In this document: piece after piece, positions 1 to 64,000 of the stretch
Numbering within the stretch: the stretch's first letter is position 1
Layout of the letters: every line of letters starts with the position of its first letter
From: Eledone cirrhosa
Lineage: Eukaryota
Length of the DNA stretch: 64,000 nucleotides
Reading direction: 5' to 3'
Assembly: GCA_964016885.1 (NCBI GenBank)
Contig: OZ024741.1
Location: 25,048,001-25,112,000, forward strand
Made by a program: the position numbers and the translations under genes
The notes under the pieces: model-generated
The model's input: only the letters and a program-made list of their open reading frames with translations
Database searches by the model: none
Told to the model about the DNA's origin: nothing

Positions 1-3000
1 ATATGATAATGAAAGGGTTAAACAACATAGACAGTGTCTTTTATTAGAAATATGGCAATGCAAGGGTTAAACAACATAGACAGTGTGTTTTATTAGAAAT
101 ATGACAATGAAAGGGTTAAATAACATAGACAGTGTCTTTTATTAGAAATATGGTAATGAAAGGGTTAAACGACATAGACAGTGTCTTTTATTAGAAATAG
201 GGTAATGAAAGGGTTAAACAACATAGACAGTGTCTTTTATTAGAAATATGATAATGAAAGGGTTAAACAACATAGACAGTGTCTTTTATTAGAAATATGA
301 TAATGAAAGGGTTAAACAATATAGACAGTGTCTTTTATTAGAAATAGGGTAATGAAAGGGTTAAACAACATAGACAGTGTCTTTTATTAGAAATATGTTA
401 ATGAAAGGGTTTAACAACATAGACAGTGTCTTTTATTAGAAATATGATAATGAAAGGGTTAAACAACATAGATAGTGTCTTTCATTAGAAATATGGTAAT
501 GAAAGGATTAAACAAAATAGGCAATGTCTTCTATTAGAAATATGATAATGAAAGGGTTAAACAACATAGACAGTTTTGTTTATTAGAAATATGGTAATGA
601 AAGGGTAAAACAACATAGACAGTGTCTTTTATTAGAAATATGGTAATGAAAGTGTTAAACAACATAGACAGTGTCTTTTATTAGAAATGTGGGAATGAAA
701 GTGTTAAACAACATAGACAGTATCTTTTATTAGAAATGTGGTAATGAAAGGGTTAAACAACATAGACAGTGTCTTTTATTAGAAATGTGGTAATGAAAGG
801 GTTAAACAACATAGACAGTGTCTTTTATTAGAAATATGGTAATGAAAGGGTTAAACAACATAGACAGTGTCTTTTATTAGAAATATGGTAATGAAAGGGT
901 TAAACAACATAGATAGTGTCTTTTATTAGAAATATGGTAATGAAAGGGTTAAACAACATAGACAGTGTCTTTTATTAGAAATATGATAATGAAAGGGTTA
1001 AACAACATAGACAGTGTCTTTTATTAGAAATATGGTAATGAAAGTGTTAAACAACATAGACAGTGTCTTTTATTAGAAATATGGTAATGAAAGGGTTAAC
1101 CAACATAGACAGTGTCTCTTATTAGAAATATGATAATGAAAGGGTTAAACAACATAGATAGTGTCTTTCATTAGAAATATGGTAATGAAAGGGTTAAACA
1201 ACATAGGCAATGTCTTCTATTAGAAATATGATAATGAAAGGGTTAAATAACATAGACAGTTTCGTTTATTAGAAATATGGTAATGAAAGGGTTAAACAAC
1301 ATAGACAGTGTCTTTTATTAGAAATATGGTAATGAAAGGGTTAAACAACATAGACAGTGTCTTCTATTAGAAATATGATAATGAAAGGGTTAAACAACAT
1401 AGACAGTGTCTTTTATTAGAAATATGGTAATGAAAGTGTTAAACAACATAGACAGTGTCTTTTATTAGAAATATGGTAATGAAAGTGTTAAACAACATAG
1501 ACAGTGTCTTTTATTAGAAATGTGGTAATGAAAGTGTTAAACAACATAGACAGTATCTTTTATTAGAAATGTGGTAATGAAAGGGTTAAACAACATAGAC
1601 AGTGTCTTTTATTAGAAATATGATAATGAAAGGGTTAAACAACATAGACAGTGTCTTTTATTAGAAATATGGTAATGAAAGGGTTAAACAACATAGACAG
1701 TGTCTTTTATTAGAAATATGGTAATGAAAGGGTTAAACAACATAGATAGTGTCTTTTATTAGAAATATGGTAATGAAAGGGTTAAACAACATAGACAGTG
1801 TCTTTTATTAGAAATATGATAATGAAAGGGTTAAACAACATAGACAGTGTCTTTTATTAGAAATATGGTAATGAAAGTGTTAAACAACATAGACAGTGTC
1901 TTTTATTAGAAATATGGTAATGAAAGGGTTAACCAACATAGACAGTGTCTTCTATTAGAAATATGATAATGAAAGGGTTAAACAACATAGACAGTGTCTT
2001 TTATTAGAAATATGGCAATGCAAGGGTTAAACAACATAGACAGTGTGTTTTATTAGAAATATGACAATGAAAGGGTTAAACAACATAGACAGTATCTTTT
2101 ATTAGAAATGTGGTAATGAAAGGGTTAAACAACATAGACAGTGTCTTTTATTAGAAATATGATAATGAAAGGGTTAAACAACATAGACAGTGTCTTTTAT
2201 TAGAAATATGGTAATGAAAGGGTTAAACGACATAGACAGTGTCTTTTATTAGAAATAGGGTAATGAAAGGGTTAAACAACATAGACAGTGTCTTTTATTA
2301 GAAATATGATAATGAAAGGGTTAAACAACATAGACAGTGTATTTTATTAGAAATATGATAATGAAAGGGTTAAACGAAATAGACAGTGTCGTTTATTAGA
2401 AATAGGGTAATGAAAGGGTTAAACAACATAGACAGTGTCTTTTATTAGAAACATCATAATGAGAGGGTTAAACAACATAGACAGTGTCTTTTATTAGAAA
2501 TATGATAATGAAAGGGTTAAACAATATAGACAGTGTCTTTTATTAGAAATAGGGTAATGAAAGGGTTAAACAACATAGACAGTGTCTTTTATTAGAAATA
2601 TGTTAATGAAAGGGTTTAACAACATAGACAGTGTCTTTTATTAGAAATATGATAATGAAAGGGTTAAACAACATAGATAGTGTCTTTCATTAGAAATATG
2701 GTAATGAAAGGATTAAACAACATAGGCAATGTCTTCTATTAGAAATATGATAATGAAAGGGTTAAACAACATAGACAGTTTTGTTTATTAGAAATATGGT
2801 AATGAAAGGGTAAAACAACATAGACAGTGTCTTTTATTAGAAATATGGTAATGAAAGTGTTAAACAACATAGACAGTGTCTTTTATTAGAAATGTGGGAA
2901 TGAAAGTGTTAAACAAAATAGACAGTGTCTTTTATTAGAAATGTGGTAATGAAAGGGTTAAACAACATAGACAGTCTCTTACATTAGAAATATGGTAATG

Positions 3001-5429
3001 AAAGGGTTAAACAACATAGACAGTGTCTTTTATTAGAAATATGGTAATGCAAGCGTTAAACAACATAGACAGTGTCTTCTATTAGAAATATGGCAATGCA
3101 AGGGTTAAACAACATAGACAGTGTGTTTTATTAGAAATATGACAATGAAAGGGTTAAATAACATAGACAGTGTCTTTTATTAGAAATATGGTAATGAAAG
3201 GGTTAAACGACATAGACAGTGTCTTTTATTAGAAATATGATAATGAAAGGGTTAAACAACATAGATAGTGTCTTTCATTAGAAATATGGTAATGAAAGGA
3301 TTAAACAAAATAGGCAATGTCTTCTATTAGAAATATGATAATGAAAGGGTTAAACAACATAGACAGTTTTGTTTATTAGAAATATGGTAATGAAAGGGTA
3401 AAACAACATAGACAGTGTCTTTTATTAGAAATATGGTAATGAAAGTGTTAAACAACATAGACAGTGTCTTTTATTAGAAATGTGGGAATGAAAGTGTTAA
3501 ACAACATAGACAGTATCTTTTATTAGAAATGTGGTAATGAAAGGGTTAAACAACATAGACAGTGTCTTTTATTAGAAATGTGGTAATGAAAGGGTTAAAC
3601 AACATAGACAGTGTCTTTTATTAGAAATATGGTAATGAAAGGGTTAAACAACATAGACAGTGTCTTTTATTAGAAATATGGTAATGAAAGGGTTAAACAA
3701 CATAGATAGTGTCTTTTATTAGAAATATGGTAATGAAAGGGTTAAACAACATAGACAGTGTCTTTTATTAGAAATATGATAATGAAAGGGTTAAACAACA
3801 TAGACAGTGTCTTTTATTAGAAATATGGTAATGAAAGTGTTAAACAACATAGACAGTGTCTTTTATTAGAAATATGGTAATGAAAGGGTTAACCAACATA
3901 GACAGTGTCTCTTATTAGAAATATGATAATGAAAGGGTTAAACAACATAGATAGTGTCTTTCATTAGAAATATGGTAATGAAAGGGTTAAACAACATAGG
4001 CAATGTCTTCTATTAGAAATATGATAATGAAAGGGTTAAACAACATAGACAGTTTCGTTTATTAGAAATATGGTAATGAAAGGGTTAAACAACATAGACA
4101 GTGTCTTTTATTAGAAATATGGTAATGAAAGGGTTAAACAACATAGACAGTGTCTTCTATTAGAAATATGATAATGAAAGTGTTAAACAACATAGACAGT
4201 GTCTTTTATTAGAAATGTGGTAATGAAAGTGTTAAACAACATAGACAGTATCTTTTATTAGAAATGTGGTAATGAAAGGGTTAAACAACATAGACAGTGT
4301 CTTTTATTAGAAATATGATAATGAAAGGGTTAAACAACATAGACAGTGTCTTTTATTAGAAATATGGTAATGAAAGTGTTAAACAACATAGACAGTGTCT
4401 TTTATTAGAAATATGGTAATGAAAGTGTTAAACAACATAGACAGTGTCTTTTATTAGAAATGTGGTAATGAAAGTGTTAAACAACATAGACAGTATCTTT
4501 TATTAGAAATGTGGTAATGAAAGGGTTAAACAACATAGACAGTGTCTTTTATTAGAAATATGATAATGAAAGGGTTAAACAACATAGACAGTGTCTTTTA
4601 TTAGAAATATGGTAATGAAAGGGTTAAACAACATAGACAGTGTCTTTTATTAGAAATATGGTAATGAAAGGGTTAAACAACATAGATAGTGTCTTTTATT
4701 AGAAATATGGTAATGAAAGGGTTAAACAACATAGACAGTGTCTTTTATTAGAAATATGATAATGAAAGGGTTAAACAACATAGACAGTGTCTTTTATTAG
4801 AAATATGGTAATGAAAGTGTTAAACAACATAGACAGTGTCTTTTATTAGAAATATGGTAATGAAAGGGTTAACCAACATAGACAGTGTCTTCTATTAGAA
4901 ATATGATAATGAAAGGGTTAAACAACATAGACAGTGTCTTTTATTAGAAATATGGCAATGCAAGGGTTAAACAACATAGACAGTGTGTTTTATTAGAAAT
5001 ATGACAATGAAAGGGTTAAATAACATAGACAGTGTCTTTTATTAGAAATATGGTAATGAAAGGGTTAAACAACATAGACAGTGTCTTTTATTAGAAATAT
5101 GATAATGAAAGGGTTAAACGAAATAGACAGTGTCGTTTATTAGAAATAGGGTAATGAAAGGGTTAAACAACATAGACAGTGTCTTTTATTAGAAACATCA
5201 TAATGAGAGGGTTAAACAACATAGACAGTGTCTTTTATTAGAAATATGATAATGAAAGGGTTAAACAATATAGACAGTGTCTTTTATTAGAAATAGGGTA
5301 ATGAAAGGGTTAAACAACATAGACAGTGTCTTTTATTAGAAATATGTTAATGAAAGGGTTTAACAACATAGACAGTGTCTTTTATTAGAAATATGATAAT
5401 GAAAGGGTTAAACAACATAGATAGTGTCT

Positions 5430-8400
5430 TTCATTAGAAATATGGTAATGAAAGGATTAAACAACATAGGCAATGTCTTCTATTAGAAATATGATAATGA
5501 AAGGGTTAAACAACATAGACAGTTTTGTTTATTAGAAATATGGTAATGAAAGGGTAAAACAACATAGACAGTGTCTTTTATTAGAAATATGGTAATGAAA
5601 GTGTTAAACAACATAGACAGTGTCTTTTATTAGAAATGTGGGAATGAAAGTGTTAAACAAAATAGACAGTGTCTTTTATTAGAAATGTGGTAATGAAAGG
5701 GTTAAACAACATAGACAGTCTCTTACATTAGAAATATGGTAATGAAAGGGTTAAACAACATAGACAGTGTCTTTTATTAGAAATATGGTAATGCAAGCGT
5801 TAAACAACATAGACAGTGTCTTCTATTAGAAATATGGTAATGAAAGGGTTAAACAACATAGACAGTGTCTTTTATTAGAAATATGGTAATGAAAGGGTTT
5901 AACAACATATACAGTATCTTTTATTAGAAATGTGGTAATGAAAGGGTTAAACAACATAGACAGTGTCTTTTATTAGAAATATGTTAATGAAAGGGTTAAA
6001 CAACATAGACAGTGTCTCTTATTAGAAATATGATAATGAAAGGGTTAAACAACATAGATAGTGTCTTTCATTAGAAATATGGTAATGAAAGGGTTAAACA
6101 ACATAGGCAATGTCTTCTATTAGAAATATGATAATGAAAGGGTTAAACAACATAGACAGTTTCGTTTATTAGAAATATGGTAATGAAAGGGTTAAACAAC
6201 ATAGACAGTGTCTTTTATTAGAAATATGGTAATGAAAGGGTTAAACAACATAGACAGTGTCTTTTATTAGAAATATGGTAATGAAAGGGTTTAACAACAT
6301 AGACAGTGTCTTTTATTACAAATATGGTAATGAAAGGGTTTAACAACATAAACAGTATCTTTTATTAGAAATATGATAATGAAAGGGTTAAGTAACAGAG
6401 ACAGTGTGTTTTATTAGAAATATGATAATGAAAGGGTTAAACAACATAGACAGTGTCTTTTATTAGAAATATGGTAATGAAAGTGTTAAACAACATAGAC
6501 AGTGTCTTTTATTAGAAATGTGGTAATGAAAGTGTTAAACAAAATAGACAGTGTCTTTTATTAGAAATGTGGTAATGAAAGGGTTAAACAACATAGACAG
6601 TCTCTTACATTAGAAATATGGTAACGAAAGGGTTAAACAACATAGACAGTGTCTTTTATTAGAAATATGGTAATGCAAGCGTTAAACAACATAGACAGTG
6701 TCTTTTATTAGAAATATGGTAATGAAAGGGTTAAACAACATAGACAGTGTCTTTTATTAGAAATATGGTAATGAAAGGGTTTAACAACATATACAGTATC
6801 TTTTATTAGAAATGTGGTAATGAAAGGGTTAAACAACATAGACAGTGTCTTTTATTAGAAATATGTTAATGAAAGGGTTAAACAACATAGACAGTGTCTT
6901 TTATTAGAAATATGATAATGAAAGGGTTAAACAACATAGATAGTGTCTTTCATTAGAAATATGGTAATGAAAGGGTTAAACAACATAGGCAATGTCTTCT
7001 ATTAGAAATATGATAATGAAAGGGTTAAACAACATAGACAGTTTCGTTTATTAGAAATATGGTAATGAAAGGGTTAAACAACATAGACAGTGTCTTTTAT
7101 TAGAAATATGGTAATGAAAGGGTTAAACAACATAGAAAGTGTCTTTTATTAGAAATATGGTAATGAAAGGGTTAAACAACATAGATAGTGTGTTTTATTA
7201 GAAATATGGTAATGAAAGGGTTAAACAACATAGACAGTGTCTTTTATTAGAAATATGGTAATGCAAGAGTTAAACAACATAGACAGTGTCTTTTATTAGA
7301 AATATGGTAATGAAAGGGTTAAACAACATAGATAGTGTCTTTCATTAGAAATATGGTAATGAAAGGGTTAAATTACATAGGCAGTGTCTTCTATTAGAAA
7401 TATGATAATGAAAGGGTTAAACAACATAGACAGTGTCTTTTATTAGAAATATGGTAATGAAAGTGTTAAACAACATAGACAGTGTCTTTTATTAGAAATA
7501 TGGTAATGAAAGTGTTAAACAACATAGACAGTGTCTTTTATTAGAAATGTGGTAATGAATGTGTTAAACAACATAGACAGTATCTTTTATTAGAAATGTG
7601 GTAATGAAAGGGTTAAACAACATAGACAGTGTCTTTTATTAGAAATGTGGTAATGAAAGGGTTAAACAACATAGACAGTGTCTTTTATTAGAAATATGGT
7701 AATGAAAGATTTAAACAACATAGACAGTGTGTTTTATTAGAAATATGGTAATGAAAGGGTTAAACAACATGGACAGTGTCTTTTATTAGAAATATGATAA
7801 TGAAAGGGTTAAAAAACATAGACAGTGTCTTGTATTAGAAATATGGTAATGAAAGGGTTAAACAACATAGACAGTGTCTTTTATTAGAAATATGGTAATG
7901 AAAGGGTTAAACAACATAGACAGTGTCTTTTATTAGAAATTTGGTAATGAAAGGGTTAAACAACATAGACAATGTCTTTTATTGGAAATATGGTAATGAA
8001 AGGGTTAAACAACATAGACATTTTTTTTTATTAGAAATATGGTAATGAAAGGGTTAAACAACATAGACAGTGTCTTTTATTGGAAATATGATAATGAAAG
8101 GGTTAAACAACATAGACAGTGTCTTTTATTAGAAATATGGTAATGAAAGGGTTAAACAACATGGACAGTGTCTTTTATTAGAAATATGGTAATGAAAGGG
8201 TTAAACAACATAGACAGTGTCTTTTATTAGAAATATGATAATGAAAGGGTTAAACAACATAGACAGTGTCTTTTATTAGATATAGGGTAATGAAAGGGTT
8301 AAACAACATAGACAGTGTCTTTTTTTAGAAATATGGTAATGAAAGGATTAAACAACATAGACAGTGTCTTTTATTAGAAATATGGTAATGAAAGGGTTTA

Positions 8401-11400
8401 ACAACATAAACAGTATCTTTTATTAGAAATGTGGTAATGAAAGGGTTAAACAACATAGACAGTGTCTTTTATTAGAAATATGATAATGAAACGGTTAAAC
8501 AACATAGACAGTGTCTTTTATTAGAAATATGGTAATGAAAGGGTTAAACAACATAGACAGTGTTTTTTATTAGAAATATGGTAATGAAAGGTTTAAACAA
8601 CATAGACAGTGTCTTTTATTAGAAATATGGTAATGAAAGCGTTAAACAACATAGACAGTGTCTTTTATTAGAAATATGGTAATGAAAGGGTTACACAACA
8701 TAGACAGTGTCTTTTATTAGAAATATGGTAATGAAAGGGTTAAACAACATAGACAGTGTCTTTTATTAGAAATATGGTAATGAAAGGGTTAAAAACATAG
8801 ACAGTGTCTTTTATTAGAAATATGATAATGAAAGGGTTAAACAACATAGACAGTGTCTTTTATTAGAAATATGGTAATGAAAGGGTTAAACAACATAGAC
8901 AGTGTCTTTTATTAGAAATAGGGTAATGAAAGGGTTAAACAACATAGACAGTGTCTTTTATTAGAAATATGATAATGAAAGGGTTAAACAACATAGACAG
9001 TGTCTTTTATTAGAAATATGGTAATGAAAGGGTTAAACAACATAGATAGTGTCTTTTATTAGAAATATGGTAATGAAAGGGTTAAACAACATAGACAGTG
9101 TCTTTCATTAGAAATATGGTAATGAAAGGGTTAAATTACATAGGCAGTGTCTTCTATTAGAAATATGATAATGAAAGGGTTAAACAACATAGACAGTGTC
9201 TTTTATTAGAAATATGGTAATGAAAGTGTTAAACAACATAGACAGTGTCTTTTATTAGAAATGTGGTAATGAAAGTGTTAAACAACATAGACAGTATCTT
9301 TTATTAGAAATGTGGTAATGAAAGGGTTAAACAACATAGACAGTGTCTTTTATTAGAAATGTGGTAATGAAAGGGTTAAACAACATAGACAGTGTCTTTT
9401 ATTAGAAATATGGTAATGAAAGGGTTAAACAACATAGACAGTGTCTTTTATTAGAAATATGGTAATGAAAGGGTTAAACAACATAGACAGTGTCTTTTAT
9501 TAGAAATATGGTAATGAAAGGGTTAAACAACATAGACAGTGTCTTTTATTAGAAATATGATAATGAAAGGGTTAAACAACATAGACAGTGTCTTTTATTA
9601 GAAATATGGTAATGAAAGGGTTAAACAACATAGACAGTGTCTTTTATTAGAAATAGGGTAATGAAAGGGTTAAACAACATAGACAGTGTCTTTTATTAGA
9701 AATATGATAATGAAAGGGTTAAACAACATAGACAGTGTCTTTTATTAGAAATATGATAATGAAAGGGTTAAACAACATAGACAGTGTCTTTTATTAGAAA
9801 TATGGTAATGAAAGGGTTAAACAACATAGACAGTGTCTTTTATTAGAAATATGGTAATGAAAGGGTTAAACAACATAGATAGTGTCTTTTATTAGAAATA
9901 TGGTAATGAAAGGGTTAAACAACATAGACAGTGTCTTTTATTAGAAATATGGTAATGAAAGGGTTAAACAACATAGACAGTGTCTTTTATTAGAAATATG
10001 GTAATGAAAGGGTTAAACAACATAGACAGTGTCTTTTATTAGAAATATGGTAATGAAAGGGTTAAACAACATAGACAGTGTCTTTTATTAGAAATATGGT
10101 AATGAAAGGGTTAAACAACATAGACAGTGTCTTTTATTAGAAATATGGTAATGCAAGAGTTAAACAACATAGACAGTGTCTTTTATTAGAAATATGGTAA
10201 TGAAAGGGTTAAACAACATAGATAGTGTCTTTCATTAGAAATATGGTAATGAAAGGGTTAAATTACATAGGCAGTGTCTTCTATTAGAAATATGATAATG
10301 AAAGGGTTAAACAACATAGACAGTGTCTTTTATTAGAAATATGGTAATGAAAGTGTTAAACAACATAGACAGTGTCTTTTATTAGAAATATGGTAATGAA
10401 AGTGTTAAACAACATAGACAGTGTCTTTTATTAGAAATATGGTAATGAAAGTGTTAAACAACATAGACAGTGTCTTTTATTAGAAATATGGTAATGAAAG
10501 GGTTAAACAACATAGACAGTGTCTTCTATTAGAAATATGATAATGAAAGGGTTAAACAACATAGACAGTGTCTTTTATTAGAAATATGGCAATGCAAGGG
10601 TTAAACAACATAGACAGTGTGTTTTATTAGAAATATGACAATGAAAGGGTTAAATAACATAGACAGTGTCTTTTATTAGAAATATGGTAATGAAAGGGTT
10701 AAACGACATAGACAGTGTCTTTTATTAGAAATAGGGTAATGAAAGGGTTAAACAACATAGACAGTGTCTTTTATTAGAAATATGATAATGAAAGGGTTAA
10801 ACAACATAGACAGTGTCTTTTATTAGAAATATGATAATGAAAGGGTTAAACAACATAGAAAGTGTCTTTTATTAGAAATAGGGTAATGAAAGGGTTAAAC
10901 AACATAGACAGTGTCATTTATTAGAAATATGATAATGAAAGGGTTAAACAACATAGACAGTGTATTTTATTAGAAATATGATAATGAAAGGGTTAAACGA
11001 AATAGACAGTGTCGTTTATTAGAAATAGGGTAATGAAAGGGTTAAACAACATAGACAGTGTCTTTTATTAGAAACATCATAATGAGAGGGTTAAACAACA
11101 TAGACAGTGTCTTTTATTAGAAATATGATAATGAAAGGGTTAAACAATATAGACAGTGTCTTTTATTAGAAATAGGGTAATGAAAGGGTTAAACAACATA
11201 GACAGTGTCTTTTATTAGAAATATGTTAATGAAAGGGTTTAACAACATAGACAGTGTCTTTTATTAGAAATATGATAATGAAAGGGTTAAACAACATAGA
11301 TAGTGTCTTTCATTAGAAATATGGTAATGAAAGGATTAAACAACATAGGCAATGTCTTCTATTAGAAATATGATAATGAAAGGGTTAAACAACATAGACA

Positions 11401-14400
11401 GTTTTGTTTATTAGAAATATGGTAATGAAAGGGTTAAACAACATAGACAGTGTCTTTTATTACAAATATGGTAATGAAAGGGTTGAACAACATAGTCAGT
11501 GTCTTTTATTAGAAATATGGTAATGAAAGGGTAAAACAACATAGACAGTGTCTTTTATTAGAAATATGGTAATGAAAGTGTTAAACAACATAGACAGTGT
11601 CTTTTATTAGAAATGTGGGAATGAAAGTGTTAAACAAAATAGACAGTGTCTTTTATTAGAAATGTGGTAATGAAAGGGTTAAACAACATAGACTGTCTCT
11701 TACATTAGAAATATGGTAATGAAAGGGTTAAACAACATAGACAGTGTCTTTTATTAGAAATATGGTAATGCAAGCGTTAAACAACATAGACAGTGTCTTC
11801 TATTAGAAATATGGTAATGAAAGGGTTAAACAACATAGACAGTGTCTTTTATTAGAAATATGGTAATGAAAGGGTTTAACAACATATACAGTATCTTTTA
11901 TTAGAAATGTGGTAATGAAAGGGTTAAACAACATAGACAGTGTCTTTTATTAGAAATATGTTAATGAAAGGGTTAAACAACATAGACAGTGTCTCTTATT
12001 AGAAATATGATAATGAAAGGGTTAAACAACATAGATAGTGTCTTTCATTAGAAATATGGTAATGAAAGGGTTAAACAACATAGACAGTGTCTTTTATTAG
12101 AAATATGGTAATGAAAGGGTTAAAGAACATAGACAGTGTCTTCTATTAGAAATATGATAATGAAAGGGTTAAACAACATAGACAGTGTCTTTTATTAGAA
12201 ATATGGCAATGCAAGGGTTAAACAACATAGACAGTGTGTTTTATTAGAAATATGACAATGAAAGGGTTAAATAACATAGACAGTGTCTTTTATTAGAAAT
12301 ATGGTAATGAAAGGGTTAAACGACATAGACAGTGTCTTTTATTAGAAATAGGGTAATGAAAGGGTTAAACAACATAGACAGTGTCTTTTATTAGAAATAT
12401 GATAATGAAAGGGTTAAACAACATAGACAGTGTCTTTTATTAGAAATATGATAATGAAAGGGTTAAACAACATAGAAAGTGTCTTTTATTAGAAATAGGG
12501 TAATGAAAGGGTTAAACAACATAGACAGTGTCATTTATTAGAAATATGATAATGAAAGGGTTAAACAACATAGACAGTGTATTTTATTAGAAATATGATA
12601 ATGAAAGGGTTAAACGAAATAGACAGTGTCGTTTATTAGAAATAGGGTAATGAAAGGGTTAAACAACATAGACAGTGTCTTTTATTAGAAACATCATAAT
12701 GAGAGGGTTAAACAACATAGACAGTGTCTTTTATTAGAAATATGATAATGAAAGGGTTAAACAATATAGACAGTGTCTTTTATTAGAAATAGGGTAATGA
12801 AAGGGTTAAACAACATAGACAGTGTCTTTTATTAGAAATATGTTAATGAAAGGGTTTAACAACATAGACAGTGTCTTTTATTAGAAATATGATAATGAAA
12901 GGGTTAAACAACATAGATAGTGTCTTTCATTAGAAATATGGTAATGAAAGGATTAAACAACATAGGCAATGTCTTCTATTAGAAATATGATAATGAAAGG
13001 GTTAAACAACATAGACAGTTTTGTTTATTAGAAATATGGTAATGAAAGGGTTAAACAACATAGACAGTGTCTTTTATTACAAATATGGTAATGAAAGGGT
13101 TGAACAACATAGTCAGTGTCTTTTATTAGAAATATGGTAATGAAAGGGTAAAACAACATAGACAGTGTCTTTTATTAGAAATATGGTAATGAAAGTGTTA
13201 AACAACATAGACAGTGTCTTTTATTAGAAATGTGGGAATGAAAGTGTTAAACAAAATAGACAGTGTCTTTTATTAGAAATGTGGTAATGAAAGGGTTAAA
13301 CAACATAGACTGTCTCTTACATTAGAAATATGGTAATGAAAGGGTTAAACAACATAGACAGTGTCTTTTATTAGAAATATGGTAATGCAAGCGTTAAACA
13401 ACATAGACAGTGTCTTCTATTAGAAATATGGTAATGAAAGGGTTAAACAACATAGACAGTGTCTTTTATTAGAAATATGGTAATGAAAGGGTTTAACAAC
13501 ATATACAGTATCTTTTATTAGAAATGTGGTAATGAAAGGGTTAAACAACATAGACAGTGTCTTTTATTAGAAATATGTTAATGAAAGGGTTAAACAACAT
13601 AGACAGTGTCTCTTATTAGAAATATGATAATGAAAGGGTTAAACAACATAGATAGTGTCTTTCATTAGAAATATGGTAATGAAAGGGTTAAACAACATAG
13701 ACAGTGTCTTTTATTAGAAATATGGTAATGAAAGGGTTAAAGAACATAGACAGTGTCTTTTATTAGAAATATGGTAATGAAAGGGTTAAACAACATAGAC
13801 AGTTTCGTTTATTAGAAATATGGTAATGAAAGGGTTAAACAACATAGACAGTGTCTTTTATTAGAAATATGGTAATGAAAGGGTTAAACAACATAGACAG
13901 TATCTTTTATTAGAAATATGGTAATGAAAGGGTTTAACAACATAGACAGTGTCTTTTATTAGAAATATGGTAATGAAAGGGTTTAACAACATAAACAGTA
14001 TCTTTTATTAGAAATATGATAATGAAAGGGTTAAACAACATAGACAGTGTCTTTCATTAGAAATATGGTAATGAAAGGATTAAACAACATAGGCAATGTC
14101 TTCTATTAGAAATATGATAATGAAAGGGTTAAACAACATAGACAGTTTTGTTTATTAGAAATATGGTAATGAAAGGGTAAAACAACATAGACAGTGTCTT
14201 TTATTAGAAATATGGTAATGAAAGTGTTAAACAACATAGACAGTGTCTTTTATTAGAAATGTGGGAATGAAAGTGTTAAACAAAATAGACAGTGTCTTTT
14301 ATTAGAAATGTGGTAATGAAAGGGTTAAACAACATAGACAGTCTCTTACATTAGAAATATGGTAATGAAAGGGTTAAACAACATAGACAGTGTCTTTTAT

Positions 14401-17400
14401 TAGAAATATGGTAATGCAAGCGTTAAACAACATAGACAGTGTCTTCTATTAGAAATATGGTAATGAAAGGGTTAAACAACATAGACAGTGTCTTTTATTA
14501 GAAATATGGTAATGAAAGGGTTTAACAACATATACAGTATCTTTTATTAGAAATGTGGTAATGAAAGGGTTAAACAACATAGACAGTGTCTTTTATTAGA
14601 AATATGTTAATGAAAGGGTTAAACAACATAGACAGTGTCTCTTATTAGAAATATGATAATGAAAGGGTTAAACAACATAGATAGTGTCTTTCATTAGAAA
14701 TATGGTAATGAAAGGGTTAAACAACATAGGCAATGTCTTCTATTAGAAATATGATAATGAAAGGGTTAAACAACATAGACAGTTTCGTTTATTAGAAATA
14801 TGGTAATGAAAGGGTTAAACAACATAGACAGTGTCTTTTATTAGAAATATGGTAATGAAAGGGTTAAACAACATAGACAGTGTCTTTTATTAGAAATATG
14901 GTAATGAAAGGGTTTAACAACATAGACAGTGTCTTTTATTACAAATATGGTAATGAAAGGGTTTAACAACATAAACAGTATCTTTTATTAGAAATATGAT
15001 AATGAAAGGGTTAAGTAACATAGACAGTGTGTTTTATTAGAAATATGATAATGAAAGGGTTAAACAACATAGACAGTGTCTTTTATTAGAAATATGGTAA
15101 TGAAAGTGTTAAACAACATAGACAGTGTCTTTTATTAGAAATGTGGTAATGAAAGTGTTAAACAAAATAAACAGTGTCTTTTATTAGAAATGTGGTAATG
15201 AAAGGGTTAAACAACATAGACAGTCTCTTACATTAGAAATATGGTAACGAAAGGGTTAAACAACATAGACAGTGTCTTTTATTAGAAATATGGTAATGCA
15301 AGCGTTAAACAACATAGACAGTGTCTTTTATTAGAAATATGGTAATGAAAGGGTTAAACAACATAGACAGTGTCTTTTATTAGAAATATGGTAATGAAAG
15401 GGTTTAACAACATATACAGTATCTTTTATTAGAAATGTGGTAATGAAAGGGTTAAACAACATAGACAGTGTCTTTTATTAGAAATATGTTAATGAAAGGG
15501 TTAAACAACATAGACAGTGTCTTTTATTAGAAATATGATAATGAAAGGGTTAAACAACATAGATAGTGTCTTTCATTAGAAATATGGTAATGAAAGGGTT
15601 AAACAACATAGGCAATGTCTTCTATTAGAAATATGATAATGAAAGGGTTAAACAACATAGACAGTTTCGTTTATTAGAAATATGGTAATGAAAGGGTTAA
15701 ACAACATAGACAGTGTCTTTTATTAGAAATATGGTAATGAAAGGGTTAAACAACATAGAAAGTGTCTTTTATTAGAAATATGGTAATGAAAGGGTTAAAC
15801 AACATAGATAGTGTGTTTTATTAGAAATATGGTAATGAAAGGGTTAAACAACATAGACAGTGTCTTTTATTAGAAATATGGTAATGCAAGAGTTAAACAA
15901 CATAGACAGTGTCTTTTATTAGAAATATGGTAATGAAAGGGTTAAACAACATAGATAGTGTCTTTCATTAGAAATATGGTAATGAAAGGGTTAAATTACA
16001 TAGGCAGTGTCTTCTATTAGAAATATGATAATGAAAGGGTTAAACAACATAGACAGTGTCTTTTATTAGAAATATGGTAATGAAAGTGTTAAACAACATA
16101 GACAGTGTCTTTTATTAGAAATATGGTAATGAAAGTGTTAAACAACATAGACAGTGTCTTTTATTAGAAATGTGGTAATGAATGTGTTAAACAACATAGA
16201 CAGTATCTTTTATTAGAAATGTGGTAATGAAAGGGTTAAACAACATAGACAGTGTCTTTTATTAGAAATGTGGTAATGAAAGGGTTAAACAACATAGACA
16301 GTGTCTTTTATTAGAAATATGGTAATGAAAGATTTAAACAACATAGACAGTGTGTTTTATTAGAAATATGGTAATGAAAGGGTTAAACAACATGGACAGT
16401 GTCTTTTATTAGAAATATGATAATGAAAGGGTTAAAAAACATAGACAGTGTCTTGTATTAGAAATATGGTAATGAAAGGGTTAAACAACATAGACAGTGT
16501 CTTTTATTAGAAATATGGTAATGAAAGGGTTAAACAACATAGACAGTGTCTTTTATTAGAAATTTGGTAATGAAAGGGTTAAACAACATAGACAATGTCT
16601 TTTATTAGAAATATGGTAATGAAAGGGTTAAACAACATAGACAGTGTCTTTTATTAGAAATATGGTAATGAAAGGGTTAAACAACATAGACAGTGTCTTT
16701 TATTGGAAATATGATAATGAAAGGGTTAAACAACATAGACAGTGTCTTTTATTAGAAATATGGTAATGAAAGGGTTAAACAACATGGACAGTGTCTTTTA
16801 TTAGAAATATGGTAATGAAAGGGTTAAACAACATAGACAGTGTCTTTTATTAGAAATATGATAATGAAAGGGTTAAACAACATAGACAGTGTCTTTTATT
16901 AGATATAGGGTAATGAAAGGGTTAAACAACATAGACAGTGTCTTTTTTTAGAAATATGGTAATGAAAGGATTAAACAACATAGACAGTGTCTTTTATTAG
17001 AAATATGGTAATGAAAGGGTTTAACAACATAAACAGTATCTTTTATTAGAAATGTGGTAATGAAAGGGTTAAACAACATAGACAGTGTCTTTTATTAGAA
17101 ATATGATAATGAAACGGTTAAACAACATAGACAGTGTCTTTTATTAGAAATATGGTAATGAAAGGGTTAAACAACATAGACAGTGTTTTTTATTAGAAAT
17201 ATGGTAATGAAAGGTTTAAACAACATAGACAGTGTCTTTTATTAGAAATATGGTAATGAAAGCGTTAAACAACATAGACAGTGTCTTTTATTAGAAATAT
17301 GGTAATGAAAGGGTTACACAACATAGACAGTGTCTTTTATTAGAAATATGGTAATGAAAGGGTTAAACAACATAGACAGTGTCTTTTATTAGAAATATGG

Positions 17401-20400
17401 TAATGAAAGGGTTAAAAACATAGACAGTGTCTTTTATTAGAAATATGATAATGAAAGGGTTAAACAACATAGACAGTGTCTTTTATTAGAAATATGGTAA
17501 TGAAAGGGTTAAACAACATAGACAGTGTCTTTTATTAGAAATAGGGTAATGAAAGGGTTAAACAACATAGACAGTGTCTTTTATTAGAAATATGATAATG
17601 AAAGGGTTAAACAACATAGACAGTGTCTTTTATTAGAAATATGGTAATGAAAGGGTTAAACAACATAGATAGTGTCTTTTATTAGAAATATGGTAATGAA
17701 AGGGTTAAACAACATAGACAGTGTCTTTCATTAGAAATATGGTAATGAAAGGGTTAAATTACATAGGCAGTGTCTTCTATTAGAAATATGATAATGAAAG
17801 GGTTAAACAACATAGACAGTGTCTTTTATTAGAAATATGGTAATGAAAGTGTTAAACAACATAGACAGTGTCTTTTATTAGAAATGTGGTAATGAAAGTG
17901 TTAAACAACATAGACAGTATCTTTTATTAGAAATGTGGTAATGAAAGGGTTAAACAACATAGACAGTGTCTTTTATTAGAAATGTGGTAATGAAAGGGTT
18001 AAACAACATAGACAGTGTCTTTTATTAGAAATATGGTAATGAAAGGGTTAAACAACATAGACAGTGTCTTTTATTAGAAATATGGTAATGAAAGGGTTAA
18101 ACAACATAGACAGTGTCTTTTATTAGAAATATGGTAATGAAAGGGTTAAACAACATAGACAGTGTCTTTTATTAGAAATATGATAATGAAAGGGTTAAAC
18201 AACATAGACAGTGTCTTTTATTAGAAATATGGTAATGAAAGGGTTAAACAACATAGACAGTGTCTTTTATTAGAAATAGGGTAATGAAAGGGTTAAACAA
18301 CATAGACAGTGTCTTTTATTAGAAATATGATAATGAAAGGGTTAAACAACATAGACAGTGTCTTTTATTAGAAATATGATAATGAAAGGGTTAAACAACA
18401 TAGACAGTGTCTTTTATTAGAAATATGGTAATGAAAGGGTTAAACAACATAGACAGTGTCTTTTATTAGAAATATGGTAATGAAAGGGTTAAACAACATA
18501 GATAGTGTCTTTTATTAGAAATATGGTAATGAAAGGGTTAAACAACATAGACAGTGTCTTTTATTAGAAATATGGTAATGAAAGGGTTAAACAACATAGA
18601 CAGTGTCTTTTATTAGAAATATGGTAATGAAAGGGTTAAACAACATAGACAGTGTCTTTTATTAGAAATATGGTAATGAAAGGGTTAAACAACATAGACA
18701 GTGTCTTTTATTAGAAATATGGTAATGAAAGGGTTAAACAACATAGACAGTGTCTTTTATTAGAAATATGGTAATGCAAGAGTTAAACAACATAGACAGT
18801 GTCTTTTATTAGAAATATGGTAATGAAAGGGTTAAACAACATAGATAGTGTCTTTCATTAGAAATATGGTAATGAAAGGGTTAAATTACATAGGCAGTGT
18901 CTTCTATTAGAAATATGATAATGAAAGGGTTAAACAACATAGACAGTGTCTTTTATTAGAAATATGGTAATGAAAGTGTTAAACAACATAGACAGTGTCT
19001 TTTATTAGAAATATGGTAATGAAAGTGTTAAACAACATAGACAGTGTCTTTTATTAGAAATATGGTAATGAAAGTGTTAAACAACATAGACAGTGTCTTT
19101 TATTAGAAATATGGTAATGAAAGGGTTAAACAACATAGACAGTGTCTTCTATTAGAAATATGATAATGAAAGGGTTAAACAACATAGACAGTGTCTTTTA
19201 TTAGAAATATGGCAATGCAAGGGTTAAACAACATAGACAGTGTGTTTTATTAGAAATATGACAATGAAAGGGTTAAATAACATAGACAGTGTCTTTTATT
19301 AGAAATATGGTAATGAAAGGGTTAAACGACATAGACAGTGTCTTTTATTAGAAATAGGGTAATGAAAGGGTTAAACAACATAGACAGTGTCTTTTATTAG
19401 AAATATGATAATGAAAGGGTTAAACAACATAGACAGTGTCTTTTATTAGAAATATGATAATGAAAGGGTTAAACAACATAGAAAGTGTCTTTTATTAGAA
19501 ATAGGGTAATGAAAGGGTTAAACAACATAGACAGTGTCATTTATTAGAAATATGATAATGAAAGGGTTAAACAACATAGACAGTGTATTTTATTAGAAAT
19601 ATGATAATGAAAGGGTTAAACGAAATAGACAGTGTCGTTTATTAGAAATAGGGTAATGAAAGGGTTAAACAACATAGACAGTGTCTTTTATTAGAAACAT
19701 CATAATGAGAGGGTTAAACAACATAGACAGTGTCTTTTATTAGAAATATGATAATGAAAGGGTTAAACAATATAGACAGTGTCTTTTATTAGAAATAGGG
19801 TAATGAAAGGGTTAAACAACATAGACAGTGTCTTTTATTAGAAATATGTTAATGAAAGGGTTTAACAACATAGACAGTGTCTTTTATTAGAAATATGATA
19901 ATGAAAGGGTTAAACAACATAGATAGTGTCTTTCATTAGAAATATGGTAATGAAAGGATTAAACAACATAGGCAATGTCTTCTATTAGAAATATGATAAT
20001 GAAAGGGTTAAACAACATAGACAGTTTTGTTTATTAGAAATATGGTAATGAAAGGGTTAAACAACATAGACAGTGTCTTTTATTACAAATATGGTAATGA
20101 AAGGGTTGAACAACATAGTCAGTGTCTTTTATTAGAAATATGGTAATGAAAGGGTAAAACAACATAGACAGTGTCTTTTATTAGAAATATGGTAATGAAA
20201 GTGTTAAACAACATAGACAGTGTCTTTTATTAGAAATGTGGGAATGAAAGTGTTAAACAAAATAGACAGTGTCTTTTATTAGAAATGTGGTAATGAAAGG
20301 GTTAAACAACATAGACTGTCTCTTACATTAGAAATATGGTAATGAAAGGGTTAAACAACATAGACAGTGTCTTTTATTAGAAATATGGTAATGCAAGCGT

Positions 20401-20753
20401 TAAACAACATAGACAGTGTCTTCTATTAGAAATATGGTAATGAAAGGGTTAAACAACATAGACAGTGTCTTTTATTAGAAATATGGTAATGAAAGGGTTT
20501 AACAACATATACAGTATCTTTTATTAGAAATGTGGTAATGAAAGGGTTAAACAACATAGACAGTGTCTTTTATTAGAAATATGTTAATGAAAGGGTTAAA
20601 CAACATAGACAGTGTCTCTTATTAGAAATATGATAATGAAAGGGTTAAACAACATAGATAGTGTCTTTCATTAGAAATATGGTAATGAAAGGGTTAAACA
20701 ACATAGACAGTGTCTTTTATTAGAAATATGGTAATGAAAGGGTTAAAGAACAT
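5430..20753. repeat. Higher-order duplication in satellite: about 6.7-kb block repeated at an 8,623-bp offset
   Basis: Rare variants recur at exactly +8623: GTAACG 6625/15248, GAATGTG 7560/16183, 48-bp monomer 8791/17414, GGCAATGC 10590/19213, AAAGAAC 12125/20748. 8623 = 176x49-1. Block ends are approximate. Confidence 0.9.
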
Positions 20754-23700
20754 AGACAGTGTCTTTTATTAGAAATATGGTAATGAAAGGGTTAAACAAC
20801 ATAGACAGTGTCTTTTATTAGAAATATGGTAATGAAAGGGTTAAACAACATAGACAGTGTCTTTTATTAGAAATATGGTAATGAAAGGGTTAAACAACAT
20901 AGACAGTGTCTTTTATTAGAAATATGGTAATGAAAGGGTTAAACAACATAGACAGTGTCTTTTATTAGAAATATGGTAATGAAAGGGTTAAACAACATAG
21001 ACAGTGTCTTTTATTAGAAATATGATAATGAAAGGGTTAAACAACATAGACAGTGTCTTTTATTAGAAATATGGTAATGAAAGGGTTAAACAACATAGAC
21101 AGTGTCTTTTATTAGAAATAGGGTAATGAAAGGGTTAAACAACATAGACAGTGTCTTTTATTAGAAATATGATAATGAAAGGGTTAAACAACATAGACAG
21201 TGTCTTTTATTAGAAATATGGTAATGAAAGGGTTAAACAACATAGACAGTGTCTTTTATTAGAAATATGGTAATGAAAGGGTTAAAGAACATAGACAGTG
21301 TCTTTTATTAGAAATATGGTAATGAAAGGGTTAAACAACATAGACAGTGTCTTTTATTAGAAATATGGTAATGAAAGGGTTAAACAACATAGACAGTGTC
21401 TTTTATTAGAAATATGGTAATGAAAGGGTTAAACAACATAGACAGTGTCTTTTATTAGAAATATGGTAATGAAAGGGTTAAACAACATAGACAGTGTCTT
21501 TTATTAGAAATATGGTAATGAAAGGGTTAAACAACATAGACAGTGTCTTTTATTAGAAATAGGGTAATGAAAGGGTTAAACAACATAGACAGTGTCTTTT
21601 ATTAGAAATATGATAATGAAAGGGTTAAACAACATAGACAGTGTCTTTTATTAGAAATATGATAATGAAAGGGTTAAACAACATAGACAGTGTCTTTTAT
21701 TAGAAATATGGTAATGAAAGGGTTAAACAACATAGACAGTGTCTTTTATTAGAAATATGGTAATGAAAGGGTTAAACAACATAGATAGTGTCTTTTATTA
21801 GAAATATGGTAATGAAAGGGTTAAACAACATAGACAGTGTCTTTTATTAGAAATATGGTAATGAAAGGGTTAAACAACATAGACAGTGTCTTTTATTAGA
21901 AATATGGTAATGAAAGGGTTAAACAACATAGACAGTGTCTTTTATTAGAAATATGGTAATGAAAGGGTTAAACAACATAGACAGTGTCTTTTATTAGAAA
22001 TATGGTAATGAAAGGGTTAAACAACATAGACAGTGTCTTTTATTAGAAATATGGTAATGCAAGAGTTAAACAACATAGACAGTGTCTTTTATTAGAAATA
22101 TGGTAATGAAAGGGTTAAACAACATAGATAGTGTCTTTCATTAGAAATATGGTAATGAAAGGGTTAAATTACATAGGCAGTGTCTTCTATTAGAAATATG
22201 ATAATGAAAGGGTTAAACAACATAGACAGTGTCTTTTATTAGAAATATGGTAATGAAAGTGTTAAACAACATAGACAGTGTCTTTTATTAGAAATATGGT
22301 AATGAAAGTGTTAAACAACATAGACAGTGTCTTTTATTAGAAATATGGTAATGAAAGTGTTAAACAACATAGACAGTGTCTTTTATTAGAAATATGGTAA
22401 TGAAAGGGTTAAACAACATAGACAGTGTCTTCTATTAGAAATATGATAATGAAAGGGTTAAACAACATAGACAGTGTCTTTTATTAGAAATATGGCAATG
22501 CAAGGGTTAAACAACATAGACAGTGTGTTTTATTAGAAATATGACAATGAAAGGGTTAAATAACATAGACAGTGTCTTTTATTAGAAATATGGTAATGAA
22601 AGGGTTAAACGACATAGACAGTGTCTTTTATTAGAAATAGGGTAATGAAAGGGTTAAACAACATAGACAGTGTCTTTTATTAGAAATATGATAATGAAAG
22701 GGTTAAACAACATAGACAGTGTCTTTTATTAGAAATATGATAATGAAAGGGTTAAACAACATAGAAAGTGTCTTTTATTAGAAATAGGGTAATGAAAGGG
22801 TTAAACAACATAGACAGTGTCATTTATTAGAAATATGATAATGAAAGGGTTAAACAACATAGACAGTGTATTTTATTAGAAATATGATAATGAAAGGGTT
22901 AAACGAAATAGACAGTGTCGTTTATTAGAAATAGGGTAATGAAAGGGTTAAACAACATAGACAGTGTCTTTTATTAGAAACATCATAATGAGAGGGTTAA
23001 ACAACATAGACAGTGTCTTTTATTAGAAATATGATAATGAAAGGGTTAAACAATATAGACAGTGTCTTTTATTAGAAATAGGGTAATGAAAGGGTTAAAC
23101 AACATAGACAGTGTCTTTTATTAGAAATATGTTAATGAAAGGGTTTAACAACATAGACAGTGTCTTTTATTAGAAATATGATAATGAAAGGGTTAAACAA
23201 CATAGATAGTGTCTTTCATTAGAAATATGGTAATGAAAGGATTAAACAACATAGGCAATGTCTTCTATTAGAAATATGATAATGAAAGGGTTAAACAACA
23301 TAGACAGTTTTGTTTATTAGAAATATGGTAATGAAAGGGTTAAACAACATAGACAGTGTCTTTTATTACAAATATGGTAATGAAAGGGTTGAACAACATA
23401 GTCAGTGTCTTTTATTAGAAATATGGTAATGAAAGGGTAAAACAACATAGACAGTGTCTTTTATTAGAAATATGGTAATGAAAGTGTTAAACAACATAGA
23501 CAGTGTCTTTTATTAGAAATGTGGGAATGAAAGTGTTAAACAAAATAGACAGTGTCTTTTATTAGAAATGTGGTAATGAAAGGGTTAAACAACATAGACT
23601 GTCTCTTACATTAGAAATATGGTAATGAAAGGGTTAAACAACATAGACAGTGTCTTTTATTAGAAATATGGTAATGCAAGCGTTAAACAACATAGACAGT

Positions 23701-26700
23701 GTCTTCTATTAGAAATATGGTAATGAAAGGGTTAAACAACTTAGACAGTGTCTTTTATTAGAAATATGGTAATGAAAGGGTTTAACAACATATACAGTAT
23801 CTTTTATTAGAAATGTGGTAATGAAAGGGTTAAACAACATAGACAGTGTCTTTTATTAGAAATATGTTAATGAAAGGGTTAAACAACATAGACAGTGTCT
23901 CTTATTAGAAATATGATAATGAAAGGGTTAAACAACATAGATAGTGTCTTTCATTAGAAATATGGTAATGAAAGGGTTAAACAACATAGACAGTGTCTTT
24001 TATTAGAAATATGGTAATGAAAGGGTTAAAGAACATAGACAGTGTCTTTTATTAGAAATATGGTAATGAAAGGGTTAAACAACATAGACAGTTTCGTTTA
24101 TTAGAAATATGGTAATGAAAGGGTTAAACAACATAGACAGTGTCTTTTATTAGAAATATGGTAATGAAAGGGTTAAACAACATAGACAGTATCTTTTATT
24201 AGAAATATGGTAATGAAAGGGTTTAACAACATAGACAGTGTCTTTTATTAGAAATATGGTAATGAAAGGGTTTAACAACATAAACAGTATCTTTTATTAG
24301 AAATATGATAATGAAAGGGTTAAACAACATAGGCAGTGTCTTCTATTAGAAATATGATAATGAAAGGGTTAAGTAACATAGACAGTGTGTTTTATTAGAA
24401 ATATGATAATGAAAGGGTTAAACAACATAGACAGTGTCTTTTATTAGAAATATGGTAATGAAAGTGTTAAACAACATAGACAGTGTCTTTTATTAGAAAT
24501 GTGGTAATGAAAGTGTTAAACAAAATAGACAGTGTCTTTTATTAGAAATGTGGTAATGAAAGGGTTAAACAACATAGACAGTCTCTTACATTAGAAATAT
24601 GGTAATGAAAGGATTAAACAACATAGACAGTGTCTTCTATTAGAAATATGGTAATGCAAGCGTTAAACAACATAGACAGTGTCTTTTATTAGAAATATGG
24701 TAATGAAAGGGTTAAACAACATAGACAGTGTCTTTTATTAGAAATATGGTAATGAAAGGGTTTAACAACATATACAGTATCTTTTATTAGAAATGTGGTA
24801 ATGAAAGGGTTAAACAACATAGACACTGTCTTTTATTAGAAATATGTTAATGAAAGGGTTAAACAACATAGACAGTGTCTTTTATTAGAAATATGATAAT
24901 GAAAGGGTTAAACAACATAGATAGTGTCTTTCATTAGAAATATGGTAATGAAAGGGTTAAACAACATAGGCAATGTCTTCTATTAGAAATATGATAATGA
25001 AAGGGTTAAACAACATAGACAGTTTCGTTTATTAGAAATATGGTAATGAAAGGGTTAAACAACATAGACAGTGTCTTTTATTAGAAATATGGTAATGAAA
25101 GGGTTAAACAACATAGAAAGTGTCTTTTATTAGAAATATGGTAATGAAAGGGTTAAACAACATAGATTGTGTGTTTTATTAGAAATATGGTAATGAAAGG
25201 GTTAAACAACATAGACAGTGTCTTTTATTAGAAATATGGTAATGAAAGGGTTAAAGAACATAGACAGTGTCTTTTATTAGAAATATGGTAATGAAAGGGT
25301 TAAACAACATAGACAGTGTCTTTTATTAGAAAAATGGTAATGAAAGGGTTAAACAACAGAGACAGTGTCTTTTATTAGAAATATGGTAATGAAAGGATTA
25401 AACAACATAGAGAGTGTCTTTTATTAGAAATATGGTAATGAAAGGGTTAAACAACATAGACAGTGTCTTTTATTAGAAATATGGTAATGAAAGGGTTAAA
25501 CAACTTAGACAGTGTCTTTTATTAGAAATATGGTAATGAAAGGGTTAAACAACATAGATAGTGTCTTTCATTAGAAATATGGTAATGAAAGGGTTAAACA
25601 ACATAGGCAATGTCTTCTATTAGAAATATGATAATGAAAGGGTTAAACAACATAGACAGTGTCTTTTATTAGAAGTAGGGTAATGAAAGGGTTAAACAAC
25701 ATAGTGTCTTCTATTAGAAATATGATAATGAAAGGGTTAAACAACATAGACAGTGTCTTTTATTAGAAATATGATAATGAAAGGGTTAAACACCATAGAC
25801 AGTGTCTTTTATAGAAATATGGTAATGATAGGGTTAAACAACATAGACAGTGTCTTTTATTAGATATATGGTAATGAAAGGGTTAAACAACATAGACTGT
25901 GTGTTTTATTAGAAATATGATAATGAAAGTGTTAAACAACATAGATAGTGTCTTTTATTAGAAATATGGTACTGAAAGGGTTAAACAACATAGATAGTGT
26001 CTTTTATTAGAAATATGGTAATGAAAGGGTTAAACAACATAGACAGTATCTTTTATTAGAAATGTGGTAATAAAAGGGTTAAACAACATAGACAGTGTCT
26101 TTTTTTAGAAATATGGTAATGAAAGGGTTAAACAACATAGACAGTGTCTTTTATTAGAAATGTGGTAATGAAAGGGTTTAACAACATATACAGTATCTTT
26201 TATTAGAAATGTGGTAATGAAAGGGTTAAACAACATAGACAGTGTCTTTTATTAGAAATATGTTAATGAAAGGGTTAAACAACATAGACAGTGTCTTTTA
26301 TTAGAAATGTGGTAATGAAAGGGTTAAACAACATAGACAGTGTCTTTTATTACAAATATGATAATGAAAGGGTTAAACAACATAGACAGTGTCTTTTATT
26401 AGAAATATGGTAATGAAAGTGTTAAACAACATAGACAGTGTCTTTTATTAGAAATGTGGTAATGAAAGTGTTAAACAAAATAGACAGTGTCTTTTATTAG
26501 AAATGTGGTAATGAAAGGGTTAAACAACATAGACAGTCTCTTACATTAGAAATATGGTAATGAAAGGGTTAAACAACATAGACAGTGTCTTCTATTAGAA
26601 ATATGGTAATGCAAGCGTTAAACAACATAGACAGTGTCTTTTATTAGAAATATGGTAATGAAAGGGTTAAACAACATAGACAGTGTCTTTTATTAGAAAT

Positions 26701-29700
26701 ATGATAATGAAAGGGTTAAACAACATAGATAGTGTCTTTCATTAGAAATATGGTAATGAAAGGGTTAAACAACATAGGCAATGTCTTCTATTAGAAATAT
26801 GATAATGAAAGGGTTAAACAACATAGACAGTTTCGTTTATTAGAAATATGGTAATGAAAGGGTTAAACAACATAGACAGTGTCTTTTATTAGAAATATGG
26901 TAATGAAAGGGTTAAACAACATAGAAAGTGTCTTTTATTAGAAATATGGTAATGAAAGGGTTAAACAACATAGATAGTGTGTTTTATTAGAAATATGGTA
27001 ATGAAAGGGTTAAACAACATAGACAGTGTCTTTTATTAGAAATATGGTAATGAAAGGATTAAACAACATAGAGAGTGTCTTTTATTAGAAATATGGTAAT
27101 GAAAGGGTTAAACAACATAGACAGTGTCTTTTATTAGAAATATGGTAATGAAAGGGTTAAACAACTTAGACAGTGTCTTTTATTAGAAATATGGTAATGA
27201 AAGGGTTAAACAACATATATAGTGTCTTTCATTAGAAATATGGTAATGAAAGGGTTAAACAACATAGGCAATGTCTTCTATTAGAAATATGATAATGAAA
27301 GGGTTAAACAACATAGACAGTGTCTTTTATTAGAAGTAGGGTAATGAAAGGGTTAAACAACATAGTGTCTTCTATTAGAAATATGATAATGAAAGGGTTA
27401 AACAACATAGACAGTGTCTTTTATTAGAAATATGATAATGAAAGGGTTAAACACCATAGACAGTGTCTTTTATAGAAATATGGTAATGATAGGGTTAAAC
27501 AACATAGACAGTGTCTTTTATTAGATATATGGTAATGAAAGGGTTAAACAACATAGACTGTGTGTTTTATTAGAAATATGATAATGAAAGTGTTAAACAA
27601 CATAGATAGTGTCTTTTATTAGAAATATGGTACTGAAAGGGTTAAACAACATAGATAGTGTCTTTTATTAGAAATATGGTAATGAAAGGGTTAAACAACA
27701 TAGACAGTATCTTTTATTAGAAATGTGGTAATAAAAGGGTTAAACAACATAGACAGTGTCTTTTTTTAGAAATATGGTAATGAAAGGGTTAAACAACATA
27801 GACAGTGTCTTTTATTAGAAATATGATAATGAAAGGGTTAAACAACATAGATAGTGTCTTTCATTAGAAATATGGTAATGAAAGGGTTAAACAACATAGG
27901 CAATGTCTTCTATTAGAAATATGATAATGAAAGGGTTAAACAACATAGACAGTTTCGTTTATTAGAAATATGGTAATGAAAGGGTTAAACAACATAGACA
28001 GTGTCTTTTATTAGAAATATGGTAATGAAAGGGTTAAACAACATAGACAGTGTCTTTTATTAGAAATATGGTAATGAAAGGGTTAAACAACATAGATAGT
28101 GTGTTTTATTAGAAATATGGTAATGAAAGGGTTAAACAACATAGACAGTGTCTTTTATTAGAAATATGGTAATGAAAGGGTTAAAGAACATAGACAGTGT
28201 CTTTTATTAGAAATATGGTAATGAAAGGGTTAAACAACATAGACAGTGTCTTTTATTAGAAATATGGTAATGAAAGGGTTAAACAACAGAGACAGTGTCT
28301 TTTATTAGAAATATGGTAATGAAAGGATTAAACAACATAGAGAGTGTCTTTTATTAGAAATATGGTAATGAAAGGGTTAAACAACATAGACAGTGTCTTT
28401 TATTAGAAATATGGTAATGAAAGGGTTAAACAACTTAGACAGTGTCTTTTATTAGAAATATGGTAATGAAAGGGTTAAACAACATATATAGTGTCTTTCA
28501 TTAGAAATATGGTAATGAAAGGGTTAAACAACATAGGCAATGTCTTCTATTAGAAATATGATAATGAAAGGGTTAAACAACATAGACAGTGTCTTTTATT
28601 AGAAGTAGGGTAATGAAAGGGTTAAACAACATAGTGTCTTCTATTAGAAATATGATAATGAAAGGGTTAAACAACATAGACAGTGTCTTTTATTAGAAAT
28701 ATGATAATGAAAGGGTTAAACACCATAGACAGTGTCTTTTATAGAAATATGGTAATGATAGGGTTAAACAACATAGACAGTGTCTTTTATTAGATATATG
28801 GTAATGAAAGGGTTAAACAACATAGACTGTGTGTTTTATTAGAAATATGATAATGAAAGTGTTAAACAACATAGATAGTGTCTTTTATTAGAAATATGGT
28901 ACTGAAAGGGTTAAACAACATAGATAGTGTCTTTTATTAGAAATATGGTAATGAAAGGGTTAAACAACATAGACAGTATCTTTTATTAGAAATGTGGTAA
29001 TAAAAGGGTTAAACAACATAGACAGTGTCTTTTTTTAGAAATATGGTAATGAAAGGGTTAAACAACATAGACAGTGTATTTTATTAGAAATGTGGTAATG
29101 AAAGGGTTTAACAACATATACAGTATCTTTTATTAGAAATGTGGTAATGAAAGGGTTAAACAACATAGACAGTGTCTTTTATTAGAAATATGTTAATGAA
29201 AGGGTTAAACAACATAGACAGTGTCTTTTATTAGAAATGTGGTAATGAAAGGGTTAAACAACATAGACAGTGTCTTTTATTACAAATATGGTAATGAAAG
29301 GGTTGAACAACATAGACAGTGTCTTTTATTAGAAATATGGTAATGAAAGGGTAAAACAACATAGACAGTGTCTTTTATTAGAAATATGGTAATGAAAGTG
29401 TTAAACAACATAGACAGTGTCTTTTATTAGAAATGTGGGAATGAAAGTTTTAAACAAAATAGACAGTGTCTTTTATTAGAAATGTGGTAATGAAAGGGTT
29501 AAACAACATAGACAGTCTCTTACATTAGAAATATGGTAATGAAAGGGTTAAACAACATAGACAGTGTCTTTTATTAGAAATATGGTAATGCAAGCGTTAA
29601 ACAACATAGACAGTGTCTTCTATTAGAAATATGGTAATGAAAGGGTTAAACAACATAGACAGTGTCTTTTATTAGAAATATGGTAATGAAAGGGTTTAAC

Positions 29701-30649
29701 AACATATACAGTATCTTTTATTAGAAATGTGGTAATGAAAGGGTTAAACAACATAGACAGTGTCTTTTATTAGAAATATGTTAATGAAAGGGTTAAACAA
29801 CATAGACAGTGTCTCTTATTAGAAATATGATAATGAAAGGGTTAAACAACATAGATAGTGTCTTTCATTAGAAATATGGTAATGAAAGGGTTAAACAACA
29901 TAGGCAATGTCTTCTATTAGAAATATGATAATGAAAGGGTTAAACAACATAGACAGTTTCGTTTATTAGAAATATGGTAATGAAAGGGTTAAACAACATA
30001 GACAGTGTCTTTTATTAGAAATATGGTAATGAAAGGGTTTAACAACATAAACAGTATCTTTTATTAGAAATATGATAATGAAAGGGTTAAACAACATAGG
30101 CAGTGTCTTCTATTAGAAATATGATAATGAAAGGGTTAAGTAACATAGACAGTGTGTTTTATTAGAAATATGATAATGAAAGGGTTAAACAACATAGACA
30201 GTGTCTTTTATTAGAAATATGGTAATGAAAGTGTTAAACAACATAGACAGTGTCTTTTATTAGAAATGTGGTAATGAAAGTGTTAAACAAAATAGACAGT
30301 GTCATTTATTAGAAATGTGGTAATGAAAGGGTTAAACAACATAGACAGTCTCTTACATTAGAAATATGGTAATGAAAGGGTTAAACAACATAGACAGTGT
30401 CTTCTATTAGAAATATGGTAATGCAAGCGTTAAACAACATAGACAGTGTCTTTTATTAGAAATATGGTAATGAAAGGGTTAAACAACATAGACAGTGTCT
30501 TTTATTAGAAATATGGTAATGAAAGGGTTTAACAACATATACAGTATCTTTTATTAGAAATGTGGTAATGAAAGGGTTAAACAACATAGACAGTGTCTTT
30601 TATTAGAAATATGTTAATGAAAGGGTTAAACAACATAGACAGTGTCTTT

Positions 30650-33600
30650 TATTAGAAATATGATAATGAAAGGGTTAAACAACATAGATAGTGTCTTTCA
30701 TTAGAAATATGGTAATGAAAGGGTTAAACAACATAGGCAATGTCTTCTATTAGAAATATGATAATGAAAGGGTTAAACAACATAGACAGTTTCGTTTATT
30801 AGAAATATGGTAATGAAAGGTTTAAACAACATAGACAGTGTCTTTTATTAGAAATATGGTAATGAAAGGGTTAAACAACATAGAAAGTGTCTTTTATTAG
30901 AAATATGGTAATGAAAGGGTTAAACAACATAGATAGTGTGTTTTATTAGAAATATGGTAATGAAAGGGTTAAACAACATAGACAGTGTCTTTTATTAGAA
31001 ATATGGTAATGAAAGGGTTAAAGAACATAGACAGTGTCTTTTATTAGAAATATGGTAATGAAAGGGTTAAACAACATAGACAGTGTCTTTTATTAGAAAT
31101 ATGGTAATGAAAGGGTTAAACAACAGAGACAGTGTCTTTTATTAGAAATATGGTAATGAAAGGATTAAACAACATAGAGAGTGTCTTTTATTAGAAATAT
31201 GGTAATGAAAGGGTTAAACAACATAGACAGTGTCTTTTATTAGAAATATGGTAATGAAAGGGTTAAACAACTTAGACAGTGTCTTTTATTAGAAATATGG
31301 TAATGAAAGGGTTAAACAACATAGATAGTGTCTTTCATTAGAAATATGGTAATGAAAGGGTTAAACAACATAGGCAATGTCTTCTATTAGAAATATGATA
31401 ATGAAAGGGTTAAACAACATAGACTGTGTGTTTTATTAGAAATATGATAATGAAAGTGTTAAACAACATAGATAGTGTCTTTTATTAGAAATATGGTACT
31501 GAAAGGGTTAAACAACATAGATAGTGTCTTTTATTAGAAATATGGTAATGAAAGGGTTAAACAACATAGACAGTATCTTTTATTAGAAATGTGGTAATAA
31601 AAGGGTTAAACAACATAGACAGTGTCTTTTTTTAGAAATATGGTAATGAAAGGGTTAAACAACATAGACAGTGTCTTTTATTAGAAATGTGGTAATGAAA
31701 GGGTTTAACAACATATACAGTATCTTTTATTAGAAATGTGGTAATGAAAGGGTTAAACAACATAGACAGTGTCTTTTATTAGAAATATGTTAATGAAAGG
31801 GTTAAACAACATAGACAGTGTCTTTTATTAGAAATGTGGTAATGAAAGGGTTAAACAACATAGACAGTGTCTTTTATTACAAATATGGTAATGAAAGGGT
31901 TGAACAACATAGACAGTGTCTTTTATTAGAAATATGGTAATGAAAGGGTAAAACAACATAGACAGTGTCTTTTATTAGAAATATGGTAATGAAAGTGTTA
32001 AACAACATAGACAGTGTCTTTTATTAGAAATGTGGGAATGAAAGTTTTAAACAAAATAGACAGTGTCTTTTATTAGAAATGTGGTAATGAAAGGGTTAAA
32101 CAACATAGACAGTCTCTTACATTAGAAATATGGTAATGAAAGGGTTAAACAACATAGACAGTGTCTTTTATTAGAAATATGGTAATGCAAGCGTTAAACA
32201 ACATAGACAGTGTCTTCTATTAGAAATATGGTAATGAAAGGGTTAAACAACATAGACAGTGTCTTTTATTAGAAATATGGTAATGACAGGGTTTAACAAC
32301 ATATACAGTATCTTTTATTAGAAATGTGGTAATGAAAGGGTTAAACAACATAGACAGTGTCTTTTATTAGAAATATGTTAATGAAAGGGTTAAACAACAT
32401 AGACAGTGTCTCTTATTAGAAATATGATAATGAAAGGGTTAAACAACATAGATAGTGTCTTTCATTAGAAATATGGTAATGAAAGGGTTAAACAACATAG
32501 GCAATGTCTTCTATTAGAAATATGATAATGAAAGGGTTAAACAACATAGACAGTTTCGTTTATTAGAAATATGGTAATGAAAGGGTTAAACAACATAGAC
32601 AGTGTCTTTTATTAGAAATATGGTAATGAAAGGGTTTAACAACATAAACAGTATCTTTTATTAGAAATATGATAATGAAAGGGTTAAACAACATAGGCAG
32701 TGTCTTCTATTAGAAATATGATAATGAAAGGGTTAAGTAACATAGACAGTGTGTTTTATTAGAAATATGATAATGAAAGGGTTAAACAACATAGACAGTG
32801 TCTTTTATTAGAAATATGGTAATGAAAGTGTTAAACAACATAGACAGTGTCTTTTATTAGAAATGTGGTAATGAAAGTGTTAAACAAAATAGACAGTGTC
32901 TTTTATTAGAAATGTGGTAATGAAAGGGTTAAACAACATAGACAGTCTCTTACATTAGAAATATGGTAATGAAAGGGTTAAACAACATAGACAGTGTCTT
33001 CTATTAGAAATATGGTAATGCAAGCGTTAAACAACATAGACAGTGTCTTTTATTAGAAATATGGTAATGAAAGGGTTAAACAACATAGACAGTGTCTTTT
33101 ATTAGAAATATGGTAATGAAAGGGTTTAACAACATATACAGTATCTTTTATTAGAAATGTGGTAATGAAAGGGTTAAACAACATAGACAGTGTCTTTTAT
33201 TAGAAATATGTTAATGAAAGGGTTAAACAACATAGACAGTGTCTTTTATTAGAAATATGATAATGAAAGGGTTAAACAACATAGATAGTGTCTTTCATTA
33301 GAAATATGGTAATGAAAGGGTTAAACAACATAGGCAATGTCTTCTATTAGAAATATGATAATGAAAGGGTTAAACAACATAGACAGTTTCGTTTATTAGA
33401 AATATGGTAATGAAAGGTTTAAACAACATAGACAGTGTCTTTTATTAGAAATATGGTAATGAAAGGGTTAAACAACATAGAAAGTGTCTTTTATTAGAAA
33501 TATGGTAATGAAAGGGTTAAACAACATAGATAGTGTGTTTTATTAGAAATATGGTAATGAAAGGGTTAAACAACATAGACAGTGTCTTTTATTAGAAATA

Positions 33601-36600
33601 TGGTAATGAAAGGGTTAAAGAACATAGACAGTGTCTTTTATTAGAAATATGGTAATGAAAGGGTTAAACAACATAGACAGTGTCTTTTATTAGAAATATG
33701 GTAATGAAAGGGTTAAACAACAGAGACAGTGTCTTTTATTAGAAATATGGTAATGAAAGGATTAAACAACATAGAGAGTGTCTTTTATTAGAAATATGGT
33801 AATGAAAGGGTTAAACAACATAGACAGTGTCTTTTATTAGAAATATGGTAATGAAAGGGTTAAACAACATAGATAGTGTCTTTCATTAGAAATATGGTAA
33901 TGAAAGGGTTAAACAACATAGGCAATGTCTTCTATTAGAAATATGATAATGAAAGGGTTAAACAACATAGACAGTGTCTTTTATTAGAAGTAGGGTAATG
34001 AAAGGGTTAAACAACATAGTGTCTTCTATTAGAAATATGATAATGAAAGGGTTAAACAACATAGACAGTGTCTTTTATTAGAAATATGATAATGAAAGGG
34101 TTAAACACCATAGACAGTGTCTTTTATAGAAATATGGTAATGAAAGGGTTAAACAACATAGACAGTGTCTTTTATTAGATATATGGTAATGAAAGGGTTA
34201 AACAACATAGACTGTGTGTTTTATTAGAAATATGATAATGAAAGTGTTAAACAACATAGATAGTGTCTTTTATTAGAAATATGGTACTGAAAGGGTTAAA
34301 CAACATAGATAGTGTTTTTTATTAGAAATATGGTAATGAAAGGGTTAAACAACATAGACAGTATCTTTTATTAGAAATGTGGTAATAAAAGGGTTAAACA
34401 ACATAGACAGTGTCTTTTTTTAGAAATATGGTAATGAAAGGGTTAAACAACATAGACAGTGTCTTTTATTAGCAATATGGTAATGAAAGGGTTTAACAAC
34501 ATATACAGTATCTTTTATTAGAAATGTGGTAATGAAAGGGTTAAACAACATAGACAGTGTCTTTTATTAGAAATATGTTAATGAAAGGGTTAAACAACAT
34601 AGACAGTGTCTTTTATTAGAAATGTGGTAATGAAAGGGTTAAACAACATAGACAGTGTCTTTTATTACAAATATGGTAATGAAAGGGTTGAACAACATAG
34701 ACAGTGTCTTTTATTAGAAATATGGTAATGAAAGGGTAAAACAACATAGACAGTGTCTTTTATTAGAAATATGGTAATGAAAGTGTTAAACAACATAGAC
34801 AGTGTCTTTTATTAGAAATGTGGGAATGAAAGTGTTAAACAAAATAGACAGTGTCTTTTATTAGAAATGTGGTAATGAAAGGGTTAAACAACATAGACAG
34901 TCTCTTACATTAGAAATATGGTAATGAAAGGGTTAAACAACATAGACAGTGTCTTTTATTAGAAATATGGTAATGCAAGCGTTAAACAACATAGACAGTG
35001 TCTTCTATTAGAAATATGGTAATGAAAGGGTTAAACAACATAGACAGTGTCTTTTATTAGAAATATGATAATGAAAGGGTTAAACAACATAGATAGTGTC
35101 TTTCATTAGAAATATGGTAATGAAAGGGTTAAACAACATAGGCAATGTCTTCTATTAGAAATATGATAATGAAAGGGTTAAACAACATAGACAGTTTCGT
35201 TTATTAGAAATATGGTAATGAAAGGTTTAAACAACATAGACAGTGTCTTTTATTAGAAATATGGTAATGAAAGGGTTAAACAACATAGAAAGTGTCTTTT
35301 ATTAGAAATATGGTAATGAAAGGGTTAAACAACATAGATAGTGTGTTTTATTAGAAATATGGTAATGAAAGGGTTAAACAACATAGACAGTGTCTTTTAT
35401 TAGAAATATGGTAATGAAAGGGTTAAAGAACATAGACAGTGTCTTTTATTAGAAATATGGTAATGAAAGGGTTAAACAACATAGACAGTGTCTTTTATTA
35501 GAAATATGGTAATGAAAGGGTTAAACAACAGAGACAGTGTCTTTTATTAGAAATATGGTAATGAAAGGATTAAACAACATAGAGAGTGTCTTTTATTAGA
35601 AATATGGTAATGAAAGGGTTAAACAACATAGACAGTGTCTTTTATTAGAAATATGGTAATGAAAGGGTTAAACAACTTAGACAGTGTCTTTTATTAGAAA
35701 TATGGTAATGAAAGGGTTAAACAACATAGATAGTGTCTTTCATTAGAAATATGGTAATGAAAGGGTTAAACAACATAGGCAATGTCTTCTATTAGAAATA
35801 TGATAATGAAAGGGTTAAACAACATAGACTGTGTGTTTTATTAGAAATATGATAATGAAAGTGTTAAACAACATAGATAGTGTCTTTTATTAGAAATATG
35901 GTACTGAAAGGGTTAAACAACATAGATAGTGTCTTTTATTAGAAATATGGTAATGAAAGGGTTAAACAACATAGACAGTATCTTTTATTAGAAATGTGGT
36001 AATAAAAGGGTTAAACAACATAGACAGTGTCTTTTTTTAGAAATATGGTAATGAAAGGGTTAAACAACATAGACAGTGTCTTTTATTAGAAATGTGGTAA
36101 TGAAAGGGTTTAACAACATATACAGTATCTTTTATTAGAAATGTGGTAATGAAAGGGTTAAACAACATAGACAGTGTCTTTTATTAGAAATATGTTAATG
36201 AAAGGGTTAAACAACATAGACAGTGTCTTTTATTAGAAATGTGGTAATGAAAGGGTTAAACAACATAGACAGTGTCTTTTATTACAAATATGGTAATGAA
36301 AGGGTTGAACAACATAGACAGTGTCTTTTATTAGAAATATGGTAATGAAAGGGTAAAACAACATAGACAGTGTCTTTTATTAGAAATATGGTAATGAAAG
36401 TGTTAAACAACATAGACAGTGTCTTTTATTAGAAATGTGGGAATGAAAGTTTTAAACAAAATAGACAGTGTCTTTTATTAGAAATGTGGTAATGAAAGGG
36501 TTAAACAACATAGACAGTCTCTTACATTAGAAATATGGTAATGAAAGGGTTAAACAACATAGACAGTGTCTTTTATTAGAAATATGGTAATGCAAGCGTT

Positions 36601-39460
36601 AAACAACATAGACAGTGTCTTCTATTAGAAATATGGTAATGAAAGGGTTAAACAACATAGACAGTGTCTTTTATTAGAAATATGGTAATGACAGGGTTTA
36701 ACAACATATACAGTATCTTTTATTAGAAATGTGGTAATGAAAGGGTTAAACAACATAGACAGTGTCTTTTATTAGAAATATGTTAATGAAAGGGTTAAAC
36801 AACATAGACAGTGTCTCTTATTAGAAATATGATAATGAAAGGGTTAAACAACATAGATAGTGTCTTTCATTAGAAATATGGTAATGAAAGGGTTAAACAA
36901 CATAGGCAATGTCTTCTATTAGAAATATGATAATGAAAGGGTTAAACAACATAGACAGTTTCGTTTATTAGAAATATGGTAATGAAAGGGTTAAACAACA
37001 TAGACAGTGTCTTTTATTAGAAATATGGTAATGAAAGGGTTTAACAACATAAACAGTATCTTTTATTAGAAATATGATAATGAAAGGGTTAAACAACATA
37101 GGCAGTGTCTTCTATTAGAAATATGATAATGAAAGGGTTAAGTAACATAGACAGTGTGTTTTATTAGAAATATGATAATGAAAGGGTTAAACAACATAGA
37201 CAGTGTCTTTTATTAGAAATATGGTAATGAAAGTGTTAAACAACATAGACAGTGTCTTTTATTAGAAATGTGGTAATGAAAGTGTTAAACAAAATAGACA
37301 GTGTCTTTTATTAGAAATGTGGTAATGAAAGGGTTAAACAACATAGACAGTCTCTTACATTAGAAATATGGTAATGAAAGGGTTAAACAACATAGACAGT
37401 GTCTTCTATTAGAAATATGGTAATGCAAGCGTTAAACAACATAGACAGTGTCTTTTATTAGAAATATGGTAATGAAAGGGTTAAACAACATAGACAGTGT
37501 CTTTTATTAGAAATATGGTAATGAAAGGGTTTAACAACATATACAGTATCTTTTATTAGAAATGTGGTAATGAAAGGGTTAAACAACATAGACAGTGTCT
37601 TTTATTAGAAATATGTTAATGAAAGGGTTAAACAACATAGACAGTGTCTTTTATTAGAAATATGATAATGAAAGGGTTAAACAACATAGATAGTGTCTTT
37701 CATTAGAAATATGGTAATGAAAGGGTTAAACAACATAGGCAATGTCTTCTATTAGAAATATGATAATGAAAGGGTTAAACAACATAGACAGTTTCGTTTA
37801 TTAGAAATATGGTAATGAAAGGTTTAAACAACATAGACAGTGTCTTTTATTAGAAATATGGTAATGAAAGGGTTAAACAACATAGAAAGTGTCTTTTATT
37901 AGAAATATGGTAATGAAAGGGTTAAACAACATAGATAGTGTGTTTTATTAGAAATATGGTAATGAAAGGGTTAAACAACATAGACAGTGTCTTTTATTAG
38001 AAATATGGTAATGAAAGGGTTAAAGAACATAGACAGTGTCTTTTATTAGAAATATGGTAATGAAAGGGTTAAACAACATAGACAGTGTCTTTTATTAGAA
38101 ATATGGTAATGAAAGGGTTAAACAACAGAGACAGTGTCTTTTATTAGAAATATGGTAATGAAAGGATTAAACAACATAGAGAGTGTCTTTTATTAGAAAT
38201 ATGGTAATGAAAGGGTTAAACAACATAGACAGTGTCTTTTATTAGAAATATGGTAATGAAAGGGTTAAACAACATAGATAGTGTCTTTCATTAGAAATAT
38301 GGTAATGAAAGGGTTAAACAACATAGGCAATGTCTTCTATTAGAAATATGATAATGAAAGGGTTAAACAACATAGACAGTGTCTTTTATTAGAAGTAGGG
38401 TAATGAAAGGGTTAAACAACATAGTGTCTTCTATTAGAAATATGATAATGAAAGGGTTAAACAACATAGACAGTGTCTTTTATTAGAAATATGATAATGA
38501 AAGGGTTAAACACCATAGACAGTGTCTTTTATAGAAATATGGTAATGAAAGGGTTAAACAACATAGACAGTGTCTTTTATTAGATATATGGTAATGAAAG
38601 GGTTAAACAACATAGACTGTGTGTTTTATTAGAAATATGATAATGAAAGTGTTAAACAACATAGATAGTGTCTTTTATTAGAAATATGGTACTGAAAGGG
38701 TTAAACAACATAGATAGTGTTTTTTATTAGAAATATGGTAATGAAAGGGTTAAACAACATAGACAGTATCTTTTATTAGAAATGTGGTAATAAAAGGGTT
38801 AAACAACATAGACAGTGTCTTTTTTTAGAAATATGGTAATGAAAGGGTTAAACAACATAGACAGTGTCTTTTATTAGCAATATGGTAATGAAAGGGTTTA
38901 ACAACATATACAGTATCTTTTATTAGAAATGTGGTAATGAAAGGGTTAAACAACATAGACAGTGTCTTTTATTAGAAATATGTTAATGAAAGGGTTAAAC
39001 AACATAGACAGTGTCTTTTATTAGAAATGTGGTAATGAAAGGGTTAAACAACATAGACAGTGTCTTTTATTACAAATATGGTAATGAAAGGGTTGAACAA
39101 CATAGACAGTGTCTTTTATTAGAAATATGGTAATGAAAGGGTAAAACAACATAGACAGTGTCTTTTATTAGAAATATGGTAATGAAAGTGTTAAACAACA
39201 TAGACAGTGTCTTTTATTAGAAATGTGGGAATGAAAGTGTTAAACAAAATAGACAGTGTCTTTTATTAGAAATGTGGTAATGAAAGGGTTAAACAACATA
39301 GACAGTCTCTTACATTAGAAATATGGTAATGAAAGGGTTAAACAACATAGACAGTGTCTTTTATTAGAAATATGGTAATGCAAGCGTTAAACAACATAGA
39401 CAGTGTCTTCTATTAGAAATATGGTAATGAAAGGGTTAAACAACATAGACAGTGTCTTTT
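30650..39460. repeat. Higher-order tandem duplication in satellite, 4,405-bp unit (90 monomers)
   Basis: Rare variants recur at +4405: ATGACAGG 32287/36692, AGAAGTAGG 33990/38395, TAGCAAT 34473/38878. 4405 = 90x49-5 (one 45-bp and one 48-bp monomer). Ends are approximate. Confidence 0.88.
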
Positions 39461-40921
39461 ATTAGAAATATGGTAATGAAAGGGTTTAACAACATATACA
39501 GTATCTTTTATTAGAAATGTGGTAATGAAAGGGTTAAACAACATAGACAGTGTCTTTTATTAGAAATATGTTAATGAAAGGGTTAAACAACATAGACAGT
39601 GTCTCTTATTAGAAATATGATAATGAAAGGGTTAAACAACATAGATAGTGTCTTTCATTAGAAATATGGTAATGAAAGGGTTAAACAACATAGGCAATGT
39701 CTTCTATTAGAAATATGATAATGAAAGGGTTAAACAACATAGACAGTTTCGTTTATTAGAAATATGGTAATGAAAGGGTTAAACAACATAGACAGTGTCT
39801 TTTATTAGAAATATGGTAATGAAAGGGTTAAACAACATAGACAGTATCTTTTATTAGAAATATGGTAATGAAAGGGTTTAACAACATAGACAGTGTCTTT
39901 TATTAGAAATATGGTAATGAAAGGGTTTAACAACATAAACAGTATCTTTTATTAGAAATATGATAATGAAAGGGTTAAACAACATAGGCAGTGTCTTCTA
40001 TTAGAAATATGATAATGAAAGGGTTAAGTAACATAGACAGTGTGTTTTATTAGAAATATGATAATGAAAGGGTTAAACAACATAGACAGTGTCTTTTATT
40101 AGAAATATGGTAATGAAAGTGTTAAACAACATAGACAGTGTCTTTTATTAGAAATGTGGTAATGAAAGTGTTAAACAAAATAGACAGTGTCTTTTATTAG
40201 AAATGTGGTAATGAAAGGGTTAAACAACATAGACAGTGTCTTTTATTAGAAATATGGTAATGAAAGGGTTTAACAACATATACAGTATCTTTTATTAGAA
40301 ATGTGGTAATGAAAGGGTTAAACAACATAGACAGTCTCTTACATTAGAAATATGGTAATGAAAGGCTTAAACAACATAGACAGTGTCTTCTATTAGAAAT
40401 ATGGTAATGCAAGCGTTAAACAACATAGACAGTGTCTTTTATTAGAAATATGGTAATGAAAGGGTTAAACAACATAGACAGTGTCTTTTATTAGAAATAT
40501 GGTAATGAAAGGGTTTAACAACATATACAGTATCTTTTATTAGAAATGTGGTAATGAAAGGGTTAAACAACATAGACAGTGTCTTTTATTAGAAATATGT
40601 TAATGAAAGGGTTAAACAACATAGACAGTGTCTTTTATTAGAAATATGATAATGAAAGGGTTAAACAACATAGATAGTGTCTTTCATTAGAAATATGGTA
40701 ATGAAAGGGTTAAACAACATAGGCAATGTCTTCTATTAGAAATATGATAATGAAAGGGTTAAACAACATAGACAGTTTCGTTTATTAGAAATATGGTAAT
40801 GAAAGGGTTAAACAACATAGACAGTGTCTTTTATTAGAAATATGGTAATGAAAGGGTTAAACAACATAGAAAGTGTCTTTTATTAGAAATATGGTAATGA
40901 AAGGGTTAAACAACATAGATA

Positions 40922-41185
40922 TATTTCTTTTATTTGCCACTAGGGCATCAAAAGTGGGACAAGTACAAAGGGGGGAGTTTACACAAAAAGGCGTCCTCAA
41001 TAAGGAGGAGGCAATAACAAAATATAAAAATAAAATAAGATATAACAAAAAATAAAATTTTTAACAAAATCCTCAATAGAGAGGAGGCGCCTTGGGGGGT
41101 CGCACACACCCCCGAAAAAAGTGTGCAACCCTTCTCCTCAGGAGCACAGAGAAGGGGTGCTCCCTTGGTCTTTCATCTTCCTCAC
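40922..41185 (-). other. 3'UTR of LINE copy 1 (structured and U-rich; AATAAA at 40929-40934; no poly(A) tail)
   Basis: Lies between the ORF2 stop (41186) and the satellite junction. The sense strand ends ...GGCAAATAAAAGAAATA. The same sequence occurs in copy 2 (56765-57027) with a 1-bp deletion. Confidence 0.88.
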
Positions 41186-44100
41186 CTATAGTCTGATGTA
41201 GAGTGAAGGCCCATTCACACGGGCCATTCTCGCCACTTTCACCCATCTTTCATAGAAACGGCTGGGGTGCAGCACCTCTCTCTCCATCCTGATCCTTCTT
41301 CCGAAATGATATCGGAAGAAACGGACCAGTTGTTGGCCAGAGAGAAAGGTGCCCGACCTCAGTCCTTTCAGACGCGTCCACCATACAACCTCTTTCGCCA
41401 TGGCTATTACGCACAGAAACACCGCCTCTGCTTCATCTTTGAAGGGGGGAGGCGGCTTGATCATTACAATAGACTCGGTGGTCAACCGGATCGGTCCCAC
41501 CCTTGACAGCAGTTGTTCGACATAGCCCCACAGATCGGCTACGCCCGAGCAGTGTACTAATGCGTGTGCAACGGTTTCCTCGTCGCACACGCATCTGGGA
41601 CAGATCTTTTTGGCGGGGTCCCTACCCGGGCGCCCGTGTCTGTAGAGCCTTTCTCGAACGGGTAAAGCCCCTCGGTAGCACTGCCAGGCCAGGGACTTCT
41701 GGAAGTTGTCCATAGGTCCCGGGCTGAATGTCCTACCGAACAGGCTGGCCAGTTCGTCCTCCTCCATGTCTAGGGCTTCTCCGAGGGCGTCGTCGCACCT
41801 GCTGCGTACCAGCCCTCTATAGAATGTTGCGGTGGAGTCTCCACTGATAACCGGATCCGCCTGCCAGAGGGCGGTGAGCGCCTGGGCACACTCAGTGTGC
41901 CAGGCGCCCAGTTTTCTCGGTCTTTGCTTGACCCAGGATTGCAGCTCGGTGAGTGAGACGAGTCTGGGAAAGGTTCGTCTCACAAACGAGGCCCACACCG
42001 GTTGTCCGGTGAGGAATACGTAGAGGTGCCGTAGCCTTAATGCGTGTTTACGCATCATTAGCCACGGCATCCCCAGCCCTCCTTTCGAAGGGTGTTGACA
42101 GCAGATGGATCTCCTCACCATAGGAGCCCGCCTCTTCCAAAGGAATTGGAAGAGCGCGCGCTCCATCTTGGTGAGGGTTTCCCTTGGGCAGGGCACTACG
42201 GTCAGGCGGTAGTAGATGACGGACGCTATGTAGGTGTTCGCCACCTCCGCCCGGCCTTTCAGGGATAGTTTGCAACTGGCCCACTTCTGGGTCAGTGCAA
42301 ACACCCTGTTCGTAACCTCCGCCCAGTTTTTCTCCACCTGGAGGTCCGGTCCGAACCAGACCCCGAGCAACTTCACCGGGCCCTCCGTCCAGCGTCCGAC
42401 GACGCTATCGGAGGGCATCGGTCTGCCCCTTCACGTGCCGAGTTGCAAACCGATCGACTTGTCCCGGTTCAGCTTAGCCCCTGTGAACTTTTCGTACTCC
42501 TCCAGTAAGGTGCCGACCGCCTCGATTTCGGAGGCCGTCGACACCATTACTGTCATGTCATCGGCGTAGGCCGACACCGCTTTCCGCAATCCCGGTTCCA
42601 AAGGGATGCCCTGCAACAACTCCAACTTCCGCAGTAGTGGCTCGAGAGTCAACACATACAGAAGGGAGGAGAGAGGGCACCCTTGTCGGATGGACCGCGC
42701 GATTTTGAACGGCTCCGAGAGGTAGCCGTTCACCTTGACCCTAGAGCAGATGCGGCTGCTGTGCATAGCAGTGATCCAGCCCCTGAAAACGGGTCCGAAG
42801 CCTGCCGCCGCTAGCACCGCATCCAGGTAACCATGGTCGACCCTATCGAACGCCTTAGATTGATCCAAGTTGATCAGAGCCCCACCAAAGCCGGGTTCGT
42901 TCCCAACCCTCTCTATGATGTATCGCATGAGGTGGAGGTTGTCATGGATGGACCTGGACGGGATAGCGCATGTCTGCGCATCTCCCACCAGGTTGCCCAC
43001 GACAAGCGCCAACCTCTTTGCTAGCACCTTGGCCAAAATCTGTAACTCTGTATTTAGCAGTGTTATGGGCCTGAAGTTACTTATTTCGTCCCCCTTGTTC
43101 TCGTCCTTCCTCACTAGCGTGACTACGCCCTTGGTCACAGTACAGGGAATTCTCCCGTTCTGTTGCCAGTTGCAGTAGACCGCCTCGAGGAGATCGGGGA
43201 ACAAGTCCGGCATAGCTAGATATAATTCGTAAGGAAGACCATCGAGACCCGGGGATTTGCGTTTGCCGCATTGGCTCAGCACGTCCTCTATCTCAGCGGC
43301 CGAAATCGGCTCTTCGCAGGACTTCGCCTCCCTGTCCGAGAGGCGCGGCAGGCCGTCGAGGTATGGACCGAAGTCCACGTTCCCAACCGGCTCCCCGCCC
43401 CTCCCGAACAGTCGGGCAAAGTGCCTTTGAAAGGCCTCACACATCTGCTTAGGCTCAAGAATCGCCCGTCCATCCAGGTCTCGCAAAGACCGGATGGTGG
43501 ATTTAGTTCCACTGTTGGCCTCTGTCACGCGGGCCCAGCTAACAGCTTTGGTCCCCTCGTTCCCTAGAGCACGTATTTTACTTCGGACAACGCAGCCTTC
43601 GTGCTTCGCGTCGAAAAACTGGCTCAAAGCCGTTCTCGACGCTAGCACTCTGGCCACGTCGCCGCTTCTAATTGCCTCTTCTACTCTATCTATTAGCTCC
43701 CTTTCCTTCCTATTCCTATCCGCAGCTAGAACCTTACTAAATTCTATCGAGACTACTCTAATCTCTCTCTTTAGAGATACCCACCACCTGCTGTTGACGA
43801 TCGCTCCAGTCAACCGTTCCTTAACTAACGTACTAATCCGATTCCTGTAGGCTCTACTTGCCGGCAAGGACAAGTTGAGCTTCCAGTAACCGGGGCCCTG
43901 TCTATGAGTTCTGTCAAGGTTGACCATGCAGGTCACTAATTTGTGGTCTGAATAGCCAACAATGCGCATTTTTGGACAACTTAAAAAGTCCTTATCCTTA
44001 ATTCTAACTAAGAACCTATCTAGGTACGACCTAGATGATCCGCTACGATTTGCCCAAGTCCAGGTTGGCGCAGTCGGAAAATCTAGTCGATATCTATCGG

Positions 44101-44623
44101 CCAGGTCAAATCGACCGATTAACCCTTTGAGGCTATTACACCCCTCTCTATCGGGGCAGGCCCCTACGTAGTCCCAGCGTGCATCTAGGATACCATTCCA
44201 GTCCCCCACTAATAGCAAGGAGCGGGACGTCCCTAGAAAAGTCTCCAGACGATGGAAGAAGTCCGGCCGCATTGACCCGAAAGGGCCGTAGGCGGCTACC
44301 AACCTAAACGCTCCGCCTTTACCACTGCCAAGGTCCAGAACCACTAGTCGACCCTCCGGGTCCAAATGTACCATCTGTGTTGCGAGACCCAGATGTTTTT
44401 GCAGCAGAACGACAACTCCACCCCCACCTCCGGGCTGACAGAGAGATGCGTGCATCTCAAAGTCATCAAAGGTGGGGGCCAGCTGTCGCACGTTGCTGAT
44501 CCGGGCCTCGCAAATAACCATCACATCTATACGTTGTGACCTGAGGTCATTTAGAAGCATTGCTTGCTTCCAAGTTGAGCCCAGGCCACGCGCATTTAAA
44601 CAGCCTACTCTTAGCATAGCCAT
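41186..44623 (-). pseudogene. LINE ORF2 polyprotein (APE endonuclease, reverse transcriptase, C-terminal CCHC), about 1,145 aa, broken by one in-frame TGA at 42431-42433
   Basis: Track ORFs 42431..44647 and 41186..42418 are in the same frame. EN motifs: CLNARGL, LVGDWN, YLDRFL, SDHK. RT motifs: FRPITLLN, LDQSKAFDRV, RQGCPLS, YADD, KLLGV. Zn motif: CPRC...H...C. First ATG at 44623 in an ACCAACATGG context. Copy 2 has TGG at the stop position. Confidence 0.93.
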
Positions 44624-44647
44624 GTTGGTGGTGAAGAGAAAAGGCAC

Positions 44648-46426
44648 TTACCTCTCTGCGTCCCGGGTATCGGGCTGCACAATTTCCATTAGGGTGGGGG
44701 ATGGGTTGTTGGGTGGGGTGGTGGTTTGTGGAAGTGTGGGGGCATCAGTGTGTTGTGTGGTTGGGGAGCTTGGAGTTGTGAGGGTGTTTGGGGAGGGGGT
44801 GGGATAGTTTTTTAGGAGGACGCGGTTAATGGGCCCGACGCAGGGGGGACCCACGTCCTCTTTAAAATTGTTTTTTAAAGTTTTATAGGTGTCCTGTGGG
44901 GCCTTAATCATTTTGAGGTGGGGGAAATCCCCTGCCTGGGTGAAGTTAGGCCCTTGTGTTTTTATTAGATTGTTGTTGTACACAATGTTTAACAGTTTTT
45001 TGTTTCTTGTATTTATGTATGTGTATGCATGTTTTTGTTTTTGTGTGGTGTTTTTTGTTTGCTGTTGTGAGCTCTTTTGTGTTGGTGTCAGTGTTATGTT
45101 TTGGGGAGGGTTTTTTTTCATTTGTGTGTCTGAGGTGTGTTTTCTTTTTTTTCTTTTGATTGTGTGGAAGTGCTCCTCCTCGTCTGACGACGAACTAGGG
45201 TCATCTTCCGCGTTGGAGGGGAGGGGTATATTTTCGGGTTGTGTTTGCGGTACGGGTGTTTTGGAAATTGTTTTTGTTTTTTGAGTGGAGGGGATGGGTT
45301 GGACATTGTTTTGTTTTGGTTTGAGCTGTGGTGGTTGTTTTTGTAGTGGTAGTTGTGGTGATTGTGTTGGTTGTGCAGCTGTTGGTGGTGTAGGCAGGAT
45401 TGGGGTTTTCTTATTAAGTTGGGGACAGACAGCCCTCAGGTGACCTCTGGTTCCGCAGAGGTAACACGAGGGCCGTCTACCCTCAACGGTAATGTTGATG
45501 AAGGTTAGATCATCCAGTATGACGCGTTCAGGGATCTGGGCGATCCTTTCGGGCCTCATTTGAACTACAAGTTCGAGGCTCGTTCCACTGAACGCGTCAC
45601 CCGATGCCTTTCCCATGGACACCAGCATGTCATCCTCCAGGTCCAGAAAACCTGTCAAAACCCACCATATGTCCATAATCGGCAGGATGGTGTGGATTTT
45701 TATTTTTTGTGTTCTTCTACCCATGTACGTAGGGTAGAAGGTGTATGCGGTGGATGTGATTGGTTTGATGGACAGTTTCACTGCTGTGTCCCTGTCCTTC
45801 ATGAGAATGGATAGACTCCCGTAGAGTCTATCCTTCTGAATGAAGGTGATGTCCTTCATGACGTCTTTTAAAACCAGCTCTATCTCGCTCTGTGATGGTT
45901 GAGCTGGTTTTTTACTTTTGTTCGAGATTGTCCTAAACATGACCGTGTTTAGGAGTCTCTGGCTTTTTAGTTCCGGGGGGGAATGGATTGTGAATGAACC
46001 ATTTTCCCCGTACACTATATATTTTTTCGCATCCGCCAGTAGCTCCTTCGCTTTTGTTATATCTACTGGCAGATAGTCGAGGGTTTTCCTTGTCGTCTCG
46101 GCGAAGGAGAAATTTTGTTTGTTTGTGTTGTTGTTGTCGTTGGTGGTGTTGTTGTTATCATTGTTGTTGTTGTCACCGTTATTGGTCTTGTTGTTGTTAT
46201 TGTTATTGGTGTTGTTTTCGTCCGTCGCATTGTTGTTGTTGCTGTTGCCGCTGGTTCTTTGAGTTGTTGCCATGGCAACGTCAAGTTGTCGGTTAACAGG
46301 TGGAGAGAATTCTTCCTCTGGCTGACCTTTCTTCTTGACCTCTGCTACTGTGACAGTGGCAGGGGGAAGCTGTAAGTTCATCTTCCCCTTTCCTCCTTCG
46401 AATTTTGGTGAAGAAGCTTCGGCCAT
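44648..46426 (-). CDS. LINE ORF1 gag-like nucleic-acid-binding protein, 592 aa
   Basis: Uninterrupted ATG-to-TAA ORF upstream of ORF2. It has a CX2CX4HX4C knuckle (CYLCGTRGHLRAVC), a basic NLS-like KRKKRK after an acidic/Ser patch, an Asn-rich N-terminus and a Pro/Gln/Thr-rich C-terminus. Confidence 0.9.
   Translation of the reverse strand: MAEASSPKFEGGKGKMNLQLPPATVTVAEVKKKGQPEEEFSPPVNRQLDVAMATTQRTSGNSNNNNATDENNTNNNNNNKTNNGDNNNNDNNNTTNDNNNTNKQNFSFAETTRKTLDYLPVDITKAKELLADAKKYIVYGENGSFTIHSPPELKSQRLLNTVMFRTISNKSKKPAQPSQSEIELVLKDVMKDITFIQKDRLYGSLSILMKDRDTAVKLSIKPITSTAYTFYPTYMGRRTQKIKIHTILPIMDIWWVLTGFLDLEDDMLVSMGKASGDAFSGTSLELVVQMRPERIAQIPERVILDDLTFINITVEGRRPSCYLCGTRGHLRAVCPQLNKKTPILPTPPTAAQPTQSPQLPLQKQPPQLKPKQNNVQPIPSTQKTKTISKTPVPQTQPENIPLPSNAEDDPSSSSDEEEHFHTIKRKKRKHTSDTQMKKNPPQNITLTPTQKSSQQQTKNTTQKQKHAYTYINTRNKKLLNIVYNNNLIKTQGPNFTQAGDFPHLKMIKAPQDTYKTLKNNFKEDVGPPCVGPINRVLLKNYPTPSPNTLTTPSSPTTQHTDAPTLPQTTTPPNNPSPTLMEIVQPDTRDAER
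46126..46240 (-). repeat. Degenerate (AAC)n trinucleotide tract encoding poly-Asn/Thr in ORF1
   Basis: Plus strand shows TTG/GTT runs; translation NSNNNNATDENNTNNNNNNKTNNGDNNNNDNNNTTNDNNNTN. Confidence 0.85.
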
Positions 46427-46640
46427 TTAAAAAAATATTGACTTTTCAACAAGAAAAAACTTTTTTTTTGTTTAACTATTTCGCCTAAAGGCGTAGAATA
46501 TTTTGAGAGACTGACCAGATCAAAGTTTGACCTGGCAGTCCCTCTACAAAATGGTACAAAAATTAAAGTTATCAGACAAGAATTTCTATAGAAATTTAAA
46601 CAGAACTTACTCAGCAGGTTATACGCGTGTGTCCATCCCA
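46427..46640 (-). promoter_or_regulatory. 5'UTR of LINE copy 1; putative internal promoter region
   Basis: Non-satellite, non-coding sequence upstream of the ORF1 ATG, containing inverted repeats. Promoter function is inferred only from general LINE biology. Confidence 0.55.
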
Positions 46641-46642
46641 GA

Positions 46643-46658
46643 GATAGATAGATAGATA
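46643..46658. repeat. (GATA)4 microsatellite at the 5' junction of LINE copy 1
   Basis: ...CATCCCAGA GATA GATA GATA GATA TACAGTATCTTTT... read directly. Confidence 0.95.
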
Positions 46659-49600
46659 TACAGTATCTTTTATTAGAAATGTGGTAATAAAAGGGTTAAA
46701 CAACATAGACAGTGTCTTTTATTAGAAATATGTTAATGAAAGGGTTAAACAACATAGACAGTGTCTTTTATTAGAAATATGGTAATGAAAGGGTTAAACA
46801 ACTTAGACAGTGTCTTTTATTAAAAATATGGTAATGAAAGGGTTAAACAACATAGATAGTGTCTTTCATTAGAAATATGGTAATGAAAGGGTTAAACAAC
46901 ATAGGCAATGTCTTCTATTAGAAATATGATAATGAAAGGGTTAAATAACATAGACAGTTTCGTTTATTAGAAATATGGTAATGAAAGGGTTAAACAACAT
47001 AGACAGTGTCTTTTATTACAAATATGGTAATGAAAGGGTTGAACAACATAGACAGTGTCTTTTATTAGAAATATGGTAATGAAAGTGTTAAACAACATAG
47101 ACAGTGTCTTTTATTAGAAATATGGTAATGAAAGTGTTAAACAACATAGACAGTGTCTTTTATTAGAAATGTGGTAATGAAAGTGTTAAACAAAATAGAC
47201 AGTGTCTTTTATTAGAAATATGGTAATGAAAGGGTTTAGCAACATATACAGTATCTTTTATTAGAAATGTGGTAATGAAAGGGTTAAACAACATAGACAG
47301 TGTCTTTTATTAGAAATATGTTAATGAAAGGGTTAAACAACATAGACAGTGTCTTTTATTAGAAATATGATAATGAAAGGGTTAAACAACATAGATAGTG
47401 TCTTTCATTAGAAATATGGTAATGAAAGGGTTAAACAACATAGGCAATGTCTTCTATTAGAAATATGTTAATGAAAGGGTTAAACAACATAGACAGTTTC
47501 GTTTATTAGAAATATGGTAATGAAAGGGTTAAACAACATAGACAGTGTCTTTTATTAGAAATAGGGTAATGAAAGGGTTAAACAACATAGTGTCTTCTAT
47601 TAGAAATATGATAATGAAAGGGTTAAACAACATAGACAGTGTCTTTTATTAGAAATATGGTAATGAAAGGGTTAAACAACATAGACAGTGTGTTTTATTA
47701 GAAATATGATAATGAAAGTGTTAAACAACATAGATAGTGTCTTTTATTAGAAATATGGTACTGAAAGGGTTAAACAACATAGATAGTGTCTTTTATTAGA
47801 AATATGGTAATGAAAGGGTTAAACAACATAGACAGTATCTTTTATTAGAAATGTGGTAATAAAAGGGTTAAACAACATAGACAGTGTCTTTTTTTAGAAA
47901 TATGGTAATGAAAGGGTTAAACAACATAGACAGTGTCTTTTATTAGAAATATGGTAATGAAAGGGTTTAACAACATATACAGTATCTTTTATTAGAAATG
48001 TGGTAATGAAAGGGTTAAACAACATAGACAGTGTCTTTTATTAGAAATATGTTAATGAAAGGGTTAAACAACATAGACAGTGTCTTTTATTAGAAATATG
48101 ATAATGAAAGGGTTAAACAACATAGATAGTGTCTTTCATTAGAAATATGGTAATGAAAGGGTTAAACAACATAGGCAATGTCTTCTATTAGAAATATGAT
48201 AATGAAAGGGTTAAATAACATAGACAGTTTCGTTTATTAGAAATATGGTAATGAAAGGGTTAAACAACATAGACAGTGTTTTTTATTAGAAATATGGTAA
48301 TGAAAGGGTTGAAAAACATAGACAGTGTCTTTTATTAGAAATATGGTAATGAAAGGGTTAAACAACATAGACAGTGTCTTTTATTAGAAATATGGTAATG
48401 AAAGTGTTAAACAACATAGACAGTGTCTTTTATTAGAAATGTGGTAATGAAAGTGTTAAACAAAATAGACAGTGTCTTTTATTAGAAATGTGGTAATGAA
48501 AGGGTTAAACAACATAGACAGTCTCTTACATTAGAAATATGGTAATGAAAGGGTTAAACAACATAGACAGTGTCTTTTATTAGAAATATGGTAATGCAAG
48601 CGTTAAACAACATAGACAGTGTCTTTTATTAGAAATATGGTAATGAAAGGGTTAAACAACATAGACAGTGTCTTTTATTAGAAATATGGTAATGAAAGGG
48701 TTTAACAACATATACAGTATCTTTTATTAGAAATGTGGTAATGAAAGGGTTAAACAACATAGACAGTGTCTTTTATTAGAAATATGTTAATGAAAGGTTT
48801 AAACAACATAGACAGTGTCTTTTATTAGAAATATGATAATGAAAGGGTTAAACAACATAGATAGTGTCTTTCATTAGAAATATGGTAATGAAAGGGTTAA
48901 ACAACATAGACAGTGTTTTTTATTAGAAATATGGTAATGAAAGTGTTAAACAACATAGACAGTATCTTTTATTAGAAATATGATAATGAAAGGGTTAAGT
49001 AACATAGACAGTGTGTTTTATTAGAAATATGGTAATGAAAGGGTTAAACAACATAGACAGTCTCTTACATTAGAAATATGGTAATGAAAGGGTTAAACAA
49101 CATAGACAGTATCTTTTATTAGAAATGTGCTAATGAAAGGGTTAAACAACATAGACAGTGTCTTTTTTTAGAAATATGGTAATGAAAGGATTAAACAACA
49201 TAGACAGTGTCTTTTATTAGAAATATGGTAATGAAAGGGTTTAACAACATAAACAGTGTGTATTATTAGAAATGTGGTAATGAAAGGGTTAAACAACTTA
49301 GACAGTGTCTTTTATTAGAAATATAGTAATGAAAGGGTTAAACAACTTAGACAGTGTCTTTTATTAGAAATATGGTAATGAAAGGCTTACACAACATAGA
49401 CAGTGTCTTTTATTAGAAATATGGTAATGAAAGGGTTAAACAACATAGACAGTGTCTTTTATTAGAAATATGGTAATGAAAGGTTTAAACAACATAGACA
49501 GTGTCTTTTATTAGAAATATGATAATGAAAGGGTTAAATAACATAGACAGTTTCGTTTATTAGAAATATGGTAATGAAAGGGTTAAACAAAATAGACAGT

Positions 49601-52600
49601 GTCTTTTATTAGAAATGTGGTAATGAAAGGGTTAAACAACATAGACAGTCTCTTACATTAGAAATATGGTAATGAAAGGGTTAAACAACATAGACAGTGT
49701 CTTTTATTAGAAATATGGTAATGCAAGCGTTAAACAACATAGACAGTGTCTTTTATTAGAAATATGGTAATGAAAGGGTTAAACAAGATAGACAGTGTCT
49801 TTTATTAGAAATATGGTAATGAAAGGGTTTAACAACATATACAGTATCTTTTATTAGAAATGTGGTAATGAAAGGGTTAAACAACATAGACAGTGTCTTT
49901 TATTAGAAATATGTTAATGAAATGGTTAAACAACATAGACAGTGTCTTTTATTAGAAATATGATAATGAAAGGGTTAAACAACATAGATAGTGTCTTTCA
50001 TTAGAAATATGGTAATGAAAGGGTTAAACAACATAGGCAATGTCTTCTATTAGAAATATGATAATGAAAGGGTTAAACAACATAGACAGTTTCGTTTATT
50101 ACAAATATGGTAATGAAAGGGTTAAACAACATAGACAGTGTCTTTTATTAGAAATATGGTAATGAAAGTGTTAAACAACATAGACAGTATCTTTTATTAG
50201 ATATGTGGTAATGAAAGGGTTAAACAACATAGACAGTGTCTTTTTTTAGAAATATGGTAATGAAAGGATTAAACAACATAGACAGTGTCTTTTATTAGAA
50301 ATATGGTAATGAAAGGGTTTAACAACATAAACAGTATCTTTTATTAGAAATATGATAATGAAAGGGTTAAGTAACATAGACAGTGTGTTTTATTAGAAAT
50401 ATGGTAATGAAAGGGTTAAACAACATAGACAGTCTCTTACATTAGAAATATGGTAATGAAAGGGTTAAACAACATAGACAGTATCTTTTATTAGAAATGT
50501 GGTAATGAAAGGGTTAAACAACATAGACAGTGTCTTTTATTAGAAATATGGTAATGAAAGGGTTAAACAACTTAGACAGTGTCTTTTATTAGAAATATGG
50601 TAATGAAAGGGTTACACAACATAGACAGTGTCTTTTATTAGAAATATGGTAATGAAAGGGTTACACAACATAGACAGTGTCTTTTATTAGAAATATGGTA
50701 ATGAAAGGGTTAAACAACATAGACAGTGTCTTTTATTAGAAATATAGTAATGAAAGGGTTAAACAACATAGACAGTGTCTTTTATTAGAAATATGATAAT
50801 GAAAGGGTTAAACAACATAGACAGTGTCTTTTATTAGAAATATGGTAATGAAAGGGTTAAACAACATAGATAGTGTTTTTTATTAGAAATATAGTAATGA
50901 AAGGGTTAAACAACATAGACAGTGTCTTTTATTAGAAATATGGTAATGAAAGGGTTAAACAACATAGACAGTGTCTTTTATTAGAAATATGGTAATGAAA
51001 GGGTTAAACAACATAGACAGTTTCTTTTATTAGAAATATGGTAATGAAAGGGTTAAACAACATAGACAGTGTCTTTTATTAGAAATATGATAATGAAAGG
51101 GTTAAACAACATAGACAGTGTCTTTTATTAGAAATATGGTAATGAAAGGGTTAAACAACATAGACAGTGTCTTTTATTAGAAATATGGTAATGAAAGGGT
51201 TAAACAACATAGACAGTGTCTTTTATTAGAAATATGGTAATGAAAGGGTTAAACAACATAGACAGTGTCTTTTATTAGAAATATGGTAATGAAAGGGTTA
51301 AACAACATAGACAGTGTCTTTTATTAGAAATATGGTAATGAAAGGGTTAAACAACATAGACAGTGTCTTTTATTAGAAATATGGTAATGAAAGGGTTAAA
51401 CAACATAGACAGTGTCTTTTATTAGAAATAGGGTAATGAAAGGGTTAAACAACATAGACAGGGTTTTTTATTAGAAATATGATAATGAAAGGGTTAAACA
51501 ACATAGACAGTGTCTTTTATTAGAAATATGGTAATGAAAGGATTAAACAACATAGACAGTGTCTTTTATTAGAAATATGGTAATGAAAGGGTTAAACAAC
51601 ATAGACAGTGTCTTTTATTAGAAATATGGTAATGAAAGAGTTAAACAACATAGACAGTGTCTTTTATTAGAAATATGGTAATGAAAGGGTTAAACAACAT
51701 AGATAGTGTCTTTTATTAGAAATATGGTAATGAAAGGGTTAAACAACATAGACAGTGTCTTTTATTAGAAATATGGTAATGAGAGGTTTAAACAACATAG
51801 ACAGTGTCTTTTATTAGAAATATGGTAATGAAAGGGTTAAACAACATAGACAGTGTCTTTTATTAGAAATATGGTAATGAAAGGGTTAAACAACATAGAC
51901 AGTGTCTTTTATTAGAAATATGATAATGAAAGGGTTAAACAACATAGACAGTGTCTTTTATTAGAAATATGGTAATGAAAGGGTTAAACAACATAGATAG
52001 TGTTTTTTATTAGAAATATAGTAATGAAAGGGTTAAACAACATAGACAGTGTCTTTTATTAGAAATATGGTAATGAAAGGGTTAAACAACATAGACAGTG
52101 TCTTTTATTTGAAATATGGTAATGAAAGGGTTAAACAACATAGACAGTGTCTTTTATTAGAAATATGGTAATGAAAGGGTTAAACAACATAGACAGTGTC
52201 TTTTATTAGAAATATGATAATGAAAGGGTTAAACAACATAGACAGTGTCTTTTATTAGAAATATGGTAATGAAAGGGTTAAACAACATAGACAGTGTCTT
52301 TTATTAGAAATATGATAATGAAAGGGTTAAACAACATAGACAGTGTCTTTTATTAGAAATATGGTAATGAAAGGGTTAAACAACATAGACAGTGTCTTTT
52401 ATTAGAAATATGGTAATGAAAGGGTTAAACAACATAGACAGTGTCTTTTATTAGAAATATGGTAATGAAAGGGTTAAACAACATACTGTCTTTTATTAGA
52501 AATATGATAATGAAAGGGTTAAACAACATAGACAGTGTCTTTTATTAGAAATATGGTAATGAAAGGGTTAAACAACATAGACAGTGTCTTTTATTAGAAA

Positions 52601-55600
52601 TATGGTAATGAAAGGGTTAAACAACATAGACAGTGTCTTTTATTAGAAATATGGTAATGAAAGGGTTAAACAACATAGACAGTGTCTTTTATTAGAAATA
52701 TGATAATGAAAGGGTTAAACAACATAGACAGTGTCTTTTATTAGAAATATGGTAATGAAAGGGTTAAACAACATAGACAGTGTCTTTTATTAGAAATATG
52801 GTAATGAAAGGGTTAAACAACATAGACAGTGTCTTTTATTAGAAATATGGTAATGAAAGGGTTAAACAACATAGACAGTGTCTTTTATTAGAAATATGGT
52901 AATGAAAGGGTTAAACAACATACTGTCTTTTATTAGAAATATGATAATGAAAGGATTACACAACATAGACAGTGTCTTTTATTAGATATAGGGTAATGAA
53001 AGTGTTAAACAACATAGACAGTGTTTTTTATTAGAAATATGGTAATGAAAGGGTTAAACAACATAGACAGTGTCTTTTATTAGAAATATGGTAATGAAAG
53101 GATTACACAACATATACAGTATCTTTTATTAGAAATATGGTAATGAAAGGGTTAAACAACATAGACAGTGTCTTTTATTAGAAATATGGTAATGAAAGTG
53201 TTAAACAACATAGACAGTGTGTTCTATTAGAAATATGGTAATGAAAGGGTTAAACAACATAGACAGTGTCTTTTATTAGATATAGGGTAATGAAAGTGTT
53301 AAACAACATAGACAGTGTCTTTTATTAGAAATATGGTAATGAAAGTGTTAAACAACATAGGCAGTGTCTTTTATTAGAAATATGATAATGAAAGGGTTAA
53401 ACAACATAGACAGTATCTTTTATTAGAAATATGGTAATGAAAGGGTTAAACAACATAGACAGTGTCTTTTATTAGAAATATGGTAATGAAAGGGTTAAAC
53501 AACATAGATAGTGTCTTTTATTAGAAATATGGTAATGAAAGGGTTAAACAACATAGATAGTGTCTTTTATTAGAAATATGGTAATGAAAGGGTTAAACAA
53601 CATAGACAGTGTCTTTTATTAGAAACATGGTAATGAAAGGGTTAAACAACATAGATAGTGTCTTTTATTAGAAATATAGTAATGAAAGGGTTAAACAACA
53701 CAGACAGTGTCTTTTATTAGAAATATGGTAATGAAAGGGTTAAACAACATAGATAGTGTCTTTTATTAGAAATATGGTAATGAAAGGGTTAAACAACATA
53801 GACAGGGTTTTTTATTAGAAATATGATAATGAAAGGGTTAAACAACATAGACAGTGTCTTTTATTAGAAATATGGTAATGAAAGGATTAAACAACATAGA
53901 CAGTGTCTTTTATTAGAAATATGGTAATGAAAGGGTTAAACAACATAGACAGTGTCTTTTATTAGAAATATGGTAATGAAAGGGTTAAACAACATAGATA
54001 GTGTCTTTTATTAGAAATAGGGTAATGAAAGGGTTAAACAACATAGTGTCTTCTATTAGAAATATGATAATGAAAGGGTTAAACAACATAGACAGTGTCA
54101 TTTATTAGAAATATGATAATGAAAGGGTTAAACAACATAGACAGTGTCTTTTATTAGAAATAGGGTAATGAAAGGGCTAAACAACATAGACAGGGTTTTT
54201 TATTAGAAATATGATAATGAAAGGGTTAAACAACATAGACAGTGTCTTTTATTAGAAATATGGTAATGAAAGGGTTAAACAACATAGACAGGGTTTTTTA
54301 TTAGAAATATGGTAATGAAAGGGTTAAACAACATAGACAGTGTCTTTTATTAGATATAGGGTAATGAAAGTGTTAAACAACATAGACAGTGTCTTTTATT
54401 AGAAATATGGTAATGAAAGTGTTAAACAACATAGGCAGTGTCTTTTATTAGAAATATGATAATGAAAGGGTTAAACAACATAGACAGTATCTTTTATTAG
54501 AAATATGGTAATGAAAGGGTTAAACAACATAGACAGTGTCTTTTATTAGAAATATGGTAATGAAAGGGTTAAACAACATAGATAGTGTCTTTTATTAGAA
54601 ATATGGTAATGAAAGGGTTAAACAACATAGACAGTGTCTTTTATTAGAAATATGGTAATGAAAGGGTTAAACAACATAGATAGTGTCTTTTATTAGAAAT
54701 ATAGTAATGAAAGGGTTAAACAACACAGACAGTGTCTTTTATTAGAAATATGGTAATGAAAGGGTTAAACAACATAGATAGTGTCTTTTATTAGAAATAT
54801 GGTAATGAAAGGGTTAAACAACATAGACAGGGTTTTTTATTAGAAATATGATAATGAAAGGGTTAAACAACATAGACAGTGTCTTTTATTAGAAATATGG
54901 TAATGAAAGGATTAAACAACATAGACAGTGTCTTTTATTAGAAATATGGTAATGAAAGGGTTAAACAACATAGACAGTGTCTTTTATTACAAATATGGTA
55001 ATGAAAGGGTTAAACAACATAGATAGTGTCTTTTATTAGAAATAGGGTAATGAAAGGGTTAAACAACATAGTGTCTTCTATTAGAAATATGATAATGAAA
55101 GGGTTAAACAACATAGACAGTGTCATTTATTAGAAATATGATAATGAAAGGGTTAAACAACATAGACAGTGTCTTTTATTAGAAATAGGGTAATGAAAGG
55201 GCTAAACAACATAGACAGGGTTTTTTATTAGAAATATGATAATGAAAGGGTTAAACAACATAGACAGTGTCTTTTATTAGAAATATGGTAATGAAAGGGT
55301 TAAACAACATAGACAGGGTTTTTTATTAGAAATATGGTAATGAAAGGGTTAAACAACAAATATGGTAATGAAAAGTTTAAACAACATAGACAGTGTCTTT
55401 TATTAGAAATATGATAATGAAAGGGTTAAACAACATAGACAGTGTGTTTTATTAGATATGTGGTAATGAAAGGGTTAAACAACATAGACAGTGTGTTTTA
55501 TTAAAAATATGGTAATGAAAGGGTTAAACAACATAGACAGTATCTTTTATTAGAAATATGGTAATGAAAGGGTTCAACAACATAGACAGTGTCTTTTATT

Positions 55601-56764
55601 AGAAATATGGTAATGAAAGGGTTAAACAACATAGACAGTGTCTTTTATTAGAAATATGGTAATGAAAGTGTTAAACAACATAGACAGTGTCTTTTATTAG
55701 AAATATGATAATGAAAGGGTTAAACAACATAGACAGTGTCTTTTATTAGAAATATGGTAATGAAAGGGTTAAACAACATAGATAGTATCTTTTATTAGAA
55801 ATATGGTAATGAAAGGGTTAAACAACATAGACAGTATCTTTTATTAGAAATATGGTAATGAAAGGGTTAAACAACATAGACAGTGTCTTTTATTAGAAAT
55901 ATGGTAATGAAAGGGTTAAACAACATAGACAGTATCTTTTATTAGAAATATGGTAATGAAAGGGTTAAACAACATAGACAGTGTCTTTTATTAGAAATAT
56001 GGTAATGAAAGGATTAAACAACATAGACAGTGTCTTTTATTAGAAATATGGTAATGAAAGGGTTAAACAACATAGACAGTGTCTTTTATTAGAAATATGG
56101 TAATGAAAGAGTTAAACAACATAGACAGTGTCTTTTATTAGAAATATGGTAATGAAAGGGTTAAACAACATAGACAGTGTCTTTTATTAGAAATATGGTA
56201 ATGAAAGGGTTAAACAACATAGACAGTGTCTTTTATTAGAAATATGGTAATGAAAGGGTTAAACAACATAGACAGTGTCTTTTATTAGAAATATGGTAAT
56301 GAAAGGGTTAAACAACATAGATAGTGTCTTTTATTAGAAATATGATAATGAAAGGATTACACAACATAGACAGTGTCTTTTATTAGATATAGGGTAATGA
56401 AAGTGTTAAACAACATAGACAGTGTTTTTTATTAGAAATATGGTAATGAAAGGGTTAAACAACATAGACAGTGTCTTTTATTAGAAATATGGTAATGAAA
56501 GGATTACACAACATAGACAGTATCTTTTATTAGAAATATGGTAATGAAAATGTTAAACAACATAGACAGTGTCTTTTATTAGAAATATGGTAATGAAAGT
56601 GTTAAACAACATAGGCAGTGTCTTTTATTAGAAATATGATAATGAAAGTGTTAAACAACATAGACAGTATCTTTTATTAGAAATATGGTAATGAAAGGGT
56701 TAAACAACATAGACAGTGTCTTTTATTAGAAATATGGTAATGAAAGGTTTAAACAACATAGATA
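46659..56764. repeat. 49-bp satellite array, middle block (about 206 monomers)
   Basis: Same monomer and orientation as the left block. Includes a 1,025-bp local duplication (CACAGAC at 53701 and 54726) and 45-bp and 28-bp deletion monomers. Confidence 0.99.
56753..56764 (+). repeat. Left target-site duplication of LINE copy 2 (ACAACATAGATA)
   Basis: Identical 12-mer at 58853-58864. Removing the element plus one copy restores an intact 49-bp monomer. Confidence 0.85.
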
Positions 56765-58852
56765 TATTTCTTTTATTTGCCACTAGGGCATCAAAAGTGG
56801 GACAAGTACAAAGGGGGGAGTTTACACAAAAAGCGTCCTCAATAAGGAGGAGGCAATAACAAAATATAAAAATAAAATAAGATATAACAAAAAATAAAAT
56901 TTTTAACAAAATCCTCAATAGAGAGGAGGCGCCTTGGGGGGTCGCACACACCCCCGAAAAAAGTGTGCAACCCTTCTCCTCAGGAGCACAGAGAAGGGGT
57001 GCTCCCTTGGTCTTTCATCTTCCTCACCTATAGTCTGATGTAGAGTGAAGGCCCATTCACACGGGCCATTCTCGCCACTTTCACCCATCTTTCATAGAAA
57101 CGGCTGGGGTGCAGCACCTCTCTCTCCATCCTGATCCTTCTTCCGAAATGATATCGGAAGAAACGGACCAGTTGTTGGCCAGAGAGAAAGGTGCCCGACC
57201 TCAGTCCTTTCAGACGCGTCCACCATACAACCTCTTTCGCCATGGCTATTACGCACAGAAACACCGCCTCTGCTTCATCTTTGAAGGGGGGAGGCGGCTT
57301 GATCATTACAATAGACTCGGTGGTCAACCGGATCGGTCCCACCCTTGACAGCAGTTGTTCGACATAGCCCCACAGATCGGCTACGCCCGAGCAGTGTACT
57401 AATGCGTGTGCAACGGTTTCCTCGTCGCACACGCATCTGGGACAGATCTTTTTGGCGGGGTCCCTACCCGGGCGCCCGTGTCTGTAGAGCCTTTCTCGAA
57501 CGGGTAAAGCCCCTCGGTAGCACTGCCAGGCCAGGGACTTCTGGAAGTTGTCCATAGGTCCCGGGCTGAATGTCCTACCGAACAGGCTGGCCAGTTCGTC
57601 CTCCTCCATGTCTAGGGCTTCTCCGAGGGCGTCGTCGCACCTGCTGCGTACCAGCCCTCTATAGAATGTTGCGGTGGAGTCTCCACTGATAACCGGATCC
57701 GCCTGCCAGAGGGCGGTGAGCGCCTGGGCACACTCAGTGTGCCAGGCGCCCAGTTTTCTCGGTCTTTGCTTGACCCAGGATTGCAGCTCGGTGAGTGAGA
57801 CGAGTCTGGGAAAGGTTCGTCTCACAAACGAGGCCCACACCGTTTGTCCGGTGAGGAATACGTAGAGGTGCCGTAGCCTTAATGCGTGTTTACGCATCAT
57901 TAGCCACGGCATCCCCAGCCCTCCTTTCGAAGGGTGTTGACAGCAGATGGATCTCCTCACCATAGGAGCCCGCCTCTTCCAAAGGAATTGGAAGAGCGCG
58001 CGCTCCATCTTGGTGAGGGTTTCCCTTGGGCAGGGCACTACGGTCAGGCGGTAGTAGATGACGGACGCTATATAGGTGTTCACCACCTCCGCCCGACCTT
58101 TCAGGGATAGTTTGCAACTGGCCCACTTCTGGGTCAGTGCAAACACCCTGTTCGTAACCTCCGCCCAGTTTTTCTCCACCTGGAGGTCCGGTCCGAACCA
58201 GACCCCGAGCAACTTCACCGGGCCCTCCGTCCAGCGTCCGACGACGCTATCGGAGGGCATCGGTCTGCCCCTCCACGTGCCGAGTTGCAAACCGATCGAC
58301 TTGTCCCGGTTCAGCTTAGCCCCTGTGAACTTTTCGTACTCCTCCAGTAAGGTGCCGACCGCCTCGATTTCGGAGGCCGTCGACACCATTACTGTCACGT
58401 CATCGGCGTAGGCCGACACCGCTTTCCGCAATCCCGGTTCCAAAGGGATGCCCTGCAACAACTCCAACTTCCGCAGTAGTGGCTCGAGAGTCAACACATA
58501 CAGAAGGGAGGAGAGAGGGCACCCTTGTAGGATGGACCGCGCGATTTTGAACGGCTCCGAGAGGTAGCCGTTCACCTTGACCCTAGAGCAGATGCGGCTG
58601 CTGTGCAAAGCAGTGATCCAGCCCCTGAAAACGTGTCCGAAGCCTGCCGCCGCTAGCACCGCATCCAGGTAACCATGGTCGACCCTATCGAACGCCTTAG
58701 ATTGATCCAAGTTGATCAGAGCCCCACCAAAGCCGGGTTCGTTCCCAACCCTCTCTATGATGTATCGCATGAGGTGGAGGTTGTCATGGATGGACCTGGA
58801 CGGGATAGCGCATGTCTGCGCATCTCCCACCAGGTTGCCCACGACAAGCGCC
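56765..58852 (-). mobile_element. 5'-truncated copy (2,088 bp) of the same Tx1-like LINE, copy 2
   Basis: Colinear with 40922-43010. By eye, about nine substitutions and one 1-bp indel. Same 3' end as copy 1; truncated inside the RT domain; flanked by a TSD. Confidence 0.96.
57028..58852 (-). pseudogene. Truncated ORF2 fragment (C-terminal part of RT plus CCHC domain); frame open
   Basis: The 626-aa track ORF, whose first 19 or so residues are satellite-derived. Lacks the endonuclease and N-terminal RT subdomains; RQGCPLS is altered to LQGCPLS. Confidence 0.9.
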
Positions 58853-58864
58853 ACAACATAGATA
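58853..58864 (+). repeat. Right target-site duplication of LINE copy 2 (ACAACATAGATA)
   Basis: The first A is also the next element base (copy 1 reads GACAAGCGCC-A-ACC), so the TSD is either 12 bp or 11 bp plus 1-bp microhomology. Confidence 0.85.
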
Positions 58865-61800
58865 GTGTCTTTTATTAGAAATATGGTAATGAAAGGGTTA
58901 AACAACATAGATAGTGTCTTTTATTAGAAATATGGTAATGAAAGGGTTAAACAACATAGACAGTGTCTTTTATTAGAAATATGGTAATGAAAGGGTTAAA
59001 CAACATAGATAGTGTCTTTTATTAGAAATATAGTAATGAAAGGGTTAAACAACATAGACAGTGTCTTTTATTAGAAATATGGTAATGAAAGGGTTAAACA
59101 ACATAGATAGTGTCTTTTATTAGAAATATGGTAATGAAAGGGTTAAACAACATACACAGTGTCTTTTATTAGAAATATGGTAATGAAAGGGTTAAACAAC
59201 ATAGACAGTGTCTTTTATTAGAAATAGGGTAATGAAAGGGTTAAACAACATAGACAGTGTCTTTTATTAGAAATATGGTAATGAAAGGGTTAAACAACAT
59301 AGTCAGTGTCTTTTATTAGAAATATGATAATGAAAGGGTTAAACAACATAGACAGTGTCTTTTATTAGAAATAGGGTAATGAAAGGGTTAAACAACATAG
59401 ACAGGGTTTTTTATTAGAAATATGATAATGAAAGGGTTAAACAACATAGACAGTGTCTTTTATTAGAAATATGGTAATGAAAGGATTAAACAACATAGAC
59501 AGTGTCTTTTATTAGAAATATGGTAATGAAAGGGTTAAACAACATAGACAGTGTCTTTTATTAGAAATATGATAATGAAAGGGTTAAACAACATAGACAG
59601 TGTCTTTTATTAGAAATATGGTAATGAAAGGGTTAAACAACATAGATAGTGTCTTTTATTAGAAATATGGTAATGAAAGGGTTAAACAACATAGACAGTG
59701 TCTTTTATTAGAAATATGATAATAAAAGGGTTAAACAACATAGACAGTGTCTTTTATTAGAAATAGGGTAATGAAAGGGTTAAACAACATAGTGTCTTCT
59801 ATTAGAAATATGATAATGAAAGGGTTAAACAACATAGACAGTGTCATTTATTAGAAATATGATAATGAAAGGGTTAAACAACATAGACAGTATCTTTTAT
59901 TAGAAATAGGGTAATGAAAGGGCTAAACAACATAGACAGGGTTTTTTATTAGATTATGATAATGAAAGGGTTAAACAACATAGACAGTGTGTTTTATTAG
60001 AAATATGGTAATGAAAGGGTTAAACAACATAGACAGTATCTTTTATTAGAAATATGGTAATGAAAGGGTTCAACAACATAGACAGTGTCTTTTATTAGAA
60101 ATATGGTAATGAAAGGGTTAAACAACATAGACAGGTTTTTTTATTAGAAATATGGTAATGAAAGGGTTAAACAACAAATATGGTAATGAAAAGTTTAAAC
60201 AACATAGACAGTGTCTTTTATTAGAAATATGATAATGAAAGGGTTAAACAACATAGACAGTGTCTGTTATTAGAAATATGGTAATGAAAGGGTTAAACAA
60301 CATAGACAGTGTGTTTTATTAGATATGTGGTAATGAAAGGGTTAAACAACATAGACAGTGTGTTTTATTAGAAATATGGTAATGAAAGGGTTAAACAACA
60401 TAGACAGTATCTTTTATTAGAAATATGGTAATGAAAGGGTTCAACAACATAGACAGTGTCTTTTATTAGAAATATGGTAATGAAAGGGTTAAACAACATA
60501 GACAGTGTCTTTTATTAGAAATATGGTAATGAAAGTGTTAAACAACATAGACAGTGTCTTTTATTAGAAATATGATAATGAAAGGGTTAAACAACATAGA
60601 CAGTGTCTTTTATTAGAAATATGGTAATGAAAGGGTTAAACAACATAGATAGTATCTTTTATTAGAAATATGGTAATGAAAGGGTTAAACAACATAGACA
60701 GTATCTTTTATTAGAAATATGGTAATGAAAGGGTTAAACAACATAGACAGTGTCTTTTATTAGAAATATGGTAATGAAAGGGTTAAACAACATAGACAGT
60801 ATCTTTTATTAGAAATATGGTAATGAAAGGGTTAAACAACATAGACAGTTTCTTTTATTAGAAATATGGTAATGAAAGGGTTAAACAACATAGATAGTAT
60901 CTTTTATTAGAAATATGGTAATGAAAGGGTTAAACAACATAGATAGTGTCTTTTATTAGAAATATGGTAATGAAAGGGTTAAACAACATAGACAGTGTCT
61001 TTTATTAGAAATATGGTAATGAAAGGGTTAAACAACATAGATAGTGTCTTTTATTAGAAATATAGTAATGAAAGGGTTAAACAACATAGACAGTGTCTTT
61101 TATTAGAAATATGGTAATGAAAGGGTTAAACAACATAGACAGTGTCTTTTATTAGAAATATGGTAATGAAAGGGTTAAACAACATAGACAGTGTCTTTTA
61201 TTAGAAATAGGATAATGAAAGGGTTAAACAACATAGACAGTGTCTTTTATTAGAAATATGGTAATGAAAGGGTTAAACAACATAGACAGTGTCTTTTATT
61301 AGAAATATGATAATGAAAGGGTTAAACAACATAGACAGTGTCTTTTATTAGAAATAGGGTAATGAAAGGGTTAAACAACATAGACAGGGTTTTTTATTAG
61401 AAATATGATAATGAAAGTGTTAAACAACATAGACAGTGTCTTTTATTAGAAATATGGTAATGAAAGGATTAAACAACATAGACAGTGTCTTTTATTAGAA
61501 ATATGGTAATGAAAGGGTTAAACAACATAGACAGTGTCTTTTATTAGAAATATGGTAATGAAAGGGTTAAACAACATAGACAGTGTCTTTCATTAGAAAT
61601 ATGGTAATGAAAGGGTTAAACAACATAGATAGTGTCTTTTATTAGAAATATGGTAATGAAAGGGTTAAACAACATAGACAGTGTCTTTTATTAGAAATAT
61701 GATAATAAAAGGGTTAAACAACATAGACAGTGTCTTTTATTAGAAATATGATAATAAAAGGGTTAAACAACATAGACAGTGTCTTTTATCAGAAATAGGG

Positions 61801-64000
61801 TAATGAAAGGGTTAAACAACATAGTGTCTTCTATTAGAAATATGATAATGAAAGGGTTAAACAACATAGACAGTGTCATTTATTAGAAATATGATAATGA
61901 AAGGGTTAAACAACATAGACAGTATCTTTTATTAGAAATAGGGTAATGAAAGGGCTAAACAACATAGACAGGGTTTTTTATTAGATTATGATAATGAAAG
62001 GGTTAAACAACATAGACAGTGTCTTTTATTAGAAATATGGTAATGAAAGGGTTAAACAACATAGACAGGTTTTTTTATTAGAAATATGGTAATGAAAGGG
62101 TTAAACAACAAATATGGTAATGAAAAGTTTAAACAACATAGACAGTGTCTTTTATTAGAAATATGATAATGAAAGGGTTAAACAACATAGACAGTGTCTG
62201 TTATTAGAAATATGGTAATGAAAGGGTTAAACAACATAGACAGTGTGTTTTATTAGATATGTGGTAATGAAAGGGTTAAACAACATAGACAGTGTGTTTT
62301 ATTAGAAATATGGTAATGAAAGGGTTAAACAACATAGACAGTATCTTTTATTAGAAATATGGTAATGAAAGGGTTCAACAACATAGACAGTGTCTTTTAC
62401 TAGAAATATGGTAATGAAAGGGTTAAACAACATAGACAGTGTCTTTTATTAGAAATATGGTAATGAAAGTGTTAAACAACATAGACAGTGTCTTTTATTA
62501 GAAATATGATAATGAAAGGGTTAAACAACATAGACAGTGTCTTTTATTAGAAATATGGTAATGAAAGGGTTAAACAACATAGATAGTATCTTTTATTAGA
62601 AATATGGTAATGAAAGGGTTAAACAACATAGATAGTGTCTTTTATTAGAAATATGGTAATGAAAGGGTTAAACAACATAGACAGTGTCTTTTATTAGAAA
62701 TATGGTAATGAAAGGGTTAAACAACATAGATAGTGTCTTTTATTAGAAATATAGTAATGAAAGGGTTAAACAACATAGACAGTGTCTTTTATTAGAAATA
62801 TGGTAATGAAAGGGTTAAACAACATAGACAGTGTCTTTTATTAGAAATATGGTAATGAAAGGGTTAAACAACATAGACAGTGTCTTTTATTAGAAATAGG
62901 GTAATGAAAGGGTTAAACAACATAGACAGTGTCTTTTATTAGAAATATGGTAATGAAAGGGTTAAACAACATAGACAGTGTCTTTTATTAGAAATATGAT
63001 AATGAAAGGGTTAAACAACATAGACAGTGTCTTTTATTACAAATAGGGTAATGAAAGGGTTAAACAACATAGACAGGGTTTTTTATTAGAAATATGATAA
63101 TGAAAGGGTTAAACAACATAGACAGTGTCTTTTATTAGAAATATGGTAATGAAAGGATTAAACAACATAGACAGTGTCTTTTATTAGAAATATGGTAATG
63201 AAAGGGTTAAACAACATAGACAGTGTCTTTTATTAGAAATATGGTAATGAAAGGGTTAAACAACATAGACAGTGTCTTTTATTAGAAATATGGTAATGAA
63301 AGGGTTAAACAACATAGACAGTGTCTTTTATTAGAAATATGATAATAAAAGGGTTAAACAACATAGACAGTGTCTTTTATTAGAAATAGGGTAATGAAAG
63401 GGTTGAACAACATAGTGTCTTCTATTAGAAATATGATAATGAAAGGGTTAAACAACATAGACAGTGTCATTTATCAGAAATATGATAATGAAAGGGTTAA
63501 ACAACATAGACAGTGTCTTTTATTAGAAATATGGTAATAAAAGGGTTAAACAACATAGACAGGGTTTTTTATTAGAAATATGGTAATGAAAGGGTTAAAC
63601 AACAAATATGGTAATGAAAAGGTTAAACAACATAGACAGTGTCTTTTATCAGAAATATGATAATGAAAGGGTTAAACAACATAGACAGTGTCTGTTATTA
63701 GAAATATGGTAATGAAAGGGTTAAACAACATAGACAGTGTGTTTTATTAGATATATGGTAATGAAAGGGTTAAACAACATAGACAGTGTGTTTTACTAGA
63801 AATATGGTAATGAAAGGGTTAAACAACATAGACAGTATCTTTTATTAGAAATATGGTAATGAAAGGTTCAACAACATAGAGAGTGTCTTTTATTAGAAAT
63901 ATGGTAATGAAAGGGTTAAACAACATAGACAGTGTCTTTTATTAGAAATATGGTAATGAAAGGGTTAAACAACATAGACAGTGTCTTTTATTAGAAATAT
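58853..64000. repeat. 49-bp satellite array, right block (about 105 monomers; continues beyond window end)
   Basis: Same monomer and orientation. Diagnostic variants include CAGGGTTTTT and 28-bp monomers at 60150, 62084 and 63578. Confidence 0.99.

Follow-up and report, generated by a model that had tools for sequence, protein, structure and literature searches.

The window analyzed here, the whole 64,000-nucleotide stretch of Eledone cirrhosa contig OZ024741.1, holds two copies of a LINE at the same base and in the same orientation within a 49-bp satellite, and the question raised by this locus is whether the satellite itself is the target of the family. A sequence-only reading had proposed a satellite-resident, site-specific Tx1-like element that uses the array as a safe harbor. 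Our results point to a young, genome-wide L1/Tx1-type LINE found mostly at (GATA)n/(TA)n, which entered the window in two independent insertions, likely through a microsatellite-like monomer, ATAGATAG; we give this reading a probability of roughly 85%.

Two insertions at one base of the satellite

The window lies inside an array of about 373 kb (contig positions ~24,827,700-25,200,940), in which the majority monomer form is GACA and the minority ATAGATAG (GATA) form, making up 5.5% of units (258/4,690 monomers), adjoins it. The features of the window are as follows.

1..64000, plus strand: 49-bp satellite array, 28% GC, part of the larger array
7174..7222, plus strand: empty-site paralogue of the target of copy 1; an exact 531-nt match to the copy 1 left flank is followed by a GATA-variant monomer
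15797-15845: second GATA-variant monomer of the empty-site type
40908..40921, plus strand: left target arm of copy 1, AAACAACATAGATA, minority GATA monomer form
40922 to ~46640, minus strand: copy 1, full length
40922..41185, minus strand: copy 1 3' UTR, terminus AATAAA-AGAAA-TA, without a poly(A) tail
41186..44623, minus strand: copy 1 ORF2 (APE endonuclease, RT, C-terminal CCHC/zf-RVT)
44648..46426, minus strand: copy 1 ORF1, 592 aa, one CX2CX4HX4C zinc knuckle at aa 321
45711..49385: tract shared without differences with another full-length copy, which lies 62,207 bp upstream
46427..46641, minus strand: copy 1 5' UTR up to the full-length 5' end of the family (plus strand ...CCATCCCAG)
46642..46657, plus strand: (AGAT)4 at the copy 1 5' junction, non-satellite
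56753..56764, plus strand: left TSD of copy 2, ACAACATAGATA
56765..58852, minus strand: copy 2, 5'-truncated within the RT region, ~2.09 kb
58853..58864, plus strand: right TSD of copy 2, running on into GTGTCTTTTATTAG (GATA-variant monomer)

Both 3' junctions read AAACAACATAGATA|TATTTCTTTTATTTGCC on the minus strand, at 40921/40922 in copy 1 and 56764/56765 in copy 2, which confirms the identical base and orientation noticed earlier. The ORF2 of copy 1 is broken by a single premature stop (TGA, 42431-42433). Copy 1 has no TSD, and its 5' end is followed by the (AGAT)4 and then by a different monomer variant; this 5' (AGAT)4 resembles microsatellite-resident copies. Copy 2 shares 99.5% identity with copy 1, carries private changes and is flanked by a TSD of its own (11-12 nt). 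Over 1,690 nt, each copy shows 3 differences to a microsatellite-resident copy elsewhere and 6 to the other window copy. Copy 2 as a deletion derivative of copy 1, duplicated at the DNA level, is excluded because it has its own TSD, its private changes and nearer microsatellite-resident relatives, and the claim of separate retrotransposition events is upheld.

The array contains four copies in total, and all of them occupy the minority GATA monomer, an assignment made for two through their own TSDs and for two through empty-site paralogues (5/5 and 4/5 best matches). None of these array copies joins a majority GACA monomer, and no opposite-orientation junction was found in the 31 of 49 phases covered with one anchor. 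One base is common to 4/4 copies, and the variant is found in 5-14% of nearby monomers (product ~6e-5); the common insertion base is not due to chance. The array copies form no single lineage, and the two truncated ones have separate breakpoints and TSDs.

A single insertion could produce such a pattern if unequal crossing-over or conversion had multiplied it within the array or the assembler had duplicated it, and copy 1 does share with its full-length upstream counterpart the 5' 930 nt of the element, 2,745 nt of flanking satellite and one private base, with neither having a TSD. However, the bodies of these copies differ at 14 sites, 5 of which also vary among 11 further full-length copies, each left flank has a different empty site as its match, and the truncated copies differ in breakpoint and TSD. 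For the two window copies, the TSD and sequence data already oppose it, and we consider this explanation very unlikely. The identical 3.7-kb tract likely reflects gene conversion, unequal exchange or an error of assembly. Transduction of the 2.7 kb of satellite at the 5' end, as a simple parent-daughter event, was rejected, given 14 body differences versus none in the tract.

Classification of the element

ORF2 contains the Pfam domains Exo_endo_phos, RVT_1 and zf-RVT with their catalytic motifs, and it matched human L1 ORF2p (PDB 8sxt) with an E value of 1e-37 over residues 8-723 compared to 1e-18 for R2, in a comparison that did not include RTE, CR1 or Jockey. By its sequence, with an APE, an RT and a C-terminal zinc-binding motif and closer to L1 than to R2, the element belongs to the L1/Tx1 group, and its precise 3' end, variable 5' truncation and TSDs are consistent with target-primed reverse transcription. 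It resembles human L1 in its APE and RT architecture, conserved catalytic motifs, TSD length and frequent 5' truncation, but differs in that ORF1 carries a CCHC knuckle and gives no Transposase_22 hit. The available text of PMC5203782 describes the ORF1 of the Tx1 clade as the RRM/zf-CCHC type rather than Transposase_22. The CX2CX4HX4C motif gave a weak Pfam zf-CCHC match (E 0.05), and atlas look-alikes of ORF1 at 0.92 carry zf-CCHC, while a single-sequence fold model was too poor (pLDDT 33) to show an RRM. The search with ORF1 returned no homologues, none of the homologues returned in any search was named Tx1, and the nearest named homologue was from Argonauta hians (63%).

Insertion sites across the genome

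Copies were gathered by exact 3'-end pattern matching over the whole genome, which gave 1,930 matches, and only 4 (0.2%) are in the 49-bp satellite of the window. Flanks were examined for the first 100 matches listed on chromosome 1, minus 2 (n=98; exact 28-mer matches only). The junction was GATA in 80 and TATA in 15 of these (95/98 together), and the core ATAGATA or ATATATA, present in 85/98, sets the target apart from the (TC)n or (TTC)n of Kibi and Koshi. GATA/TA microsatellites adjoined 74/98 copies: 54 had (GATA)3+, 8 had (TA)4+ and 12 had mixed tracts, with short or other sequence next to 21 and a related 49-bp satellite, entered in another phase, next to 3. Genome-wide, GATAGATA stood directly before a TA/TG/AA/AG-type tail in 1,225 copies, while GATA after a non-A base occurred in only 8. 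The 3' ends of at least five sister families likewise adjoin GATA tracts. The terminal two bases of the 3' end mark subfamilies (TA/TG/AG), and the copies lack poly(A) tails, whereas human L1 is described in PMC3812793 as priming on poly(A) with a weak TTAAAA preference. Among the 93 copies having both ends, 20 were near full length. Four sequencing runs searched with the 3' end gave no informative junction ends among the matches listed.

By the working rule of Kojima, as given in PMC4494074, an element is target specific when the target is found in >20% of flanks; here, the GATA/TA microsatellite was in 74/98 left and 68/93 right flanks, making the family target specific for the microsatellite, while the window's satellite, at 4/1,930 flanks, falls below the threshold. 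The 3' junction at ATAGATA^G agrees with the family-wide pattern, and insertion is indeed sequence directed. Residence in the satellite fails on the refuting outcome named along with it, since 95/98 sampled copies lie outside any 49-bp satellite and most flanks are thus unrelated to it. A second nick 11-12 nt away fits the TSD of copy 2 but is too narrow for the family, where 18 clean TSDs, chosen from 62 rows for ending at GATA, spanned 9-18 nt, and another copy of the same array had 15-16 nt. In 16/18 of the clean TSDs, the base after the target was G, mostly as GATAG.

The ATAGATAG monomer is likely a mimic of the microsatellite. This form is missing from the related satellite, where four family copies sit at AGAAATA(T/G) in a different phase. 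Derivation of the satellite from the 3' terminus of the LINE was also considered and rejected; 27/45 columns align, which is not significant (shuffle P 0.05-0.1 for the family and 0.2-0.4 for its sisters).

Use of the array exceeds that of the motif

Four AACATAGATA sites are filled genome-wide, all in the array of the window. This corresponds to 4/~305 sites in the array, or 4/~490 with a second, inverted array included, versus 0/~24,000 identical 10-mers elsewhere (Fisher 2e-8, or 9e-5 after removal of the two window copies; the denominators are approximations). By density, four copies were observed versus 0.24 expected under uniformity (~16-fold; P 0.017 without the two window copies). The short motif alone under-predicts insertion into this array. 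The idea of the satellite as a target is therefore right as to use per site, which is far above that of the same 10-mer elsewhere, but wrong as to the main target of the family.

An endonuclease that recognizes the 49-bp monomer, with the array as a safe harbor, would account for the single base and orientation in 4/4 copies, the enrichment and the high per-site rate, and the legend to Fig. 3 of PMC4494074 marks Tx1 families that target satellites. Such a family should not, however, have 0.2% of its copies in the satellite or 8 in the wider 49-bp satellite family versus 1.5-2.8 expected, leave the majority monomer unused and have array copies that are not a clade; the second array, with at most 183 GATA-variant sites, was also empty (P ~0.09 at the rate of the first). 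The satellite as the main target is already refuted, and we give a satellite-specific resident family next to no credence.

Two further explanations would add to the microsatellite-targeting reading rather than replace it. It is quite possible, although we lean slightly away from it, that the motif is ordinary and the array unusually open or tolerant, through germ-line chromatin that is perhaps centromere-like or through absence of selection, or that the excess is partly ascertainment. The four copies cluster in a 100-kb part of the 373-kb array while the inverted neighbor is empty, the window was selected for having two copies, and invasion of satellite arrays by young transposons is reportedly common, according to the available text of bioRxiv 10.64898/2026.09.17.752431. 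On the other hand, the excess persists without the two window copies, by density as well as per site.

Less probable is that the family favors the GATA-variant monomer as a secondary target because of its resemblance to the 3' junction of the element, with ATAGATA followed by TCTTTTATT one base out of register, so that the RNA 3' end would pair beyond the priming site and contribute to site selection. The match is 9/9 when a register shift of up to 2 bases is allowed (P 0.0002 in a post hoc anchored shuffle), and the per-site excess in the array is in line with it. In addition, a further Tx1 3' end lies within ~135 nt of 26/93 copies, and exact re-insertion at older Tx1 junctions with only a short GATA arm was seen in the L023 stack, L216 and L227. 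Yet this is a single sequence context, inseparable from a regional effect; an identical TCTTTTATT stands unused in ~80% of monomers, TCTTTTATT-like downstream sequence was found in 0/18 clean targets, and stack spacers are broad (14-130 nt) and unpeaked. One of the sister families, with 5,028 exact matches, whose tail matches 8 contiguous in-register monomer bases, has no copies in the array, although it looks older. That the monomer acts as a decoy of the junction, the RNA 3' end pairing on both sides of the nick and aiding site choice, we consider more doubtful still.

Discussion

Our preferred reading is that insertion into the satellite is likely because a minority monomer carries the microsatellite-like ATAGATAG. 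The APE endonuclease would nick the GATA strand inside or just past ATAGATA, and the freed 3' end may pair with UAUC repeats on the RNA, which could have been acquired by read-through from the source locus; reverse transcription would then be primed exactly at the unique end of the element and the second strand cut ~9-18 nt upstream. If the RNA carries such a complementary repeat, the first nick cannot be assigned to one base from the sequence. The (AGAT)4 of copy 1 was likely brought along on the RNA, its source copy having lain in a GATA tract. The array copies all belong to the youngest subfamily; older inserts have likely been lost through turnover of the array.

For SART1Bm and R1Bm, the available text of PMC7265360 proposes a comparable start of reverse transcription, in which target-like bases of the 3' region of the RNA anneal to the nicked target; for the present family, such pairing would be the same in kind, but SART1Bm and R1Bm are R1-clade elements of telomeric or rDNA targets, and SART1Bm has a poly(A) tail. 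Closer are Kibi at (TC)n and Koshi at (TTC)n (as listed in PMC4494074) and crocodilian Tx1 families at (TTCC)n/(TTTC)n (as described in PMC4494074 and PMC3812793), which are likewise APE-type, two-ORF L1/Tx1-group LINEs with a strong microsatellite preference and fixed register and orientation; the present family differs from them in its GATA unit, in its additional use of TA and mixed tracts, and in its octopod-like host. The Tx1 families for which Fig. 3 of PMC4494074 has the label "Sat" in its legend share a fixed position in a satellite, but here the satellite has a tiny share of the family, in a microsatellite-like minority variant only. No GATA-targeting Tx1 was found in the literature covered, which did not extend to Repbase Reports, most subscription papers or the supplementary target lists of PMC4494074.

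In conclusion, the satellite-specific safe-harbor element is not real, and (GATA)n/(TA)n joins the known microsatellite targets of Tx1-type LINEs. With GATA and GACA monomers side by side in the same chromatin, the array is a natural single-base test of target choice, in which 4/4 insertions took the rare GATA, and it pins down ATAGATA^G as the minimal target more closely than pure microsatellites can. The two monomer forms also provide ready oligonucleotide pairs for asking what sets microsatellite specificity, the endonuclease or the pairing of RNA with DNA. If the decoy reading were true, it would amount to RNA-assisted target selection by an APE-type LINE and would account for both the high per-site use of the satellite and the head-to-tail stacking at older junctions.

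Results

Four copies of a LINE in one satellite variant

The window is a single 49-bp satellite array with two interruptions, both minus-strand copies of one LINE that start AAACAACATAGATA/TATTTCTTTTATTTGCC (junctions 40921/40922 and 56764/56765), confirming that the two insertions agree in base and orientation. Copy 1, which is full length, bears (AGAT)4 at its 5' end and has no target-site duplication (TSD); copy 2 is truncated to ~2.09 kb and has a TSD of 11-12 nt. ORF1 of copy 1 encodes 592 amino acids with a single CCHC knuckle, and its ORF2 has APE, RT, and zf-RVT domains and one premature stop (42431-42433). Among solved structures the top match is human L1 ORF2p (E of 1e-37), and Argonauta hians supplies the closest named homologue (63%), which makes an octopod-like host likely. 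No named Tx1 reference was among the matches returned by the homologue searches, and the assignment to Tx1 comes from architecture rather than from a tree. Since ORF2 is uninterrupted in 9 of 13 full-length copies and both ORFs are uninterrupted at full length in 4 (copy 1 not included), the family seems to have been active recently. Internal deletions or rearrangements occur in several copies (loci L064, L112-L114, and L151); in L064, ~1 kb between positions 891 and 1897 of the element has been lost at a short repeat.

Features of the array and related loci (C1, C2, and C4, chromosome sequences of the assembly, G000)
Window 40922-46641, minus strand: copy 1, full length
C2:~24,827,700-25,200,940: 49-bp satellite array
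Window 45711-49385 and C2:25,031,504-25,035,178: tract identical in copy 1 and the upstream full-length copy
Window 55281-55435, 60099-60253, 62033-62187, and 63527-63681: 77-bp higher-order unit
C2 from about 25,472,600, ~270 kb past the first array: second array of the same satellite, inverted
C1:108.72-108.82 Mb and C4:77.63 Mb (loci L031-L033, L039, and L097-L101): related 49-bp satellite, four copies at another phase

The array, of which 253 kb was read and the remainder covered by pattern only, holds four family copies at one shared base and orientation: a 1.7-kb copy, copy 1, copy 2, and a full-length copy that lies 62,207 bp upstream of copy 1. The target of all four is the minority CATAGATAG monomer. 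It is seen in the TSD itself for two copies. In the remaining two, the left flank's best empty-site paralogues run on into this monomer (5/5 and 4/5); those of copy 1 are within the window, at 7174 and 15797, with an exact match of 531 nt. The variant accounts for 258 of 4,690 monomers (5-14% around each copy), a pattern search found no family junction at the majority GACA monomer, and four copies in a related satellite that lacks ATAGATA are at AGAAATA(T/G) instead. The target is thus a microsatellite-like motif rather than a satellite phase. The inverted array near C2:25.47 Mb has no family copy at the equivalent site.

Two of the related-satellite copies, 13,985 bp apart, have both junctions in common and apparently arose by duplication at the DNA level. 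On its right side the array is marked by a recurring 77-bp unit (a monomer plus a 28-bp partial monomer), and on its left side it has different, irregular higher-order blocks. Farther left (L084-L096, C2:24.0-24.86 Mb) lie other unrelated tandem repeats, with units at 24.68-24.72 Mb and 24.0-24.5 Mb, making this a region rich in several satellites.

The four array copies differ pairwise by 3-6 bases over 1,690 nt, and each is equally or more similar to some microsatellite-resident copy elsewhere (2-3 bases over 1,690 nt). Copies 1 and 2 are thus no nearer to each other than to microsatellite-resident copies, which, with the separate TSD of copy 2, upholds the earlier proposal of separate retrotransposition events. 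Copy 1 and the full-length copy upstream of it are set apart by their left flanks and by 14 sites, of which 5 also vary among 11 other full-length copies; yet they are identical over the 5' 930 nt and over 2,745 nt of flanking satellite. We read them as two insertions whose 5' end was later copied between them, or as affected by an assembly artefact, either of which accounts for the missing TSD of copy 1. The shared tract is either a conversion or unequal-exchange tract starting inside the LINE or an assembly artefact, and the array holds 3 or 4 independent insertion events.

Flanks and junctions of the family

A 28-nt exact pattern from the LINE 3' end has 1,930 matches genome-wide. The flank tabulation suggested by the sequence-only reading was run on 98 copies on C1, fetched from the first 100 places in the match list. 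Of their left flanks, 54 were (GATA)3+, 8 were (TA)4+, and 12 were mixed microsatellites, 74 microsatellite flanks in all; 21 were short or of other kinds, and 3 were the related 49-bp satellite. The right flank was microsatellite in 68 of the 93 copies with the 5' end in hand. With four copies in the array and C1 flanks that are mostly microsatellite, the description of a satellite-resident element has to be given up. Five or more sister Tx1-like 3' ends adjoin the same GATA tracts (L012, L063, L070, L072, L108, L120, and others), one with 5,028 exact matches, and another 3' end lies head to tail within ~135 nt in 26/93 copies.

The junction bases ahead of the terminal dinucleotide were GATA in 80/98 and TATA in 15/98 of the C1 copies. 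Genome-wide, with a slightly shorter element anchor, GATAGATA precedes the tail in 1,225 copies, and only 8 have GATA after a non-A base. The terminal dinucleotide (TA 39, TG 31, AG 24, and other 4 in the C1 sample) clusters by subfamily on a weakly resolved tree of 85 copies (12 changes versus 41 when shuffled), showing that it belongs to the element and that the boundary originally drawn was right. The youngest subfamily is TA, as are four of four array copies, and no poly(A) tail was found at any junction inspected. Full-length copies mostly end ...CCATCCCAG followed by AGAT repeats, one of them in a satellite, which fits the suggestion that the (AGAT)4 of copy 1 may derive from a source copy that lay in a GATA tract.

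TSDs were examined where the base immediately to the left of ATAGATA is not a microsatellite base (57 of 58 such copies, with two copies at each of two loci) and in 4 of the 8 copies with GATA after a non-A base, in total 62 rows with one duplicate. Some TSD was called in 44 distinct rows, and 18 rows passed a filter requiring an end at GATA, a start at -5 to +2 of the 5' end, and 9-22 nt. These were 9-18 nt long (median 15), or 7-16 nt (median 13) with microhomology removed, and in 16/18 the next target base is G, mostly as GATAG. Eight rows were dropped because the match ended 1-10 nt short of the junction; these are in tandem contexts and may reflect RNA-supplied repeat bases or unit variation. 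At the sequence level, the TSDs place the family junction at ATAGATA^G with no fixed stagger, and a second nick set at 11-12 nt is incompatible with this range and with the 15-16 nt TSD of the 1.7-kb array copy. The nick could fall anywhere within the 7-nt homology, provided that the RNA carries the complement.

Per-site excess in the satellite

The 10-mer AACATAGATA occurs 24,770 times, and 4 occurrences are filled by the family, every one in this array. Exact occurrences of the GATA-variant monomer number 301 in forward and 183 in reverse orientation, the latter at least partly in the inverted array. With approximate denominators, per-site use is ~0.8-1.3% in this satellite versus 0/~24,000 elsewhere (Fisher 2e-8; 9e-5 without the window copies), and within tracts it is at most ~0.5% (1,225 copies in 250,441 positions). 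By density, 4 array copies were observed versus 0.24 expected, and 8 versus 1.5-2.8 for the whole 49-bp satellite family.

A candidate cause is the resemblance of the monomer's continuation to the element's tail. The monomer runs on with TCTTTTATT, which matches the tail at an offset of one base (anchored P of 0.0002, post hoc). However, the sister family with 5,028 copies has an in-register 8-base match to the monomer and no copy in this satellite, an objection tempered by its older look (median pairwise difference over 300 nt of 5.7% versus 0.7%, roughly estimated from 18 and 66 sequences). Between the monomer and the element 3' end (window 40908-40960), 27/45 columns align, TCTTTTATT included, with marginal overall significance (P ~0.05). 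Regional and sequence effects cannot be separated with one array.

Discussion

Described Tx1 microsatellite families include Kibi at (TC)n, Koshi at (TTC)n, and crocodilian elements at (TTCC)n/(TTTC)n, in passages of PMC4494074, where a figure legend also marks Tx1 satellite targets. The part of PMC3812793 consulted lists ACAY, AC, TC, TTC, and TAA as targets and calls the mechanism not well understood, and RNA-target annealing has been proposed for SART1Bm and R1Bm (passages of PMC7265360). For Octopus vulgaris, the passages of PMC13282606 count recently active L1-Tx1 families and give no targets; those of PMC11203168 hold nothing on targets. Passages of PMC5203782 term RRM/zf-CCHC ORF1s of non-mammalian animals consistent with Tx1. 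Invasion of satellites by young transposons is reported to be widespread in passages of bioRxiv 10.64898/2026.09.17.752431. Our literature searches, made without Repbase, found no GATA-targeting Tx1.

In conclusion, the LINE family is real and young, is of L1/Tx1 type, and targets microsatellites, with a target unit for which we found no published match; four of its copies lie in a satellite variant that mimics this unit. The unexplained per-site excess, together with the built-in contrast between GATA and GACA monomers, is what still makes it worth testing.

Follow-up and report, generated by a model that had tools for sequence, protein, structure and literature searches.

Satellite GATA monomers as probable look-alike sites for a (GATA)n-homing LINE family in an octopod

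Can a single base of a satellite monomer decide where a retrotransposon lands, and does it then also set how many copies an array accumulates? The question is raised by a 64,000-nucleotide stretch of Eledone cirrhosa DNA (the window), an AT-rich 49-bp satellite that is broken by two GC-rich LINE inserts on the minus strand (copies 1 and 2, Table 1). A sequence-only reading had claimed that both inserts chose a minority monomer with GATA in place of the consensus GACA. We counted 1,149 anchored monomers in the window, 106 with GATA (104 empty and two occupied) and 865 with GACA, which gives a GATA share of 10.9% of all GATA and GACA monomers; the commonest form, ATAGACAG, is found in 861 of the 1,149, and ATAGATAG in 104 in addition to the two occupied ones. 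The claimed choice is borne out, for copy 1 by context only; two hits have P about 0.003-0.012, according to whether the GATA share of the whole array or that of the window is used.

The window lies within a 375-kb array (G000:C2:24825767-25200882) that was read as a whole: of its 7,349 monomers 5,876 are GACA and 321 GATA, a GATA share of 5.2%. Five interruptions are present, namely four copies of the same LINE family (copies 1 and 2 as well as two further copies, A and B) and one unrelated insertion at another position. The unrelated insertion (L147, G000:C2:24828244-24830755, 2.5 kb), situated between the A and the T of TTAGAAAT, serves as a control: other elements use another monomer position. 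Its ends, CTAG and TC, resemble those of a Helitron.

Arrays of the 49-bp satellite are found toward both ends of one 416-Mb contig and in opposite orientation (G000:C2, 24.83-25.20 Mb on the plus strand, 412.09-412.11 and 414.115-414.165 Mb on the minus strand), with GATA shares that range from 0.5% to about 11-15% across the domains; of the minus-strand arrays about 70 kb were read directly and the remainder was covered through patterns only. A different reverse-transcriptase element with an (ATG)n-type repeat end (L182, about 1400-3900) interrupts the minus-strand array at 412.09 Mb. The idea that GATA monomers are scars of failed insertions was rejected as unnecessary, as an element-free array has 11% GATA. 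Sampled words of window positions 40800-41400 occur at 0.59-0.84 in runs labelled as five different organisms, which may reflect close relatives, transfer or mixed samples; no RNA run was listed among them.

Table 1. Features of the window, in window positions.
Feature	Position	Strand	Remark
49-bp satellite, left part, with higher-order variant patterns	1..40921	+	part of the 375-kb array
Empty GATA monomer, repeat context as in the left flank of copy 1	7181..7194	+	also at 15804, 26970, 30929, 33526, 35334, 37931
ATAGATA, left half of the probable GATA target monomer of copy 1, T at 40920	40915..40921	+	target judged from repeat context; no duplication
Copy 1, full-length L1/Tx1-type LINE, 3' end without poly(A)	40922..46642	-	
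AATAAA, 7 bases before the 3' junction of copy 1	40929..40934	-	read in sequence
Copy 1 ORF2: APE endonuclease, reverse transcriptase, zinc-binding domain; premature stop at 42431-42433	41186..44623	-	
ORF2 residues 190-198, aligned to the betaB6-betaB5 hairpin of the L1 endonuclease	44030..44056	-	weak alignment, E=0.038
Copy 1 ORF1, 592 aa, one CCHC knuckle motif	44648..46426	-	motif read in sequence, no Pfam match
3.7-kb block (5' 0.93 kb of copy 1 and 2.7 kb of satellite), repeated without difference at copy B	45711..49385	+	partner around G000:C2:25031500-25035180
(GATA)4 beside the 5' end of copy 1, of non-satellite origin; last ATA common to the next monomer	46643..46658	+	
Satellite between copies 1 and 2, begins inside a CATATACAG-type monomer	46659..56752	+	
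Left copy of the 12-bp target duplication of copy 2	56753..56764	+	
Copy 2, 5'-truncated (2.09 kb) relative of copy 1, same family	56765..58852	-	
Right (5'-side) copy of the copy 2 duplication, reads GATA	58853..58864	+	direct proof of a GATA target
Satellite, right part	58865..64000	+	

The two copies in the window differ in how far their targets can be read. The 12-bp duplication around copy 2 is ACAACATAGATA, with a first A that doubles as an element base, and its right copy continues into GTGTC as the earlier reading had stated, so the target was a GATA monomer. In front of copy 1 the window reads ATAGATA, and the element begins directly after it. Comparison of both flanks of copy 1 showed no target duplication: its 5' side is CCCAGA-(GATA)4-TACAGTATC, in which TACAGTATC belongs to the right-hand portion of another type of monomer, CATATACAG; the target of copy 1 can therefore be judged only from the left context. 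That context is a GAAAG monomer, a type said to precede a GAT monomer elsewhere, and this is indeed the case at 7181, 15804 and 30929. Among the twelve GAAAG monomers besides that of copy 1, the eight of identical sequence are followed by GAT(A/T)GTGTG and the four that carry an extra variant are not. A CATATACAG monomer as the target of copy 1 was rejected: this type has an upstream T that is missing from the left flank of copy 1.

Genome-wide pattern searches identified four 3' junctions of the family in the 49-bp satellite, all joined at CATAGATA, and no further junctions at this satellite position, neither for the family nor for relatives with the same end motif. When other elements were sought at the GAYA position, 38 pattern matches were obtained; 30 were read, and the only ones in the satellite were the four known copies. 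Copy A (G000:C2:25005855, 1.7 kb) is flanked by a target duplication of 16 bp that reads GATA on the 5' side, and copy B, 62 kb upstream of copy 1, is full-length and has no target duplication. GATA is thus found on the 5' side in both readable duplications (12 bp in copy 2, 16 bp in copy A), and as copies 2 and A are both 5'-truncated, a (GATA)n leader could not have supplied this T. For copies 1 and B we infer GATA targets from their surroundings: empty sites that match the left eight monomers with at most one mismatch continue with GAT in 6/6 cases for copy 1 and in 14/14 for copy B. Looser context matches are mixed (6/8 for copy 1; 23 GAT versus 7 GAC, 23/30, at three mismatches for copy B), and the left flank of copy A has no close match elsewhere. 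The claim that the T is target-derived agrees with the duplications (2/2 GATA) and with the contexts (4/4). We also looked for 5'-side duplications that read CATAGACA at the frequency of GACA monomers, which would speak against this origin of the T, and found GATA in 2/2.

The element bodies of the four array copies differ by 7-13 substitutions, the same as unrelated copies elsewhere, and they were therefore counted as four insertions. At the window share of 10.9%, the chance of hitting GATA is P=0.012 for two copies and 1.4e-4 for four; at the array share of 5.2% the values fall to P=0.0027 (the two copies with verified duplications) and 7e-6 (four copies). The GATA preference has a 95% lower bound of 5-fold (two copies) to 16-fold (four) on the array share, and of 2.4-fold for the two verified copies on the window share.

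The satellite holds only a small part of the family. An exact-pattern search of the whole genome found 758 exact 3' ends, and 74 junctions were read, all from the first contig and picked by an exact 33-mer, a selection that hides irregular ends. Of these junctions 65 end in GATA, six in TATA, two in AATA and one in GGTA: position -2 is T in 74/74 and C in 0/74. At least two GATA units are present at 55 of the 74 and at least three at 44, and poly(A) is absent at all 74. A LINE counts as microsatellite-specific if one sequence type makes up >20% of its flanks (available text of PMC4494074), and here the fraction is 55/74; a satellite-specific LINE would have >20% of its copies in a satellite, and here the fraction is 4/758. 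The GATA-seeking family does not have its home in the satellite, where its copies are a minor by-catch.

Among 73 loci, those with sufficiently unique flanks (L015, L018, L058, L084, L087, L104 and L105) repeat the same end in the 5'-side copy. This includes ends other than GATA (L058, L084), and the tail therefore does not simply write GATA. L104 uses the identical ATAGATA/GTG site outside any satellite. Both L104 and L105 are full-length and have a (GATA)n leader in addition to the target duplication, which accounts for the 5' (GATA)4 tract of copy 1. The two (G000:C1:295.83 and 295.92 Mb) occupy one site of near-identical flanks 83 kb apart and belong to different subfamilies; the pair may reflect repeated insertion at one site or conversion. 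For L007-L009, L019, L027, L068 and L078 the target was the GATA tract beside the 5' end of an earlier copy; stacks are built in this way, with the element itself renewing its target.

A GATA monomer agrees with (GATA)n over seven bases before the nick and a GACA monomer is mismatched two bases from the end; with an alternative nick after CATA, a GACA monomer has three matching bases. TTAGATA/T, a second site that the array offers at about 370 places, has no insertion (P=0.05); six matched bases, or a site without the G after the nick, thus seem not to suffice. We consider it probable, at roughly 85%, that a young (GATA)n-homing LINE used the GATA monomers of the satellite as look-alike sites, with the C-to-T change giving seven matched bases (ATAGATA).

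By its structure and insertion habit the family appears to be Tx1-like, a label that is in part our presumption. ORF1 has a single CX2CX4HX4C motif, read in the translation (Pfam gave none), and we take this CCHC zinc knuckle to be a mark of the Tx1 clade. The 1,145-amino-acid frame of ORF2 is open in 16 of 19 other full-length copies and matches the Pfam domains Exo_endo_phos, RVT_1 and zf-RVT (the last with 27.2 bits versus a cut-off of 27.5), a set that its atlas neighbours share. ORF2 is nearer to L1 ORF2p than to R2 (E=3e-19): among solved structures human L1 ORF2p matches best (PDB 8sxt and others; E=4e-48 over residues 8-857). Among named proteins one of Argonauta hians is closest (63% identity), and named Tx1 proteins were not among the matches of the protein and structure searches. 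Traits of the L1 group are present in the target duplications of 12 and 16 bp, absent in copies 1 and B, and in the frequent 5' truncation, which affects many copies of the family.

A sister LINE at the left edge of the array (G000:C2:24821154-24825547; L146, L211), with 86% DNA identity to the GATA-seeking family, has the other target. It has 203 exact 3' ends genome-wide, and 25 of the 30 junctions that were read end in GACA plus one base; the 1,145-amino-acid ORF2 is open in 8 of 20 fetched copies. Sister copies form head-to-tail stacks in (GACA)n; a stack at C3:358.73-358.78 Mb has nine units. In the sampled loci, GATA stands before most other related types of 3' end, and GACA is therefore probably the derived target. 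The endonucleases of the two families differ at 29 of 235 positions (88% identical), and three differences (A191S, R193N and S196Q) fall within the nine residues that align, weakly, to the L1 hairpin; divergence of the hairpin alone is not significant (3/9 versus a background of 12%, P=0.09). The 12,066 GACA monomers of the satellite contain no sister insertion versus about 25 expected at the same per-site rate. ATAGACA agrees with (GACA)n over five bases only, and the absence of the sister from GACA monomers fits the need for a longer match. The sequence-only reading had proposed that the C-to-T change makes the monomer a targetable mimic of (GATA)n. This holds in so far as T is needed at -2 (74/74), but an eight-letter mimic, ATAGAYAG, is not the whole rule, given 0/12,066 for the sister.

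How the base might be read can be outlined as follows. The endonuclease would nick the plus strand at ATAGATA/G and the freed 3' end would prime reverse transcription (target-primed), probably aided by pairing with (UAUC)n at the 3' end of the RNA. With AATAAA 7 bases from the end, the usual cleavage distance predicts a transcript that ends in target-derived (UAUC)n. The duplication would arise from a second nick, placed 12-16 bases further left as the lengths of the duplications suggest; with C at -2, recognition or priming, or both, would be impaired. We think that endonuclease and priming probably both contribute to the reading of the base. Full-length copies 1 and B could have lost their duplications because the (GATA)n leader of the cDNA joined another monomer. 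According to the available text of PMC3812793, the mechanism of microsatellite targeting by APE-type LINEs is not well understood.

In a variant of this explanation the choice is made mainly at priming: nicking would be loose, and extension would be limited to ends able to pair with (UAUC)n, as in the snap-velcro model of L1. We regard this as a serious possibility, if somewhat short of even odds. It accords with the 74/74 junctions that have no poly(A) and the AATAAA so close to the end, with the agreement with GATAGATA that extends seven bases upstream, and with the GACA monomer being mismatched two bases from the primer end; moreover, L1 needs about four matched terminal bases (available text of PMC3649969), and annealing of the RNA to the target has been proposed for R1Bm and SART1, with insertion abolished by one change in a repeat base (excerpts of PMC7265360). 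However, by our reading of the flanks, the TATA-ending L058 and L021 are joined in the standard register though a 2-base shift would pair better, and the sister family differs in the endonuclease hairpin too, besides the flank. The accessible part of PMC1950540 reports that the betaB6-betaB5 hairpin influences nicking by the endonuclease and that the Tx1L endonuclease by itself nicks almost exclusively its own site, the latter a further point against a choice made mainly at priming. One full-length copy is inserted at AAATATA/GT in a related 48-bp satellite that has no GATA monomer (G000:C1:108.81-108.83 Mb; L054, L055), with a 14-base target deletion and a 3-base microhomology in place of a duplication; the GATA variant is thus not required for a satellite to be hit.

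The second part of the question concerns insertion load. The GATA variant decides where within the monomer the family lands, and it probably raises the insertion rate. The further claim that satellite variation controls retrotransposon load is not supported: the satellite has 4/758 copies (0.5%), and the mirror prediction for the sister is not borne out. The 49-bp satellite family carries four copies versus 0.16 predicted from its length. Of about 509 satellite GATA sites four carry an insertion, and of some 4,900 other CATAGATAGT sites at most six do (P=0.01); satellite sites are hit more often, and position or array dynamics therefore add something. The part of the array in which the four copies are found is rich in GATA (local share 0.074-0.095 versus 0.043; P=0.006-0.03 versus uniform monomers), and versus uniform GATA sites their clustering has P=0.05-0.23. 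A 50-kb array near the other contig end, with 113 GATA among 1,008 monomers, has no insertion versus 0.9 expected and is thus uninformative.

A wider scenario, which we put forward very tentatively and consider rather unlikely as a whole, is that the two sister families, both active and with 88% identical endonucleases, were split onto (GATA)n and (GACA)n by the hairpin changes together with the RNA tails that each carries itself; one polymorphic satellite base would gate entry of one of the families, so that array turnover, by spreading or removing the variant, would change the frequency of invasion and of the later reshuffling through recombination between inserted copies. More doubtful still is the reading in which the GATA monomer share sets the retrotransposon load of an array and homogenisation acts as a defence or a sink. 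The confinement of all four copies to the GATA-rich part and their excess over the length-predicted 0.16 would favour it, but targeting per site alone yields the clustering, the second array with its 11% GATA holds none, and the satellite has 0.5% of the copies in one genome. If true, satellite sequence governing transposon load would matter for satellite evolution; the case rests on four events in one array.

It is improbable that the four copies are one or two insertions that were multiplied via array duplication or assembly error, so that the statistics are pseudo-replicated. The 3.7-kb block is identical in copies 1 and B, and the left flank of copy B and the right flank of copy A match a single empty site, a sign of shuffled flanks; against this, the bodies are 7-13 substitutions apart, copy B is less close to copy 1 than are four copies from another contig, the duplications (12 and 16 bp) and the points of truncation are unequal and there are four distinct left contexts. 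Copies 1 and B have 13 differences in 4.8 kb and none in the adjoining 3.7 kb (P=5e-5), a distribution that led us to reject copy B as simply duplicated from copy 1 or as a 5' transduction of it, and the shared block includes one private allele. Over its whole length copy 1 groups with L056, L059, L104 and L110, which copy B joins at the 5' end alone. The 3.7-kb identity and the shuffled flanks are probably due to recombination between copies, through which copy 1 or copy B would later have acquired its 5' end from the other; the identity may also stem from conversion or assembly error.

A T written by the tail of the element or arisen by later mutation, with GACA consensus monomers as the real targets, is highly improbable and largely refuted: target and tail are inseparable from the left junctions alone, 2/4 copies have no duplication and C-to-T is a common change, but GATA is on the 5' side in both duplications, all readable contexts have empty twins with GAT, and 9/74 junctions have ends other than GATA.

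With its thousands of near-identical sites that differ at one base, the locus is a clean in-genome control. The GACA sister adds two closely related enzymes whose targets differ by one base, so that cutting versus priming can be tested directly, and this sister pair is the part worth an experiment. For microsatellite-specific LINEs of the Tx1 clade, the reference is reportedly Kojima and Fujiwara 2004. Known examples are Kibi in (TC)n, Koshi in (TTC)n and the crocodilian Tx1-1_Crp group in (TTCC)n/(TTTC)n (available texts of PMC4494074 and PMC3812793); like these, the family described here has two ORFs, an APE endonuclease with a reverse transcriptase, and oriented insertion in one repeat unit, whereas its target units are (GATA)n, and (GACA)n for the sister, its host is an octopod and it uses single look-alike sites inside a satellite. 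Satellites ('Sat') are listed as Tx1 targets in the Fig. 3 legend of PMC4494074, and the families concerned share with ours a Tx1-type element at a fixed monomer position; in contrast to them, the GATA-seeking family has 4/758 copies in the satellite and in the minority variant only. In SART1Bm and R1Bm of the R1 clade, too, one base matters (TTAGG to TTCGG abolishes insertion) and a short annealing of RNA and target has been proposed, but clade and target are different, the evidence comes from plasmid assays where ours is natural polymorphism, and SART1 keeps a poly(A) junction, which the GATA-seeking family does not have (excerpts of PMC7265360). The annotation of Octopus vulgaris lists 13 recently active L1-Tx1 families and, in its available part, gives no targets (PMC13282606). 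The literature searched, mostly papers in open access, yielded no GATA- or GACA-specific Tx1 element and no variant-gated satellite insertion. In human L1, cutting and priming both shape the choice of site and the hairpin loop affects nicking (available parts of PMC3649969 and PMC1950540); human L1 differs in its weak TTTT/A preference and its poly(A) tail. The targeting described here is of a known kind, and its target unit appears to be new.

Follow-up and report, generated by a model that had tools for sequence, protein, structure and literature searches.

Preference for GATA-repeat-like DNA in a Tx1-group retrotransposon inserted in a 49-bp satellite array

Introduction

Among Tx1 elements, Kibi inserts into (TC)n, Koshi into (TTC)n, and crocodilian families into (TTCC)n or (TTTC)n, and a satellite label also appears among the targets in the available text of PMC4494074; the same text calls a LINE microsatellite-specific when more than 20% of its copies are flanked by microsatellite. 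The LINE targets listed in the available part of PMC3812793 are ACAY, AC, TC, TTC, and TAA. Insertions of R1 outside 28S occupy sites sharing 4-9 bp of identity with the true target, and among copies of the melanogaster type at such sites the full-length ones bear 7-28 bp of upstream sequence from the true target and the truncated ones acquire duplications (PMC2718515, available sections). L1-Tx1 elements are abundant in cephalopods (PMC13282606, PMC8967140, both in part), with 80 families in Octopus vulgaris, 13 of them recently active (PMC13282606); the available text and supplement of PMC13282606 and the available part of PMC8967140 give no target sequences for these families. Parts of PMC4640811, PMC5035012, and PMC8869645 were also drawn on. 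A LINE specific for GATA or TATC was not found in the literature searched; one may be listed in Repbase, in Kojima and Fujiwara 2004, or in figures or supplementary material of PMC4494074, all of which lay outside that scope.

The element described here is like Kibi and Koshi in its simple-repeat-like site preference and like R1A in the pattern of its junctions. With Kibi, Koshi, and the crocodilian (TTCC)n and (TTTC)n families it shares the combination of an APE-type Tx1-like LINE and a short pyrimidine-rich repeat (PMC4494074; PMC3812793, available text), but those families have vertebrate hosts, whereas its own host is probably a cephalopod and its unit is TATC/GATA. Kibi and Koshi occupy (TC)n or (TTC)n, whereas the repeats at the junction of this element are TATC and neither copy studied lies inside a microsatellite. 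The comparison with Kibi and Koshi is an analogy and, since its repeat unit differs, the element is not assigned to them. Drosophila melanogaster-type R1A likewise has target-like off-target sites, upstream target on full-length copies, and duplications on truncated copies (PMC2718515, available sections), but R1A belongs to the R1 clade, targets rDNA, and is known from many copies, whereas the present element offers one such junction and a presumed true target. The cephalopod L1-Tx1 families have their group and probable host lineage in common with it (PMC13282606, in part).

The satellite array and the two copies

The window, meaning the whole 64-kb stretch that was analysed, consists of a 49-bp satellite with higher-order structure (1140 monomers) and two interruptions, both formed by the same minus-strand element (Table 1). 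Monomer spacings of 49, 48, 45, 77, and 97 were observed, and no spacing of 53 bp occurs among the satellite monomers of the window. GATA-type monomers number 104 of 1140 across the window and 2-6 of 40 locally. A perfect 8-base match to (GATA)n is found at 104 of 112,224 satellite strand-positions, all on the plus strand and all in GATA-type monomers. No satellite monomer in the window has two GATA units.

Table 1. Coordinates of the array, the two element copies, and their junctions in the window
Feature	Position	Strand	Remarks
Satellite array, left domain, higher-order repeats	1..40921	+	GATA-type monomers 71/834
Target half-site of copy 1, ACAACATAGATA, in GATA-type monomer	40910..40921	+	Higher-order context independently predicts GATA type
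Copy 1, non-LTR retrotransposon, L1/Tx1 group, apparently full-length	40922..46642	-	Ends ambiguous by a few bases
3' UTR, copy 1	40922..41185	-	AATAAA 40929-40934, a few bases short of target
ORF2: APE endonuclease, reverse transcriptase, C-terminal zinc motif	41186..44623	-	Pfam
ORF1, 592 aa, Asn-rich N-terminus, CCHC zinc knuckle	44648..46426	-	Pfam E 0.051, short of cut-off; motif visible
5' UTR, copy 1	46427..46642	-	Long hairpin 46505-46544
(GATA)4 = GATAGATAGATAGATA	46643..46658	+	(TATC)4 on element sense strand, immediately before 5' end
Satellite upstream (element sense) of copy 1	46656..56764	+	Starts in non-GATA ATATACAGTATC-type monomer, sister lineage
Copy 2, 12-bp target-site duplication, left	56753..56764	+	ACAACATAGATA
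Copy 2, 5'-truncated	56765..58852	-	RT frame open
Copy 2, 12-bp target-site duplication, right	58853..58864	+	Normal monomer sequence follows
Satellite array right of copy 2, 49-bp	58853..64000	+	GATA-type monomers 12/101

Copy 1 has neither a poly(A) tail nor a target-site duplication. The CCHC zinc knuckle of its ORF1 lies at residues 320-336, and ORF2, which retains the catalytic motifs and carries one in-frame stop (42431-42433), matches Exo_endo_phos (E 2.4e-8), RVT_1 (6.5e-26), and zf-RVT (6.4e-6; at 27.2 bits slightly below the 27.5 cut-off). The 5' UTR contains a putative 67-nt intron, with GTAAGT from 46610 to TAG at 46544 on the minus strand, directly preceding the 40-nt hairpin; the 5' UTRs of relatives have similar donor and acceptor motifs and hairpins. 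Rfam gave no match at gathering score in the 5' UTR, and between 40800 and 46900 there was no sign of a self-cleaving ribozyme that might mark off a leader at the 5' end, five weak Rfam matches there being all far below gathering score. At its 3' end the element reads AATAAAAGA (40922-40934), which resembles the monomer just upstream of the site, so that the 3' junction nearly rebuilds the target. Mimicry of the satellite by this end was considered and judged weak; AATAAA(A)G terminates the 3' UTR in eight of nine relatives examined.

The two copies differ by nine substitutions and one indel over about 2090 bases (0.5%), and because the differences are few and the flanks unlike, they are most likely independent and recent insertions. 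Seven of the nine substitutions (41186-43010 versus 57028-58852) change a residue, as expected of unselected decay after insertion. That the insertion of copy 1 is young follows from this divergence and from its left flank, which over 490 bases is identical to two sister repeats.

Relatives of the element

Protein searches with ORF2 gave a best match at 69-71% identity, followed by Argonauta hians (62-63%) and Acanthosepion pharaonis (48%); the closest named relatives are cephalopod proteins, which makes a cephalopod host likely. A profile built from 17 relatives matched human L1 ORF2p with an E of 2e-115 and R2 proteins with 1e-37 or weaker; judged by such sequence comparison, the reverse transcriptase is nearer to L1 than to R2-type elements. 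An ORF2 with APE, RT, and zinc motif, an ORF1 with zinc knuckle, and sequence-preferring insertion with a short duplication place the element in the L1/Tx1 group. A CCHC zinc knuckle in ORF1 is a feature of the Tx1 clade.

A scan of genome contigs yielded 54 loci of eukaryote-type LINEs in bacterial MAG records, at scan identities of 27-43%; the RT of the relatives fetched is at most about 53% identical to that of the element, the nearest about 50%. A quick RT tree, with SH-aLRT support only, was built from 63 rows, comprising the RT of the window element, 20 ORF2s (taken from 19 of the 54 loci), and 42 of 184 proteins. It groups the element with two cephalopod-named proteins and with loci arranged as head-to-tail arrays, in a clade of 31 rows (SH-aLRT 100). 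Deeper links in this tree are weak (87), and its 63 rows include no named Tx1 references, for which the relatives at U1, U2, and tRNA sites are surrogates only. The endonuclease hairpin loop governs target specificity, and in this region the element differs from its tandem-array relatives. At least three GATA units were found at none of the 54 related loci (593,244 bases), and a preference for GATA, if real, would therefore be confined to the closer lineage. Protein searches with frames crossing the 5' and 3' junctions, as copies reading into (TATC)n would have, returned no matches, a result that carries no information given how seldom frames of this kind are predicted.

Several of the related loci are of interest in their own right. 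In L001-L038 and L053, several related LINE families, their ORFs mostly intact, are strung head to tail in long tandem arrays; the contigs belong to a bacterial MAG record, in which they are apparently eukaryotic carry-over. Tx1-like elements lie at U1 snRNA genes in L039, L044 (2170-2190, 7720-7735), L046, and L048, and these insertions use two sites, one at the 5' end of the gene with a 13-bp duplication and one within it; U1 is absent from the targets given in the Fig. 3 legend of PMC4494074. In L043 (2990-3182) a 5'-truncated U2 fragment follows an element with 36% RT identity and begins at the site described for Keno, the U2 snRNA-specific Tx1 element, and in L047 an element lies among tRNA-Gln and tRNA-Gly genes. 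This association of the more distant loci with U1, U2, and tRNA genes is typical Tx1 behaviour. Keno and the other Tx1 elements that target RNA genes are on branches distant from the present element and have different targets.

Insertion sites in GATA-type monomers

Both copies have the same 3' junction, ACAACATAGATA followed directly by the element, in the same phase and in both cases in a GATA-type monomer. The chance that both sites would be of GATA type is 0.008, or about 8e-5 with the shared phase and strand if the insertions were independent, figures that refer to two insertions in a window not chosen blind to the element. The T that defines a GATA-type site derives from the target: GATA follows in seven of the eight best matches to the left 245 bases of copy 1, and GATT in one, while the flanks of copy 2, taken together, correspond to an uninterrupted, empty site of GATA type near 53.5 kb. 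Over all phases and either strand of the consensus monomer, the target phase is the single best match to (GATA)n. The insertion site is thus the same in two of two copies, and the preference of the element for GATA-repeat-like DNA is well supported.

What the normal target might be is a separate matter. An earlier note on this DNA proposed a (GATA)n-specific LINE that spills over into the satellite, and a preference for GATA-like DNA holds at both 3' junctions; in the window, no copy lies within a (GATA)n tract (0 of 2) and a microsatellite tract adjoins only one of the four junctions. No additional GATA units are present at the 3' junction of either copy. Both junctions being in GATA-type monomers, they leave a microsatellite target and a satellite target unseparated, and the case for (GATA)n as the primary target is about evenly balanced.

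The element could instead be specialised on the satellite, reading the GATA-type monomer directly; the extra units at copy 1 would then have been added while the 5' end was being joined, the RT slipping on the TATCTAT overhang or repeatedly jumping template there. Both known copies are located in satellite, and the 'Sat' label in the Fig. 3 legend of PMC4494074 points to Tx1 families that target satellites. The RT would have to slip at least two to three times in succession on 1.75 units, ACAAC would have to be lost, and the hybrid monomer needed is absent from the array, which has no spacing of 53 bp; nor is the likeness of the 3' end to the monomer clear mimicry. We consider this reading unlikely.

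Origin of the GATA tract at copy 1

The earlier note had recognised at the 5' junction of copy 1 a (GATA)4 foreign to the satellite monomers, and the tract is real, although its strictly non-satellite portion can be narrowed to at least 13 bases (46643-46655). It forms part of a 17-base run, AGATAGATAGATAGATA, beginning at 46642. The string GATAGATA has three plus-strand matches in 64 kb, all within this run, and the tract of copy 1 is alone among plus-strand sequences of the window in having two or more GATA units; one TATCTATC occurs inside ORF2. For 13 specified bases at a given site, the chance is 1.7e-7 at the composition of the window. The flanking monomer variant ATATACAGTATC (29 copies) has the final ATA of the tract (46656-46658) in common with it, a 3-base microhomology; the flank boundary lies at 46656 or alternatively at 46660. 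On the element side, an imperfect unit, TCTC, joins the tract to unique sequence. In strand and unit the tract agrees with the TATCTAT that opens the 3' flank.

The same note contrasted the two copies, and here too it was right: the 12-bp duplication is present at copy 2 and absent from copy 1, and so occurs in one of two copies. The right flank of copy 1 breaks the higher-order phase of the left flank, and its best match still has 6 mismatches in 245 bases. Copy 1 stands between related sub-arrays, an arrangement that calls for a deletion when it inserted, for exchange between two copies, or for a mis-join. The monomer joined at its 5' end has no GATA unit and matches (GATA)n at 6 of 8 positions, compared with 7 of 8 for the consensus monomer. 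This junction corresponds to base 7 of the 12-base overhang, as would be expected if a cDNA ending in GATA annealed there and a five-base flap was trimmed.

Two mechanisms had been suggested for the tract, UAUC repeats carried over in the RNA from the donor site and slippage of the RT on the target. Because the joined monomer is without a GATA unit, the tract could not be produced by slippage on it, and as the ACAAC of the duplication is also missing, an RNA-borne (UAUC)n leader is the better fit of the two. The nine-mer ATAGATATA complicates this choice. It occurs at 40915, 46652, and 56758, that is at all three junctions, and nowhere else in the window. A hybrid site present before insertion and offering a 7-base template could, through a short duplication, have left it at the two ends of copy 1, in which case slippage would be possible; this would favour an element specialised on the satellite and count against a (GATA)n home.

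The nine-mer would also be compatible with a donor arranged head to tail, in which the leader comprised the last bases of an upstream copy and a (TATC)n spacer, and the flank boundary would be 46660. It is shared by the 5' end of copy 1 and both 3' junctions, the next monomer type is preceded by a GACA-type monomer in all eight of its other occurrences, and sister lineages form tandem arrays. The informative bases number only 2-4, however, and the ATATACAG monomer (29 copies) accounts for them without a tandem; a (TATC)n spacer would moreover still imply a GATA target and make this arrangement, itself very unlikely, a variant of the preferred account.

Another reading, which we think quite improbable, is that the element itself carries (TATC)3-4 as a constant portion of its 5' end, inherited regardless of the donor and serving as an annealing pad for TATCTAT sites, so that copies need not occupy microsatellites. 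One full-length copy cannot set the true 5' boundary of the element, and the TCTC unit connects the tract to unique sequence. Such a leader is absent from the full-length elements among the relatives (0 of 54 loci), all of them distant, and for annealing an element specialised on the satellite would presumably be better served by the monomer's own sequence.

Finally, the tract might have grown after insertion through slippage of DNA polymerase, or the junction might be an assembly artefact, the phase break across copy 1 being a mis-join of two near-identical copies. A mis-join would account for the missing duplication but not for the tract. As for growth, none of the 104 GATA-type monomers has gained a unit, yet 13 monomers have lost four bases (45 bp; for example at 25666, 47552, and 52448); the insertion is young, by the divergence and flank identity given above; and the slippage threshold quoted for tetranucleotides is four units (PMC3812793, available text). 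These possibilities appear the most remote of those considered.

Proposed mechanism

As a single account of the junctions of copy 1, an element at home in (GATA)n with an RNA-borne leader does best, and has perhaps an even chance of being correct. The element would be a Tx1-type LINE with an endonuclease that favours GATA repeats, inserting by target-primed reverse transcription; the first nick would fall at ATAGATA or close by, on the strand that reads GATA, and the second about 12 bases away. Its usual home would probably be the (GATA)n microsatellite, with monomers containing ATAGATAG acting as near-cognate sites for spill-over. Full-length RNA would begin with some 13-16 nt of (UAUC)n taken from the donor site. 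The cDNA of copy 1 would then have ended in GATA repeats and annealed by microhomology at the most GATA-like position of a monomer, erasing the duplication; as the monomer used belongs to the other sub-array, a deletion at insertion or a later exchange between two copies would be required as well. Copy 2, truncated and without a leader, would have been left with its clean 12-bp duplication.

Against a (GATA)n home, there is a single full-length junction among two insertions, and no copy lies within a GATA tract in the window. Among the related loci, 0 of 54 have at least three GATA units, and the nearest form head-to-tail arrays. The monomer joined at the 5' end is a poorer match to (GATA)n than the consensus, and if it marks a separate insertion, that insertion was outside a GATA-type monomer.

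Implications

GATA is a common tetranucleotide repeat in animals. The principle involved is already known, as RNA leaders derived from the target, and several Tx1 families that insert into microsatellites or satellites, have been described; what the present locus hints at is a new target for a known kind of element, in that GATA microsatellites would be its normal home. If so, GATA would be added to the targets of LINEs and microsatellites would be linked to the turnover of satellite arrays. The GATA and GACA monomers would also provide a natural one-base test of how an APE endonuclease reads its site. A broader scheme, which we regard as doubtful, is that of a cephalopod Tx1 lineage with a (GATA)n-specific endonuclease able to discriminate between GATA and GACA monomers at a single base. 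It would pass from microsatellites into a large higher-order satellite, where its RNA leader would seed GATA tracts and where the priming of its 5' end on out-of-phase monomers would itself bring about the deletions that define the sub-array boundaries.

Two features of the array may be added. Copy 1 (40922-46656) forms a border in the array: the higher-order domain to its left is highly homogenised, and the domain to its right, though related, is more heterogeneous. The four-base losses of the 45-bp monomers coincide with the ATAG/ACAG position that the element targets.
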